In this document: one piece after another, positions 1 to 41,247 of the stretch
Numbering within the stretch: position 1 is the stretch's first letter
How the letters are laid out: each line of letters begins with the position of its first letter
DNA from: an uncultured Eubacteriales bacterium
GTDB taxonomy: Bacteria; Bacillota; Clostridia; DSM-8532; CAYYEC01
Direction: 5' to 3'
Assembly (NCBI GenBank): GCA_964470745.1
Contig: CAYYEC010000001.1
Span: 1-41,247 of the forward strand
Length of the DNA stretch: 41,247 nucleotides
Program-made: the position numbers and the translations under genes
The notes under the pieces: model-generated
Seen by the model: the letters and a program-made list of their open reading frames with translations, nothing else
Database searches by the model: none
Told to the model about the DNA's origin: nothing

Positions 1-2
1 CC

Positions 3-332
3 TTTGAAGCATTGATAGGAGCAATCTATTTGGATAGTTCTATTGAAAAGGCAAAAGAATTTATTTTAAGTAATATGAATAAAACCATATTAGATTCTGT
101 TAATGGCTCACTTTTTATGGATTTTAAAACTCAACTTCAAGAAGAGGTTCAAAAAAATGGTGAAAAGAAAATAAGTTATGATATTTTGGAAGAAAAAGGG
201 CCTGATCACGATAAAATATTTGTTATGCAGGTTTTAGTAGAAGATGCTGTAATGGGAAGTGGAAAAGGCAGGACAAAGAAAGAAGCTGAACAGAATGCTG
301 CTAAGTATGCCTTGAAGAACCATAGGTTTTGA
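3..332 (+). CDS. rnc: Ribonuclease III, C-terminal part (5' end outside window)
   Basis: The frame is open from the window edge. It has the FEALIGAIYLD catalytic-domain motif, then a dsRNA-binding domain (KTQLQE...GSGKGRTKKEAEQNAAKYAL). Confidence 0.9.
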   Translation, partial: FEALIGAIYLDSSIEKAKEFILSNMNKTILDSVNGSLFMDFKTQLQEEVQKNGEKKISYDILEEKGPDHDKIFVMQVLVEDAVMGSGKGRTKKEAEQNAAKYALKNHRF

Positions 333-397
333 ATTAATAGTTAAGGTTAATGAAATTATGTAGTAAAGTATCATAGTTTTTAAACGGGTGAAATTTC

Positions 398-1414
398 TTG
401 AGTAAACATATAAATATACCTATTTTTATTCCTCATAAAGGCTGTCCATATGACTGCATATTTTGCAATCAAAAGACAATAAGTGGACAGGTTGAAGACA
501 TGACAGAGTCACAAATAAAGTCGACTATAGAAGAGCATCTAAAATTTATTAAAGACTCTGATTATGTAGAGATCGCATTTTTTGGTGGAAGCTTTACTGG
601 TATTGATCAAAAGGAGCAAATTAGATATCTTGAGATTGCAAATAAGTACATTAAGTCTGGTTATGTTAAAACAATTAGACTTTCTACAAGGCCAGATTAT
701 ATAAATAATAATATTCTTGAATACTTAAAGCATTATAATGTCAGCATTATAGAATTAGGTGTTCAAAGTTTAGATGATAATGTATTAAACACTAGCTGCA
801 GGGGGCATAACAGTAAAGATGTTGTTGTTGCATCGGAGTTGATTAAAAACTTTGGCTTTAAACTAGGGATTCAAACCATGATAGGTTTGCCGGAAGATGA
901 TAGTGATAAAGCAATTGAAACTGCTAAGCGGGTAATAGAACTCGAGCCTGATATGGTTAGAATATATCCGGTATTAGTTGTGAGGGGTACATTTTTAGAA
1001 AAGATGTATAGAGAGAATAAATATATTCCTCTATGCCTAGAAGAAGCCGTAAATTTAAGCGTAAAACTTCTTCAAATGTATGAAGAGAATAATATTAATG
1101 TTATAAGAATCGGACTTCAGGCCACAGAAAATATAAATGAAAATATGGATGTGATTGCTGGACCTTTCCATCCAGCTTTTAGGCAGCTAGTAGAATCAAA
1201 ATTATTTTTAAAGAAAATAGAAGAAAAGATTGTAAGAGAAAATCTTTATAATAATGAAAATATTATAATATATACTGATAGAAGAAATGTTTCAAATATA
1301 ATTGGGCAAAAGAAGTATAATATCATTTTTTTAAAAAATAAATATGGGTTTAAGAATATTAAAGTAATTGATAGTATTGAGAGTGGGTATTTAAAAGTCG
1401 TTAACGAAAAATAA
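398..1414 (+). CDS. Radical SAM protein, ELP3/MiaB-like family
   Basis: CPYDCIFCNQ (CX3CX2C) lies near the N-terminus in the HINIPIFIPHKGCP context. Length is 338 aa, with a TTG start behind a weak SD. Confidence 0.8.
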   Translation: MSKHINIPIFIPHKGCPYDCIFCNQKTISGQVEDMTESQIKSTIEEHLKFIKDSDYVEIAFFGGSFTGIDQKEQIRYLEIANKYIKSGYVKTIRLSTRPDYINNNILEYLKHYNVSIIELGVQSLDDNVLNTSCRGHNSKDVVVASELIKNFGFKLGIQTMIGLPEDDSDKAIETAKRVIELEPDMVRIYPVLVVRGTFLEKMYRENKYIPLCLEEAVNLSVKLLQMYEENNINVIRIGLQATENINENMDVIAGPFHPAFRQLVESKLFLKKIEEKIVRENLYNNENIIIYTDRRNVSNIIGQKKYNIIFLKNKYGFKNIKVIDSIESGYLKVVNEK

Positions 1415-1577
1415 ATATAAAAGTTTGTAGGTCTATTAAGTATATTATTCAGGTTATACAGAACACAAATTTAGGAAATAGATTTTATAATGCTTTGAAT
1501 GAAGTGGTGTACCTACCGGAATGCTACACAAGCCTCGACCAGCTAATAAAACTATAAAATAGAAGCGTAATAAACTA

Positions 1578-3083
1578 CTAGATATTGTTGGTTTGCGATG
1601 ATTGTATGGAGCTCATTTCATCCGTGATTTCTACTTCAATGTTTTCAACTGATGGGTCAAGGTTTATAGTATAAATGGAAGTTCCTACATTTGTTAGATC
1701 AATACTAAAGGATTGAGGTATATTATATTTTTCAGGGAAAAAATACTCGTTAAATTCTAAGTTGAAGGTTCCTTTATCAAGCTGAAATTTTACTATTCCA
1801 TCTTCATCTGATATTTGATAATCATCAAATTGTTTTTCTGACAAGATGGATTTACCTGTTACTCTTAAAAAAACATTTGGAATAGCTTTACCTGTGCTTC
1901 CGTCACAAAATTTAATCTGTAAAGCATATATACTCCCATCTGCGGCAGATACTACATTTGTTGATTTGCTTAAGTTTAACAGGTTTGAAAAAGTGGGAAG
2001 GTAATTCGCTTTATAAAAATCTGATTTAAAAGTATAAAATTCATAAGAAAATAGAAAAAAGATGGTAAAAGCAAGGGTATATATAAGTACCTTTTTAGTA
2101 ATGCGTTTATATGATCGAAAAATAGCAATGTTTGAAAGTGGATAAATTGAAGATTTGACAAAAATAAAATTCAATAGTCTTTTTATAAAAATAAATAATA
2201 TTGGTATTATTATCAAAGCTATAGAAGTTACTAAATAAATTAAAGAATAATAAAAAAAAGAGTCCTTTACATAAGTTACTAACATAATAGTATCTATTGA
2301 TAGATTGGAGAAAAATTCTGTGAATTTACCTGGTAAGAGTGTTAAAGTATAAATGAGCATAAATGTTCCTAAAGCTAAACCTACAATGCCAGAAATAAAT
2401 ATTGAATTTCTTATAAATTTGAACAAACTAAAAGCATTTCTTGAAAGAAGCATTGAAATAAATGCAACAAGAAAATAAAATATCAACATTATAGAAGGTG
2501 ACCTTTTTATTATAAAGTAAATTAGCTTTAATACTTTTAATTGATTCTCGAGCTCCAGTTTGTTAAAATACATTAATATTAAACTTGAATTAATTTTCTC
2601 AATCTGCGTAACTGATTCTGCAGTTATAAAGCTTGTATCACTAGTTGTATCAGCACTATTTAGACTATAATAGGACTCGTCACTTAAAGAAGAGCTGTCT
2701 TCGCTCTTCAAATATATATCAGGCAGAGTATTCCTTTTGCCTTTTAGATATGAAAACAAATCATCAGTAATTGAATTTATATTATAAGTAATCATATCCT
2801 GGGTTAACATTTTGTCTATAATATCAAGAACTTCTGTATATTCTTCAGAATTGCCTGGCAATTGACTTTTTATTCCATTAAGTGCTTTTTGGAATGAATT
2901 GCCAACAATTGAATATGTATAGGAATATAATTGTATTTTTTGAAATATATACCTATGGAAATTTGCCGCAAAAAGAGTTCTGTCTGTCAATATTGAAGTT
3001 TGAATTAATAGAAGTAATAAACTACCGATTAATAAAAATACAAGATTAGATATATAGAGTGAGTTTTTTTTGTATTTTTTCAT
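1578..3083 (-). CDS. Multi-pass membrane protein with C-terminal beta-sandwich (CarboxypepD_reg-like) domain, function unknown
   Basis: Several hydrophobic helices; the C-terminal segment GKAIPNVFLRVTGKS...DEDGIVKFQLDKGTFNLEF is typical of that fold. Start set at the MKKYKK ATG (3083), 8 nt after GGGGGT. Confidence 0.6.
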   Translation of the reverse strand: MKKYKKNSLYISNLVFLLIGSLLLLLIQTSILTDRTLFAANFHRYIFQKIQLYSYTYSIVGNSFQKALNGIKSQLPGNSEEYTEVLDIIDKMLTQDMITYNINSITDDLFSYLKGKRNTLPDIYLKSEDSSSLSDESYYSLNSADTTSDTSFITAESVTQIEKINSSLILMYFNKLELENQLKVLKLIYFIIKRSPSIMLIFYFLVAFISMLLSRNAFSLFKFIRNSIFISGIVGLALGTFMLIYTLTLLPGKFTEFFSNLSIDTIMLVTYVKDSFFYYSLIYLVTSIALIIIPILFIFIKRLLNFIFVKSSIYPLSNIAIFRSYKRITKKVLIYTLAFTIFFLFSYEFYTFKSDFYKANYLPTFSNLLNLSKSTNVVSAADGSIYALQIKFCDGSTGKAIPNVFLRVTGKSILSEKQFDDYQISDEDGIVKFQLDKGTFNLEFNEYFFPEKYNIPQSFSIDLTNVGTSIYTINLDPSVENIEVEITDEMSSIQSSQTNNI

Positions 3084-3442
3084 TAGATTTACCCCCATTT
3101 TACGTTCCCTAAGTTCCATTATAACATGTTTTTAATTGAAATATCTCTGGCAAAAAAAACAAGTAAAAGCAAAAGATTTATTTGTTTCATTTTAAAATGT
3201 AGTAGAAATAAATTTTATAAAAGTTTGTATTTTGATATGTGGTTCTAAATATATATGGTAATATAATGAATATAATGTTATATATGGAAAAATGTTTACC
3301 TATAATTATATGGGGGTAAATATTATAAAATTGGAGTTTATCTATTTTCGCTTATAGTTTTGAGAAAAACGCGGCGAAAAATAAGCACTAAATATTTTGT
3401 GGCGCCATAGATTGTTATATAACTCAGAAGGGGGTCGAGATC

Positions 3443-5377
3443 ATGAAAAATCATGATATTTCAAGTTTAATTAAGAAGGATAGAGAAGAAAGAAAAACTT
3501 CAGATTTTGAAGGGACTTTTATGGACTATGTTAATATAGTTAAAGAAAATCCTCATGTAGCGATATTAGCCCATCAGAGAATGTATGAATTAATTAACAA
3601 TCCTGGAGTGGAGATAATCAAAACAGATGAGAATCCCAGATTGAGAAGAATTTACGGAAATGACACCATAAAAAAATACAATTTCTTTTCGGATAATTTT
3701 TATGGGATAGATAAAACTATAATGAAAATTGCCAGATATTTTCACTCGGCCGCTATGGCGGGAGAAGAGGCAAGACAAGTGTTATATCTAGTTGGGCCAG
3801 TTGGTGCAGGGAAATCGTCTTTAATGGAGGCTTTGAAAAGTGCATTAGAGGAAAGTGAGCCAATATATGCATTAAAGGGATGCCCTATTAGAGAGGAACC
3901 TCTTCACTTAGTTCCTAAACACTTAAGAAAAGAATTTGAAGAGATATTGGATGTTAAAATTGAAGGAGATTTATGTCCAGTTTGCCGCTATAAGCTAAAG
4001 AATGAATATAAAGGAGAATATGAAGAATTTCCCGTTGAGCAGGTGGATTTTTCAATTAGGTCCAGGAAAGGTATAGGAGTGGTTCCTCCTGTTGATCCAA
4101 ACAATCAAGATACATCTGTGCTAATAGGTTCAGTTGATATTTCTAAAATTGACTTGTATGCAGAAGATGACCCAAGAGTATTATCTTTAAATGGAGCTTT
4201 TAATGTAGGTAACAGAGGAATTGTTGAATTTATTGAAGTATTTAAAAATGAAACTGAATATCTTCATACTATGATTACAGCAACACAAGAGAAGTCAATA
4301 CCCTCTCCCGGTAAAGGCTCAATGATTTATTTTGATGGAATAATTCTAGCTCATTCCAATGAGTCGGAATGGAATAAATTTAAATCTGACCACACAAATG
4401 AGGCTATACTGGATAGAATAGTGAAAATTGAAATTCCTTACTGTCTGGAATTAAATGAGGAAATTAAAATCTATAAAAAAATCCTTAAAAAGAGTAAGTT
4501 TGATGCTCATATTGCTCCTCATACCATTGAAGTTGCATCTATGTTTGCTATATTGTCAAGACTTACTCCGTCAAATAAGGTTGACCCAATGACAAAATTA
4601 AAAATTTATAATGGTGAAGAGATTATTGAAAAAGGTATGACAAGAAAAATAGACATTTTTGAGTTAAAGGATGAAGTAGCTTCCATGAGAGAGGGTATGA
4701 CTGGAATATCTACAAGGTTTATTATGAAAGCTCTTGATACAGCGCTGTCTGAATCTGAACATGATTGTATAAACCCTATTTCAATTATGGAGACATTGGT
4801 AAAGGCAGTAAAAGATATGTCTTTAAGTGAGGAAGAGGGAGTAAGATACTTAAGATTTATACAGGATTCAATAAAGAAGGAATATAATAAAATACTTGAA
4901 AAAGAGATAACAAAAGCATTTATTCATGGTTATAGAGAGCAGGCTGAAAGTCTTTTTAACAATTATCTGGATCATGCTGAGGCATTTGTGAATAAGACTA
5001 AGATAAAGGATAAAAACACTGGTGAAGAACTGGAGCCGGATGAAAAGTTCTTGAGATCAATAGAAGAACAAATTGGGATTTCAGGAACTGCAGCTAAAGG
5101 TTTTAGATCCGATGTTACAGCATATATGTTCTATGTGCTTCGAAACGGTGGAAAACTTGATTTTAATAGCTATGAACCTCTTAAAGAAGCAATTGAAAAG
5201 AAATTGACTGCTTCAGTTAGAGAGTTGAGCAGAATTATTACTTTAACAAAGGTAAGAGATAAGGAGCAAAATGAAAAATTTAATGCAATGGTTGAAGAAA
5301 TGAAGAAGAATGGATATTGTGATCACTGCTGTAATGTTGTATTGAAATATGCCGCTAATAATTTGTGGAAAGATTAG
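3443..5377 (+). CDS. prkA: PrkA-family serine protein kinase (AAA+/Lon-like)
   Basis: 644 aa with Walker A LVGPVGAGKSS. It has full-length PrkA/YeaG character and sits with yhbH and spoVR. Confidence 0.9.
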   Translation: MKNHDISSLIKKDREERKTSDFEGTFMDYVNIVKENPHVAILAHQRMYELINNPGVEIIKTDENPRLRRIYGNDTIKKYNFFSDNFYGIDKTIMKIARYFHSAAMAGEEARQVLYLVGPVGAGKSSLMEALKSALEESEPIYALKGCPIREEPLHLVPKHLRKEFEEILDVKIEGDLCPVCRYKLKNEYKGEYEEFPVEQVDFSIRSRKGIGVVPPVDPNNQDTSVLIGSVDISKIDLYAEDDPRVLSLNGAFNVGNRGIVEFIEVFKNETEYLHTMITATQEKSIPSPGKGSMIYFDGIILAHSNESEWNKFKSDHTNEAILDRIVKIEIPYCLELNEEIKIYKKILKKSKFDAHIAPHTIEVASMFAILSRLTPSNKVDPMTKLKIYNGEEIIEKGMTRKIDIFELKDEVASMREGMTGISTRFIMKALDTALSESEHDCINPISIMETLVKAVKDMSLSEEEGVRYLRFIQDSIKKEYNKILEKEITKAFIHGYREQAESLFNNYLDHAEAFVNKTKIKDKNTGEELEPDEKFLRSIEEQIGISGTAAKGFRSDVTAYMFYVLRNGGKLDFNSYEPLKEAIEKKLTASVRELSRIITLTKVRDKEQNEKFNAMVEEMKKNGYCDHCCNVVLKYAANNLWKD

Positions 5378-5380
5378 GTT

Positions 5381-5455
5381 GAGATTGAGCTTGAGTATAT
5401 TATCACACGAAGTGTGATTATACAAATCTTAATCTTAATCTGCACCAAAGGTGCA
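5381..5455 (+). other. Structured intercistronic element (long imperfect hairpin plus small SD-proximal hairpin) between prkA and yhbH
   Basis: 5382-5395 pairs with 5428-5441 (11 WC, 2 GU, 1 mismatch). This encloses the hairpin ATCACAC-GAA-GTGTGAT (5402-5418). TGCACC-AAA-GGTGCA follows at 5441-5455, just before the SD GGAGGTG. Confidence 0.55.
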
Positions 5456-5472
5456 CATGGAGGTGAATTGAG

Positions 5473-6687
5473 ATGGCTATTTTTAAGGAATTTAATGCAG
5501 AGAAGAATGACCGAAGTGCTGAGGATAGAAGAAGACATCGACAATTGGTTGAAGAGTCTATAAAAAAAAATATAACTGATATCATTGCAGAAGAAAGCAT
5601 TATTGGACAAAGCAAGAACAAGAAAATAAAAATACCAATAAAGAGCATTAAAGAGTACCAATTTATATATGGTAAAAATTCAGGTGGAGTTGGCTCTGGG
5701 GATGGAAGTGAAAAACGAGGAGACAAAGTTGGAGAAGATGGTTCTGGAAAAAGTGGTAAAGGAAAAGGACAGGCAGGAAATGATGAAGGAGAAGATATAT
5801 ACGAAACAGAGATTACGCTTGAGGAATTAATAAATTATTTATTTGAAGATTTGGATTTACCTGACATTGATAAAAAGAAGATGGCAGAAATAGAATCAAC
5901 AAAGAGCCATAGGAATCTTGGATACCAAAGAAAAGGAATCCCACCAAGGTTAGCAAAGAAACGATCTGTAATAGAAAAAATCAAAAGAAAACAAGCATAT
6001 AAGAGATCTCATGATTTAAACAATGATGTAGAAGAGAATAACTCCACGGGCTTGGAATTGGAACAAGATAATGATAAAAGATTTCCATTTAGTGAGGATG
6101 ATTTAAGATATAAGAGATTAAAGGAAACCCGTAAGAAAGAGTTTAATGCAGTAGTTATATGTATAATGGATGTCTCTGGTTCAATGGATCAAACCAAAAA
6201 GTACATGGCCAGAAGTTTTTATTTTATGTTATATCAATGGATACGTACAAAATATACAAATGTTGAGGTAGTGTTTGTATCTCATACAACAGTTGCAAAA
6301 GAAGTTAATGAACAAGAATTTTTTCATAAGGGAGAGTCAGGAGGTACCTATATAAGTAGTGGCTATGAAAAGGCTCTGGAAATAATTGAGCAAAGGTATA
6401 ACCCTGTTTCATGGAACATTTACGCATTTCATTGCAGTGATGGGGATAACTGGTCGGAAGATAATAAAAAGGCAGTTGAGTCTGCTCAGAAGCTTTGTGA
6501 GGTATGTAATCTTTTTGGATATGGAGAGATTATTTCCGGCTATTATTTTTCAACCAGCACTATTAAAACCGAATTCCAAAAGAATATTAATAATAAAAAT
6601 TTTGCAGTAATAACTATGACTAAGAAAGAAGATATATTTCCAGGATTGAAAAAGCTGCTGGAAAAAGAAGGTGAGAAAGGGAATTGA
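5473..6687 (+). CDS. yhbH: YhbH/YeaH-family protein (DUF444, vWA-like), sporulation/stress associated
   Basis: 404 aa with a glycine/charged linker, then a vWA-like MIDAS motif (IMDVSGSM). It sits between prkA and spoVR. Confidence 0.85.
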   Translation: MAIFKEFNAEKNDRSAEDRRRHRQLVEESIKKNITDIIAEESIIGQSKNKKIKIPIKSIKEYQFIYGKNSGGVGSGDGSEKRGDKVGEDGSGKSGKGKGQAGNDEGEDIYETEITLEELINYLFEDLDLPDIDKKKMAEIESTKSHRNLGYQRKGIPPRLAKKRSVIEKIKRKQAYKRSHDLNNDVEENNSTGLELEQDNDKRFPFSEDDLRYKRLKETRKKEFNAVVICIMDVSGSMDQTKKYMARSFYFMLYQWIRTKYTNVEVVFVSHTTVAKEVNEQEFFHKGESGGTYISSGYEKALEIIEQRYNPVSWNIYAFHCSDGDNWSEDNKKAVESAQKLCEVCNLFGYGEIISGYYFSTSTIKTEFQKNINNKNFAVITMTKKEDIFPGLKKLLEKEGEKGN

Positions 6688-6732
6688 GAATGTAGAATTA
6701 TTTTTCTCTTTCTGTTTTTGTAGAGGATAAGG

Positions 6733-6802
6733 TTGAGGCTAAGAATTTAAGCAATTATTATTTAAATAATAATTTATTTTTGTATCTTAATCTTAATCTC
6801 AA
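6733..6802 (+). other. Second copy of the structured intercistronic element (yhbH-spoVR gap)
   Basis: TTGAGGCTAAGAATTTAAG (6733-6751) pairs with CTTAATCTTAATCTCAA (6786-6802). Between them is the perfect AT palindrome AATTATTATTTAAATAATAATT (6753-6774). Confidence 0.5.
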
Positions 6803-6829
6803 TTCTCAATTAAACTGGGGGTGTTGCTA

Positions 6830-8218
6830 ATGGCTGACTATAGTATAAATGAACTTAAAATGTGGAATGAGAAAGTTGAGGAAATAGCCCGGGAAGTGGG
6901 GCTTGATTATTATGAACAGGAATTTGAAATATGTGATTATGAAGATATGATTGGTTATGAAACGTATATAGGTATGCCTTCTCACTATCCGCACTGGAGT
7001 TTTGGGAAATCATATGAAAAAACAAAGACTCTTCATAGATATAATCTGTCAGGCTTGCCGTATGAGATGGTAATAAATTCAGACCCATGTATAGCATACT
7101 TAATGAAGGATAATACATTACTGTTGCAAATATTAACAATAGCACATGTTTATGGTCATAATGACTTTTTTAAGAATAATAGGTTGTTTAAAACTGGAAC
7201 AAGAGCCGGATATACTATTGAAACATTTAAAAATCATGCAAATAGAATAAGAGAATATATAGCTGATCCTACTATAGGTTATGAAAAAGTAGAAAAGATA
7301 CTAAATGCTGCTCATGCTCTAAAGCTTCAAACAAATAGAACTATTGGAGAGAAAAGATTGTCAACAGAAGAACTATTTGAGCGCAAGTTAGAGAACTTAA
7401 AAAAACCTGAAAGTGAATATCCTTTGTTAGAACTTAAAAAAACTAAGGAAGATATTCCAATAAATCTTAAAAAAATCCCAATTGAACCAGAAGAGGATAT
7501 ATTATTTTTTATATCCAGCTATGGAAGATTGAATGATTGGGAAAAAGATATTTTAGATATAGTAAGAGAGGAGACATCTTACTTTATTCCTCAAATGGAA
7601 ACAAAAATAATGAATGAAGGATGGGCAAGTTTTTGGCATTATAATATTCTAAAGAAGCTTGGACTTCCTCAGGGCTTGCATATAGAATTTTTAAAAAGAC
7701 ATAATCAGGTTATTAGACCACATTCGGGTAATATTAATCCTTATTTTGTAGGGTTTAAAATATTTGAAGATTTATATAAAGAGGGGGAAGGTATTAAGAA
7801 GATTTTTGAAGTAAGAGAAAATGAAAGAGACAATTCATTTTTGAGAAGATATCTTACCTACGATTTATGTAATGATATGAATTTGTTTGAGTATGTGAAA
7901 AGTGGAAAGGACTATATTGTATCTGAAGTGTCTGATGAAGAAGGATGGAAGAAAGTACGAGATTCTTTAGCAAATAGTGTTGGATTGGGTTCCGTACCAG
8001 TAATTAAAGTCATTGAATATGTTCAAAAGGATAATACCCTGATTTTAGAACATGAATATACAGGAAGAGAGCTTGAATTAAGCTATACCTATGAAACTTT
8101 AAAGCATATTGTTGATTTGTGGGATGGAAAGGTTATGCTGGATACTGTGCTGGATGAAAAGAGAAAGATTATTATGTGCGATGAGAACAAAAAGATTTCT
8201 ATGGTCAATGGTGAGTGA
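6830..8218 (+). CDS. spoVR: Stage V sporulation protein R (SpoVR/YcgB family)
   Basis: SpoVR-type motifs are present (HYPHWSFGK, AHVYGHNDFFKNN, NEGWASFWH). Start moved to the ATG at 6830, 7 nt after GGGGGTG. Confidence 0.9.
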   Translation: MADYSINELKMWNEKVEEIAREVGLDYYEQEFEICDYEDMIGYETYIGMPSHYPHWSFGKSYEKTKTLHRYNLSGLPYEMVINSDPCIAYLMKDNTLLLQILTIAHVYGHNDFFKNNRLFKTGTRAGYTIETFKNHANRIREYIADPTIGYEKVEKILNAAHALKLQTNRTIGEKRLSTEELFERKLENLKKPESEYPLLELKKTKEDIPINLKKIPIEPEEDILFFISSYGRLNDWEKDILDIVREETSYFIPQMETKIMNEGWASFWHYNILKKLGLPQGLHIEFLKRHNQVIRPHSGNINPYFVGFKIFEDLYKEGEGIKKIFEVRENERDNSFLRRYLTYDLCNDMNLFEYVKSGKDYIVSEVSDEEGWKKVRDSLANSVGLGSVPVIKVIEYVQKDNTLILEHEYTGRELELSYTYETLKHIVDLWDGKVMLDTVLDEKRKIIMCDENKKISMVNGE

Positions 8219-8509
8219 TTACATTATGGATGACAAATGTTGACAAATAGAGGAAGGATAAAAAAGATTTTAATAGTAAAAGCTCTGAAGAGAAGCAACT
8301 TTTTGGGGTTTTTACTTTGACTGACTTTTATTATTTAAATTTTATTTGTTAAAAAAACACGGATTATCAAAAAAACATTTATAAGCATAGTAAAATGTAT
8401 TTAAGAAAACTATCTTGAGGCTTATTTTCTTTAAGAAAAAACTATCAAATATGACAAACATATGTCCAATTTATGTTGTATAATTACTTTGAGGGGATGT
8501 GTGGCCAAA

Positions 8510-9421
8510 ATGAAGATAAATAGATTGCTTGAAATAACGATAATTTTACTAAATAAAGGAACCATTACTGCAAAAGAGCTAGCAGACAGGTTTGGGGTGT
8601 CTTCCAGAACAATCTATAGGGATGTTGATGTATTATCAAGTGCTGGAGTGCCTGTTTTTACGAATAAAGGCAACAGGGGTGGTATTTCTCTTTTGGAAAA
8701 CTACTCCCTTAATAAAACTCTCATATCAGAACATGAAAGTGAAAGTCTGTTGTTTGCTCTTAAAACTCTGCAGGCAACGAAATATCCTGAAATTGATAAT
8801 ATTCTTGATAAAATTGGAGCAGTATTCAAAAATACAGATTCAGCAGACTGGGTATATATTGATTTTTCTCCATGGAGTAGCAGGCCTAATGAATATAATA
8901 AGTTTATTGATATTAAAAAGGCAGTACTTGAACGTAAAATAATTTCATTTGATTATGTAAATGTTGAGGGAGGAAGAAGCTTCCGCAGAATTGAACCCAT
9001 GCGGTTAATATTCAAGGGTCAGGCATGGTATTTATGTGGGTATTGTAAAACAAGGAAGGAATTTCGTACTTTTCGTATTTCCAGAATGAAGAATGTAATT
9101 GTGACAGGTGAAGCCTTTGAAAGAAGAAAGCCGGAAGACTTTGTAAATCATAGGCACGCTGAAACCCCTAAAAAACTAATAAATTTGAAACTTAGATTTT
9201 ATCCTGAGGCTTTATACAGGCTTTATGATGATTTTGATGATGAGTTTATCATCAAAAATACTGATGGTACGTTTGCGGTATCAGTCACATTCCCAGAAGA
9301 TGAGTGGGTATATGGATACATAATGTCGTTTGGATGCTATGTTGAGGTATTGGAGCCAAAATATGTACAGCAAATAATTGCAGAAAGAATAAGAAAAACT
9401 TTGGAATTTTATGATAGATAA
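8510..9421 (+). CDS. YafY-family transcriptional regulator (wHTH + WYL + C-terminal extension)
   Basis: N-terminal MKINRLLEITIILLNKG...RTIYRDVDVL HTH; a WYL-type core (AWYLCGYC...FRTFRISRM); C-terminal ...VEVLEP... segment. Confidence 0.85.
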   Translation: MKINRLLEITIILLNKGTITAKELADRFGVSSRTIYRDVDVLSSAGVPVFTNKGNRGGISLLENYSLNKTLISEHESESLLFALKTLQATKYPEIDNILDKIGAVFKNTDSADWVYIDFSPWSSRPNEYNKFIDIKKAVLERKIISFDYVNVEGGRSFRRIEPMRLIFKGQAWYLCGYCKTRKEFRTFRISRMKNVIVTGEAFERRKPEDFVNHRHAETPKKLINLKLRFYPEALYRLYDDFDDEFIIKNTDGTFAVSVTFPEDEWVYGYIMSFGCYVEVLEPKYVQQIIAERIRKTLEFYDR

Positions 9422-9527
9422 TTTTGAGTATGGCATGCTGTCACTTAGGCATTAAATATTGAAAATGTATATTATGATTGGTATAATTATTTACAATATG
9501 GAAATTTAATTTATAAAAGGAGCTTGT

Positions 9528-9908
9528 ATGAAGAAAAAAGATGCTTTTTTAATTTCAGTAAGTAGTGATTTAGAAGCAAGTATGATTATTCCTGTATTAA
9601 TTGATAATGAAATTCCAGCCTATAAAAAATTTAAGGGATCTGGTTCCTATACTAATATATATATGGGAATGTCCAAAATGGGTATAGATATTTATGTTCC
9701 AGAGGAACAGTTAGCGAAGGCAAAAGAAATAGTACGAAGTATGAGTTACCAGAAAGAAAGTTCATTTTCTGATAATGAATTAGATGAAATTGAAAAGGAT
9801 TTCGCAAGAAAAAGACGAATAAGGGTTTGGATAGCAATATTATTGTTTATGCCTGGGATAATTTGGTTTGTGATTATGTTTATTGTAAAGTTATTAAATA
9901 TAATTTAA
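9528..9908 (+). CDS. DUF2007-like small protein with C-terminal TM helix
   Basis: Good SD (AAAGGAG). Has a DUF2007-like beta-alpha pattern (EASMIIPVLIDNEIPAY...IDIYVPEEQLAKAKEIV) and a hydrophobic tail. Confidence 0.55.
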   Translation: MKKKDAFLISVSSDLEASMIIPVLIDNEIPAYKKFKGSGSYTNIYMGMSKMGIDIYVPEEQLAKAKEIVRSMSYQKESSFSDNELDEIEKDFARKRRIRVWIAILLFMPGIIWFVIMFIVKLLNII

Positions 9909-9978
9909 TTATTATAAACTAATTTCGATTTATCATTTCCTTAAGGCTTCTATTCTTAAATATTCCGGCAATAATATT

Positions 9979-11010
9979 TTAAACAATCAGTACAATAATC
10001 GGTCCTAATATTAAGCCTTTTACGCCTAAAAACTGTAGCCCAGTATACATTGCAAATAGTGTCAGAAGTGGGTGTACTCCAATCTGCTGACCTAAGATTT
10101 TTGGTTCAGTCAGTTGTCTCACAATAAGAACAATTACGTATATTATTAATAAAGATACTCCCATTCTATAGTTTTTTGTGATAAATTCATATATAGCCCA
10201 GGGAATTACAATTCCACCGGTACCTAGAATTGGAAAAGCATCGATTATACTAATAAAAAATGAAATAAGCAATGAATGTTTTACCTTCATTATAGCAAAA
10301 CCTATATTCAGTTCTGTAAAAGTAATTGTCATCAGAATTAATTGAGCGCGAATATATCCAAATAGTGCAGAAAATAAATCATCGCGAATACTCTGCATTT
10401 TATTAACCCATGAATTAGGCAATTGATCAAGCATAAAGTTATGAATTCTTTTTCTATCACTTGCTAAAAAATATGTTGCGAGAATTGTGACTAATGTAAA
10501 TAGAAAGATCTGAGGTATTGATTTTGCGAAGGCTAAAATACCATCAAAAATAATATTTAAGAATTGGGTAATATAACCAGGGATATCTGAGGTTTTAAGA
10601 AAATTATCTATATAATCAGTAACTTCAGTAGGCAGCCATAGATATAAGTCATTTGCCTTATTTATAAATGTAGCTACAGTAATTTCTATTTTCTCATAAT
10701 ATTCTGGTACTATATTATTAATTTGGCCTTTTAAACTACTTATTTCGGAAATTAATCTTACTATGATAATAGTAATAACAGTTCCAAAAGTTGAAACTAC
10801 AAATAAGACTGATATTAACGATGCTAGACGTCTTGATATTTTAGCTTTATTTGTTAAAAAACGAATTAAAGGTTCTATTGAACTTGAAATAGCAAATGCA
10901 ACGATAAATGGAGCAATATAAAAGCTAAGCTTATAAATAAGAAACATTGAAATAATTGCTAATAGTATAATTAGAGAAGCTTTAATTGATTTTTTTACTG
11001 TGCTATTCAT
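9979..11010 (-). CDS. AI-2E family transporter / YtvI-like integral membrane protein
   Basis: 343 aa, about 8 TM helices, PerM/AI-2E-type pattern (DAFPILGTGGIVIPWAIY). Confidence 0.75.
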   Translation of the reverse strand: MNSTVKKSIKASLIILLAIISMFLIYKLSFYIAPFIVAFAISSSIEPLIRFLTNKAKISRRLASLISVLFVVSTFGTVITIIIVRLISEISSLKGQINNIVPEYYEKIEITVATFINKANDLYLWLPTEVTDYIDNFLKTSDIPGYITQFLNIIFDGILAFAKSIPQIFLFTLVTILATYFLASDRKRIHNFMLDQLPNSWVNKMQSIRDDLFSALFGYIRAQLILMTITFTELNIGFAIMKVKHSLLISFFISIIDAFPILGTGGIVIPWAIYEFITKNYRMGVSLLIIYVIVLIVRQLTEPKILGQQIGVHPLLTLFAMYTGLQFLGVKGLILGPIIVLIV

Positions 11011-11130
11011 TTTTTCACCTTTAATAGTTTAATTTAAGAAATTCATAACTTTAGTTTAAACTAGTATTTCAAGTCAGTCAACTAAATGTTTAGTCAAAAT
11101 TATTTAAAGCTAAAAAAATAACAAATTTTG

Positions 11131-11159
11131 TTGATAAAAATTTACTAGTGTGGTATACT
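11131..11159 (+). promoter_or_regulatory. Sigma-A type promoter for rpsB (TTGATA-17-TATACT, TG-extended)
   Basis: -35 TTGATA at 11131-11136, a 17-nt spacer ending in TGG, -10 TATACT at 11154-11159. About 100 nt of leader precede rpsB. Confidence 0.6.
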
Positions 11160-11266
11160 ACATAACGGAAAATACGCACGTATCATGATTTTAAGAAAAG
11201 TGCCAAAATGGATTTCTTAAAAGATGAAGGATACGGAGGTATAAAACTATTTAGGAGGTTTTTATA

Positions 11267-12037
11267 ATGGCAGTAATATCAATGAAACAATTATTAGAAG
11301 CAGGTGTTCACTTTGGTCACCAGACTAGAAGATGGAACCCGAAAATGGCAGAGTATATTTTTACAGAAAGAAACGGAATCTATATTATTGATTTACAGAA
11401 AACTGTAAAAAAAGTTGATGATGCTTATTTCTTTATAAGAGAAATTGCAATGAACGGTGATGATGTTCTATTTGTTGGAACAAAGAAGCAAGCTCAAGAT
11501 GCAATAAAGGAAGAAGCAGAAAGATGTGGTCAATACTTTGTAAACGTTAGATGGTTAGGTGGAATGTTAACTAACTTTAAAACAATACGTAAAAGAATTG
11601 ACAGGTTAAATGAATTAACTAAAATGGAGCAAGAAGGTGTTTTCGAAGTTTTACCTAAGAAAGAAGTTATTAAGCTAAAAGGTGAAATGGATAAGCTTGA
11701 GAAGAATCTTGGTGGTATTAAAAACATGAAGAAGATTCCAGGTGCTTTATTTATAGTTGACCCTAGAAAAGAAAGAATAGCAATTATGGAAGCTAGAAAA
11801 CTTGGTATTCCAGTTGTAGCAATTGTTGATACAAACTGTGACCCTGATGAAGTTGATTATGTTATTCCTGGTAATGATGATGCAATAAGAGCTGTTAAAT
11901 TAATTGCTGGAAAAATGGCTGATGCTATACTTGAGTCAAGACAGGGTGAGCAATTAGAAGATACAAATGAATCAATATCTATAAATGAAGAAGTAAGCGA
12001 AAATAAAGAAGTGGAAGTAGTTGAAGCTGCGCAATAA
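11267..12037 (+). CDS. rpsB: 30S ribosomal protein S2
   Basis: [27 protein letters not shown] is the canonical S2 N-terminus; strong AGGAGG SD. Confidence 0.97.
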
Positions 12038-12087
12038 CTAACTTAATGAGAATTAAGTTAATTAAGCAAATTTATAGTATGTACTTA

Positions 12088-12123
12088 AGTAAGGAGGAAA
12101 TATTTAAGTATTTCTTCCTTACT
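12088..12123 (+). terminator. Stem-loop between rpsB and tsf (partial terminator/attenuator)
   Basis: AGTAAGGAGGAAATA / TATTTCTTCCTTACT forms a 15-bp stem with one G-T pair. The following tract is T/A-rich rather than a clean U-run. Confidence 0.5.
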
Positions 12124-12196
12124 TTATATATAGATTACATAGTTTTATATTGCAAAGTTAATAATATGAATAATTCAAGTTTGGAGGAATATAATT

Positions 12197-12844
12197 ATGA
12201 TTACAGCTAGCATGGTTAAAGAGCTTCGTGAAAGAACTGGAGCAGGTATGATGGATTGTAAGAAGGCTCTTTCAGAATCAAATGGTGATGTTGACAAGGC
12301 TATAGATCTTTTAAGAGAAAAAGGATTGGCAGCTGCTGCAAAAAAATCAGGAAGAATAGCTGCAGAAGGTATTGTGGAAGCTTATATTCATGGAAATGGT
12401 AGAATAGGCGTTTTAGTTGAAGTAAATATAGAAACTGATTTTGCTGCAAAAAATGAAGATTTTAAAAATTTTGTTAAGGATGTTGCACTGCAAATTGCTG
12501 CAAGTAAACCTGAATATGTTAGTAGAGAAGAAGTTCCAGCAGAAGTTATTGAGAAAGAAAAAGAAATATTAAAAGCTCAAGCTTTAAATGAAGGAAAACC
12601 TGAAAAAATTGTTGAAAAAATGGTTGAAGGAAGAATCGAGAAATATTATAAAGAAGTTTGTTTATTGGAGCAACCATATATAAAAGACCCGGATAAAACA
12701 ATTCAAACGCTTTTAACTGAAAAGATAGCAGCAATCGGTGAAAATATGAATATTAGAAGATTTATTAGATTTGAGATGGGTGAAGGATTAACTAAAAAAG
12801 AAGAAAATTTTGCTGATGAAGTTATGAAGCAGGTTAATGGTTAA
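12197..12844 (+). CDS. tsf: Translation elongation factor Ts (short form)
   Basis: The [27 protein letters not shown]-like N-terminus is diagnostic of EF-Ts. Confidence 0.95.
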
Positions 12845-12854
12845 TAAATATTAA

Positions 12855-12879
12855 AGGAACACTTAGATGTTCCTTTTTT
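12855..12879 (+). terminator. Rho-independent terminator after tsf
   Basis: AGGAACA-CTTAGA-TGTTCCT followed by TTTTTT. Confidence 0.8.
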
Positions 12880-12971
12880 AAAATAAAATATTTACTGTAA
12901 TTTATTATGGGTAAGATAAATTTGAAATGCTTTTCGAAATAGAGAAAAATATTGGCTTTGGCAAATAAAGG

Positions 12972-13001
12972 TTGAAAATTACTTATCAATAATTATATAA
13001 T
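12972..13001 (+). promoter_or_regulatory. Candidate promoter for pyrH-frr (TTGAAA-18-TATAAT)
   Basis: Hexamers at 12972-12977 and 12996-13001. Confidence 0.45.
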
Positions 13002-13079
13002 ATATATATACTGAAATATTTGAATAAGAAATGAAAATGTTTATTGCAAAAAATATACTATTAAGAAAATATTTTATAA

Positions 13080-13814
<735 letters not shown>

Positions 13815-13815
13815 T

Positions 13816-14373
13816 ATGGCTAAAGGTAATATTAAGTTAATGGAAGAAAAAATGAAAAAGACTGTAAATGTTTTGAAAGAAGAACTTGCTTCTCTAAGAG
13901 CTGGAAGAGCTAATCCTGCTGTGTTGGATAAGATAACAGTTGATTACTATGGAGTACCAACACCTATTAATCAGCTTGGAAATATTTCTGTACCAGAAGC
14001 TAGAATTATATTAATTCAGCCTTGGGAATCTAAGATCTTGTCAGATATTGAAAAATCAATATTAAAATCAGATCTAGGGCTAAATCCAAATAATGATGGT
14101 AAAGTTATTAGACTTGTTTTTCCAGCCTTAACTGAAGAGCGAAGAAAAGAGCTTACAAAGGTCATAAAAAAGGATGGAGAAAATGGCAAGGTAGCTATTA
14201 GAGCTATTAGAAGAGACACAATTGAAAACTTTAAAGTTCAGAAAAAAAATGCTGAAATAACTGAAGATGATTTAAAGGATTTAGAAAAAGATATACAAAA
14301 GTTGACCGATAAATACATAGATGAGATTGATAAGGCAGTTGAGGCTAAAATAGAAGAAATAATGGAAGTATAA
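13816..14373 (+). CDS. frr: Ribosome recycling factor
   Basis: [38 protein letters not shown]. The ATG at 13816 follows the AAGGAGG inside the pyrH 3' end. The longer ORF start at 13774 would overlap pyrH. Confidence 0.95.
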
Positions 14374-14556
14374 GAAGTATTTATATTTTAATGGTTTCTT
14401 AATACTAATTATATGTTTCGTACTAAATCCTTTATGTTCATTTAATAAAATAAGTGTGAAATCATTTTCCTAAAGCTATATAACACATAAACAAAATATA
14501 ATTATGTAATATATTCTAGCTGTGTTATATATTGCTATACATTGTGGGAGGAAATT

Positions 14557-14763
14557 ATGAAAGTTCCTGATATAGCAGGATATATGTTATATGAAGCAAG
14601 ACTCAAATTGGCAGAAGCAGGAATTAAAGATTATGTTATAACGGTGATTACACCACCAAGGATGACTGAAAAAAAATATAGTGATAATTCTAGAGTTATT
14701 AGAGTTAAATCAGTATCCAGAGAACAAATTGAAATTATAGTAGTTAACGAACAAATATATTGA
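14557..14763 (+). CDS. Small PASTA-like domain protein
   Basis: MKVPDIAGYMLYEARLKLAEAGI... resembles the start of a PASTA repeat. GGGAGG SD lies upstream of the ATG at 14557. Confidence 0.45.
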   Translation: MKVPDIAGYMLYEARLKLAEAGIKDYVITVITPPRMTEKKYSDNSRVIRVKSVSREQIEIIVVNEQIY

Positions 14764-14770
14764 TATAAGA

Positions 14771-14803
14771 AATGTGTTTATTTCAAAATAAGCACATTTT
14801 TTA
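14771..14803 (+). terminator. Rho-independent terminator
   Basis: AATGTGTTTAT / ATAAGCACATT stem (one mismatch) followed by a T-run. Confidence 0.7.
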
Positions 14804-14851
14804 TATCAATATTAAAAAAGCCTATAAAATAAGATAGTAAGTGAAAATGGA

Positions 14852-15139
14852 GTGATAAAAGCTTTTAGTATTTTAAAAGAATGTGTCAGAAATTCTAGAC
14901 TATATAATTCTATAAAAAAAGCACTTCTTGGAAGTGAATCAGAAATAAAAAATGAGATGTACACATCTTATACATCAGGCGAAACAAAATATATCAATTT
15001 CTATATATATCCAATTTATAGTTTTAGCTTCAACCATGTAGAAGAAGTAATTATAATGTTTAATGATATTTCTGAAGAAATATTGCTAAAAGATGAACTA
15101 ATTCAAATAATTATATCATATCAAAAAGTTACTGGTTAA
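14852..15139 (+). pseudogene. Possible PAS-domain fragment (orphan, GTG start, poor SD)
   Basis: The tail ...GETKYINFYIYPIYS...VEEVIIMFNDISEEILLKDEL looks like the end of a PAS fold. There is no partner output domain. Confidence 0.3.
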
Positions 15140-15153
15140 CCAGTGACTTTTTT
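15127..15153 (+). terminator. Rho-independent terminator
   Basis: AGTTACTGG-TTAA-CCAGTGACT followed by TTTTTT. The stop codon of the preceding ORF lies in the loop. Confidence 0.7.
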
Positions 15154-15297
15154 GATGCTAAAGAAAGAGTTTAAGTCTGAAAAAGCCCAAAACGAAATTT
15201 AGGACTAAGGGAAATTATGGTAAACCAACACCTTTTGTCGAATAGAACATACAATATATTAGAAGTCATAAAAATAAAAAAGAAAGGGGCCACAACT

Positions 15298-15594
15298 ATG
15301 GTTGAATTTGACTATGATGAATTAAAAGCAAAATTAAAAGCTGAACTTGAAGCTGAACTTGAAGCTGAGCAGGAAGTTGAAGTGGAAGAAGAAGAATATC
15401 ACAAACAAAAACAGTTTAACAAACAAATCAACTACAACTATCTAACACAAAAACAGTATCAAGGACAAAAAGCAGAAGCAGAAAATGAAGCAGAAGCGGA
15501 AGCAGAAGCAAAAAATAAAACAAAGGTTGAAAATGAAGCAGAAGCAGAAGCAGAAGCAGAAGCAGAAATTGAAAAAGAAAAAAAATATTGGTAA
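15298..15594 (+). CDS. Low-complexity Glu/Ala-repeat protein
   Basis: MVEFDYDELKAKLKAELEAELEAE...AEAEAEAEAE...; encoded by GAAGCA and GCTGAACTTGAA tandem repeats. Confidence 0.5.
   Translation: MVEFDYDELKAKLKAELEAELEAEQEVEVEEEEYHKQKQFNKQINYNYLTQKQYQGQKAEAENEAEAEAEAKNKTKVENEAEAEAEAEAEIEKEKKYW
15471..15567 (+). repeat. Hexanucleotide (GAAGCA)n microsatellite, two blocks
   Basis: Block 1 at 15487-15510 has 4 units, one of them GAAGCG. Block 2 at 15535-15564 has 5 perfect units. A 12-nt repeat GCTGAACTTGAA x2 lies at 15340-15363. Confidence 0.9.
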
Positions 15595-15678
15595 GTTAAT
15601 ACGAAGAAATGGTGGGGAGTCTCCCCGCCAACTACATATAAATGCAAAGATAACACTAGTAAAACAGGAGGTTGAGAT

Positions 15679-16140
15679 ATGGAAATATTAGACACACTGC
15701 CAGAAGAACAGAAAAAGGCAGAAAAAAATATTGGGAGAAAAGAAAGAAGCCTGGAAAATGATAGTATTCAGTATAACCGTCAAGATCTAGATCAGGAACA
15801 AAAGGTTGATGTGAATCCACTTCAATTAAATACGCAGAATCTTCACATTCACCTAAAAAATGATAAAATTAATTTTTGTGGAAAAATTACTGGTATAACT
15901 TGTATAGAAAAAAACAAGGAATTGGCAAAAAATGCAAACATACTTCTGTATTTTGGTCATGATTGTAGACTTCCGGTATATAAAACAAATTCAGATAATA
16001 ACGGAAACTTTGTTATAGAGGATATACCTCCAGGATATTATACTCTATATGCTGAATTTGGAGATATTCTAAAATATCAATCACACTATATTAAGGTATT
16101 ACCTGGCCAGAATGTGTATCAATCGATACTTTTAAAATAA
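15679..16140 (+). CDS. Carboxypeptidase-regulatory-like (beta-sandwich) domain protein
   Basis: The C-terminal NSDNNGNFVIEDIPPGYYTLYAEF motif is typical of CarboxypepD_reg/Cna-B-like folds. AGGAGG SD. Confidence 0.55.
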   Translation: MEILDTLPEEQKKAEKNIGRKERSLENDSIQYNRQDLDQEQKVDVNPLQLNTQNLHIHLKNDKINFCGKITGITCIEKNKELAKNANILLYFGHDCRLPVYKTNSDNNGNFVIEDIPPGYYTLYAEFGDILKYQSHYIKVLPGQNVYQSILLK

Positions 16141-16458
16141 GCTTCATTATATAATTATTTTGTATATAGTCAACGTAAGTTCTAGAATTTCGTTTACGTT
16201 TGCTCAAGTATTTAAAATACTAAAGGGTTCAACTCATAAAAACTGGGTTTTTAAATACATATTCTTGACTTTTTATTTCTAGAGGTTAAACATTCAGCAA
16301 TAGGAGAAAAGAGTATGAAAAAGATTAACTCAATTTGTACATTAAAAGCAAATATTATAAAGTCCACATATAAAATAATATGCTCCCTTTATAGTAGATA
16401 GGAGGAATAATAAAACTATGAAGGGGGCATAGTTTCGAGGACATTTCTAAACAAAATG

Positions 16459-16509
16459 GAACGAATGTTCTAAAAAGACATTTACAAAACGAATGTTCTA
16501 TAGTATAAT
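16459..16509 (+). promoter_or_regulatory. Promoter TTTACA-17-TATAAT with two LexA (Cheo-box)-like sites
   Basis: GAACGAATGTTC at 16459-16470 is a perfect GAAC-N4-GTTC. AAACGAATGTTC at 16487-16498 lies in the spacer. -35 at 16481-16486, -10 at 16504-16509. Confidence 0.5.
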
Positions 16510-16529
16510 ATGGTAAAACAGCAATAGAG

Positions 16530-16679
16530 ATGATTATGATGCCTGGAAAAGTTAGAGTAAAACATAGTGAGGCAATCTACCATTTTATGTGCAGAAGTGT
16601 ATCAGTGTTTCTACTATTTAGAGATAATGAGGATAAAAATTACTATCTTAATCTTTTAAAAAGAAAAGATTATTTATAG
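16530..16679 (+). pseudogene. IS200/IS605-type (Y1/RAYT-like) transposase, N-terminal stub of 49 codons
   Basis: MIMMPGKVRVKHSEAIYHFMCRS...LFRDNEDKNYYLNLLK resembles the N-terminus of Y1 transposases (MPR.aR..s..giYHvm.RG...iF.ddeDk..fl.lL). A stop follows after 49 codons. Confidence 0.55.
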
Positions 16680-16694
16680 TTGAATGGTGACTTT

Positions 16695-16982
16695 ATGAAA
16701 ATTGATAGATTACTTGGAATAACAATATTTTTATTGAATAGAGAAAAAGTTAGTGCGCATATATTAGCTGATAAATTTGAAGTGTCTAGAAGAACTATAC
16801 AAAGCATTGAAAAAGAATATGACAATGGTGATTTCATTTTGAATATGCATGTACCTGAGAGTGAACATTTGTGGTTTGGTACTCTTATGGCACTTGAAAA
16901 TAAAGCAGTTGTATTGGAGCCGGAGACCTTAAAGAAGAGACTGTGTGAAAGAGCAAAAGAAATTTTAGAAGTTTATGAATAA
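16695..16982 (+). pseudogene. Internally deleted YafY-family regulator (HTH start fused to C-terminal extension; WYL domain missing)
   Basis: MKIDRLLGITIFLLNREKVSAHILADKFEVSRRTIQ parallels 8510-9421. It then jumps to ...AVVLEPETLKKRLCERAKEILEVYE, the equivalent of the C-terminus of the full-length paralogue. Confidence 0.6.
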
Positions 16983-17049
16983 ATACGATATACAGTTGTC
17001 GCCATTCCTCATGTAAAATGGTCACAACAATTATATAGGAGGAATTATT

Positions 17050-17601
17050 ATGTCAAACATAAACCCATACGAAAAATGTCCGATTTACGAGTCTGAGAGC
17101 TTTACTTTAAGGTTAGTTGAGGAAAAAGATGCTGAAGACTTACTCAAATGTTACTCGGATATATTAGCTGTTAAGCTTATGAATAGCGACAATTGCACTA
17201 GTGATTTTTATTACAGGACTATAAAGGAAATGAAGGATTGCATCTTATTTTGGATTAAGGAATATGAAAATAAAGTATATGTACGATTTAGTATTGTAGA
17301 TAAACAAATTCAAAAAATTATTGGTACAATGGAAATATTTGGGCGAAAAGCAAAAGAAGAAAAATCTAGTAAACTTGGTGTTCTTCGCATTGATTTATGT
17401 TCTAACTACGAAATCCAGAGTTATATCACTGAGTTATTAAAAATATCGAATGAACATTTTTACGATGTTTTTGATGTAAAGCATATTATTACCAAAGCAA
17501 TCCCAACTGCAAAAGAAAGAATATCGTCATTAATTGAGAACGGATTTTCAGAACTTGAGAATAATACCATTATACCATATGACAACTATTTTATACGATG
17601 A
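17050..17601 (+). CDS. GNAT family N-acetyltransferase (RimJ/RimL-like)
   Basis: 183 aa with an FTLRLVEEKDAEDL... opening and acetyltransferase-like length and pattern. Strong AGGAGG SD. Confidence 0.65.
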   Translation: MSNINPYEKCPIYESESFTLRLVEEKDAEDLLKCYSDILAVKLMNSDNCTSDFYYRTIKEMKDCILFWIKEYENKVYVRFSIVDKQIQKIIGTMEIFGRKAKEEKSSKLGVLRIDLCSNYEIQSYITELLKISNEHFYDVFDVKHIITKAIPTAKERISSLIENGFSELENNTIIPYDNYFIR

Positions 17602-17718
17602 TTATTACATAAAAAGAAAATTGATTTTAAAAAATCAACCTTCAAAATCAACCAGCAATATTATTGTTTTTGCAGTTGATGGTGATATTACCCCATATGA
17701 TATTAATGATATAATAGT

Positions 17719-17745
17719 GGTGTGCTTGATAAATTCAAGCACACC
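17719..17745. other. Perfect 11-bp stem-loop (GGTGTGCTTGA-TAAAT-TCAAGCACACC)
   Basis: Lies in the convergent gap between GNAT (+) and lacI-type (-) genes. No clean U-tract on either side. Confidence 0.45.
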
Positions 17746-17905
17746 ATTGCTAATTTAAAGAATATAAAATAAAACCGGTTAAAAAGGTACATCACAATGA
17801 ATAAGGAGTAAATTTATAAAATATAGGTATGCCTTTTATGTAAATTAAGTATGCTACGAATAAGGGCGTATGAGAAATCGTACGGGATCAGTCCCGTCTT
17901 TCGCA

Positions 17906-18922
17906 CTAAACTTTACTTACACTTTCTTTATATACGATTTCTCCTTCGATTACCCTTACTCCTGATTTATATTTTACATGATTCATTTTATCCAGTAAAA
18001 CACACATACTTTTACGTGCCATTTCTTTTACATTAACATCATAGGTTGTAATACCAATATCACATAAACCTGGATATAAAAAATTATCAAATCCGACAAC
18101 AGAAATATCATCAGGTACCTTATAGTTTTTCCTTTTTAAATTTTTAATTAGGATACTGGCAGTAAGGTCGCAATTACATACAAAGGCTGTAGGCATCCGT
18201 TCAGGAAATCTCATCTCAAAGCTTGCAACGTCCCCTATTTCCCAGTCACGGTCATCCATAACCCATTCTTCACGTATCTTCTTACCATGCTCCATCATGG
18301 ATTTACAATAGCCTAAATACCGGTCCGTTATGCTACTGGTATAAAGTAGGGTACCAACGTAGGCAATATCCTCATGTCCCATGCTGAATAAGTAATTGGT
18401 TAACATATACGTTCCATAAAAGCCGTCGGAAATTACAGAGTCACAATTGCTAAAATTATCAAAAAAATCCAAACATACCATCGGGCCCGTTCCGTTTTCC
18501 CGAATTTTTTTAATATATCCATTTTGTGGACGTCCCATAAGAATAATCCCATCTACCTTTTTTTCTTTAATAAGTTTAGGCAGCTCCTGCTTTTCTTCAT
18601 CCTCAGGACTGATTACCTCCAGCATAGTAAAGCATCCTTCTTGTACAGCCATGGTAGTAACTTCCTGATACATCATCCAATAGAAGGAATCAAATTTCCC
18701 AAAATATTTGCCCGGAACAATGATTCCTATATTCCTGCTTTCATTCTTTTTCGCACGATTCGTTGTCGAAGGTTGTATATAGCCTAATTGGTCTGCGAGT
18801 TTTTTAATCTTTTCCCGCAATTCTTCACTAACACCATTTTTACCAGATAACGCTTTTGATACAGTAACAGTACTAACATTAAGTAAGTCTGCAATATCTG
18901 CCATCTTTACCTTTTTCGCCAT
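17906..18922 (-). CDS. LacI family transcriptional regulator
   Basis: VKMADIADLLNVSTVTVSKALSGK HTH plus a periplasmic-binding-fold body. Start set at MAKKVKM (18922). Confidence 0.9.
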   Translation of the reverse strand: MAKKVKMADIADLLNVSTVTVSKALSGKNGVSEELREKIKKLADQLGYIQPSTTNRAKKNESRNIGIIVPGKYFGKFDSFYWMMYQEVTTMAVQEGCFTMLEVISPEDEEKQELPKLIKEKKVDGIILMGRPQNGYIKKIRENGTGPMVCLDFFDNFSNCDSVISDGFYGTYMLTNYLFSMGHEDIAYVGTLLYTSSITDRYLGYCKSMMEHGKKIREEWVMDDRDWEIGDVASFEMRFPERMPTAFVCNCDLTASILIKNLKRKNYKVPDDISVVGFDNFLYPGLCDIGITTYDVNVKEMARKSMCVLLDKMNHVKYKSGVRVIEGEIVYKESVSKV

Positions 18923-18982
18923 GTTGAAATCCCCTAATAAATTTTTAGCTAAATTCACTTAGATTTAGCCTTCTATTAACTT

Positions 18983-19011
18983 ATTGTAACCACTTAATTT
19001 TCTTGTGTCAA
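18983..19011 (-). promoter_or_regulatory. Promoter for the LacI-type gene (TTGACA-17-TACAAT on minus strand)
   Basis: On the + strand these read TGTCAA at 19006-19011 and ATTGTA at 18983-18988, 17 nt apart. Confidence 0.55.
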
Positions 19012-19041
19012 CTATTGCAGGTTTATAATTTTTTTATCAAC

Positions 19042-19053
19042 GATATACGTATA
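19042..19053. promoter_or_regulatory. Perfect 12-bp palindrome ATATACGTATAT with central CG (candidate LacI-family operator)
   Basis: Located between the GH130 stop and the lacI-type promoter. Confidence 0.35.
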
Positions 19054-19119
19054 TTTGTATATTACTTTTATATTATGAAGGAAAAATGGTTGACAGATTA
19101 TAACAACGGAAGCACAGGA

Positions 19120-20142
19120 TTATCTTTTCCCAATTTCAGTATCCATCTCCGTTACAGAACTATGTTCCTTAATATATGTCATGATTTCATCAAACTGGGT
19201 AAAAGCTAATCCTACATAGGTATCTGCCGCACCATAATAAATCGCAATTCTACCGCTTTCGGAATCATGGATTGCAGCACACGGGAAGCATACGTTTGGT
19301 ACAAAGCCTCTTTCTTCATACCATTCCTCTGGAGTTAACAGGAAATTTTCACATCTATATTTTACAATAGAAGGATTATTGAGATCTAAAATTGCTCCTC
19401 CCATACTATAGACAAATCCATTACAGGTTCCACTGACACCATGATAAAACAAAAGCCATCCTTCCGATGTCTCGATGGGAGACGCTCCCGAGCCGATTTT
19501 AACTGATTCCCACCATTCCTTGCTGATTCCCATGACATGTCTGTGTTTTCCCCAGTATACCAGATCCGGACTTTCACTTACGAAAATATCACCAAAGGGT
19601 GTATGACCACTATCACTGGGACGGCTTAGCATCATATAATTTCCGTTGATTTTTCTTGGGAACAGAACTGCGTTCCGATTATAAGGAATAAACGGGTTTT
19701 CCAATCTTACAAATTTCTTAAAGTCCGTTGTTTTAGCCATACCAATAGAAGCACCATAAAAATCCTGGCACCAGATTATATAATAGGTATCTTCAATTTT
19801 AACCAGTCGGGGATCATATGCATACCTCGGCATGAAAGGCTTCCCGTCTTCATCCTCAAAAGGAATACTTTCTTTACCAATGCTCCAGTGAATGGCATCT
19901 TTACTTCTTCCTAAATAAATATAAGGGATACCATTGGTCTGTTCTCCCCGAAATACACCGATAAAACCATCCTGATACGGCATTACGGCACTGTTAAAAA
20001 TCCTAGCCACTCCTTCTACTGGATTTCGGCTTATAATAGGGTTTTGAGAATATCTCCAAACAGGTGCCCCAACAAGATCATCAGGCTTTTCCTGCCATGG
20101 TACATTTTTTACTGCATAACCTATCATTTTTATTTTGCTCAT
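19120..20142 (-). CDS. GH130 beta-1,4-mannoside phosphorylase (mannosylglucose / mannooligosaccharide phosphorylase-like)
   Basis: NRNAVLFPRKINGNYMMLSRPSDSGHTPFGDIFVSESPDLVYWGKHRHV and VPNVCFPCAAIHD...GRIAIYYGAADT closely match characterised GH130 phosphorylases. Start at 20142, 9 nt after GGAGG. Confidence 0.85.
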   Translation of the reverse strand: MSKIKMIGYAVKNVPWQEKPDDLVGAPVWRYSQNPIISRNPVEGVARIFNSAVMPYQDGFIGVFRGEQTNGIPYIYLGRSKDAIHWSIGKESIPFEDEDGKPFMPRYAYDPRLVKIEDTYYIIWCQDFYGASIGMAKTTDFKKFVRLENPFIPYNRNAVLFPRKINGNYMMLSRPSDSGHTPFGDIFVSESPDLVYWGKHRHVMGISKEWWESVKIGSGASPIETSEGWLLFYHGVSGTCNGFVYSMGGAILDLNNPSIVKYRCENFLLTPEEWYEERGFVPNVCFPCAAIHDSESGRIAIYYGAADTYVGLAFTQFDEIMTYIKEHSSVTEMDTEIGKR

Positions 20143-20179
20143 GTATTTTTTTACCTCCATATTTTATTAATTTGACTCT

Positions 20180-20812
20180 TCAGTTAACTAAATATGCATA
20201 TTCTTCATTGGCATCAAGTTTCCCCAATACTTTTTTTAAATACAGCATTTGGATAAAAATCAATATTTCCAGGGCGAAAAGAATGAAAGTTCCTGCAAGG
20301 AATAGCATCATTAATAATACATCAGAAAAAAAGAACACACACAAAACAATTACAATAAAAACCGGTAACAAAAGCTGCAACTTCATGGACATGCTTACAA
20401 CAACTTCCATCATATTTATCTGATTGCTAACAAATGTATAATATCCGGCGATATACAGAATGAAGGACAATAAAAAAGCAACTATGGCAAGACAGATAAC
20501 ATAATATATGAAATTATATGTTTTTGCTGCTGTAACCATGCCTGAAATATTTAATGCAATAATAATATTAACCAAAAAATATTTCACTAATTTCATGGAA
20601 TTCTTCAGATATTTGAAATATATTTTTATAATGCTGTCGTTGATATCTAATTCCTTATATATGGCATCTTTTCCGAGAAGAAAGGACGCTGCAAGTGCAG
20701 GCATAAGAAGTACGGTGCCTGACAGGCATATTGTCCCGAAGCATAACAGACTGCTAAAGAAGACGATATGGATGGCAGACAGTATCCTATAAAGCATAGA
20801 TTCTCTAATCAT
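20180..20812 (-). CDS. DUF624 (YesL-like) membrane protein
   Basis: 210 aa, multi-TM, in the usual position downstream of sugar ABC permeases. Confidence 0.65.
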   Translation of the reverse strand: MIRESMLYRILSAIHIVFFSSLLCFGTICLSGTVLLMPALAASFLLGKDAIYKELDINDSIIKIYFKYLKNSMKLVKYFLVNIIIALNISGMVTAAKTYNFIYYVICLAIVAFLLSFILYIAGYYTFVSNQINMMEVVVSMSMKLQLLLPVFIVIVLCVFFFSDVLLMMLFLAGTFILFALEILIFIQMLYLKKVLGKLDANEEYAYLVN

Positions 20813-21636
20813 GACTTAATCGCTCCTGACAATCCGTAGAAAATGTATCTTTGTAAAAGTAAAAAGACAATACCAATTGGGATAATTCCCAAAATGATCG
20901 CAGCTGCTACAATTTCAAACGGAGTCGCCGTATTACCAAAGAATTTATAAAGTGCAACGGTAAATGTCTGCACATCCTTTCTTAGGTAAAGGTTTGGAAT
21001 ATAAAAATCATTATAATATCCAATGCCGTTTATGATTAAAAGCGTTGTACAGGCTGGCTTTAACAGCGGTAATATGATGCTGCGGTAAATTCTGAAATAA
21101 TTCGCACCATCCATCAATGCTGATTCATCCAGTTCCTTTGAAATTGATGTCAAAAGATTCAGCATAATATAAATACCTATAATATTTACGCCAGAATAAA
21201 GAATTATCACACTTAGCATTTTATTTACCAGACCCATTCTATAGATGATCTGGAATACAACCGTCTGTGTAGTCACAACAGGTATGAACATTGTTAATGT
21301 AAATAGTATAAGTGTAATTTTTATACCGGTGAACTCAAAGCGATGCAATACATAGGATACCATGGTTGTAAACATAACCTGAATGGAAAGGGAAATACCC
21401 AGGATTATAAACGTATTAAGCAATGCTTTCCCTAAATGGCCTACCTTGATTGCATATTTGAAATTATATAGATTAAGCCAGTTTTTTGGAGGGGCTAGAA
21501 CACTTGTAGATGAATATTCCGCACCGGTCTTAAACGCCATGAAGACAAGCGGAATGATTGGTATGATTACAAAAATACATGCTGCTATCAAGAACACATA
21601 ACGAAGGATTTTGTATAACCTGCTTTCTTTTCTCAT
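20809..21636 (-). CDS. Carbohydrate ABC transporter permease (MalG-like)
   Basis: EAA-type loop (ELDESALMDGANYFRIYRSIILPLLKP); 4-nt overlaps with both neighbours. Confidence 0.9.
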   Translation of the reverse strand: MRKESRLYKILRYVFLIAACIFVIIPIIPLVFMAFKTGAEYSSTSVLAPPKNWLNLYNFKYAIKVGHLGKALLNTFIILGISLSIQVMFTTMVSYVLHRFEFTGIKITLILFTLTMFIPVVTTQTVVFQIIYRMGLVNKMLSVIILYSGVNIIGIYIMLNLLTSISKELDESALMDGANYFRIYRSIILPLLKPACTTLLIINGIGYYNDFYIPNLYLRKDVQTFTVALYKFFGNTATPFEIVAAAIILGIIPIGIVFLLLQRYIFYGLSGAIKS

Positions 21637-22502
21637 TGATAAATATCACTCCTTCTATCAAAGATTTTTTGTAAGCTTACTGCTAATACGACAATAACAA
21701 ATACCATAATGGAGAGGGCTGCGGCAAAACCGACCCTGTTATCAGCAAACGCACTCTGCTGTATCTGTATGACAGGTGTTACGGTTCCATTCGCTCCGTT
21801 CATCATAATATATGGAATTTCAAATACCTGAATCGAACCGGAAATACTTAATAATATATTTATAAATAAAATATGCATTATCGACGGAATTGAAATATAT
21901 CTGATTTCCTGCAATTTTTTACAGCCATCCATTGCGGCGGCTTCAAACAATTCAGTAGGTATTGTCTGCAGCCCGCTAAGAAACATGACAAAATTAAAAC
22001 CATAATATCTCCATATACTAATCGATGCAATGGATGGATTAACAAGATGCAAATTCTGAAGCCATTGCTGTGTCAATTCTTCTAATCCAATTGATCTTAG
22101 TATTAAATTGAATGTACCTGAATTGTTAAAGAAAATAATAAAGATTGTGGATACAATTACACCATTCAGCAAGTATGGAATAATCAGAATCCCTTTAAAA
22201 ACATTCAGCCCACGAAATTTTCCATTTACAAATACTGCTAGGACAAAAGCAAAGACTAATTGTGGTATAGCTACAAGCATATACCATAGACAATTTTTAA
22301 ATATTGCAATATATTGAGGATCTGTAAAAAGCCTTATGTAATTTTTCAATCCAATCCATTGAGGAGTACTTACTCCCTTGTATCTAGTAAAGCTCAAATA
22401 CACATTACTGATAATTGGAATATAGGAGAATACCAACAGTTGAATGATTGGAATTACCAAAAATGCAATTATAATTATCTTACTGCTATTTGTTTTTTTC
22501 AT
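21633..22502 (-). CDS. Carbohydrate ABC transporter permease (MalF-like)
   Basis: EAA loop (ELFEAAAMDGCKKLQEIRYISIPS); 6 TM pattern. Confidence 0.9.
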   Translation of the reverse strand: MKKTNSSKIIIIAFLVIPIIQLLVFSYIPIISNVYLSFTRYKGVSTPQWIGLKNYIRLFTDPQYIAIFKNCLWYMLVAIPQLVFAFVLAVFVNGKFRGLNVFKGILIIPYLLNGVIVSTIFIIFFNNSGTFNLILRSIGLEELTQQWLQNLHLVNPSIASISIWRYYGFNFVMFLSGLQTIPTELFEAAAMDGCKKLQEIRYISIPSIMHILFINILLSISGSIQVFEIPYIMMNGANGTVTPVIQIQQSAFADNRVGFAAALSIMVFVIVVLAVSLQKIFDRRSDIYQ

Positions 22503-22557
22503 ATCTTATCCTCTCCTAAGTTCATCGCATTTAGATACAACTGTTTACTGCTATAGG

Positions 22558-22594
22558 ATAAGATGCCTCTTCCATAAGAGAAGAGGCATCTTAT
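22558..22594 (-). other. Perfect 15-bp intra-operon stem-loop after the binding-protein gene
   Basis: ATAAGATGCCTCTTC-7 nt-GAAGAGGCATCTTAT with no U-tract. It fits a 3'-stabiliser or partial terminator that uncouples SBP and permease levels. Confidence 0.6.
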
Positions 22595-22601
22595 TATAAT
22601 G

Positions 22602-24041
22602 TTAATCTACCCAATCTAATCCGAGTTCTTCCTTATATTCTGCATAAGCCTTATTCTGTACTTCAATCTGTTTCTCATAAGCAGACCAGTCATCCGGCTT
22701 AGTTACATCCAGAGAGTCAAATAACAATCCAACATATTTATAATCAGCCCATAATCCTGCTTCTGTTAATATTTCCTGATTAGCTATCGAATTCTCGGTG
22801 TTAGCCGGCTGCAATAATGCCTTGCATTTACCGGACTCTACGAGATCGTCAATAAGTGAATACAGCTCAGGAACAACCGGATCAACGCCTTTCTTATTTG
22901 CGATAAAACCACTGTTAGCAATAAACTGAGCATCATTTGCAATATATTTGATAAATGCTCTTGCCGCTTCCTTATTCTTGGAGAATTTGCAAATTGCCCA
23001 GTTATCGGCAGGAGCAGCTAATACATATCTGCCTGCACCAAAATTTGGAGCAGGGGCAAATTTGATGATGGAAGGATCCTTTCCATCTGGAACACGACCC
23101 TGAATTTGCGGTACGACCCAAGAACCGAATAACATCATCGCTGCCTTACCATAAGCAACACTGTCCATTGCTACGCCAAAGTCCGTATAAACTTCAGGCT
23201 CAAAATATCCATTTGCCTTCCATTGAGTATACATTTTAATTGTCTTGCCAAACATAGATGCTTCAGAGAAAGGATTTTCTGTTTTCAGGCACTCAACAAA
23301 TACATTGGCGTTACCTGCGACATATCCGGCAAAATCCTGTACCGTAGACAAAGGCCAGTTCTCAACACGGTGTAATGAAATCGGTGTAACACCCATTGCC
23401 TTGATTGATTCACACATCTTGTTGAATGCTTCTAATGTAGCGGGGATTTCATCATATCCTGCCGCTTTAATTACTTCCTCATTGTAAACAACAGCCTGAT
23501 TGTATGCCCTGCCTGGCATAATACTATAGATAATGCCATCAACATTCGGCATTGCCTTGGCATATTCACCGTATTGCTCAATTCCTTCTTCCAATGTACA
23601 ATATGGTTCTGAATACTGTACCCATTCTTCAAGGCTCCAGTTTGGACACGTAAATATGTCTACACTATCATCTTTCACCTGAAATAAAGGCCTTAATTCG
23701 TTTTCATTTGTGACCACATTAAGTTCAACATTAATTCCTGTCTCTTTGGTGAAATCTTCTGCCAAATACTTTAAAAATGCAGTATTTTCTACATCACGAT
23801 ATGTATTTCCTTTCTCATCCTTTTTTTCTTCTCCTAGAACCCTGTTTCCACCGTGGGTATAGACTCTGATTGTTGTACCTTTGAGAGATGACAGGTCTGT
23901 CTCAGGCGTTTCACCTGCAACGTTTCCATTACCTGTTAAATTTGTGCCACTGTCTGTGTTGATTTTTGCACCACAACCGGCCAAAGACAAAACTATTATG
24001 ACTGCAATTAAAATGGCTAAAAACTTTTTAATTTTCATCAT
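22602..24041 (-). CDS. ABC transporter extracellular solute-binding lipoprotein (sugar family 1)
   Basis: Lipobox LSLAGC after the signal peptide; 479 aa. Confidence 0.9.
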   Translation of the reverse strand: MMKIKKFLAILIAVIIVLSLAGCGAKINTDSGTNLTGNGNVAGETPETDLSSLKGTTIRVYTHGGNRVLGEEKKDEKGNTYRDVENTAFLKYLAEDFTKETGINVELNVVTNENELRPLFQVKDDSVDIFTCPNWSLEEWVQYSEPYCTLEEGIEQYGEYAKAMPNVDGIIYSIMPGRAYNQAVVYNEEVIKAAGYDEIPATLEAFNKMCESIKAMGVTPISLHRVENWPLSTVQDFAGYVAGNANVFVECLKTENPFSEASMFGKTIKMYTQWKANGYFEPEVYTDFGVAMDSVAYGKAAMMLFGSWVVPQIQGRVPDGKDPSIIKFAPAPNFGAGRYVLAAPADNWAICKFSKNKEAARAFIKYIANDAQFIANSGFIANKKGVDPVVPELYSLIDDLVESGKCKALLQPANTENSIANQEILTEAGLWADYKYVGLLFDSLDVTKPDDWSAYEKQIEVQNKAYAEYKEELGLDWVD

Positions 24042-24357
24042 ATTCCTCCTTTTTAAACATATTGTTATTAGCTAAAAATATCTTAATTTAATTATATATT
24101 AAATGTAAATTTAGTCATCATCATTTATTGCAATTTATATTTAGTTTTTGATAAAATAGTATATTTTGCAATAAATAAATGAAATAGCAAAGTAAAAACT
24201 GTGTATATTTTATTTTTTAACCATAAAATTAGCTTATTTAATTTGTTATTAGCCTGTGTTTAATCTGTTATTATTTGACTTTTTAATTATAATTTGGTAT
24301 ACTTTGATTTAGTACAATACACTCGTAACATCAATCAGGTATTAGGGAGGGAGAATC

Positions 24358-25254
24358 ATGGATTTCCAGCAGGCTTTTTTAGACGCTTTAGTAAGCAGTA
24401 TATCATTAACAAAAACAATTTCTATAGATGAATATCTTCCGAAATCACTTTTCGTCCCCCCAGAAATTGTAGAGAATCTTTCATATATACAAGCTTATGG
24501 TGCAATTTATGTATTTTATCCATATCATTATGAAGTCTCGGAACTGGATTCTTTTTGCCTAATTTATACGGAAAACGGATCCGGGGTACTTACATTTAAT
24601 AACTGCAGTTATATCCTGAACAAAGGGACAATTGCGTTCATCAACTGCAATCAACACCATAGAATCGAGATAAACCAATCTCCCTGGACTTATAAAGTGT
24701 TTTTTATTTCAGGTTTACCTGTCTCATTTTTTTATTCCAGTTTTGTAGAAGATAACGGTAATCTCCATACTTTTTTACCTGGTACCACAGTTCCGGATAA
24801 AATCGAACTATTATATGATGTTTTATCAAAATCACCTGATAAAACATTAATCCATGTCAGGTATATAAGTGATATCCTTTTTGAACTATTGATGGAAAAA
24901 AGCAGATTATCCGAGATGAACCCCTGTGTACTCGATTATATCTATGAGATAAAATATGATTTAGACTACCATTATATGGATGATATCACATTGGAGCTAC
25001 TTGAACAGAAATACCATATAAGCAAATATCAGATCTGCCGGGAGTTTACAAAGCATTTCCATATCTCTCCTATTCAGTATTTAAACCGGAGAAAGATCGA
25101 GGCTGCAAAGAAAATACTACTTCATACTGATAAAAGAATCAACGAGGTGGGGAGAATGGTCGGTTTCGAAAATCCAAATAATTTAATCCGCCAATTTAAA
25201 AAGAAAACCGGCATCACCCCCTTGGAATACCGCAAGCAGTTGCAGATATTATAA
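24358..25254 (+). CDS. AraC family transcriptional regulator (cupin + 2x HTH)
   Basis: C-terminal ...ISPIQYLNRRKIEAAKKILLHTDKRINEVGRMVGFENPNNLIRQFKKKTGITPLEYRK. Divergent from the ABC operon. Confidence 0.9.
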   Translation: MDFQQAFLDALVSSISLTKTISIDEYLPKSLFVPPEIVENLSYIQAYGAIYVFYPYHYEVSELDSFCLIYTENGSGVLTFNNCSYILNKGTIAFINCNQHHRIEINQSPWTYKVFFISGLPVSFFYSSFVEDNGNLHTFLPGTTVPDKIELLYDVLSKSPDKTLIHVRYISDILFELLMEKSRLSEMNPCVLDYIYEIKYDLDYHYMDDITLELLEQKYHISKYQICREFTKHFHISPIQYLNRRKIEAAKKILLHTDKRINEVGRMVGFENPNNLIRQFKKKTGITPLEYRKQLQIL

Positions 25255-25303
25255 TAGGTAGATAAAGAATGCACTTAACAATGATACGGTTATAATTTCA
25301 TTA

Positions 25304-25627
25304 ATGAATGCAGTAGGAAATTATGGAACACTGGTTATGCCAACTCATAGTGGAGATTGGAGTGACCCTGGTGAATGGGAAAATTCGCCTGTTTCGAGGG
25401 AATTGATACAGACAATATATGATAATATGCCAGTGTTTAGGTCTGAAATTACACCAACACGTGAAATTGGACGTATTGCAGAATTATTCAGAAGATTATT
25501 ATTAGATAATTGTGAACGAGTTTGGAATTGGTTTGATGATTATGAATACAATTCTGGCGATTTTTCATCAATTGGTAAAGATTTTGAGGAAATCTATACT
25601 ATACAAACAGGAAAGGTAAAAAAGTGA
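25304..25627 (+). pseudogene. AAC(3)-family aminoglycoside N-acetyltransferase remnant (N-terminus missing, internal deletion)
   Basis: GTLVMPTHSGDWSDPGEWENSPV...ITPTREIGRIAELFRR matches the central AAC(3) region. It then jumps to C-terminal-like ...SGDFSSIGKDFEE...GKV. Only 107 codons versus about 260. Confidence 0.6.
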
Positions 25628-26080
25628 ATGTTCTCATTGAGGATCATTTTATTTTCCCCAATTATTTTGACCCTTATATAGGTAAAATGGACTTTGAACT
25701 AGTACAGAAAATAATGAAAAATAGAGCCAATAATATAGCTATCTAAAGACCAATCCTTGGATGTATGAGAAGTGCTAGAATAAGCGCTTGGAATCGGTGT
25801 TGTAATAGGCGTACTGTGGGTTTTTTCACATGGCCTTGCCATGGCAGGAGCACATCATACTTCAATTCTTTATGAAGTTCAGAATATGTTCTGGCATATA
25901 ATCAAACAGGGTATTGGAGGTATAATAATTGCAGCAATAATCGGGAAATGCAATAAAGCAGCCAATAAAAATGTGACATAAAATAGCTGCTAGGAGGATA
26001 CCAGCGTCATGTGGAATTTTTTGTCTCCTTAGGGCATGTCGAAATAGTCTGTATGCTGGAGAAAAAGTAATAATAAAAAT

Positions 26081-26118
26081 CCTTGAAAATGGCTAATTAA
26101 AGCTGTTTCAAGGTTTTT
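26081..26118 (+). terminator. Probable rho-independent terminator
   Basis: CCTTGAAA...TTTCAAGG (8-bp stem, 16-nt loop) followed by TTTTTTGTTTTTT. Confidence 0.45.
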
Positions 26119-26299
26119 TGTTTTTTAAAGAGATGTTGATAAATTTAAGGTATTTTGATTGTGAGTGAGGAGTAGAAAAAAGAAGTTCAGTTTTTGCTGA
26201 TAGGGTTTAATTGATTAGCAAAATATATAGCCTTATAGCATAATACCTTATGAAACACATATTGTTACTTATTATTACTAATTATAGCTAAAAAATTAC

Positions 26300-26328
26300 T
26301 TGACAAATTACTTATTATTACTTATAAT
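26300..26328 (+). promoter_or_regulatory. Consensus sigma-A promoter TTGACA-17-TATAAT
   Basis: Hexamers at 26300-26305 and 26323-26328. The spacer holds one copy of the 15-nt direct repeat TTACTTATTATTACT, which also occurs at 26265-26279. Confidence 0.7.
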
Positions 26329-26374
26329 TGTATGTAATGAAGTGGAATCAGAATAATAAGGAGTGAAGGAAAAA

Positions 26375-26830
26375 ATGGATAAATACTATACAGTTGACCA
26401 AATAGCAAAAATACTTAATATACACCCCAAAACGATTCAACGATACATTAGGGAAGGGAAATTAAATGCAACTAAGGTAGGAAAAAGTTGGCGTGTCACT
26501 GGACACGACTTAAGTGTATTTACGGAAGTAACAAATTATATTTCGGGTAGAACTATAACAACGAAAACAGCTGAAGAATCTAGGGAGGATAAAATAAAAA
26601 TATCTGCTGTAGTTGATATTGATATTGATGATATGGATGAAGGAATGCGTATTGTGAATATGCTTACAGCGGTACTCAATGTAAAGCCTCCCGAGTATGG
26701 TAAGTCTACCATGAATGCTCAATTTATAGAATCAGAGCGAAAAGTAAGAGTGATGTTATGGGGTAACATCAAATTTATGGAAAATATGATCAGTAGTTTA
26801 TCAGTTCTGACTGATCAGGAAAAACAGTAG
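26375..26830 (+). CDS. Excisionase/MerR-superfamily HTH (HTH_17-type) protein with uncharacterised C-terminal domain
   Basis: YYTVDQIAKILNIHPKTIQRYIREGKLNATKVGKSWRVTGHDL. ATG at 26375 follows AAGGAG. Confidence 0.7.
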   Translation: MDKYYTVDQIAKILNIHPKTIQRYIREGKLNATKVGKSWRVTGHDLSVFTEVTNYISGRTITTKTAEESREDKIKISAVVDIDIDDMDEGMRIVNMLTAVLNVKPPEYGKSTMNAQFIESERKVRVMLWGNIKFMENMISSLSVLTDQEKQ

Positions 26831-26840
26831 GAGGGTAAGT

Positions 26841-27683
26841 ATGAAGATAAATTCAGTATATAAATCAGAAGAAGGCAAAAAAAAAATTCTTGGACATTAC
26901 AAAAAGTTGCTTGGAAATCTAGACATACCCTATAAAGAAATATATATTGATACATCATTTGGGAAGACATATATGCTTGAAGTAGGAAATGTAAACAGTT
27001 CTGCAATATTCCTATTTCATGGTTCTAGCAGCAATAGTGCAATGTGGTTTGGTGATCTTAAAATTTTAGCAGAACATTATCATGTATTTACAGTAGATAT
27101 CATAGGTCAACCAGGAAATAGCGCAGAAAAGAGGCTTGATACATCAACGGATGCCTATGCAGATTGGATTAAAGAGCTTTTAGATGCACAAAATATTAGA
27201 AAAGCAATGCTGATGGGTAATTCCCTTGGTGGATGGATGTCGCTTAAATTTGCCACAGCCTATCCGGATCGTGTTTCAAAGCTTGTTCTAATTGCAACAT
27301 CGGGTATAACACCAGCTAAGCTCTCTTTTATACTCAAATCAATCTTATATATCATGCAAGGCAAAAGAGGATTGAAAAAACTAAACAAGATGGTTTATGG
27401 AACGGATCACATTCCAGATGAAGTTATTGAAGTCAGTAATATGATTATGGAAAACTTTAATCCTATGATTGGAGCTCTGCCCAATTATAAAGATGATCAA
27501 CTGAAAAGACTCACCATGCCGGTAATGTATATAGCTGGTGAAAATGATGCAACCGTATATGCATGTAAGACTGCGCAAAGAATAGAAGAATTGATTCCTA
27601 ATGCGAACATCCAGCTGATTAAAAACAATGGGCATGTGATATATAACGTAATGAATCAGATCATGCCGTTTCTAAATGAATGA
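26841..27683 (+). CDS. Alpha/beta hydrolase fold protein
   Basis: HG oxyanion motif (FLFHGSSSN), nucleophile elbow GNSLGG, C-terminal NNGHV. Confidence 0.85.
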   Translation: MKINSVYKSEEGKKKILGHYKKLLGNLDIPYKEIYIDTSFGKTYMLEVGNVNSSAIFLFHGSSSNSAMWFGDLKILAEHYHVFTVDIIGQPGNSAEKRLDTSTDAYADWIKELLDAQNIRKAMLMGNSLGGWMSLKFATAYPDRVSKLVLIATSGITPAKLSFILKSILYIMQGKRGLKKLNKMVYGTDHIPDEVIEVSNMIMENFNPMIGALPNYKDDQLKRLTMPVMYIAGENDATVYACKTAQRIEELIPNANIQLIKNNGHVIYNVMNQIMPFLNE

Positions 27684-28066
27684 AAGAAGGAATGAATGTG
27701 GAAATAATCAATAATAATTGTCCTGTTGCAGTAATCAACAAAGATCAAATCATTAATGGGGTGCAGGACATATTGGACATAATCGCTTCTGCACAATACA
27801 ATTATGATTGTACTGGACTTGTTGCTCATAAAGAGAGTTTAGGGGAAGAGTTTTTTGATCTCAAAACAGGATATGCTGGGAAAATACTACAGAAATTTTC
27901 GAATTACAATATGAAGATTGCAATTATCGGCGATTTTAGCGAATATAGAAGTAATAGCCTGCATGAATTTATCTATGAATGTAATAATGGTATCCGTGTT
28001 TTTTTCAAAGATAGTATAGAGAGTGGATTAGCAGCTCATGAATTACCTTTTTCTTGTGTTTTTTAA
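27680..28066 (+). CDS. DUF4180 domain protein
   Basis: ...ESLGEEFFDLKTGYAGKILQKFSNYNMKIAIIGDFSEY.SNSL.EFIYECNNG..VFF matches my recollection of DUF4180. ATGA overlap with the hydrolase gene; the start may instead be GTG at 27698. Confidence 0.6.
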   Translation: MKEGMNVEIINNNCPVAVINKDQIINGVQDILDIIASAQYNYDCTGLVAHKESLGEEFFDLKTGYAGKILQKFSNYNMKIAIIGDFSEYRSNSLHEFIYECNNGIRVFFKDSIESGLAAHELPFSCVF

Positions 28067-28322
28067 ACATGTTGAGCCGATTATCGATGGTCGAATCTCC
28101 TTCGTGACACCAATTCATAAATTCTCGGATGTCTTTTATCGACATTTCGGATTTTTTTAACCAATTAATCATGTATATGGACTCAAAATCATTTTCCTTA
28201 AACATACGATTGCCGTTTTTGTTGCCTTCAACAAAGGGGAACAGATCTTCTTTGGAATAATAACGAAGAGTATGGGGTGACATGTCAAACTTTTTTGATA
28301 TTTCGCTTACTGAATAATACAT
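28005..28322 (-). CDS. MerR family transcriptional regulator
   Basis: YSVSEISKKFDMSPHTLRYYSKEDLFPFVEGNKNGNRMFKENDFESIYMINWLKKSEMSIKDI. Short C-terminus; the 3' end overlaps the DUF4180 gene by 62 nt. Confidence 0.85.
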   Translation of the reverse strand: MYYSVSEISKKFDMSPHTLRYYSKEDLFPFVEGNKNGNRMFKENDFESIYMINWLKKSEMSIKDIREFMNWCHEGDSTIDNRLNMFKKHKKKVIHELLIHSLYYL

Positions 28323-28364
28323 TTTACTTGGCACCTAACCTTATAATTAATTTGTGTTAAAAAC

Positions 28365-28395
28365 TTGACTTAGAGCTGACTCTCAAGTGTATAAT
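28365..28395 (+). promoter_or_regulatory. MerR-type promoter with 19-nt spacer (TTGACT-19-TATAAT) and internal dyad
   Basis: -35 at 28365-28370 and -10 at 28390-28395. ACTTGA...TCAAGT dyad spans the spacer. Divergent from the MerR gene. Confidence 0.65.
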
Positions 28396-28547
28396 GTTGA
28401 TAACATTTTTATTTTCGTATATTTCTAATTTATTACGAGCAATTTTATTATACTATATTTTTTTCGGTTATTCGGGAATAAATTAAATTGTTGGTTTTGC
28501 AGTATGGTTGGAATGATTGTATTTTTTTTAAGCAGGAGGTCTAAAGT

Positions 28548-28790
28548 ATGACTGATAAAATATTTAACAGCAATTTTATTCGAATTTTTGTTGCGGTGTT
28601 TTTAGTACTTACCGGTAATCAGATTATCATGGTTGTCCTCCCTCTTTATTTGGACAGTTTAGGTAAAGACCCGTCCATCCTCGGTATAGCAACATCTTTA
28701 TCTGCCCTGGCTGCCATGTCCGCACGCCCGATGGTTAATGAATTGAAAAATATGGAGATTTCAAAATTGAATATTGTGTATATAAATTGA
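28548..28790 (+). pseudogene. MFS transporter N-terminal fragment (about 2 TM helices only)
   Basis: FIRIFVAVFLVLTGNQIIMVVLPLYLDSLG...GIATSLSALAAMSARP is a typical MFS TM1-TM2. It is truncated at 80 codons. Confidence 0.65.
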
Positions 28791-28818
28791 ATTAATTTTA
28801 TGAAAGGAGTACTGGAAA

Positions 28819-29949
28819 ATGATTTACAATGAATTTCAGGAACTTAAGTTATCTGAGTTAGGTATGGGAGCGATGCGGCTTCCGGTTATCGATGACGATT
28901 ATGGGAAAATCAATCAGGCAGAAACCGAAAAAATGGTCGCTTCGGCAATGGAAAAAGGGATTAATTATTATGATACCGCATGGGGGTATCATGAAGGGCA
29001 GTCGGAAATTGCACTAGGAAAAGCTTTAAAGAAGTACCCCCGGGAAAGCTTTTATTTGGCTACAAAGTTTCCGGGTTACGACTTGTCTAATATGGATAAG
29101 GTTGAAGAGATATTTGAAGAGCAGCTGAAAAAGTGTGGTGTCGAATATTTTGATTTCTATTTGTTTCACAATGTATGTGAGCTCAATATTGATGCATATT
29201 TAGACCCGCAATATGGTATATTTGACTATCTGATGAAACAAAAAGAAAATGGGAGAATATGCCATCTCGGCTTTTCAGTCCATGGGGATTATGACGTTTG
29301 TAGAAGATTCCTGAATGCCTATGGCAATCATATGGAGTTTTGTCAGATTCAATTGAATTATCTTGACTGGACGTTCCAAAATGCCAAAGCAAAAGTTGAG
29401 CTGGCAGAAAAATATAATATACCTGTTTGGGTGATGGAACCTTTGCGAGGTGGAAGCCTTTGTAGCCTCCCAGACCAATATGAAGAAAGATTAAAAGACC
29501 TTCGGCCTGATGAAACCATGACATCATGGGCATTTCGTTTTTTGCAATCAGTGCCTGGTGTAAAAGTAGTATTGTCTGGTATGTCAAATTTTTCACAGCT
29601 GGTTGAAAATATAGAAACATTCAGCGAATATAAACCGTTAAACATTGAAGAAAAAGAAACATTGTTTGACATAGCAAAAGAAATGACAGAAAGCAAAACG
29701 GTTCCGTGTACGGCTTGCCGATATTGTACTAGTCATTGCCCTCAAGGATTGGATATTCCTGCGTTGCTTTCATTATATAATGAGTATATCTTTACTGCAG
29801 GAGGATTTATTGCGCCCATGGCAATACAAGCATTACCTGAAGATAAAAGACCTAGCGCTTGTATTGGGTGCAGAGGTTGTGAAGATTTTTGCCCTCAGAA
29901 TATTAAAATATCTGAGGTTTTTGCTGATTTTACTAAGAAGTTAATTTAA
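28819..29949 (+). CDS. Aldo/keto reductase with C-terminal 2x[4Fe-4S]-type cysteine motifs
   Basis: LGMGAMRLP...YYDTAWGYHEGQSE...; C-terminal CTACRYCTSHCP and CIGCRGCEDFCP. Confidence 0.85.
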   Translation: MIYNEFQELKLSELGMGAMRLPVIDDDYGKINQAETEKMVASAMEKGINYYDTAWGYHEGQSEIALGKALKKYPRESFYLATKFPGYDLSNMDKVEEIFEEQLKKCGVEYFDFYLFHNVCELNIDAYLDPQYGIFDYLMKQKENGRICHLGFSVHGDYDVCRRFLNAYGNHMEFCQIQLNYLDWTFQNAKAKVELAEKYNIPVWVMEPLRGGSLCSLPDQYEERLKDLRPDETMTSWAFRFLQSVPGVKVVLSGMSNFSQLVENIETFSEYKPLNIEEKETLFDIAKEMTESKTVPCTACRYCTSHCPQGLDIPALLSLYNEYIFTAGGFIAPMAIQALPEDKRPSACIGCRGCEDFCPQNIKISEVFADFTKKLI

Positions 29950-30094
29950 GAATAAACAGTTGATGAAAATTTTCATATCATGTTCGTTAACTTCCTTTAC
30001 GACACGATATAAGAATCATTAGGAATAATTTTTTTATTATTATAAAAATCCATTCACTCTGCTCGATGATTATTAAAGGACCCGGAGTAGTACC

Positions 30095-30155
30095 ATTTTA
30101 ACCCATTGTATCAATAATACTTTCAGATAATATGTTTTGCTTTATGGGTTAAAAT
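30095..30155. repeat. Perfect 12-bp inverted repeat ATTTTAACCCAT / ATGGGTTAAAAT just upstream of the BCCT promoter
   Basis: Arms at 30095-30106 and 30144-30155, 37 nt apart. Confidence 0.6.
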
Positions 30156-30162
30156 ATTCGAT

Positions 30163-30191
30163 TTGAAATTACTATTATAATGTGTTATAAT
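30163..30191 (+). promoter_or_regulatory. Promoter TTGAAA-17-TATAAT (TG-extended) for the BCCT leader
   Basis: Hexamers at 30163-30168 and 30186-30191, with TGT immediately 5' of the -10. Confidence 0.65.
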
Positions 30192-30405
30192 TTACTAACG
30201 AGTTCTAAGTGAAGTAGATAATGTGAGTATTTGAATTGCGAGCTGGGATATGCATTAGTAGATTTCAGTAAGTTTTTCTTAATAAAAAGAAAACATTATT
30301 GAAAAACATAACAAGGACTGGGGTCTGCATAGGTCCGTAATGGGGATATGCTATACTATTATGAATGGTATAATGTGAATCAATGCTATTGGTGAAGCTT
30401 AGGCA

Positions 30406-30442
30406 CTCTAACTCTTGAAATAAAAGAGTTAGAGTTTTTTTT
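30406..30442 (+). terminator. Leader terminator/attenuator upstream of the BCCT gene
   Basis: CTCTAACTCTT-GAAATAA-AAGAGTTAGAG (11 bp perfect) plus T8. Lies about 210 nt downstream of the promoter and 58 nt before the ATG. Confidence 0.8.
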
Positions 30443-30500
30443 GTTTTGCAGAGAAATTTTTAATTATTAAATTTAAAAGATTAGAAAGGGTGGTTAAAAT

Positions 30501-32081
30501 ATGAGTGAGGAAGTACAACGATTGAAAAAAGAACTACATGACAGAAATTTTACTAGGTTTGGGTTAGACTTAAATCTCGTAGTCAGCATATTATCAGCTA
30601 TTTTGCTAATTGGGTTTTCTGTTTATGCAATTGTAAATCTGGACAGAGCAGGTGACCAGTTAACAACATTTAAGGATATGATTATTGATAAATTTGATAC
30701 GGTATTTATATGGTCTGCAAATTGTTTTATTATAGCTCTTGTCATTATTGCAATCTCTAAGGCCGGTAAAATAAGGTTAGGAGGAAAGGATACAAAACCA
30801 CAGTTTTCTAGATTTTCCTGGTATGCAATGTTAATTTCAGCCGGTATGGGTATAGGTCTTATGTATTGGTCCGTTGGGGAACCTATTTTTCATGTTACTA
30901 GTTCTCCAATATTTTTCAGCAACAATTCTAATTATACAGCACTAGCAACAACATTTTTCCATTGGGGGATACATCCTTGGGCTATATATGGTATAATATC
31001 ATTAGCATTAAGTTACTTTACATTTAATAAAAAATTACCTCTTTCACCAAGATCATTTTTTTATCCAATACTTAAAGAACGTATATTTGGTGTTTTCGGA
31101 GATGTTATTGATACTTTGTCAGTATTAGCTGCATTGGCAGGTTTGGCAACTTCATTGGGATTGGGCGTGCAGCAGATTAATAGTGGATTAACACATTTAT
31201 TTGGCATTCCTAATAATATAACGATACAGGTAATATTAATTACTGTTATTACTTTTATAGCTACAATGTCGGTTGTATCAGGAATTGATAAAGGAGTCAA
31301 GTTTTTAAGTGAGCTTAATATTAAGGTTGCATTTATTCTAATGCTAATTGTTTTTTTAGTTGGTCCGACAATGTTAATTATTAAAAATTTATTTGGTGCA
31401 TCCGCACTATATCTTAAAGGTTTCTTAAAGGCTTCTATGTTTGTAAATAATATTGATGAAGTTTGGGCACATGGATGGACGATTTTTTATTGGGCATGGT
31501 GGATTTCTTGGAGCCCATTTGTTGGTATGTTTATTGCAAAAATATCGAAGGGACGTACTATCAGAGAGTTTATTACAGCGGTTTTAATTGTTCCAACAGT
31601 ATTATCAGTAATTTGGTTAACTGTATTTGGCACTACTGCGTTGCATTTAGATGCTCAAACAGCAGGTAGTATTAGTGAGGCTGTGAACTCCAATATATCT
31701 ACAGCGCTTTTTGTTATGATTCAGATGATTAATGCACCACTTTTTAGTAGTATATTAAAATTCATAGTAAATATTATTGGTGTATTTCTAGTTGTAACTT
31801 TTTTTGTAACATCAAGTGATTCCGGATCTTTAGTTGTAGATAGTCTTGCAAGTGGTGGAAAGATAAAATCCCCGGTTGGTCAGAGAATATTTTGGGCATT
31901 AATGGAAGGATTTATAGCAGCAGTGCTTTTATTAATTGGAGGAAGTAAAGCTTTATCTATCCTGCAAACTGCTGTAATTACAACCGGATTACCTTTTGCA
32001 ATTATAACTTTTATTGTTACAGTGATCTTAATATATGAATTAATTATTAAACCTTTTGTAAAAGATAGATTCATGGACTAA
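30501..32081 (+). CDS. BCCT family transporter (betaine/carnitine/choline type)
   Basis: 526 aa, 12 TM. Trp-rich TM8-like segment (WTIFYWAWWISWSPFVGMFIAKISKGRTIREF) is diagnostic of BCCT carriers. Confidence 0.9.
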   Translation: MSEEVQRLKKELHDRNFTRFGLDLNLVVSILSAILLIGFSVYAIVNLDRAGDQLTTFKDMIIDKFDTVFIWSANCFIIALVIIAISKAGKIRLGGKDTKPQFSRFSWYAMLISAGMGIGLMYWSVGEPIFHVTSSPIFFSNNSNYTALATTFFHWGIHPWAIYGIISLALSYFTFNKKLPLSPRSFFYPILKERIFGVFGDVIDTLSVLAALAGLATSLGLGVQQINSGLTHLFGIPNNITIQVILITVITFIATMSVVSGIDKGVKFLSELNIKVAFILMLIVFLVGPTMLIIKNLFGASALYLKGFLKASMFVNNIDEVWAHGWTIFYWAWWISWSPFVGMFIAKISKGRTIREFITAVLIVPTVLSVIWLTVFGTTALHLDAQTAGSISEAVNSNISTALFVMIQMINAPLFSSILKFIVNIIGVFLVVTFFVTSSDSGSLVVDSLASGGKIKSPVGQRIFWALMEGFIAAVLLLIGGSKALSILQTAVITTGLPFAIITFIVTVILIYELIIKPFVKDRFMD

Positions 32082-32084
32082 ATG

Positions 32085-32242
32085 AGAAACAAGAGGACGG
32101 TTCGAGACCACTGAAAAACACTTCCTAAAAATTTACACCATACTATATCTTGTAGAAATGATATAAGTATAACCACAACATATATAGTGTAATTTTTTGA
32201 AATAGAACTTTTTCAGCAGTCTCGAACCGTCTCATTGTTTTC
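32085..32242. repeat. Imperfect ~33-bp inverted repeat pair flanking ~90 nt (MITE/IS-end-like)
   Basis: GAGAAACAAGAGGACGGTTCGAGACCACTGAAAAA (32085-32119) versus the reverse complement of 32209-32242, GAAAACAATGAGACGGTTCGAGACTGCTGAAAAA. Confidence 0.6.
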
Positions 32243-32253
32243 TTAAAAAGAAA

Positions 32254-32370
32254 CTCGATGATACTGGTATGACACAAAGCATGTCAAGAGTTGCCCATTG
32301 CTTAGATAATGCTCCAATGGAGGGATTCTGGGGAATCCTAAAATCAGAAATGTATTACCTTCAAAAGTGA
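32254..32370 (+). pseudogene. IS3-family transposase (OrfB) C-terminal fragment
   Basis: ...GMTQSMSRVAHCLDNAPMEGFWGILKSEMYY matches the conserved SMSRKGNC.DNA.MESFFG.LK.E block of IS3/IS150 integrase domains. Confidence 0.65.
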
Positions 32371-32413
32371 ATTTTTCGCTAATATTCATATTACTCATCT
32401 CCTTCTATAATCA

Positions 32414-32635
32414 TTAATGGGGTAATATATTTACTTCCTTATAATTTAGCAGTTTGTTTATGTCTGCAACTTTATTAATTGTATTTATATTGACGAAGTG
32501 TTTAAAATTCCAGCTTACAATATAATCTATGTTTATAGCTGTAGCTAGTGCAATATGTCTCAGATCATCCTTACTTTTTTCCTTTAGTACAACGTCTAAA
32601 TAGGAAAAACGACTTTGACAAATTAATCCAAAATG
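32414..32635 (-). pseudogene. PIN-like toxin C-terminal fragment (no start codon)
   Basis: My own translation of the minus strand gives ...DDLRHIALATAINIDYIVSWNFKHFVNINTINKV...ILPH*. The D.lHiA.A...d.lvsWNfKH pattern fits a PIN-fold TA toxin family. Confidence 0.4.
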
Positions 32636-32639
32636 TTAC

Positions 32640-32985
32640 AATAGAAATAAGAAAGAAAAAACAGGAAATTAAGAATTATTCTAGGCAGCTTGCCAGAGGA
32701 ATGATTAATGAAGATATATTTGATGAGATGGTATCAGAAGCTAATCAGCAGTTGGAGAAGCAAGGGAAGTACTTACGGAAGCTTGAGCAGCAAAATGAGA
32801 GCTGTGAAAATGAAAAGGAATACCTTGTGAATAGTATTGAAGTCATTGAGGACATATTGCAGAATAATAAGCTGACTAATGCGGATATTGTAAACCTGAT
32901 TGATGACATTACCATATGGGAGACCGATGAGATTGGAGTTTATGGTAAGAAGAAGGTAAGGGTTGATATTGGGTGGAGAATATAA
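32640..32985 (+). pseudogene. Large serine recombinase C-terminal fragment (coiled-coil + DUF4368-like tail)
   Basis: Coiled-coil ...QQLEKQGKYLRKLEQQNE..., then LTNADIVNLIDDITIWETDE...KKVRVDIGWRI. No resolvase catalytic domain is present. Confidence 0.5.
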
Positions 32986-33132
32986 TATTTTGTTTTTGGT
33001 ATCGAAAAATATAAATTTGTATATAACTTTGCAAAAATGATTAGTGTAGAACAGTTAGATATTATGAACTTATAGAATAGTGAATTATTTAAAGTTTGGC
33101 GGTAAAAGGTTAATATTCTGTTGAGGATGGTA

Positions 33133-33894
33133 ATGAATATGAAAATACTTGCTATTATTGGAAGTTTGCGAAAAGCGAATACTTATCACGTAGTGCAAAA
33201 AATTGAACAATTACATAAAAAAATATCAGATTGTGAATATGAGTATATCTTTTTAAAAGACATCAATTTTGGACTCTGCAAAGGTTGCTTTACTTGCATA
33301 TCTAAAGGAGAGGAACACTGTCCGCTAAAGGATGATAGGGACTGGATTATTCAAAAAATTGAATCCTCTGACGGTGTGATATTGGCAAGCCCCAATTATG
33401 CTGCTAATGTTTCATGGCTGATGAAAAACTATATTGATAGATTTGCATATATCTGTCACAGACCGAAATACTTTAATCAAAAATTTATGCTTCTTGTAAC
33501 AAGTGGTAGTTATATGGGAGTTAAAAATGTAATGAAAGCACTATCTATCATGGTTTCAGGAGGTAAAATAATTAGTTGTCTCACTGTTTTTAATTCACCA
33601 AGCATGAATGATAAAAAGGCAAAAATACAGGCAACTAAAATCAAGAAGGTTGCAGAGAAATTTGCAAAATTGTTGAGTAAAAAGAAAGATTCAAAACCTC
33701 CTTTTTCATATCTTATTTGGTTCAGTGTTTTTAAAGCGTCATCTGTGATAAATCAAGAAGGTCTTCCTGCTGATTATCAATACTATAAAAATAGAGATTA
33801 TTTTATAGATTGCGAACTGAACACCTTTCAAAAAGTATCGATAAAGGTCTTCACACATTTCTTCCGCTTTATGATTAACAAAGGGTTTGTATAA
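33133..33894 (+). CDS. Flavodoxin-like fold NAD(P)H-dependent FMN reductase / iron-sulfur flavoprotein-like protein
   Basis: MKILAIIGSLRKANTY..., CKGCFTCISKGEEHCPLKDD, ILASPNYAANVSWLMKNYIDR. Start ambiguous (33133 or 33139). Confidence 0.75.
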   Translation: MNMKILAIIGSLRKANTYHVVQKIEQLHKKISDCEYEYIFLKDINFGLCKGCFTCISKGEEHCPLKDDRDWIIQKIESSDGVILASPNYAANVSWLMKNYIDRFAYICHRPKYFNQKFMLLVTSGSYMGVKNVMKALSIMVSGGKIISCLTVFNSPSMNDKKAKIQATKIKKVAEKFAKLLSKKKDSKPPFSYLIWFSVFKASSVINQEGLPADYQYYKNRDYFIDCELNTFQKVSIKVFTHFFRFMINKGFV

Positions 33895-34025
33895 CATCCT
33901 TGGCTCTTGATTTTCACATCACAAAAGGTAAATTTATGGAACGTAACCTATATGACATATTATTTATAAATTATGAAAGAACAATAGTATTATAACAAAT
34001 TGCCAATATCCATATAATAGATAAC

Positions 34026-34052
34026 TCAAAAAAACCACCAAATTGGTGGTTT
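34026..34052 (-). terminator. Rho-independent terminator (minus strand) directly after the tRNA-like 3' end
   Basis: The minus strand reads ACCACCA-ATT-TGGTGGT followed by TTTTTTT. Confidence 0.75.
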
Positions 34053-34056
34053 CAAT

Positions 34057-34115
34057 TGGCACGAGTGATGGGACTTGAAGCCATACGTCGTAGACACACG
34101 CCCCTCATGGTGGGG
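34057..34115 (-). pseudogene. tRNA 3'-half fragment (T-arm, acceptor 3' strand, CCA; no matching 5' half)
   Basis: The minus strand reads ...CCCCACCATGAGGGG...ATGGCTTCAAGTCCCATCACTCGTGCCA. This has a TTCAAGT T-loop and an encoded CCA. The T-stem has a mismatch and no complementary acceptor 5' strand lies upstream. Confidence 0.45.
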
Positions 34116-34333
34116 TTACATCAGTGTCGGTTTAAACATAATGTATTATTATACGAGTCAATAAAATCACTAATAGGATGACATCACTTTATGTGGTTTT
34201 TTAATTAAAAAAAAATAAATTTAGATATACTTGTTGCAAATAAGTAAAAACTATGGAAATATACGGATTTTTATTATATTATTAATTATAGTAGTGTGTA
34301 TCAAATAAATTAGGGAGAAGAGGTCTAGAAAAA

Positions 34334-34828
34334 ATGTGTATTAATGAAAAAATAGTTGAGATGCTTAAAAAGAACAAGTTATTGATTAGTACTATGGAAA
34401 GTTGTACAGGTGGTAATATTCTTAATCAAATTACAAATATTGAAGGTGCATCTAGGATCACAAATGGAGGGTTTGTTACTTATAGTAATCAACAAAAGAT
34501 AAAAATGGGAGTTTCTAAAGAAGTTATTGAAAAGTATGGTGTATATAGTCCAGAATGTGCTCGTGCAATGGCTAATGCGGCTTTGAATAATATTGTTTCG
34601 GATATAGGTATTGGTGTTACAGGTACATTTAGTAATCTTGACACTGATAACCTAAATAGTAATTTAGGGTTAATATTTTATTGTATAAGTTATAGTAATC
34701 GTATTAATAGAGTAAACAAGAGAATTAGTGAAGGACAAATTCAAGTGCCAAATATGCATAGGCATTTACAAAAACAATATGTTACAGATGTAATATTTAA
34801 TAGTCTATATGATTTACTCAGATATTAA
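34334..34828 (+). CDS. CinA C-terminal domain / PncC-like nicotinamide-nucleotide amidohydrolase
   Basis: LISTMESCTGGNILNQITNIEGASRITNGGFVTYSNQQKIKMGVS...GVYSPECARAMANAA follows the ESCTGG...GG.VTYSN..K...LGV...GAVS...A..MA signature of PncC/CinA-C. 164 aa. Confidence 0.8.
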   Translation: MCINEKIVEMLKKNKLLISTMESCTGGNILNQITNIEGASRITNGGFVTYSNQQKIKMGVSKEVIEKYGVYSPECARAMANAALNNIVSDIGIGVTGTFSNLDTDNLNSNLGLIFYCISYSNRINRVNKRISEGQIQVPNMHRHLQKQYVTDVIFNSLYDLLRY

Positions 34829-34915
34829 GTTGATTAATATTTTTTTAGAACTGAAAATTTTGCTTAAGGTATCAAATTTTCTTTGAGCTTAAATAAGTTT
34901 TGGGGGATAGTTTGT

Positions 34916-35710
34916 ATGAATAAAAAAAATCAAATAACTATAGTAATGCTATTAGGAATTTTAATACTTATAATTTCATTTTTTCTAAAAGAAAAAACTA
35001 TGTCTTTTGAAAGTTTCATCTTTCAAGCATTGTTTAATATTGCCTTTGTTTTAATAACTATTGCTTTAGTAAATGTCATTTGGGGCTTACTTGGAGGAGA
35101 ACCTTTAGAAAAAATGTTAGATGGATTGCGAAGCTCCATAAAACTGCTAGGGGATAGTACAGAAAGTGGTATTACTAGATTTTTGTATGCTAATGATAGA
35201 TATACTAGCAAAGATTGGCATGAAATTTTATGTAGAAGCAAATACAAGATAGATTTACTTGGCTATACATTGAATACTTGGTCGCGAATTGAGGGATTTG
35301 AAGAAGAACTAATAAATAGGGTTAAAGCAGGTGTAAAAATAAGGGTACTCTTTATGGATGAGAAAAATCCATTTTTAAATGCAAACATAAATTATGAACA
35401 AATCAAATCATTAAGCGTACCCATTGTTGAAAATGAGATATATTCTTCGACTGATTTTTTTTCTGATATAATGAAAAGATCAGTAGGTGAGAAAGGAGTT
35501 AAAGGTTCATTTGAAATGAGAAAAGTTAAGAAAGGTCTTATAATGAGTCAAATATGCATTTTTGATGATACATCGATAATAACACCATATTTGCACTCTG
35601 TAACAACACCACATAGTCCTCTTATTATAATAAAAGGACAGGAAAGTAGAGTGTTTAAAAAGTATCAGAAAGAGTTTGATTCATTTTGGGAATTAAATAA
35701 TAATAGATAA
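34916..35710 (+). CDS. 2TM membrane protein with C-terminal PLD-fold-like (DUF5919-like) domain lacking HKD
   Basis: Two hydrophobic helices (ITIVMLLGILILIISFFL; FNIAFVLITIALVNVIWGLLG). The soluble domain has KIDLLGYTLNTW / VKIRVLFMDEKNP / ICIFDDTSIITPYLH strands. ATG at 34916, 8 nt after GGGGGA. Confidence 0.55.
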   Translation: MNKKNQITIVMLLGILILIISFFLKEKTMSFESFIFQALFNIAFVLITIALVNVIWGLLGGEPLEKMLDGLRSSIKLLGDSTESGITRFLYANDRYTSKDWHEILCRSKYKIDLLGYTLNTWSRIEGFEEELINRVKAGVKIRVLFMDEKNPFLNANINYEQIKSLSVPIVENEIYSSTDFFSDIMKRSVGEKGVKGSFEMRKVKKGLIMSQICIFDDTSIITPYLHSVTTPHSPLIIIKGQESRVFKKYQKEFDSFWELNNNR

Positions 35711-35810
35711 AGAATACAATTTATCTATTATTGATCTTTAATTTGGATGAAGATGTTGACAAACGTTTATTACAGTTCTGTGTGAATGGTAAAATTATGG
35801 AGTTATAAAA

Positions 35811-38444
35811 ATGAGAAAGATTAGTATAGGAGATATAATCAGAATATTACTCAAGACATTTGAATTATATGATCAGCATAAAAAAATAGTTTATAGTTAC
35901 TTATTGATGGGATGTAATTTAAAAATTACATTAACTATGAATTCAGAATACAAAATACTAAAACAATTATATGGGTTACTAAGTTATAGAAACGTAGATA
36001 GCATAAAAAGAACATTCGAAAGATATAGTATTGAGACTAAGTTTGATGATAAAGGCAATGCCATTTATAATACATATAATTTACTAGATATTTGGGATAA
36101 TCTCGGTAAAAAGTATTTAATTTTTAAGGATAATGTATATATTAATATTTTGAACTTTGAAGAGTGGAAAAGGTATTTCCATGCTCTTGATGAAGATTTA
36201 ATTGTATTAAATCATTTAGTTAAGCAAAGATATTCATGTAAAAAGCCAGAAATTTCAAATATAAGCCAATTTGTATTTAAAATGAAGACATTTATTACGC
36301 CTTACGAACCAAAATTAAAGGCAATATTGAATAGAGGGGTAGGAATTCAGCATTTACATTTGTCAGGTAGCTATCCGGCCCCATATCTTTGGGTAGCGTT
36401 AATGAATAATAGAATTATTAACATGGATATTTTCAATTCCAGTAATTTTGATGAAGCAATAAAATACAATAATATTGAGAATATAGCTGTATTATGTAAA
36501 ATGATTAATATGGCAAGAATAATTCGTCTATGTTTGTTTGAATATATTATAGCTTATATAAAAAATGGCTTTAAAGTAGAAAATAGGAATTCGGAAAAAA
36601 TGAGTATACTATTAAGTGAGCTCTCGAAGAATATTAATCACTCTGGAGACTATTTTTATGAGATCTATCAAGATATCAATATTAAAATCTGCGAATTGAA
36701 AGCCAATCATAGAGACTATGCTTTCACACTGAGCTTTATAGATGATGATAATTGCCGTATTGTTTCCAAGTCATTAGTCGGAGAACGATTAATACTTTTT
36801 TACGTTTTATATTTAATTAATGATAGTAGTTTTCAAGATAATGAAATTTTGTCAAAATTGATTTGGATATATATACAAGCTAAAAATTCTTTCCTCTGCA
36901 AAGTTCAACAGGAAGAAGGGATATCGGGGATAGATTTTTTTGAATATACATTAAAGGCTGTAGTATGGAGTTATGATGAAGATCATGAATTCTGTAAAGA
37001 GATAGGAGAATTCTTACAAGAGACACAATCTGTTATAAAAGCTGAACTAATGATTTCGCCTCAAAGTAGCTTAGTTGATTATGATAAAAAATTAAAACAG
37101 ATATCAATTATAAGAGATAGTATGAGAGCGAGTCTTTGTGAAAAGTTAAAACAAGAATATCAAGACGTTAAAATTGGTGTAATAGTACATTTCAAAAAGG
37201 ATGACGAGGTTTATTTAAGCAAACGTATTTCAAGTAGTAATGATTCTTATAAAATCTCTCACTTTCAAAAAAGAGATGTAAATATACAAGATTGTAACAT
37301 GCTAATTAGATATAAAAAAGAAACCAATACGTTTGAAAAAAATAATAATATGCCAATTGTAGCAATTGATGCAACAAGTAAAGAAGTTTATTGTTCTCCT
37401 GAAATATTTAGCGAAGCTTATAATTTATTATTTGGCTATAATAATAATATAGAATCAGGGTTTAAGTTGGTTGGTAGAACATTTCATGTGGGTGAGGAAT
37501 ATATTTCATTAGCTACAGGTTTAAGAAGAATATATGAAGCTATCTGCTTCCTAGGCTTAGAAAAAGGAGATAGACTGGGGCATTGTATTGCACTAGGGGT
37601 AGACTCCAAATTATGGGTATATGATAATCCCCAAATAGATATGAGTTTAATAGATTTATTAGATGATTATGTTTTTGAGTGGCACTTGTTAAAAAATAAT
37701 TATAATTATGATTTTAAAAACAGAATTAATGAAATTGAAATGAGGATAGCTAAATATTCTAAACAAGTTTTTGGAGTACCAATCTATCCGACAATATTAT
37801 TTTCAGCGTGGCAATTGAGAGGGAATATCTCACATAACTTGGCATGTAATTTTGATGACGATAATACAATTCCTTATTGGATTAAACTGCAAGGGAAAAT
37901 TATGGAGTGCTCATCAGTTTCTGGCACACATCAGGCTATACCCAGTCTAGATGCGCTTTTGAGTATAGCTGATAAATACAATATTATTTATGACAAATTG
38001 AAAGTTGAACTGCCTTGCAGTATTGAGGAAAGAATTTTGCATGAATACTTGTATGATAAACATACAAATGAGTCTTTTATTCAAAGGGTATCTATTGATA
38101 CAGTTAAAGAGGCTGTTCACTTAAAAAATATTCAAGATATAGTAGCTGATTTTTTATATGATAGAGGTATTAGTATAGAATCTAATCCAACATCAAATTG
38201 GTTAATTGGAGGATTTGAGAAATTTTATGATATACCCTGTGTTCAGTGGATTATTAATAAATCAAGTTTTGCTTTTTCGCTAAACATTGATGATCCTACT
38301 GCATTTGGGAATTCAGTTGAGAATGAATATTATTTAGTATATTCAAGTATTCGGAAATGTATAGAGAATATGATATCTGAAGATGTAGCTTTAAAAAAGA
38401 TTAACGAAATTAGATTAAACTCAATTAAATTAAGTTTTATATAA
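35811..38444 (+). CDS. Large (877 aa) adenosine/AMP-deaminase-fold metallohydrolase with N-terminal extension and two large insertions
   Basis: Ordered signatures: HLH (aa 181-183), HVGE (559-562), GH (591), ESNPTSN (790-796), NIDDP (825-829). GGAG SD lies 9 nt upstream. Confidence 0.8.
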   Translation: MRKISIGDIIRILLKTFELYDQHKKIVYSYLLMGCNLKITLTMNSEYKILKQLYGLLSYRNVDSIKRTFERYSIETKFDDKGNAIYNTYNLLDIWDNLGKKYLIFKDNVYINILNFEEWKRYFHALDEDLIVLNHLVKQRYSCKKPEISNISQFVFKMKTFITPYEPKLKAILNRGVGIQHLHLSGSYPAPYLWVALMNNRIINMDIFNSSNFDEAIKYNNIENIAVLCKMINMARIIRLCLFEYIIAYIKNGFKVENRNSEKMSILLSELSKNINHSGDYFYEIYQDINIKICELKANHRDYAFTLSFIDDDNCRIVSKSLVGERLILFYVLYLINDSSFQDNEILSKLIWIYIQAKNSFLCKVQQEEGISGIDFFEYTLKAVVWSYDEDHEFCKEIGEFLQETQSVIKAELMISPQSSLVDYDKKLKQISIIRDSMRASLCEKLKQEYQDVKIGVIVHFKKDDEVYLSKRISSSNDSYKISHFQKRDVNIQDCNMLIRYKKETNTFEKNNNMPIVAIDATSKEVYCSPEIFSEAYNLLFGYNNNIESGFKLVGRTFHVGEEYISLATGLRRIYEAICFLGLEKGDRLGHCIALGVDSKLWVYDNPQIDMSLIDLLDDYVFEWHLLKNNYNYDFKNRINEIEMRIAKYSKQVFGVPIYPTILFSAWQLRGNISHNLACNFDDDNTIPYWIKLQGKIMECSSVSGTHQAIPSLDALLSIADKYNIIYDKLKVELPCSIEERILHEYLYDKHTNESFIQRVSIDTVKEAVHLKNIQDIVADFLYDRGISIESNPTSNWLIGGFEKFYDIPCVQWIINKSSFAFSLNIDDPTAFGNSVENEYYLVYSSIRKCIENMISEDVALKKINEIRLNSIKLSFI

Positions 38445-38478
38445 CAATCAATAAAAGGTAAAGGTGTGAAAATTTAAA

Positions 38479-39015
38479 ATGATATTTAGTGAGAAGTGTG
38501 GAATGAAAAACAGTTGTAGAATCTTACTAGGACTCGATTGTAATTATAAGTGCGAATATTGCAGTAACAAGATACCAGGACTGATTGAAAAGTTTAAGTC
38601 AGTTTCAACCATAAGTGAAATTGGTATTTGCAGGTATGAAAACATCTGTATATCCGGTGGAGAACCTTTAATGAGTAAGTACATAAACGAATTGTGGGAG
38701 GTTATCACATTATCAAAATTAAACAAATGTAAAGTATTTATATATACAAATCTGAGTATATTACCTTCTAATGATATGATTGGTAAAGTAGATGGATGGA
38801 GTATTGGATTTCATGCTTTCCAAACCGAGACGTTAGGTTTTATAGACAGAGTTAATAAACTATTAAAAATGGGCGCAGATAATGTAAGAGTATTGGTGGA
38901 AAATATTGAAGCAAGCAAATTAGCAGTTTTTTTGCCTAACAATATAATAAAACCTTGGATTCGTAATGATTGTGACAAAACTAACATAGAAGATTGGTAT
39001 ATTTTAGATAAATAA
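38479..39015 (+). CDS. Minimal radical SAM protein (NrdG/QueE-sized, about 170-178 aa)
   Basis: CNYKCEYC (C21/C25/C28, CX3CX2C) and the SAM-binding ISGGEPL motif. There is no C-terminal SPASM or other extension. Confidence 0.7.
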   Translation: MIFSEKCGMKNSCRILLGLDCNYKCEYCSNKIPGLIEKFKSVSTISEIGICRYENICISGGEPLMSKYINELWEVITLSKLNKCKVFIYTNLSILPSNDMIGKVDGWSIGFHAFQTETLGFIDRVNKLLKMGADNVRVLVENIEASKLAVFLPNNIIKPWIRNDCDKTNIEDWYILDK

Positions 39016-39054
39016 TATTAGCAAGTTTTAAATTTCTATTTTAAGGAGTAATTT

Positions 39055-40122
39055 GTGTATAATGTAGGTGCTATTATTGGATTATTTTCTTTTCCTCATA
39101 AAGGGCATTTAAATGCCATTTTAAAGGCTAGTACTTATTGTGAGGAGTTATATGTTGTAATAATAAGTAATGATTTTATGGAAGAACAACTATATAAAAA
39201 TATAGCTATAAAAAGATTAACTATGAAAGAAAAGGCAAGATGTTTATCTTTTGAACTTAATGGATTTGATCATATAAAAATATTAATGATAGAAACTAAT
39301 GATGTTACAGTAAAAAATCTAAATTTAGAAATAGTTCTCAAAAAGATAACCGGCTTATTAAACAAAGATGTAGATGTAATATTTAATTGTGAATTAGAAA
39401 ATAAAGAAATTTTCAATTGCCACTCTATTGATAGTAAACTAGAAGTATTTAACGCTGATTATGTGATGATAACGATACATACATCGAATGTGTTAAATAA
39501 TATTTATATGAACTGGGATTTGGTTTTAGGATCTTTACGCGCATATTATGCAAAAAAAGTAGTTTTCGTAGGTACTGAAAGTTGTGGTAAAACAACACTT
39601 GTAAAAATGCTTGCAAAATTATTTAATACTACTTATGCAGAAGAAGCAGGCAGGTATTATGCTTCAAAATATATGGGCGGAAATGAGAATGTATTTATGT
39701 TGAGAGATTTTTATAATATTGCAATTGAGCAAAGACAGTTAGAAGAAAATGCATTACTATGTGCTAACAAAATTTCATTCTTTGATACTGATTTAGTAGT
39801 TACACAGCTTTATTGCAAACTCTTTACTGGTGAATACAATCCTGATATTGAACCTTTAATTGATAAATACAGATATGATATGGTTGTTTTCTTAGAACCT
39901 GATACAAAGTGGGTAGCTGATGGAATTAGATTTGCGGATAATCAGTCTAAGAGAGTTAAATATTCAGAGCAACTGAAAAAGTTGTATAGCTATTATGGCT
40001 ATGGAGAAAGATTAGTGGTAATAAGCGGCTCTTATAATGAAAAACTCAGTAAATGTGTTGAAATAAGCAAAAATTTATTATTAGAGAATAACATTAGAAA
40101 TGTAGTTTCTAAGTTTTTATAG
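39055..40122 (+). CDS. NadR-like bifunctional protein (NMN adenylyltransferase-like + ribosylnicotinamide kinase-like P-loop domain), no N-terminal HTH
   Basis: PHKGH (HxGH) at aa 14-18. Walker A VGTESCGKTTLVKMLAKLFNTTYAEEAGR, then FFDTDLVVTQ and KWVADGIRF, as in NadR RNK domains. GTG start 7 nt after AAGGAG. Confidence 0.8.
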   Translation: MYNVGAIIGLFSFPHKGHLNAILKASTYCEELYVVIISNDFMEEQLYKNIAIKRLTMKEKARCLSFELNGFDHIKILMIETNDVTVKNLNLEIVLKKITGLLNKDVDVIFNCELENKEIFNCHSIDSKLEVFNADYVMITIHTSNVLNNIYMNWDLVLGSLRAYYAKKVVFVGTESCGKTTLVKMLAKLFNTTYAEEAGRYYASKYMGGNENVFMLRDFYNIAIEQRQLEENALLCANKISFFDTDLVVTQLYCKLFTGEYNPDIEPLIDKYRYDMVVFLEPDTKWVADGIRFADNQSKRVKYSEQLKKLYSYYGYGERLVVISGSYNEKLSKCVEISKNLLLENNIRNVVSKFL

Positions 40123-40381
40123 AATTTACTATTAGAAATTGGATTATTTTTTTTCAAACCGTTTATTTTATAAGGGATATTAAATGGTAATATTTATAAA
40201 GGAATTATATAAAACTGCTATTTTGTTGAGTACTGTGTGTTTTTGGCAGATTGCAAGCTAATATTCAGATACAAGATGGAATGGAAACTGAAACATAAAT
40301 TTTGTTAAAAGAAAGCTAATTCTGGACTTCATTGATATGAAAAACAATATTATCAAGCCATTATTTATTTGGAGGTTTTTT

Positions 40382-41158
40382 ATGGATGTTAAAGAAGAGT
40401 TATTCGGAGAAAACTATCTGTTTACACGTGAAGATGTTTTAAAGTCATTAGAGTTATTTATTGAACACGAAAAATTAAATGAAGAGCCTGGGTATTCAAA
40501 TGAAGTTGTAAAAAACAGAGTAAAGCTTTGTCAAAAATTTCATGCAGCTATAAAGAAATGTAAACTTCCGGTTTTGACAGAACTTTGGTGGTTCTATGAA
40601 TATCAGTTTTTAGGAAATAGTATGGAGTTGAATCTATGTCAGGCTGATGAGATTGAAGTTGAAAATGATGAAATTAATGGTATGATCTCAACCGTGGAAC
40701 ACACTTTAATAAAGGTCGAATGTGATTATATTTCTGTTGAACAATATGCCTCCATGCTTGATATTGAGCCTGTTACGGTCAGGCAATGGATTAGGCGTGG
40801 GAAATTAAGACATGCAAAAAAGAATGGACGCGATTGGTTGATTCCCAATACTGAAGATAAGCCACGGCGTGGTTTTACCAGTGTGCAGTATATAGTAGAA
40901 AAAGAAGCCCAAATTGAAAGTGATGAATTCCCGTTGCTATCAACATGCAATTCAATATTGATCTTGCAAGATCAAGAGAATAAAAGCAAATTCATTTGTT
41001 ACCTCAATAATTATAAAACTAAATTCTGCAGTGAGCTTGAACTGACAAGAAGTGAAGTTGAACGGCTAGAACATACTATTATTGAATCTGGAAAAGCGCG
41101 GGTTGAAGGGAATATACAATACGTCCCTTATATTAGAGATAATGATGGTAGATATTAA
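40382..41158 (+). CDS. Excisionase-type HTH (HTH_17) domain protein with unknown N- and C-terminal regions
   Basis: ISVEQYASMLDIEPVTVRQWIRRGKLRHAKKNGRDWLIP. ATG at 40382 lies 7 nt after GGAGG; the longer ORF start at 40337 lacks an SD. Confidence 0.65.
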   Translation: MDVKEELFGENYLFTREDVLKSLELFIEHEKLNEEPGYSNEVVKNRVKLCQKFHAAIKKCKLPVLTELWWFYEYQFLGNSMELNLCQADEIEVENDEINGMISTVEHTLIKVECDYISVEQYASMLDIEPVTVRQWIRRGKLRHAKKNGRDWLIPNTEDKPRRGFTSVQYIVEKEAQIESDEFPLLSTCNSILILQDQENKSKFICYLNNYKTKFCSELELTRSEVERLEHTIIESGKARVEGNIQYVPYIRDNDGRY

Positions 41159-41247
41159 GTTGCAAAAATATTAGGGTATGCTGAAATGAGTTAATTGATA
41201 TGATTAGTTTAAAAAGTGAAAGGAATAGTTTTACAAATGAGTATATT

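Follow-up and report, generated by a model that had tools for sequence, protein, structure and literature searches.

The five-gene cassette described here appears to be a rare, undescribed module, probably antiviral. It lies in a 41,247-nucleotide stretch of DNA (the window) from the chromosome of a spore-forming Firmicute and encodes, in order, a PncC-like protein, a protein with two transmembrane segments (2TM), an RdrB-type deaminase, a minimal radical-SAM protein and a NadR-like protein. We tentatively favour the reading that this is a modular and so far undescribed conflict locus with a membrane protein as its hub, most likely directed against phages and lying at the edge of an element beside a tRNA-like remnant. 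The defence role is what we infer from gene content, homology, conserved residues and the recurrence of two sub-modules, all of which are observed. What recurs elsewhere is not the whole five-gene set but sub-modules that share the 2TM gene.

All five genes are on the + strand: the PncC-like gene (34334..34828, 164 aa), the 2TM gene (34916..35710, 264 aa), the deaminase gene (35811..38444, 877 aa), the radical-SAM gene (38479..39015, 178 aa as an ORF) and the NadR-like gene (39055..40122, 355 aa). The preliminary description had reported these ORFs with intergenic gaps of 87, 100, 34 and 39 nt and Shine-Dalgarno sequences before the second, third and fifth genes. Our analysis confirms the ORFs, the gaps and, as Shine-Dalgarno-like motifs, the three upstream sequences, and finds such a motif before the PncC-like gene as well. 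No terminator-like site occurs on the + strand within the cassette, so that short gaps, Shine-Dalgarno motifs and the lack of an internal + strand terminator give the five genes an operon-like layout. The domain assignments made earlier also hold for all five proteins, although the PLD signal of the 2TM protein is only weak.

The five genes sit at the edge of a probable genomic island, and the surrounding window is normal chromosome. The cassette had been described as more AT-rich; its GC content is indeed lower, but only modestly so (27.7-30.5% versus 32.1% upstream). Reading the sequence directly, we find on the minus strand a tRNA-like 3' fragment (34057..34115) with a T-arm, an acceptor strand and CCA, the reverse complement of which ends GGCTTCAAGTCCCATCACTCGTGCCA. 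Immediately 3' of it on the same strand is a terminator-like hairpin (34031..34053), a ten-pair stem followed by a T-run. Neither ARAGORN nor Rfam recognises the fragment as a tRNA, and the weak Rfam match at 34031..34053 covers the hairpin only. The tRNA 3' end proposed earlier thus survives as a plausible tRNA-gene remnant, because its T-arm, acceptor strand and CCA-like end are directly followed by a minus-strand terminator hairpin; putatively, it is what is left of an att site and marks the left boundary of an inserted element. The excisionase-type HTH protein noted downstream is also borne out: after a gap of 214 nt, a 273-aa DNA-binding protein (40337..41158, + strand) matches Pfam HTH_17 (3e-09), the TIGR01764 excisionase domain (3.9e-07) and PHROG excisionase and HTH families. 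We regard it as island context rather than as an established member of the cassette.

By sequence comparison, the 877-aa protein is a true but very distant full-length homologue of RdrB, in agreement with the analogy to RdrB and Cad1 drawn in the preliminary description. Pfam A_deaminase matches only its C-terminal part (5.8e-10), while RdrB profiles span nearly its full length: the NCBIfam model aligns over positions 50-770 of 850 (9.4e-36; 123.6 bits, cut-off 800), the PADLOC model matches at 3.7e-23, and the protein is colinear with the RdrB structures 8fnv and 8fnw (1.3e-18). The catalytic motifs HxH, HxGE, GDRLGH and DDP are all kept, and in the clade alignment H181 and H183, singled out earlier as catalytic residues, are invariant together with H559, E562, H591 and D827/D828. 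The protein scores under every metabolic ADA equivalog cut-off. As claimed earlier, an RdrA and a CARF domain are lacking: a tblastn search in which three proteins of the RdrA or RdrA-like type served as queries found no RdrA in the window or in the fetched clade loci, and the cassette contains no CARF domain. The deaminase clade, which has about 14 representatives out of 1.84 billion and no members in IMG/VR, stands apart from other members of the superfamily by a clear score gap. Of its nine distinct gene contexts, seven contain no cassette partner, and most of these seven are defence-island or mobile-element settings. Its neighbours elsewhere include McrBC-like, HD-CE, KAP NTPase, SIR2 and SLFN genes, and one member, at locus L003, adjoins SIR2_2.

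The minimal radical-SAM protein matches Pfam Radical_SAM (4.6e-08) and carries CxxxCxxC at C21/C25/C28. Its translation probably starts at M9 (38503), matching the starts of its homologues and giving 170 aa. The CNYxCxYC and GGEP motifs are invariant, and the confident AlphaFold2 model (pLDDT 86) is nearest to phage radical-SAM proteins of about 179 aa, with EpeE and PylB as further structural neighbours. The contigs that carry its closest relatives are phage-like and encode no cassette partner.

The 2TM protein, whose two hydrophobic stretches span about aa 7-24 and 34-58, is predicted to consist of an N-terminal transmembrane hairpin and a soluble, non-HKD PLD-superfamily-like domain that, by the positive-inside rule, would face the cytoplasm. 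A weak PLDc_2 signal is present in the window protein and in 15 of 23 family members, 8 of the 23 match DUF5919, and the family has no invariant His or Lys and no model in Pfam or PADLOC. The lack of catalytic HKD residues makes binding or scaffolding likelier than phosphodiesterase activity. We found the family at about 25 distinct loci and, in IMG/VR, at none. Its gene overlaps, and is directly followed by, that of a true pVip at two loci, L015 and L017 (translationally coupled; pVip 2.4e-35; the two pVips 75% identical to each other). Elsewhere it neighbours SIR2_2, FRG, DUF4062, EAD11-kinase, OLD-like and TIR-NACHT genes, and at several loci, such as L047 and L048, it stands alone.

The preliminary description had asked whether the five genes travel together. 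As a complete set they were found only here among about 5.8 billion clustered proteins, but two sub-modules recur, once each, and both contain the 2TM gene, so that the refutation test proposed there, that homologues are not found together outside this genome, is passed in part. At locus L014 the 2TM, RdrB-like and radical-SAM genes follow in the same order, at 62, 37 and 45% identity, with genes 17 nt apart or overlapping and ORF-free flanks of 613 and 321 nt, and without PncC or NadR. Synteny kept through such divergence argues that the trio is a functional unit. At locus L052, which has no deaminase or radical-SAM gene, PncC (CinA 5.8e-52), NMNAT and 2TM genes follow one another. This NMNAT, at whose gene start and stop codons overlap, is of the archaeal NadM type (228.8 bits; cut-off 181.2) and not orthologous to the window NadR, and a non-orthologous NMNAT beside the same 2TM hub suggests a functional link. 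By our rough estimate, two such housekeeping-type genes would fall by chance into about 100 neighbouring positions with a probability of about 1e-3. The three L052 genes share one low-GC block abutting a truncated high-GC nadM, and this short metagenomic contig, with its GC break, may be a chimeric assembly.

The main rival explanation, somewhat unlikely in our judgement, is that the cassette is a chance stack of independent, co-transcribed genes on a mobile element: an RdrB-like and a 2TM defence gene, both standalone, together with a radical-SAM gene of phage origin and two NAD-salvage genes. The partner-less contexts of the deaminase clade, the many loci in which 2TM is isolated or beside unrelated genes, the radical-SAM relatives alone on phage-like contigs and the abundance of NadR-like genes as phage auxiliaries (430 phage records) are all consistent with such a stack, and the 87- and 100-nt gaps could hold promoters. 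The window deaminase is also about 50% identical to standalone versions versus 37% to that of L014, with which it groups as a sister in 7 of 200 bootstraps. However, the order and tight coupling of the L014 trio, the overlap of 2TM with pVip, the reappearance of PncC and an NMNAT of a different family beside 2TM, and the continuous stretch free of + strand terminators argue against independence.

The two outer genes raise a second rival explanation. The PncC-like protein is predicted to belong to the PncC/CinA-C-like NMN-deamidase family (Pfam CinA 5.9e-30; TIGR00199, 93.9 bits, cut-off 68.9). Its motifs ESCTGG and YSNxxK can be aligned with the CinA structure 2a9s; its C-terminal third is divergent, with tblastn and PDB matches spanning only about aa 1-100. 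The NadR-like protein (NCBIfam PRK08099, 219.8 bits, cut-off 201) is a predicted bifunctional enzyme with NMNAT and ribosylnicotinamide-kinase domains and without an HTH domain, since its match begins at model position 64. HxGH, Walker A and DTD are kept, and K179 of Walker A, also named earlier, is invariant in the family alignment. These two proteins could form a NARP3-like NAD+ reconstitution or counter-defence pair that is functionally separate from the trio and lets the mobile element or its host withstand NADase-type immunity, which we consider rather unlikely. An earlier proposal in this direction finds support for the NadR-like gene only: its closest solved structure is phage NARP3 Bas30_86 (PDB 9x6f, 4.3e-46), a restorer of NAD+ depleted by Sir2-HerA, and it matches phrog_3462 at 1.8e-70. 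Its family thus has a demonstrated role in phage counter-defence, a point against the reading that we favour. Phage Kirov pairs NadR with PnuC, and PHROG includes a relative of the PncC-like protein (2.8e-15). Nevertheless, the cassette contains no PnuC-type transporter, although NARP3 needs transport; the second NMNAT motif is degenerate (IHTSNVL versus ISATxxR); the two genes lie on either side of the trio and not next to each other; PncC and NMNAT recur beside 2TM at L052; and the words PncC and deamidase occur nowhere in the text of the NARP3 paper (0 occurrences each).

If the cassette is a modular conflict locus, the membrane-anchored 2TM protein would be its hub, with substrates and direction of signalling proposed as follows. 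The RdrA-less RdrB-type deaminase and the radical-SAM enzyme would form one module, in which the deaminase, by homology and from its conserved zinc and catalytic residues, would convert ATP/dATP to ITP/dITP; the radical-SAM enzyme might further modify the nucleotide, or activate or modify a partner protein, which is the weakest step. The NMN-deamidase-like protein and the HTH-less NadR (nicotinamide riboside kinase/NMNAT) would form the other, keeping or resetting the NMN/NAD+ pool, be it for self-protection during nucleotide poisoning or to set a trigger threshold. The 2TM protein may be a membrane tether or regulator of the enzymes or a membrane effector gated by their product. An improbable rival is signal synthesis, in which the NadR-like NMNAT and PncC make a deamino/deamido pyridine-purine dinucleotide from ITP and NMN/NaMN, or the radical-SAM enzyme makes a didehydro-nucleotide, and this product gates 2TM. 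The binding-domain-like 2TM soluble domain without catalytic His and Lys, the alternation of its partners (pVip, or deaminase with radical SAM) that both make nucleotides, an altered NMNAT motif that could mean a changed NTP preference, and the dITP signal of Kongming would suit this purely inferential idea. However, L014 without PncC/NadR and L052 without deaminase/radical SAM leave no universal single product, and the 2TM model is too poor (pLDDT 52) to verify a ligand-binding fold. Ordinary housekeeping purine or NAD metabolism is very improbable: both PncC and NadR have classical roles in NAD salvage and the surrounding window is normal chromosome, but the cassette lies beyond the tRNA-like remnant with GC below the chromosome, its proteins are unique or very rare, its deaminase is below the metabolic cut-offs, and, as anticipated earlier, its homologues occupy defence-island-like or mobile contexts and not conserved metabolic operons.

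No system of this five-gene composition was found in PADLOC or in the literature searched, as the preliminary description had also stated. A close relation is to RADAR, since the 877-aa protein is homologous and nearly full-length colinear with RdrB, keeps its catalytic motifs, and belongs to a clade much of which sits among defence genes. However, an RdrA-like ATPase immediately precedes canonical and even very divergent plasmid RdrB-like genes, while none was found in the window or the fetched clade loci; the window deaminase scores far below the 800-bit cut-off and is partnered by the 2TM and radical-SAM proteins. Kongming, which combines the adenosine deaminase KomA, the HAM1 protein KomB and the SIR2 protein KomC so that a dITP signal leads to NAD+ depletion, likewise connects NAD+ metabolism in immunity with an enzyme of the adenosine-deaminase fold, and the L003 clade member stands beside SIR2_2. 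In contrast to Kongming, the window has no HAM1 or SIR2, its NAD genes encode salvage enzymes (deamidase, kinase/NMNAT) instead of an NADase, and its deaminase is RdrB-type, unlike the small ADA KomA. The best sequence-profile matches of the radical-SAM protein are pVip models (1.2e-11), and true pVips directly follow 2TM at L015 and L017. However, it is 170 aa long against about 260-300 for pVips, reaches 32.8 bits where the cut-off is 180, and has small phage radical-SAM proteins, EpeE and PylB as structural neighbours; only the universal radical-SAM core of about 80 residues aligns, indicating a minimal enzyme without the substrate-binding C-terminal part of viperin. PycTM, Cap15 and SLATT/RdrD, from defence systems that signal through nucleotides, are small membrane effectors with an N-terminal TM hairpin encoded beside nucleotide-modifying enzymes, a plan that 2TM shares. 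They show no significant similarity to it (PycTM, E = 0.084), and its soluble domain is PLD-superfamily-like, in a family that Pfam and PADLOC do not model. NARP3 consists of a PnuC-like transporter and an HTH-less NadR (Bas30_87/86), which restore the NAD+ depleted by Sir2-HerA, transport being essential. The window NadR-like protein resembles Bas30_86 in being HTH-less and bifunctional; it differs in its degenerate NMNAT motif and in having no PnuC partner, its gene lying instead on a chromosomal island with the deaminase trio and the PncC-like gene.

The five-gene cassette of the window is the union of two gene arrangements that are found separately elsewhere, with the two-transmembrane (2TM) protein common to both. 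Its plus-strand ORFs, encoding the PncC-like protein (34334-34828), the 2TM protein (34916-35710), the 877-aa RdrB-type deaminase (35811-38444), the minimal radical-SAM protein (mini-rSAM; 38479-39015) and the NadR-like protein (39055-40122), are separated by 87, 100, 34 and 39 nt, exactly as the preliminary description had placed them. Shine-Dalgarno-like motifs precede not only the second, third and fifth genes, as it had claimed, but also the first, and a terminator scan of the window finds no plus-strand terminator-like site inside the five-gene set. For the mini-rSAM gene a start at 38503 (M9; 170 aa) is more likely than one at 38479, M9 being where every homologue starts. The idea that all five genes travel together holds only for parts of the set: the whole of it was found nowhere else, and each sub-module recurs only once outside the window. 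In one comparison locus, L014, the closest relative of the 2TM protein (62% identity) is followed by an RdrB-like protein (37%) that keeps the catalytic motifs and then by a mini-rSAM (45%). These three genes overlap or lie 17 nt apart, and there are no ORFs in the 613 nt upstream or the 321 nt downstream, so that the trio is self-contained. In another, L052 (626-3245), the order is PncC (CinA 5.8e-52), an archaeal NadM-type NMNAT (228.8 bits vs a cut-off of 181.2; start and stop codons overlap) and 2TM. This block, of 35-44% GC, abuts a 5'-truncated, frameshifted second nadM copy of 59% GC and looks as if it had been acquired and inserted at or beside the resident nadM, a chimeric assembly being possible as well. 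The order and tight coupling of the trio persist despite identities of 37-62%, as would be expected of a functional operon rather than of a group of neighbours in a fast-shuffling island. The PncC and NMNAT genes beside 2TM look like a case of non-orthologous displacement of the NMNAT, which is NadR-type in the window and NadM-type in L052, and by a crude neighbour-slot count over two loci, one of them a short metagenomic contig, the recurrence of this NAD pair beside 2TM by chance would have a probability of ~1e-3. Since the trio keeps its order and coupling and the NAD pair recurs beside 2TM, we tentatively favour the view that the cassette is a modular conflict locus, and put this at a little under an even chance. 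In such a locus the deaminase would be a nucleotide-poisoning or signal-making enzyme with the mini-rSAM as its co-enzyme, the 2TM protein would serve as membrane anchor, regulator or effector, and the NAD-salvage pair would buffer NMN/NAD+.

Against RdrB models the 877-aa protein reaches 9.4e-36 in NCBIfam, where the match covers positions 50-770 of 850, and 3.7e-23 in PADLOC; its alignment to the solved RdrB structures 8fnv and 8fnw (PDB match 1.3e-18) is colinear. In the family alignment, residues H181, H183, H559, E562, H591 and D827/D828 are invariant across its clade. At 123.6 bits the protein stays below the curated RdrB equivalog cut-off of 800; the NCBIfam RdrB model gives 98-130 bits for clade members and 171-187 bits for the distant matches P0013-15. 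When three ATPases, one of them canonical RdrA and the others RdrA-like, served as tblastn queries, neither the window nor the fetched loci, those of the clade included, gave a match, and the clade is therefore RdrA-less. RADAR has the gene of the RdrA AAA+ ATPase adjacent to that of the deaminase, whereas in the window the 264-aa 2TM gene occupies the upstream position. In the wider superfamily, the gene directly upstream of the deaminase encodes RdrA in the canonical RADAR of pVSAL840 and, where RdrB-like genes lie on B. cereus and Cetobacterium plasmids, an RdrA-like protein longer than 1,000 aa. These divergent RADAR-like pairs, with an RdrA-like protein of 1,178 aa on Bacillus cereus plasmid NZ_CP125990 (L063:907-7178) and of 1,027 aa on Cetobacterium somerae plasmid NZ_CP092520 (L064:1432-7160), are annotated in both of their genes merely as hypothetical proteins.

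The main rival, which we consider doubtful, takes the cassette for independent island genes that are stacked side by side and transcribed together; in its favour, many deaminase and 2TM loci are partner-less. The deaminase family is extremely rare. A word-indexed search of ~5.8 billion clusters, which is able to miss distant relatives, returned about a dozen full-length relatives with 32-50% identity, and HMMER, run exhaustively on 1.84 billion representatives, put about 14 of them into a clade scoring at least 351 bits; a score gap from 351 to 294 bits sets it off from the large RdrB-like superfamily, which has 1,797 representatives at E <= 1e-30 in the same search. The plasmid collection holds only distant RdrB-superfamily matches, and an alignment-based scan of IMG/VR finds no members of the clade. 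Seven of the nine distinct readable contexts, which do not cover the new clade members P0024-P0028 from the HMMER search, lack any cassette partner, although most metagenomic contigs are short and a missing neighbour is weak evidence except where the flanks can be read, as in L014. The deaminase lies amid HD-CE/HATPase, PLDc_2, HNH, KAP NTPase and NA37 genes in L001/L002; it is followed by DUF6884 (25-nt gap), SIR2_2 and a nucleoside 2-deoxyribosyltransferase-like protein (Nuc_deoxyribosyltransferase) in L003 (2724-8001); it stands alone in a Corallococcus chromosome (L004); it lies between an McrBC-like pair and a 1,289-aa HD-CE protein in L005 and near a protein kinase in L006; it adjoins a serine resolvase and a Transposase_31 gene in L007-L009 (L007:3374-6568); and on the P0009 contig it is surrounded by proteins with no Pfam match. 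In L007, and also in L008 and L009, 24 nt separate the deaminase gene from the end of an upstream gene for a 180-aa protein like the N-terminus of RecD2 (OB_YrrC/HHH). The reading as an independent stack also fits the window's deaminase being closer to standalone versions than to that of L014. In a neighbour-joining tree the two are sisters in 7 of 200 bootstraps, but the L014 protein forms a long branch with a deletion, which makes the tree a poor guide to how the trio was inherited.

As for the proposed hub of the modular locus, the 264-aa 2TM protein has exactly two hydrophobic segments, and its family has no Pfam or PADLOC model. Its soluble domain had been described as PLD-like and non-HKD, and indeed the HxKxxxxD motif is absent. 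Since the 23 family members share no invariant His or Lys and give sub-threshold matches to PLDc_2 (15 of 23) and DUF5919 (8 of 23), the domain probably adopts the fold of the PLD superfamily but lacks HKD chemistry; conserved positions of the 2TM protein include W56, D113, R143, E174 and D217. An AlphaFold2 model (pLDDT 52) is too poor to use, and PDB profile searches with the family reach only E ~0.5-2 (TrmBL2, PLD). Homologues were found neither in IMG/VR, by single-protein and alignment-based scans, nor in the plasmid collection. The 2TM gene overlaps that of a true prokaryotic viperin (pVip) in L015 (1171-2818) and in L017, a Lachnospiraceae MAG (8001-9642), the two pVips (PADLOC 2.4e-35) being 75% identical to each other. 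Given this overlap, translation of 2TM and of the bona fide viperin is probably coupled in both loci. A survey of viperins (10.1101/2023.09.13.557418) reports kinase partners for the prokaryotic ones and mentions no membrane partner. Further neighbours of 2TM include a PhnN/guanylate-kinase-like protein, SIR2_2, DUF4062, an EAD11-protein kinase, an OLD-like ATPase, TIR-NACHT, SLFN/AlbA_2 and Imm51, and in some loci the gene is alone. FRG-domain proteins lie upstream of 2TM in three loci (L045:406-1281, L051:1973-2575 and L017:6393-7307) and may be another recurrent partner.

The mini-rSAM carries the CxxxCxxC and GGE motifs as CNYKCEYC and GGEP, which are invariant in its family, and its AlphaFold2 model is confident (pLDDT 86, pTM 0.83). 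Foldseek places it nearest to phage 'radical SAM proteins' of ~179 aa, to EpeE and to PylB, with no specific assignment. Whereas pVips are ~250-400 aa long with a C-terminal substrate-binding part, the mini-rSAM has 170-178 aa and does not match the full viperin core. The NCBIfam viperin model gives 32.8 bits vs a cut-off of 180, hhalign aligns ~80 N-terminal residues with pVips, which correspond to the universal rSAM core, and Foldseek against viperin 6b4c gives TM ~0.5 and E ~0.07. We therefore rejected a 'truncated viperin', as the generic rSAM core alone aligns and Foldseek makes no specific assignment. The word-indexed search returned only three relatives. Two of them, with 39-47% identity (L010:985-1503 and L011:80-622), sit on phage-like contigs amid numerous co-directional small ORFs, in the company of RNase H and RtcB or YqeY and of no cassette partner genes. 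From the phage-like setting of these closest relatives, the family seems to be exchanged between phages and cellular islands. The 23 viral mini-rSAM loci are all distant (24-44% identity, often partial), none of them with another cassette gene, and a single-protein scan of IMG/VR with the window's protein found no relatives.

The 164-aa PncC-like protein exceeds the cut-offs of Pfam CinA (104.4 bits vs 23.5) and TIGR00199 (93.9 vs 68.9) and falls short of that of the nicotinamide-nucleotide amidase equivalog NF002975 (72.9 bits vs 212). It keeps the ESCTGG and YSNxxK motifs, which align to 2a9s and whose Ser and Lys we take to be catalytic in PncC; its last third is divergent. The 355-aa NadR-like protein passes PRK08099 (219.8 bits vs 201, model positions 64-409) without the HTH domain and matches phrog_3462 over its full length at 1.8e-70; a single-protein scan of IMG/VR with it found no relatives. 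A second rival, which we hold to be unlikely, sees in PncC and NadR a pair that reconstitutes NAD+ in the manner of NARP3 and has nothing to do with the trio. In its favour, the closest solved structure, 9x6f (4.3e-46), is Bas30_86, which is the NadR-type enzyme with which phage NARP3 reconstitutes NAD+. However, PnuC is missing: NARP3 has a PnuC-type transporter, Bas30_87, with nine TM helices, whereas the only membrane protein of the cassette has two TM segments, and no cassette protein has a Pfam match to PnuC. The NMNAT motif is also degenerate. The kinase half is fully conserved with its Walker A motif and the NMNAT half keeps HxGH, but at residues ~141-147 the second nucleotidyltransferase signature, ISxTxxR, is replaced by IHTSNVL; phage NadR proteins have ISATKLR or ISATEIR and 9x6f has ISATMIR. 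Because of this replacement, NMNAT activity or NTP preference may be altered. Finally, L052 puts PncC and NMNAT beside 2TM. Quite improbable, in our estimation, is a multi-enzyme immune system in which RdrA-less RdrB-type deaminase, mini-rSAM, altered NMNAT and NMN deamidase make a non-canonical purine or pyridine nucleotide, perhaps a didehydro-nucleotide derived from ITP or a dinucleotide of the deamino-NAD type, that gates the 2TM family, which also serves pVips, or in which the NMN/NAD+ ratio would be the gate instead; if true, viperin products would gain a signalling or membrane-localised role in bacteria.

The setting of the cassette is compatible with part of what had been claimed for it. 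It is richer in AT than the 34 kb upstream, only modestly so (27.7-30.5% vs 32.1% GC), and a promoter scan of the window gives 50 sites vs 49 expected. The upstream DNA is ordinary chromosome, with PrkA, SpoVR, an AI-2E transporter, LacI, an ABC solute-binding protein, AraC and BCCT, and the presence of prkA and spoVR points to a spore-forming Firmicute as host. At 3443-8218, prkA (PrkA AAA and C-terminal domains) and spoVR lie either side of a 404-aa ORF (5473-6687). Directly downstream of the BCCT transporter gene is a 32-nt inverted repeat, 84% complementary with a 90-nt spacer (32087-32240). A 145-aa ORF at 32548-32985 has a weak match to DUF4368 (E = 0.011), a domain from the C-terminal part of large serine recombinases, and may be what was earlier called mobile-element debris. 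The tRNA 3' fragment is plausible in that its minus-strand sequence ends in GGCTTCAAGTCCCATCACTCGTGCCA with a terminator adjoining; it is recognised by neither ARAGORN nor Rfam, and no tRNAs or Rfam families were found in the window. The minus-strand terminator, a ten-pair hairpin (34053-34031), directly follows the fragment, and to judge from sequence the two together have the layout of a real tRNA gene's 3' end. Since the fragment is on the minus strand, an inserted element would extend rightward from it, where the cassette starts. An HTH_17/excisionase-type protein does follow the cassette, after a 214-nt gap and close to the window end. The window contains no att-like direct repeat of the fragment, and the far end of the putative island probably lies beyond the window.

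PADLOC has models for RdrB and pVip and none for the 2TM family or the composition of the cassette, and our literature search found no RdrB/radical-SAM system, no membrane partner of prokaryotic viperins and no PncC/NMN deamidase in phage defence. Three features are surprising, each in its own right: a deaminase clade without RdrA, the coupling of 2TM to viperins, and NAD salvage enlisted by the locus. As a modular conflict locus, the cassette would belong to nucleotide immunity based on deamination, with a hub protein not described before. If the system is real, it would provide a new membrane hub family that also partners prokaryotic viperins, SIR2 and NAD-salvage enzymes, as well as a compact 2TM/deaminase/mini-rSAM unit for probing deamination and radical chemistry in immunity. 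NAD-salvage enzymes, hitherto known as phage counter-defence (NARP pathways), would have been recruited to a host-side conflict locus. Cad1 of type III CRISPR fuses a CARF sensor to its deaminase, whereas no CARF-type domain was matched in the 877-aa protein by Pfam, NCBIfam or PADLOC. Kongming, in which a deaminase makes dITP for a SIR2 NADase with HAM1-like KomB and SIR2 KomC as partners, is the nearest precedent in logic and has no partner genes in common with the cassette, whose proteins have no match to HAM1 (PF01725) or SIR2 (PF13289); the deaminase beside a NADase in L003 is, by analogy, a Kongming-like pairing. RADAR itself converts ATP/dATP to ITP/dITP in a dodecameric assembly, and by homology the window's deaminase would carry out this conversion; were the system real, RADAR-type deaminases could function without the giant RdrA ATPase and with entirely different partners.

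Follow-up and report, generated by a model that had tools for sequence, protein, structure and literature searches.

A contig of 41,247 bp, here called the window over its whole length, carries a gene whose product is probably a stand-alone, RdrB-type deaminase of adenine nucleotides, catalytically intact as judged by its residues and acting as a defence effector. The protein is homologous to RdrB over nearly its full length, adopts the same fold, retains the catalytic residues, and falls into a separate clade. No RdrA lies within 10 kb at any clade locus, and defence-type or mobile-element neighbors occur at most of them. RdrB is the ATP-deaminating enzyme of RADAR, a bacterial anti-phage system whose other component, RdrA, is an AAA+ ATPase.

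Catalytic core and RdrB-type architecture

The deaminase reading frame contains no internal stop codons, and its start codon is considered correct because the N-terminus is kept from M1 onward in the clade homologs (Table 1). The catalytic and zinc-binding set (HxH, HxxE, H, and DD) occurs in this order on a TIM-like barrel, with HxH found once in the entire protein. On re-reading, every motif lay at the residues and nucleotide positions given in a preliminary description of this DNA, and the spacings reported there, 376 residues between HxH and HxGE and 236 between the third His and DD, were arithmetically correct. Five residues (H181, H183, H559, E562, and H591) align by phmmer with H152, H154, H498, E501, and H530 of E. 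coli RdrB, which are catalytic by mutagenesis or structure, and these five together with D827 and D828 are invariant in 12/12 clade sequences. The Pfam A_deaminase model (PF00962) matches at 39.2 bits against a gathering cut-off of 27 (E 5.8e-10), the match covering residues 778–842 only, within the C-terminal strands. The score of this model, the alignment with E. coli RdrB, and the invariance of all seven catalytic positions across the clade show that the motifs are not due to chance. The protein is thus a member of the adenosine/AMP deaminase superfamily, and the deaminase barrel with a complete catalytic set that had been proposed at the outset is supported.

Table 1. Coordinates of the deaminase gene, its motifs and insertions, and nearby elements within the window.
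Feature	Position	Strand	Description	Basis
RdrB-like adenosine-deaminase-superfamily gene	35811..38444	+	877 aa, ATG start, stop codon included	ORF list, translation
GGAG Shine-Dalgarno/ribosome-binding site	35799..35802	+	8 nt 5' of the deaminase ATG	Direct reading
H181-L-H183, first two zinc-site His	36351..36359	+	Motif GIQHLHLSG; E. coli RdrB H152/H154	phmmer alignment
H559-V-G-E562, zinc-site His and catalytic Glu	37485..37496	+	Motif RTFHVGEE; E. coli RdrB H498/E501	phmmer alignment
H591, last His of the tetrad	37581..37583	+	Motif RLGHCIALG; E. coli RdrB H530	phmmer alignment
E790-SNPTSN, C-terminal barrel strands	38178..38198	+	E790, N792, P793, S795, and N796 common to RADAR RdrBs	
D827-D828	38289..38294	+	Motif SLNIDDPTAFG; equivalents of mammalian adenosine deaminase D295/D296	
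Residues 1-175, N-terminal extension, RdrB insertion 1 equivalent	35811..36335	+	L103 and W119 common to RADAR RdrBs	hhalign, from residue 49
Residues ~200-405, helical insertion 2	36408..37025	+	Boundaries approximate	AF2 secondary structure, phmmer, hhalign
Residues ~613-757, helical insertion 3	37647..38081	+	Past the last catalytic His; boundaries approximate	AF2 secondary structure, alignment occupancy, phmmer, hhalign gap
AT-rich hairpin, 22-bp	35690..35744	+	Between upstream membrane-protein gene and deaminase; -15.3 kcal/mol, z-score -5.6	Fold

Several independent comparisons connect the protein to RdrB. The NCBIfam RdrB model (NF041744) matches residues 74–813 with an E value of 9.4e-36, the PADLOC RdrB model matches with 3.7e-23, and phmmer against E. 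coli RdrB (8fnv) recovers four collinear blocks (E 1.3e-18). Alignment of a clade profile with a profile of RADAR RdrBs by hhalign gives a probability of 100% (E 4.5e-93) over 777 columns and residues 49–877, so that residues 1–48 are the sole part of the deaminase outside it. An AlphaFold (AF2) monomer model (pLDDT 83.6, pTM 0.86) finds E. coli RdrB (8fnv/8hr7) as its best Foldseek match (E 7e-27, TMq 0.62–0.66, TMt 0.70–0.73). Adenosine deaminases and Cad1 follow at a TM of ~0.24 through the core only, with a probability of 1.00 for ADA structures. Identity to RADAR RdrBs is only ~21%; about 70 positions in the alignment are common to both, including the non-ADA positions H460, F461, K463, R488, D520, W667, R670, Y746, and Q775.

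In the RdrB structure, insertions 1, 2, and 3, from which the nomenclature used here derives, are oligomerization modules (PMC9994260). The deaminase has the same arrangement by hhalign and Foldseek: a core preceded by insertion 1 at the N-terminus and split by insertion 2, with insertion 3 placed past the final catalytic His. Insertion 2 divides the barrel of the AF2 model between the strands at 177–183 and 408–415, is collinear with RdrB 276–324 by phmmer and collinear in hhalign as well, and contains nine invariant residues common to RADAR RdrBs (A235, R239, Y303, E325, Y354, Q367, G373, F374, and F377). The N-terminal extension and two large insertions that the preliminary description had placed around the barrel therefore match RdrB insertions 1–3, and the roughly 500 extra residues that it had called unrecognizable are homologous to these insertions segment by segment. 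Given this homology, the protein is a homolog of one RADAR component lacking the other component, and not an unclassifiable deaminase. The same description had named clustering with a characterized metabolic family bearing equivalent insertions as an outcome that would refute its reading of a controlled effector; the equivalent insertions do exist, but the family is that of a defence enzyme, RdrB, rather than a metabolic one. Its view that the protein looks like a controlled effector, as opposed to a salvage enzyme of ~330 aa, is supported.

A separate clade and its genomic neighborhoods

Within the RdrB branch the deaminase is divergent and lies outside canonical RADAR. Its 123.6 bits fall far under the 800-bit equivalog cut-off of NF041744, and in a scan of 1.84 billion representatives bit scores drop from at least 747 among RADAR RdrBs to at most 288 in the clade, which accounts for ~8 of the roughly 1,800 representatives that are full-length. 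The bipartition between clade and RADAR RdrBs, with a long branch, is recovered in 50/50 bootstraps of an unrooted neighbor-joining tree. Distribution across Bacillota and Myxococcota is extremely sparse and patchy, with 2/185,579 species genomes positive. Carriers of clade members include Corallococcus coralloides KYC2213 (CP172866.1), the Clostridia MAG GCA_035628995.1, and the Lachnospiraceae MAG MGBC129633. Searches of IMG/VR, INPHARED phages, PLSDB plasmids, and a viral structure library returned no clade member, the plasmid matches being to RADAR-type RdrBs only; carriage of the clade by phages or plasmids was rejected on this ground.

The clade also departs from canonical RdrB at particular sites. 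In the ExRxxP strand, the Arg present in 79/79 RADAR RdrBs sampled is replaced by Met414, and the loop that holds E595–E597 in E. coli RdrB is cut down to G655-V-P657, in a region that is variable among RADAR RdrBs as well. E595–E597 are contacts of the 3-fold interface of E. coli RdrB. With Met414 present and this interface loop missing, both the substrate and the assembly of the clade enzyme may differ. Within insertion 3 the clade carries an extra segment of its own, ~30–40 aa long, at residues ~700–740.

A further difference concerns RdrA. Using an RdrA HMM built here and seeded on genes matching the PDB RdrA structure 8fnt, RdrA was found directly upstream in 72/74 evaluable RADAR-type loci versus 0/10 distinct clade loci (Fisher p 2e-11). 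The whole 41,247-bp contig contains no RdrA by PADLOC on the largest ORFs and by the RdrA HMM on every ORF with 100 aa or more, and no window ORF other than the deaminase exceeds 644 aa. No CARF domain was detected in the deaminase (Pfam, NCBIfam, and PADLOC) or among the window ORFs scanned, so the lack of an RdrA or CARF partner nearby, noted from the outset, extends to the entire contig. The tandem of RdrA and RdrB is likewise absent from 10/10 clade loci. A cryptic RdrA was sought among large neighboring proteins of 935 aa (L006), 515 aa (L001), and 450 aa (L004) and rejected, as none has a PADLOC, Pfam, or RdrA-HMM match.

These observations bear on the idea of a split RADAR, in which the deaminase would be the RdrB half and an RdrA gene at another place in the genome would act in trans. 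RADAR defence requires RdrA in vivo, and RdrA raises RdrB activity (PMC9994260). Inspection covered at most 10 kb per side in most of the ~10 clade loci, several of which are short contigs, and 41 kb in the window. Against such a split stand the contrast in upstream RdrA between RADAR-type and clade loci and the published statement that RdrA and RdrB, both essential, occur in tandem in all known RADAR systems (PMC9994260). Furthermore, the long and fully supported branch of the clade, together with its remodeled insertion 3, fits an old change of lifestyle better than repeated splitting of an operon. A split system is accordingly considered improbable.

The window itself offers a second alternative. 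Neighbors of the deaminase are mostly NAD-salvage or housekeeping-like rather than defence-like. Genes for a CinA/PncC domain protein and for a NadR-like protein lie on its two sides, and the contig also has rpsB-tsf-pyrH-frr. Upstream is a hairpin that none of 200 shuffled sequences matched in folding (0/200) and that is likely a terminator or transcription-unit boundary. Downstream are a 178-aa radical SAM enzyme and then the NadR-like NMN adenylyltransferase/kinase. The three genes share one strand and are separated by only 34 and 39 nt; every one has a ribosome-binding site of its own, and the gaps contain no hairpin. They could form a nucleotide-modifying operon in which the deaminated product is further modified or NAD is replenished, consistent with weak matches of the radical SAM protein to prokaryotic viperin models and of the NadR-like protein to a viperin-associated kinase model. 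Yet at all other clade loci the deaminase has neither partner gene beside it, and the viperin-model matches are generic, limited to the core motif, and far under the cut-offs. Relatives of the NadR-like protein, the closest only 49% identical, occur in phage-like contigs beside PnuC, where neither the deaminase nor the radical SAM gene is present. We regard this operon as no likelier than the split system. Scans of the window for tRNAs and Rfam families gave zero matches, and promoter-like sites in this AT-rich DNA number 49 against 50.6 expected.

Most clade loci have defence-type or mobile-element neighbors, among them HD-CE/HATPase, PLD, HNH, KAP NTPase, McrBC-like, TPR-CHAT, and FRG proteins and resolvases/transposases, and SIR2_2 and YhcG nuclease genes each occur twice. 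The clade loci have no neighboring gene in common, and tblastx and blastn of 1.5-kb flanks brought up neither a small ORF nor a DNA element conserved in the clade, duplicate contigs excepted. A small flanking partner of the toxin-antitoxin type was rejected for want of such a conserved element.

The SIR2_2 genes, found within 2 kb in 2/10 clade loci, touch on a third alternative, in which the deaminase would make a signal as KomA does, an inosine nucleotide activating an effector encoded elsewhere such as a SIR2 NADase. In Kongming, a three-gene operon of KomA, the HAM1-like KomB, and the SIR2-like KomC, dITP serves as the signal, and its authors describe RADAR-like modules beside KomBC effectors (10.1101/2024.12.20.629578). 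However, a HAM1-like KomB gene was seen in 0 clade loci, the two SIR2_2 proteins are dissimilar to one another, eight loci lack SIR2, and the SIR2 of locus L003 is paired with a DUF6884 gene matching a separate candidate system, PDC-M57A. A signaling role seems slightly less probable again than either of the preceding alternatives. Least credible is an adenine-nucleotide deaminase with a housekeeping or metabolic role that is found in defence islands by coincidence: the NAD-related window neighbors (CinA/PncC and NadR-like) and the presence of rpsB-tsf-pyrH-frr on the same chromosome would suit it, but the very sparse distribution across Bacillota and Myxococcota, the lack of any conserved metabolic neighbor alongside repeated restriction, nuclease, SIR2, and transposase genes, and a nearest characterized relative that is a defence enzyme all speak against it.

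Proposed action of a lone RdrB-type effector

The stand-alone defence effector thus remains the favored reading. Its substrate, oligomeric state, defence role, and independence from any distant RdrA are features that we infer. The protein itself is a zinc-dependent barrel in which the extension at the N-terminus and both internal insertions correspond to RdrB insertions 1–3. Most likely, this lone defence-island effector would deaminate adenine nucleotides, converting ATP/dATP to ITP/dITP by analogy with precedents from the E. coli and C. rodentium RdrBs only. Purified RdrB converts ATP to ITP alone, and its overexpression is toxic (PMC9994260). Such deamination would poison the nucleotide pool of the infected cell, with control exerted within the protein or on its expression instead of from RdrA. 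A more speculative version, which we hold only tentatively, sees the clade as a self-sufficient, single-gene RADAR that senses infection and activates deamination with no AAA+ partner. Residues 1–48, residues 700–740, and the remodeled insertion-3 loop would then sense or gate, and assembly or substrate may differ from those of the ATP-acting RdrB dodecamer.

RADAR has been described as an obligate two-protein machine (PMC9994260), and because RdrA is essential in vivo in RADAR, a lone RdrB-type enzyme is without precedent. A conserved RdrB-like lineage that occurs solo in the defence islands of unrelated phyla suggests either that regulation without RdrA is possible or that the enzyme has been redeployed to another task. 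Comparing the clade with RADAR RdrBs could separate the parts of RdrB needed for activation from those needed for catalysis, and the clade enzyme might serve as a simpler tool, made of one gene, with which to trigger the conversion of ATP to ITP. Present annotation pipelines tag the clade proteins as "hypothetical" or "adenosine deaminase", leaving them out of defence-gene counts.

Comparison with known deaminase systems

The classical deaminases ADA, ADA2, ADE, and AMPD share the zinc ligands, the catalytic Glu, His, and Asp-Asp residues, and the barrel fold, but they are ~330–360 aa in length, lack the three insertions, and have metabolic roles in conserved metabolic contexts. In Foldseek they align with just one quarter of the clade protein (TMq 0.24).

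KomA is of ordinary adenosine-deaminase size and prefers dAMP. Like the clade enzyme it falls under PF00962, and it acts on adenine nucleotides in anti-phage defence (10.1101/2024.12.20.629578). Because its HxH lies at residues 15/17, KomA has no N-terminal extension, whereas the motif is at 181/183 in the 877-aa clade protein with its RdrB insertions. Neither KomB- nor KomC-type proteins (PF01725, PF13289) are present among the window ORFs scanned.

Cad1 (PDB 9C67, among others) is likewise an immunity-linked enzyme with an adenosine-deaminase fold, converting ATP to ITP under a control module in the same polypeptide (PMC11645235). It differs in pairing an N-terminal CARF domain with a type III CRISPR context. 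The clade deaminase lacks CARF, its Foldseek match to Cad1 is confined to the barrel (TMq 0.22–0.24, E ~1e-3), and a scan of ORFs in the window turned up neither cas genes nor a CRISPR context.

RADAR RdrB forms a dodecameric shell on which RdrA heptamers dock; the clade protein is represented here by a monomer model only. Relative to E. coli RdrB (8FNV/8FNW/8HR7), the clade shows ~21% identity, no adjacent RdrA, Met414, loss of the E595–E597 loop, the extra ~30–40 aa at 700–740, and the unaligned residues 1–48. The two nevertheless share the barrel with its N-terminal extension and insertions 2 and 3, the His tetrad and catalytic Glu, a full-length profile and fold match, comparable size (877 aa versus ~800–1050 aa for RdrB), and a defence-island setting.

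Active site and RdrB-type architecture

The deaminase gene is preceded by a GGAG ribosome-binding site 8 nt 5' of its ATG, and the translated ORF confirms, to the residue and nucleotide, every motif named in the preliminary description: H181-L-H183 (the sole HxH), H559-V-G-E562, H591, E790-SNPTSN, and D827-D828, with the inter-motif spacings of 376 and 236 residues also correct. At the level of sequence this set is not a chance pattern, because the protein scores above the gathering threshold of Pfam A_deaminase (39.2 vs 27 bits), the seven catalytic residues are invariant in its 12 closest homologues, and five of them (H181, H183, H559, E562, and H591) fall in a phmmer alignment on catalytic H152, H154, H498, E501, and H530 of E. 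coli RdrB. RdrB is the deaminase of the anti-phage system RADAR, and its H152/H154/H498/H530 tetrad and catalytic E501 have been defined by structure and mutagenesis (PMC9994260).

About 500 residues had been described as lacking any recognizable motif, which is wrong, as profiles match this extra sequence to RdrB. The NCBIfam RdrB model aligns residues 74-813 with model positions 50-770 of 850 (E 9.4e-36), and the PADLOC RdrB models also match (E 3.7e-23). Among PDB sequences the sole phmmer match is E. coli RdrB (8fnv, 8fnw, 8hr7; E 1.3e-18), in four collinear blocks: the HxH region, insertion 2, HxxE/H together with the beginning of insertion 3, and the strands at the C-terminus. A profile of the small clade to which the deaminase belongs matches a RADAR profile (A2, an alignment of 21 RdrBs, all from RdrA-containing loci) with 100% probability (E 4.5e-93) over 777 columns, spanning residues 49-877. 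An AlphaFold2 model based on an alignment of 12 sequences is confident (mean pLDDT 83.6, pTM 0.86); in a Foldseek search of the PDB with this predicted fold, the top eight hits are RdrB chains (E 7e-27 to 3e-23, TMq 0.62-0.66, TMt 0.69-0.73), followed by ordinary adenosine/adenine deaminases and the CARF-fused deaminase Cad1 at TMq of only ~0.22-0.26. The N-terminal extension and two insertions deduced earlier recur in the published RdrB anatomy, in which insertion 1 is the N-terminal extension, insertion 2 divides the catalytic core, and insertion 3 follows the final catalytic histidine; in E. coli RdrB, which assembles into a dodecameric shell, they form its 2-fold and 3-fold interfaces (PMC9994260). 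Because its insertions are recognizable as those of RdrB, the window deaminase is placed in the RdrB family on both sequence and predicted structure.

A rare clade and the absence of RdrA

Sequence comparison sets the window deaminase apart from ordinary RdrBs. Its score of 123.6 bits is far under the NCBIfam RdrB equivalog cut-off of 800, and its identity to RADAR-type RdrBs (relatives outside the clade) averages 21%. When 1.84 billion representative proteins were scanned with a profile, 3,544 relatives emerged, with a sharp gap between eight full-length clade representatives (at least 747 bits; clade fragments score proportionally less) and all non-clade relatives (at most 288). Relatives occur at 424 loci in 185,579 species genomes, only two of them clade members (a Lachnospiraceae MAG and Corallococcus coralloides), and a metagenome scan supplied three further distinct partial clade loci. 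Neighbour-joining with 15 sequences from the clade and 79 of RADAR type recovers the clade as a bipartition in 50/50 bootstraps, with an internal branch of 0.51.

P0013 and P0014, the two weakest matches in the initial homology search, each have a gene of 849-952 aa directly upstream that matches E. coli RdrA (8fnt/8hr7) in the PDB. An RdrA HMM was seeded on these genes and iterated over every ORF in the retrieved loci. In 72 of 79 RADAR-type loci an RdrA ORF lies upstream of RdrB and ends no more than a few hundred bases from it; five others are cut by contig ends, one has an RdrA fragment, and one (L065) an unrecognized ORF. This 652-aa ORF (7397-9355, upstream of RdrB at 9707-12343), which the HMM does not recognize, could be a partner that has diverged greatly or been replaced. 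At the ten distinct clade loci (window, L001, L003, L004, L005, L006, L007, L012, L098, and the P0009 contig) the HMM found no RdrA within up to 10 kb per side, or 35.8 kb upstream in the window. The contrast (0/10 vs 72/74, Fisher p = 2e-11) should be read purely as a description, since the members of the clade are not independent of one another. Every known RADAR system has RdrA and RdrB in tandem, and both are essential (PMC9994260); a literature search found no description of a solo RdrB lineage. What is new here is a rare RdrA-less, RdrB-like clade. That RdrA acts in trans is improbable; neither this nor any rival reading below has support beyond one or two loci.

Surroundings of the clade and of the window

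All-against-all comparison of clade neighbours yielded no replacement partner, giving only two cross-locus similarities, HD-CE proteins (L001, L005) and YhcG-type nucleases (L003, L012), neither at a fixed position. By tblastx and blastn, the 1.5-kb clade flanks have neither a small ORF nor a DNA element that is conserved, and no clade member was found in viral contigs, phage genomes, plasmids, or a viral structure library. In character the neighbourhoods are alike, with gene content typical of defence islands and mobile elements: HD-CE/HATPase, PLD, HNH, and KAP NTPase genes (L001); McrBC-like and HD-CE (L005); DUF6884, SIR2_2, nucleoside deoxyribosyltransferase, a PIN-like domain gene, Schlafen/AlbA, and YhcG nuclease (L003); SIR2_2 and YhcG nuclease (L012); TPR-CHAT (L096); FRG (L095); and serine recombinase and transposase (L007). 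L096 alone among clade loci has a tightly coupled large downstream gene, its partial deaminase (3-1280) being followed 28 nt on by the 863-aa TPR-CHAT protein (1308-3899). At L003 the DUF6884 (PADLOC PDC-M57A), SIR2_2, and nucleoside 2-deoxyribosyltransferase trio (5397-8001) lies directly 3' of the deaminase; it could be a candidate defence system in its own right, or else a local partner.

Features of the window around the deaminase gene
Feature	Position	Strand	Details
HTH-WYL-WCX regulator	8462-9421	+	no obvious defence gene adjoining
Second HTH_17/MerR-like protein	26363-26830
CinA/PncC-type nicotinamide-nucleotide (NMN) amidohydrolase domain protein	34334-34828	+	stand-alone, 164 aa; upstream of deaminase
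275-aa protein	34883-35710	+	two N-terminal transmembrane helices; weak PLD-like C-terminal domain (PLDc_2, E 0.03)
AT-rich hairpin	35690-35744		22 bp; -15.3 kcal/mol, z -5.6; overlaps upstream gene's stop codon
Deaminase ORF	35811-38444	+	ATG start, 877 aa, uninterrupted
Minimal radical SAM protein	38479-39015	+	178 aa; C21-x3-C25-x2-C28 (CxxxCxxC), GGEPL; 34 nt after deaminase stop
NadR-like NMN adenylyltransferase + AAA_28 kinase	39055-40122	+	no HTH domain; NF005988, 219.8 bits, above cut-off
Excisionase-type HTH_17 protein	40337-41158	+	273 aa; near contig end, downstream of deaminase

The window, which carries prkA-DUF444-spoVR and rpsB-tsf-pyrH-frr, comes from the chromosome of a low-GC (31%) member of the Bacillota that probably forms spores. 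HTH-WYL-WCX regulators are often seen beside defence systems. The two HTH_17 proteins may be left over from a mobile element. The 275-aa protein immediately 5' of the deaminase matches no family and could be an unrelated membrane effector; the strong hairpin that separates the two genes could be either a terminator or an inverted repeat to which a protein binds. Downstream, the radical SAM protein has just generic, sub-threshold matches to viperin, NrdG, and QueE models, and the NadR-like gene follows after 39 nt. Given the short gaps, their own ribosome-binding sites, and no hairpin seen on reading the spacers, these two genes may be co-transcribed with the deaminase gene. A three-gene module of this composition is nevertheless unlikely: none of the window's neighbour genes accompanies the deaminase at other clade loci, and NadR-like relatives (42-45% identical; L091 6001-7032, L092 6001-7047) adjoin the NMN transporter PnuC in phage-like contigs, which suggests a phage-type NAD-salvage module. 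The trio is thus a possible but unsupported association. Together, the CinA/PncC-type and NadR-like genes lend the region a NAD-salvage flavour.

Proposed function and comparison with RADAR

Purified E. coli RdrB alone turns ATP/dATP into ITP/dITP and is inactive on AMP and adenosine; its overexpression is toxic, and activation in vivo requires RdrA (PMC9994260). By analogy, the window deaminase would most likely deaminate adenine nucleotides and serve as an abortive-infection-type effector. Since it has no RdrA, it would have to be restrained by clade-specific parts of the polypeptide, expression level, or substrate availability. The earlier interpretation is partly right: it holds for a competent, insertion-bearing, partner-less, effector-like deaminase, and what does not stand is that the insertions are unrecognizable. 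A signalling role like that of Kongming (KomABC), in which a deaminase-made signal acts with an effector, is slightly less probable than the trans and module readings, and a metabolic role is the least credible of all. Stand-alone defence by an RdrA-less RdrB-like protein is an experimentally tractable question.

Compared with RADAR RdrB, the window deaminase shares the fold, the active site, and many RdrB-specific residues, with ~70 positions conserved in both groups across the three insertions and the core. The clade differs in the absence of RdrA from its loci, in an additional segment at about residues 700-740, and in Met414, a position of the ExRxxP strand that is Arg in 100% of 79 sampled RADAR RdrBs, alongside other fixed differences (e.g. 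L362, E369, P529, T569, R573, F622). It has also lost a variable loop, reduced here to G655-V-P657; in E. coli RdrB the loop contains the 3-fold-interface glutamates E595-E597, and mutating these abolishes defence (PMC9994260).
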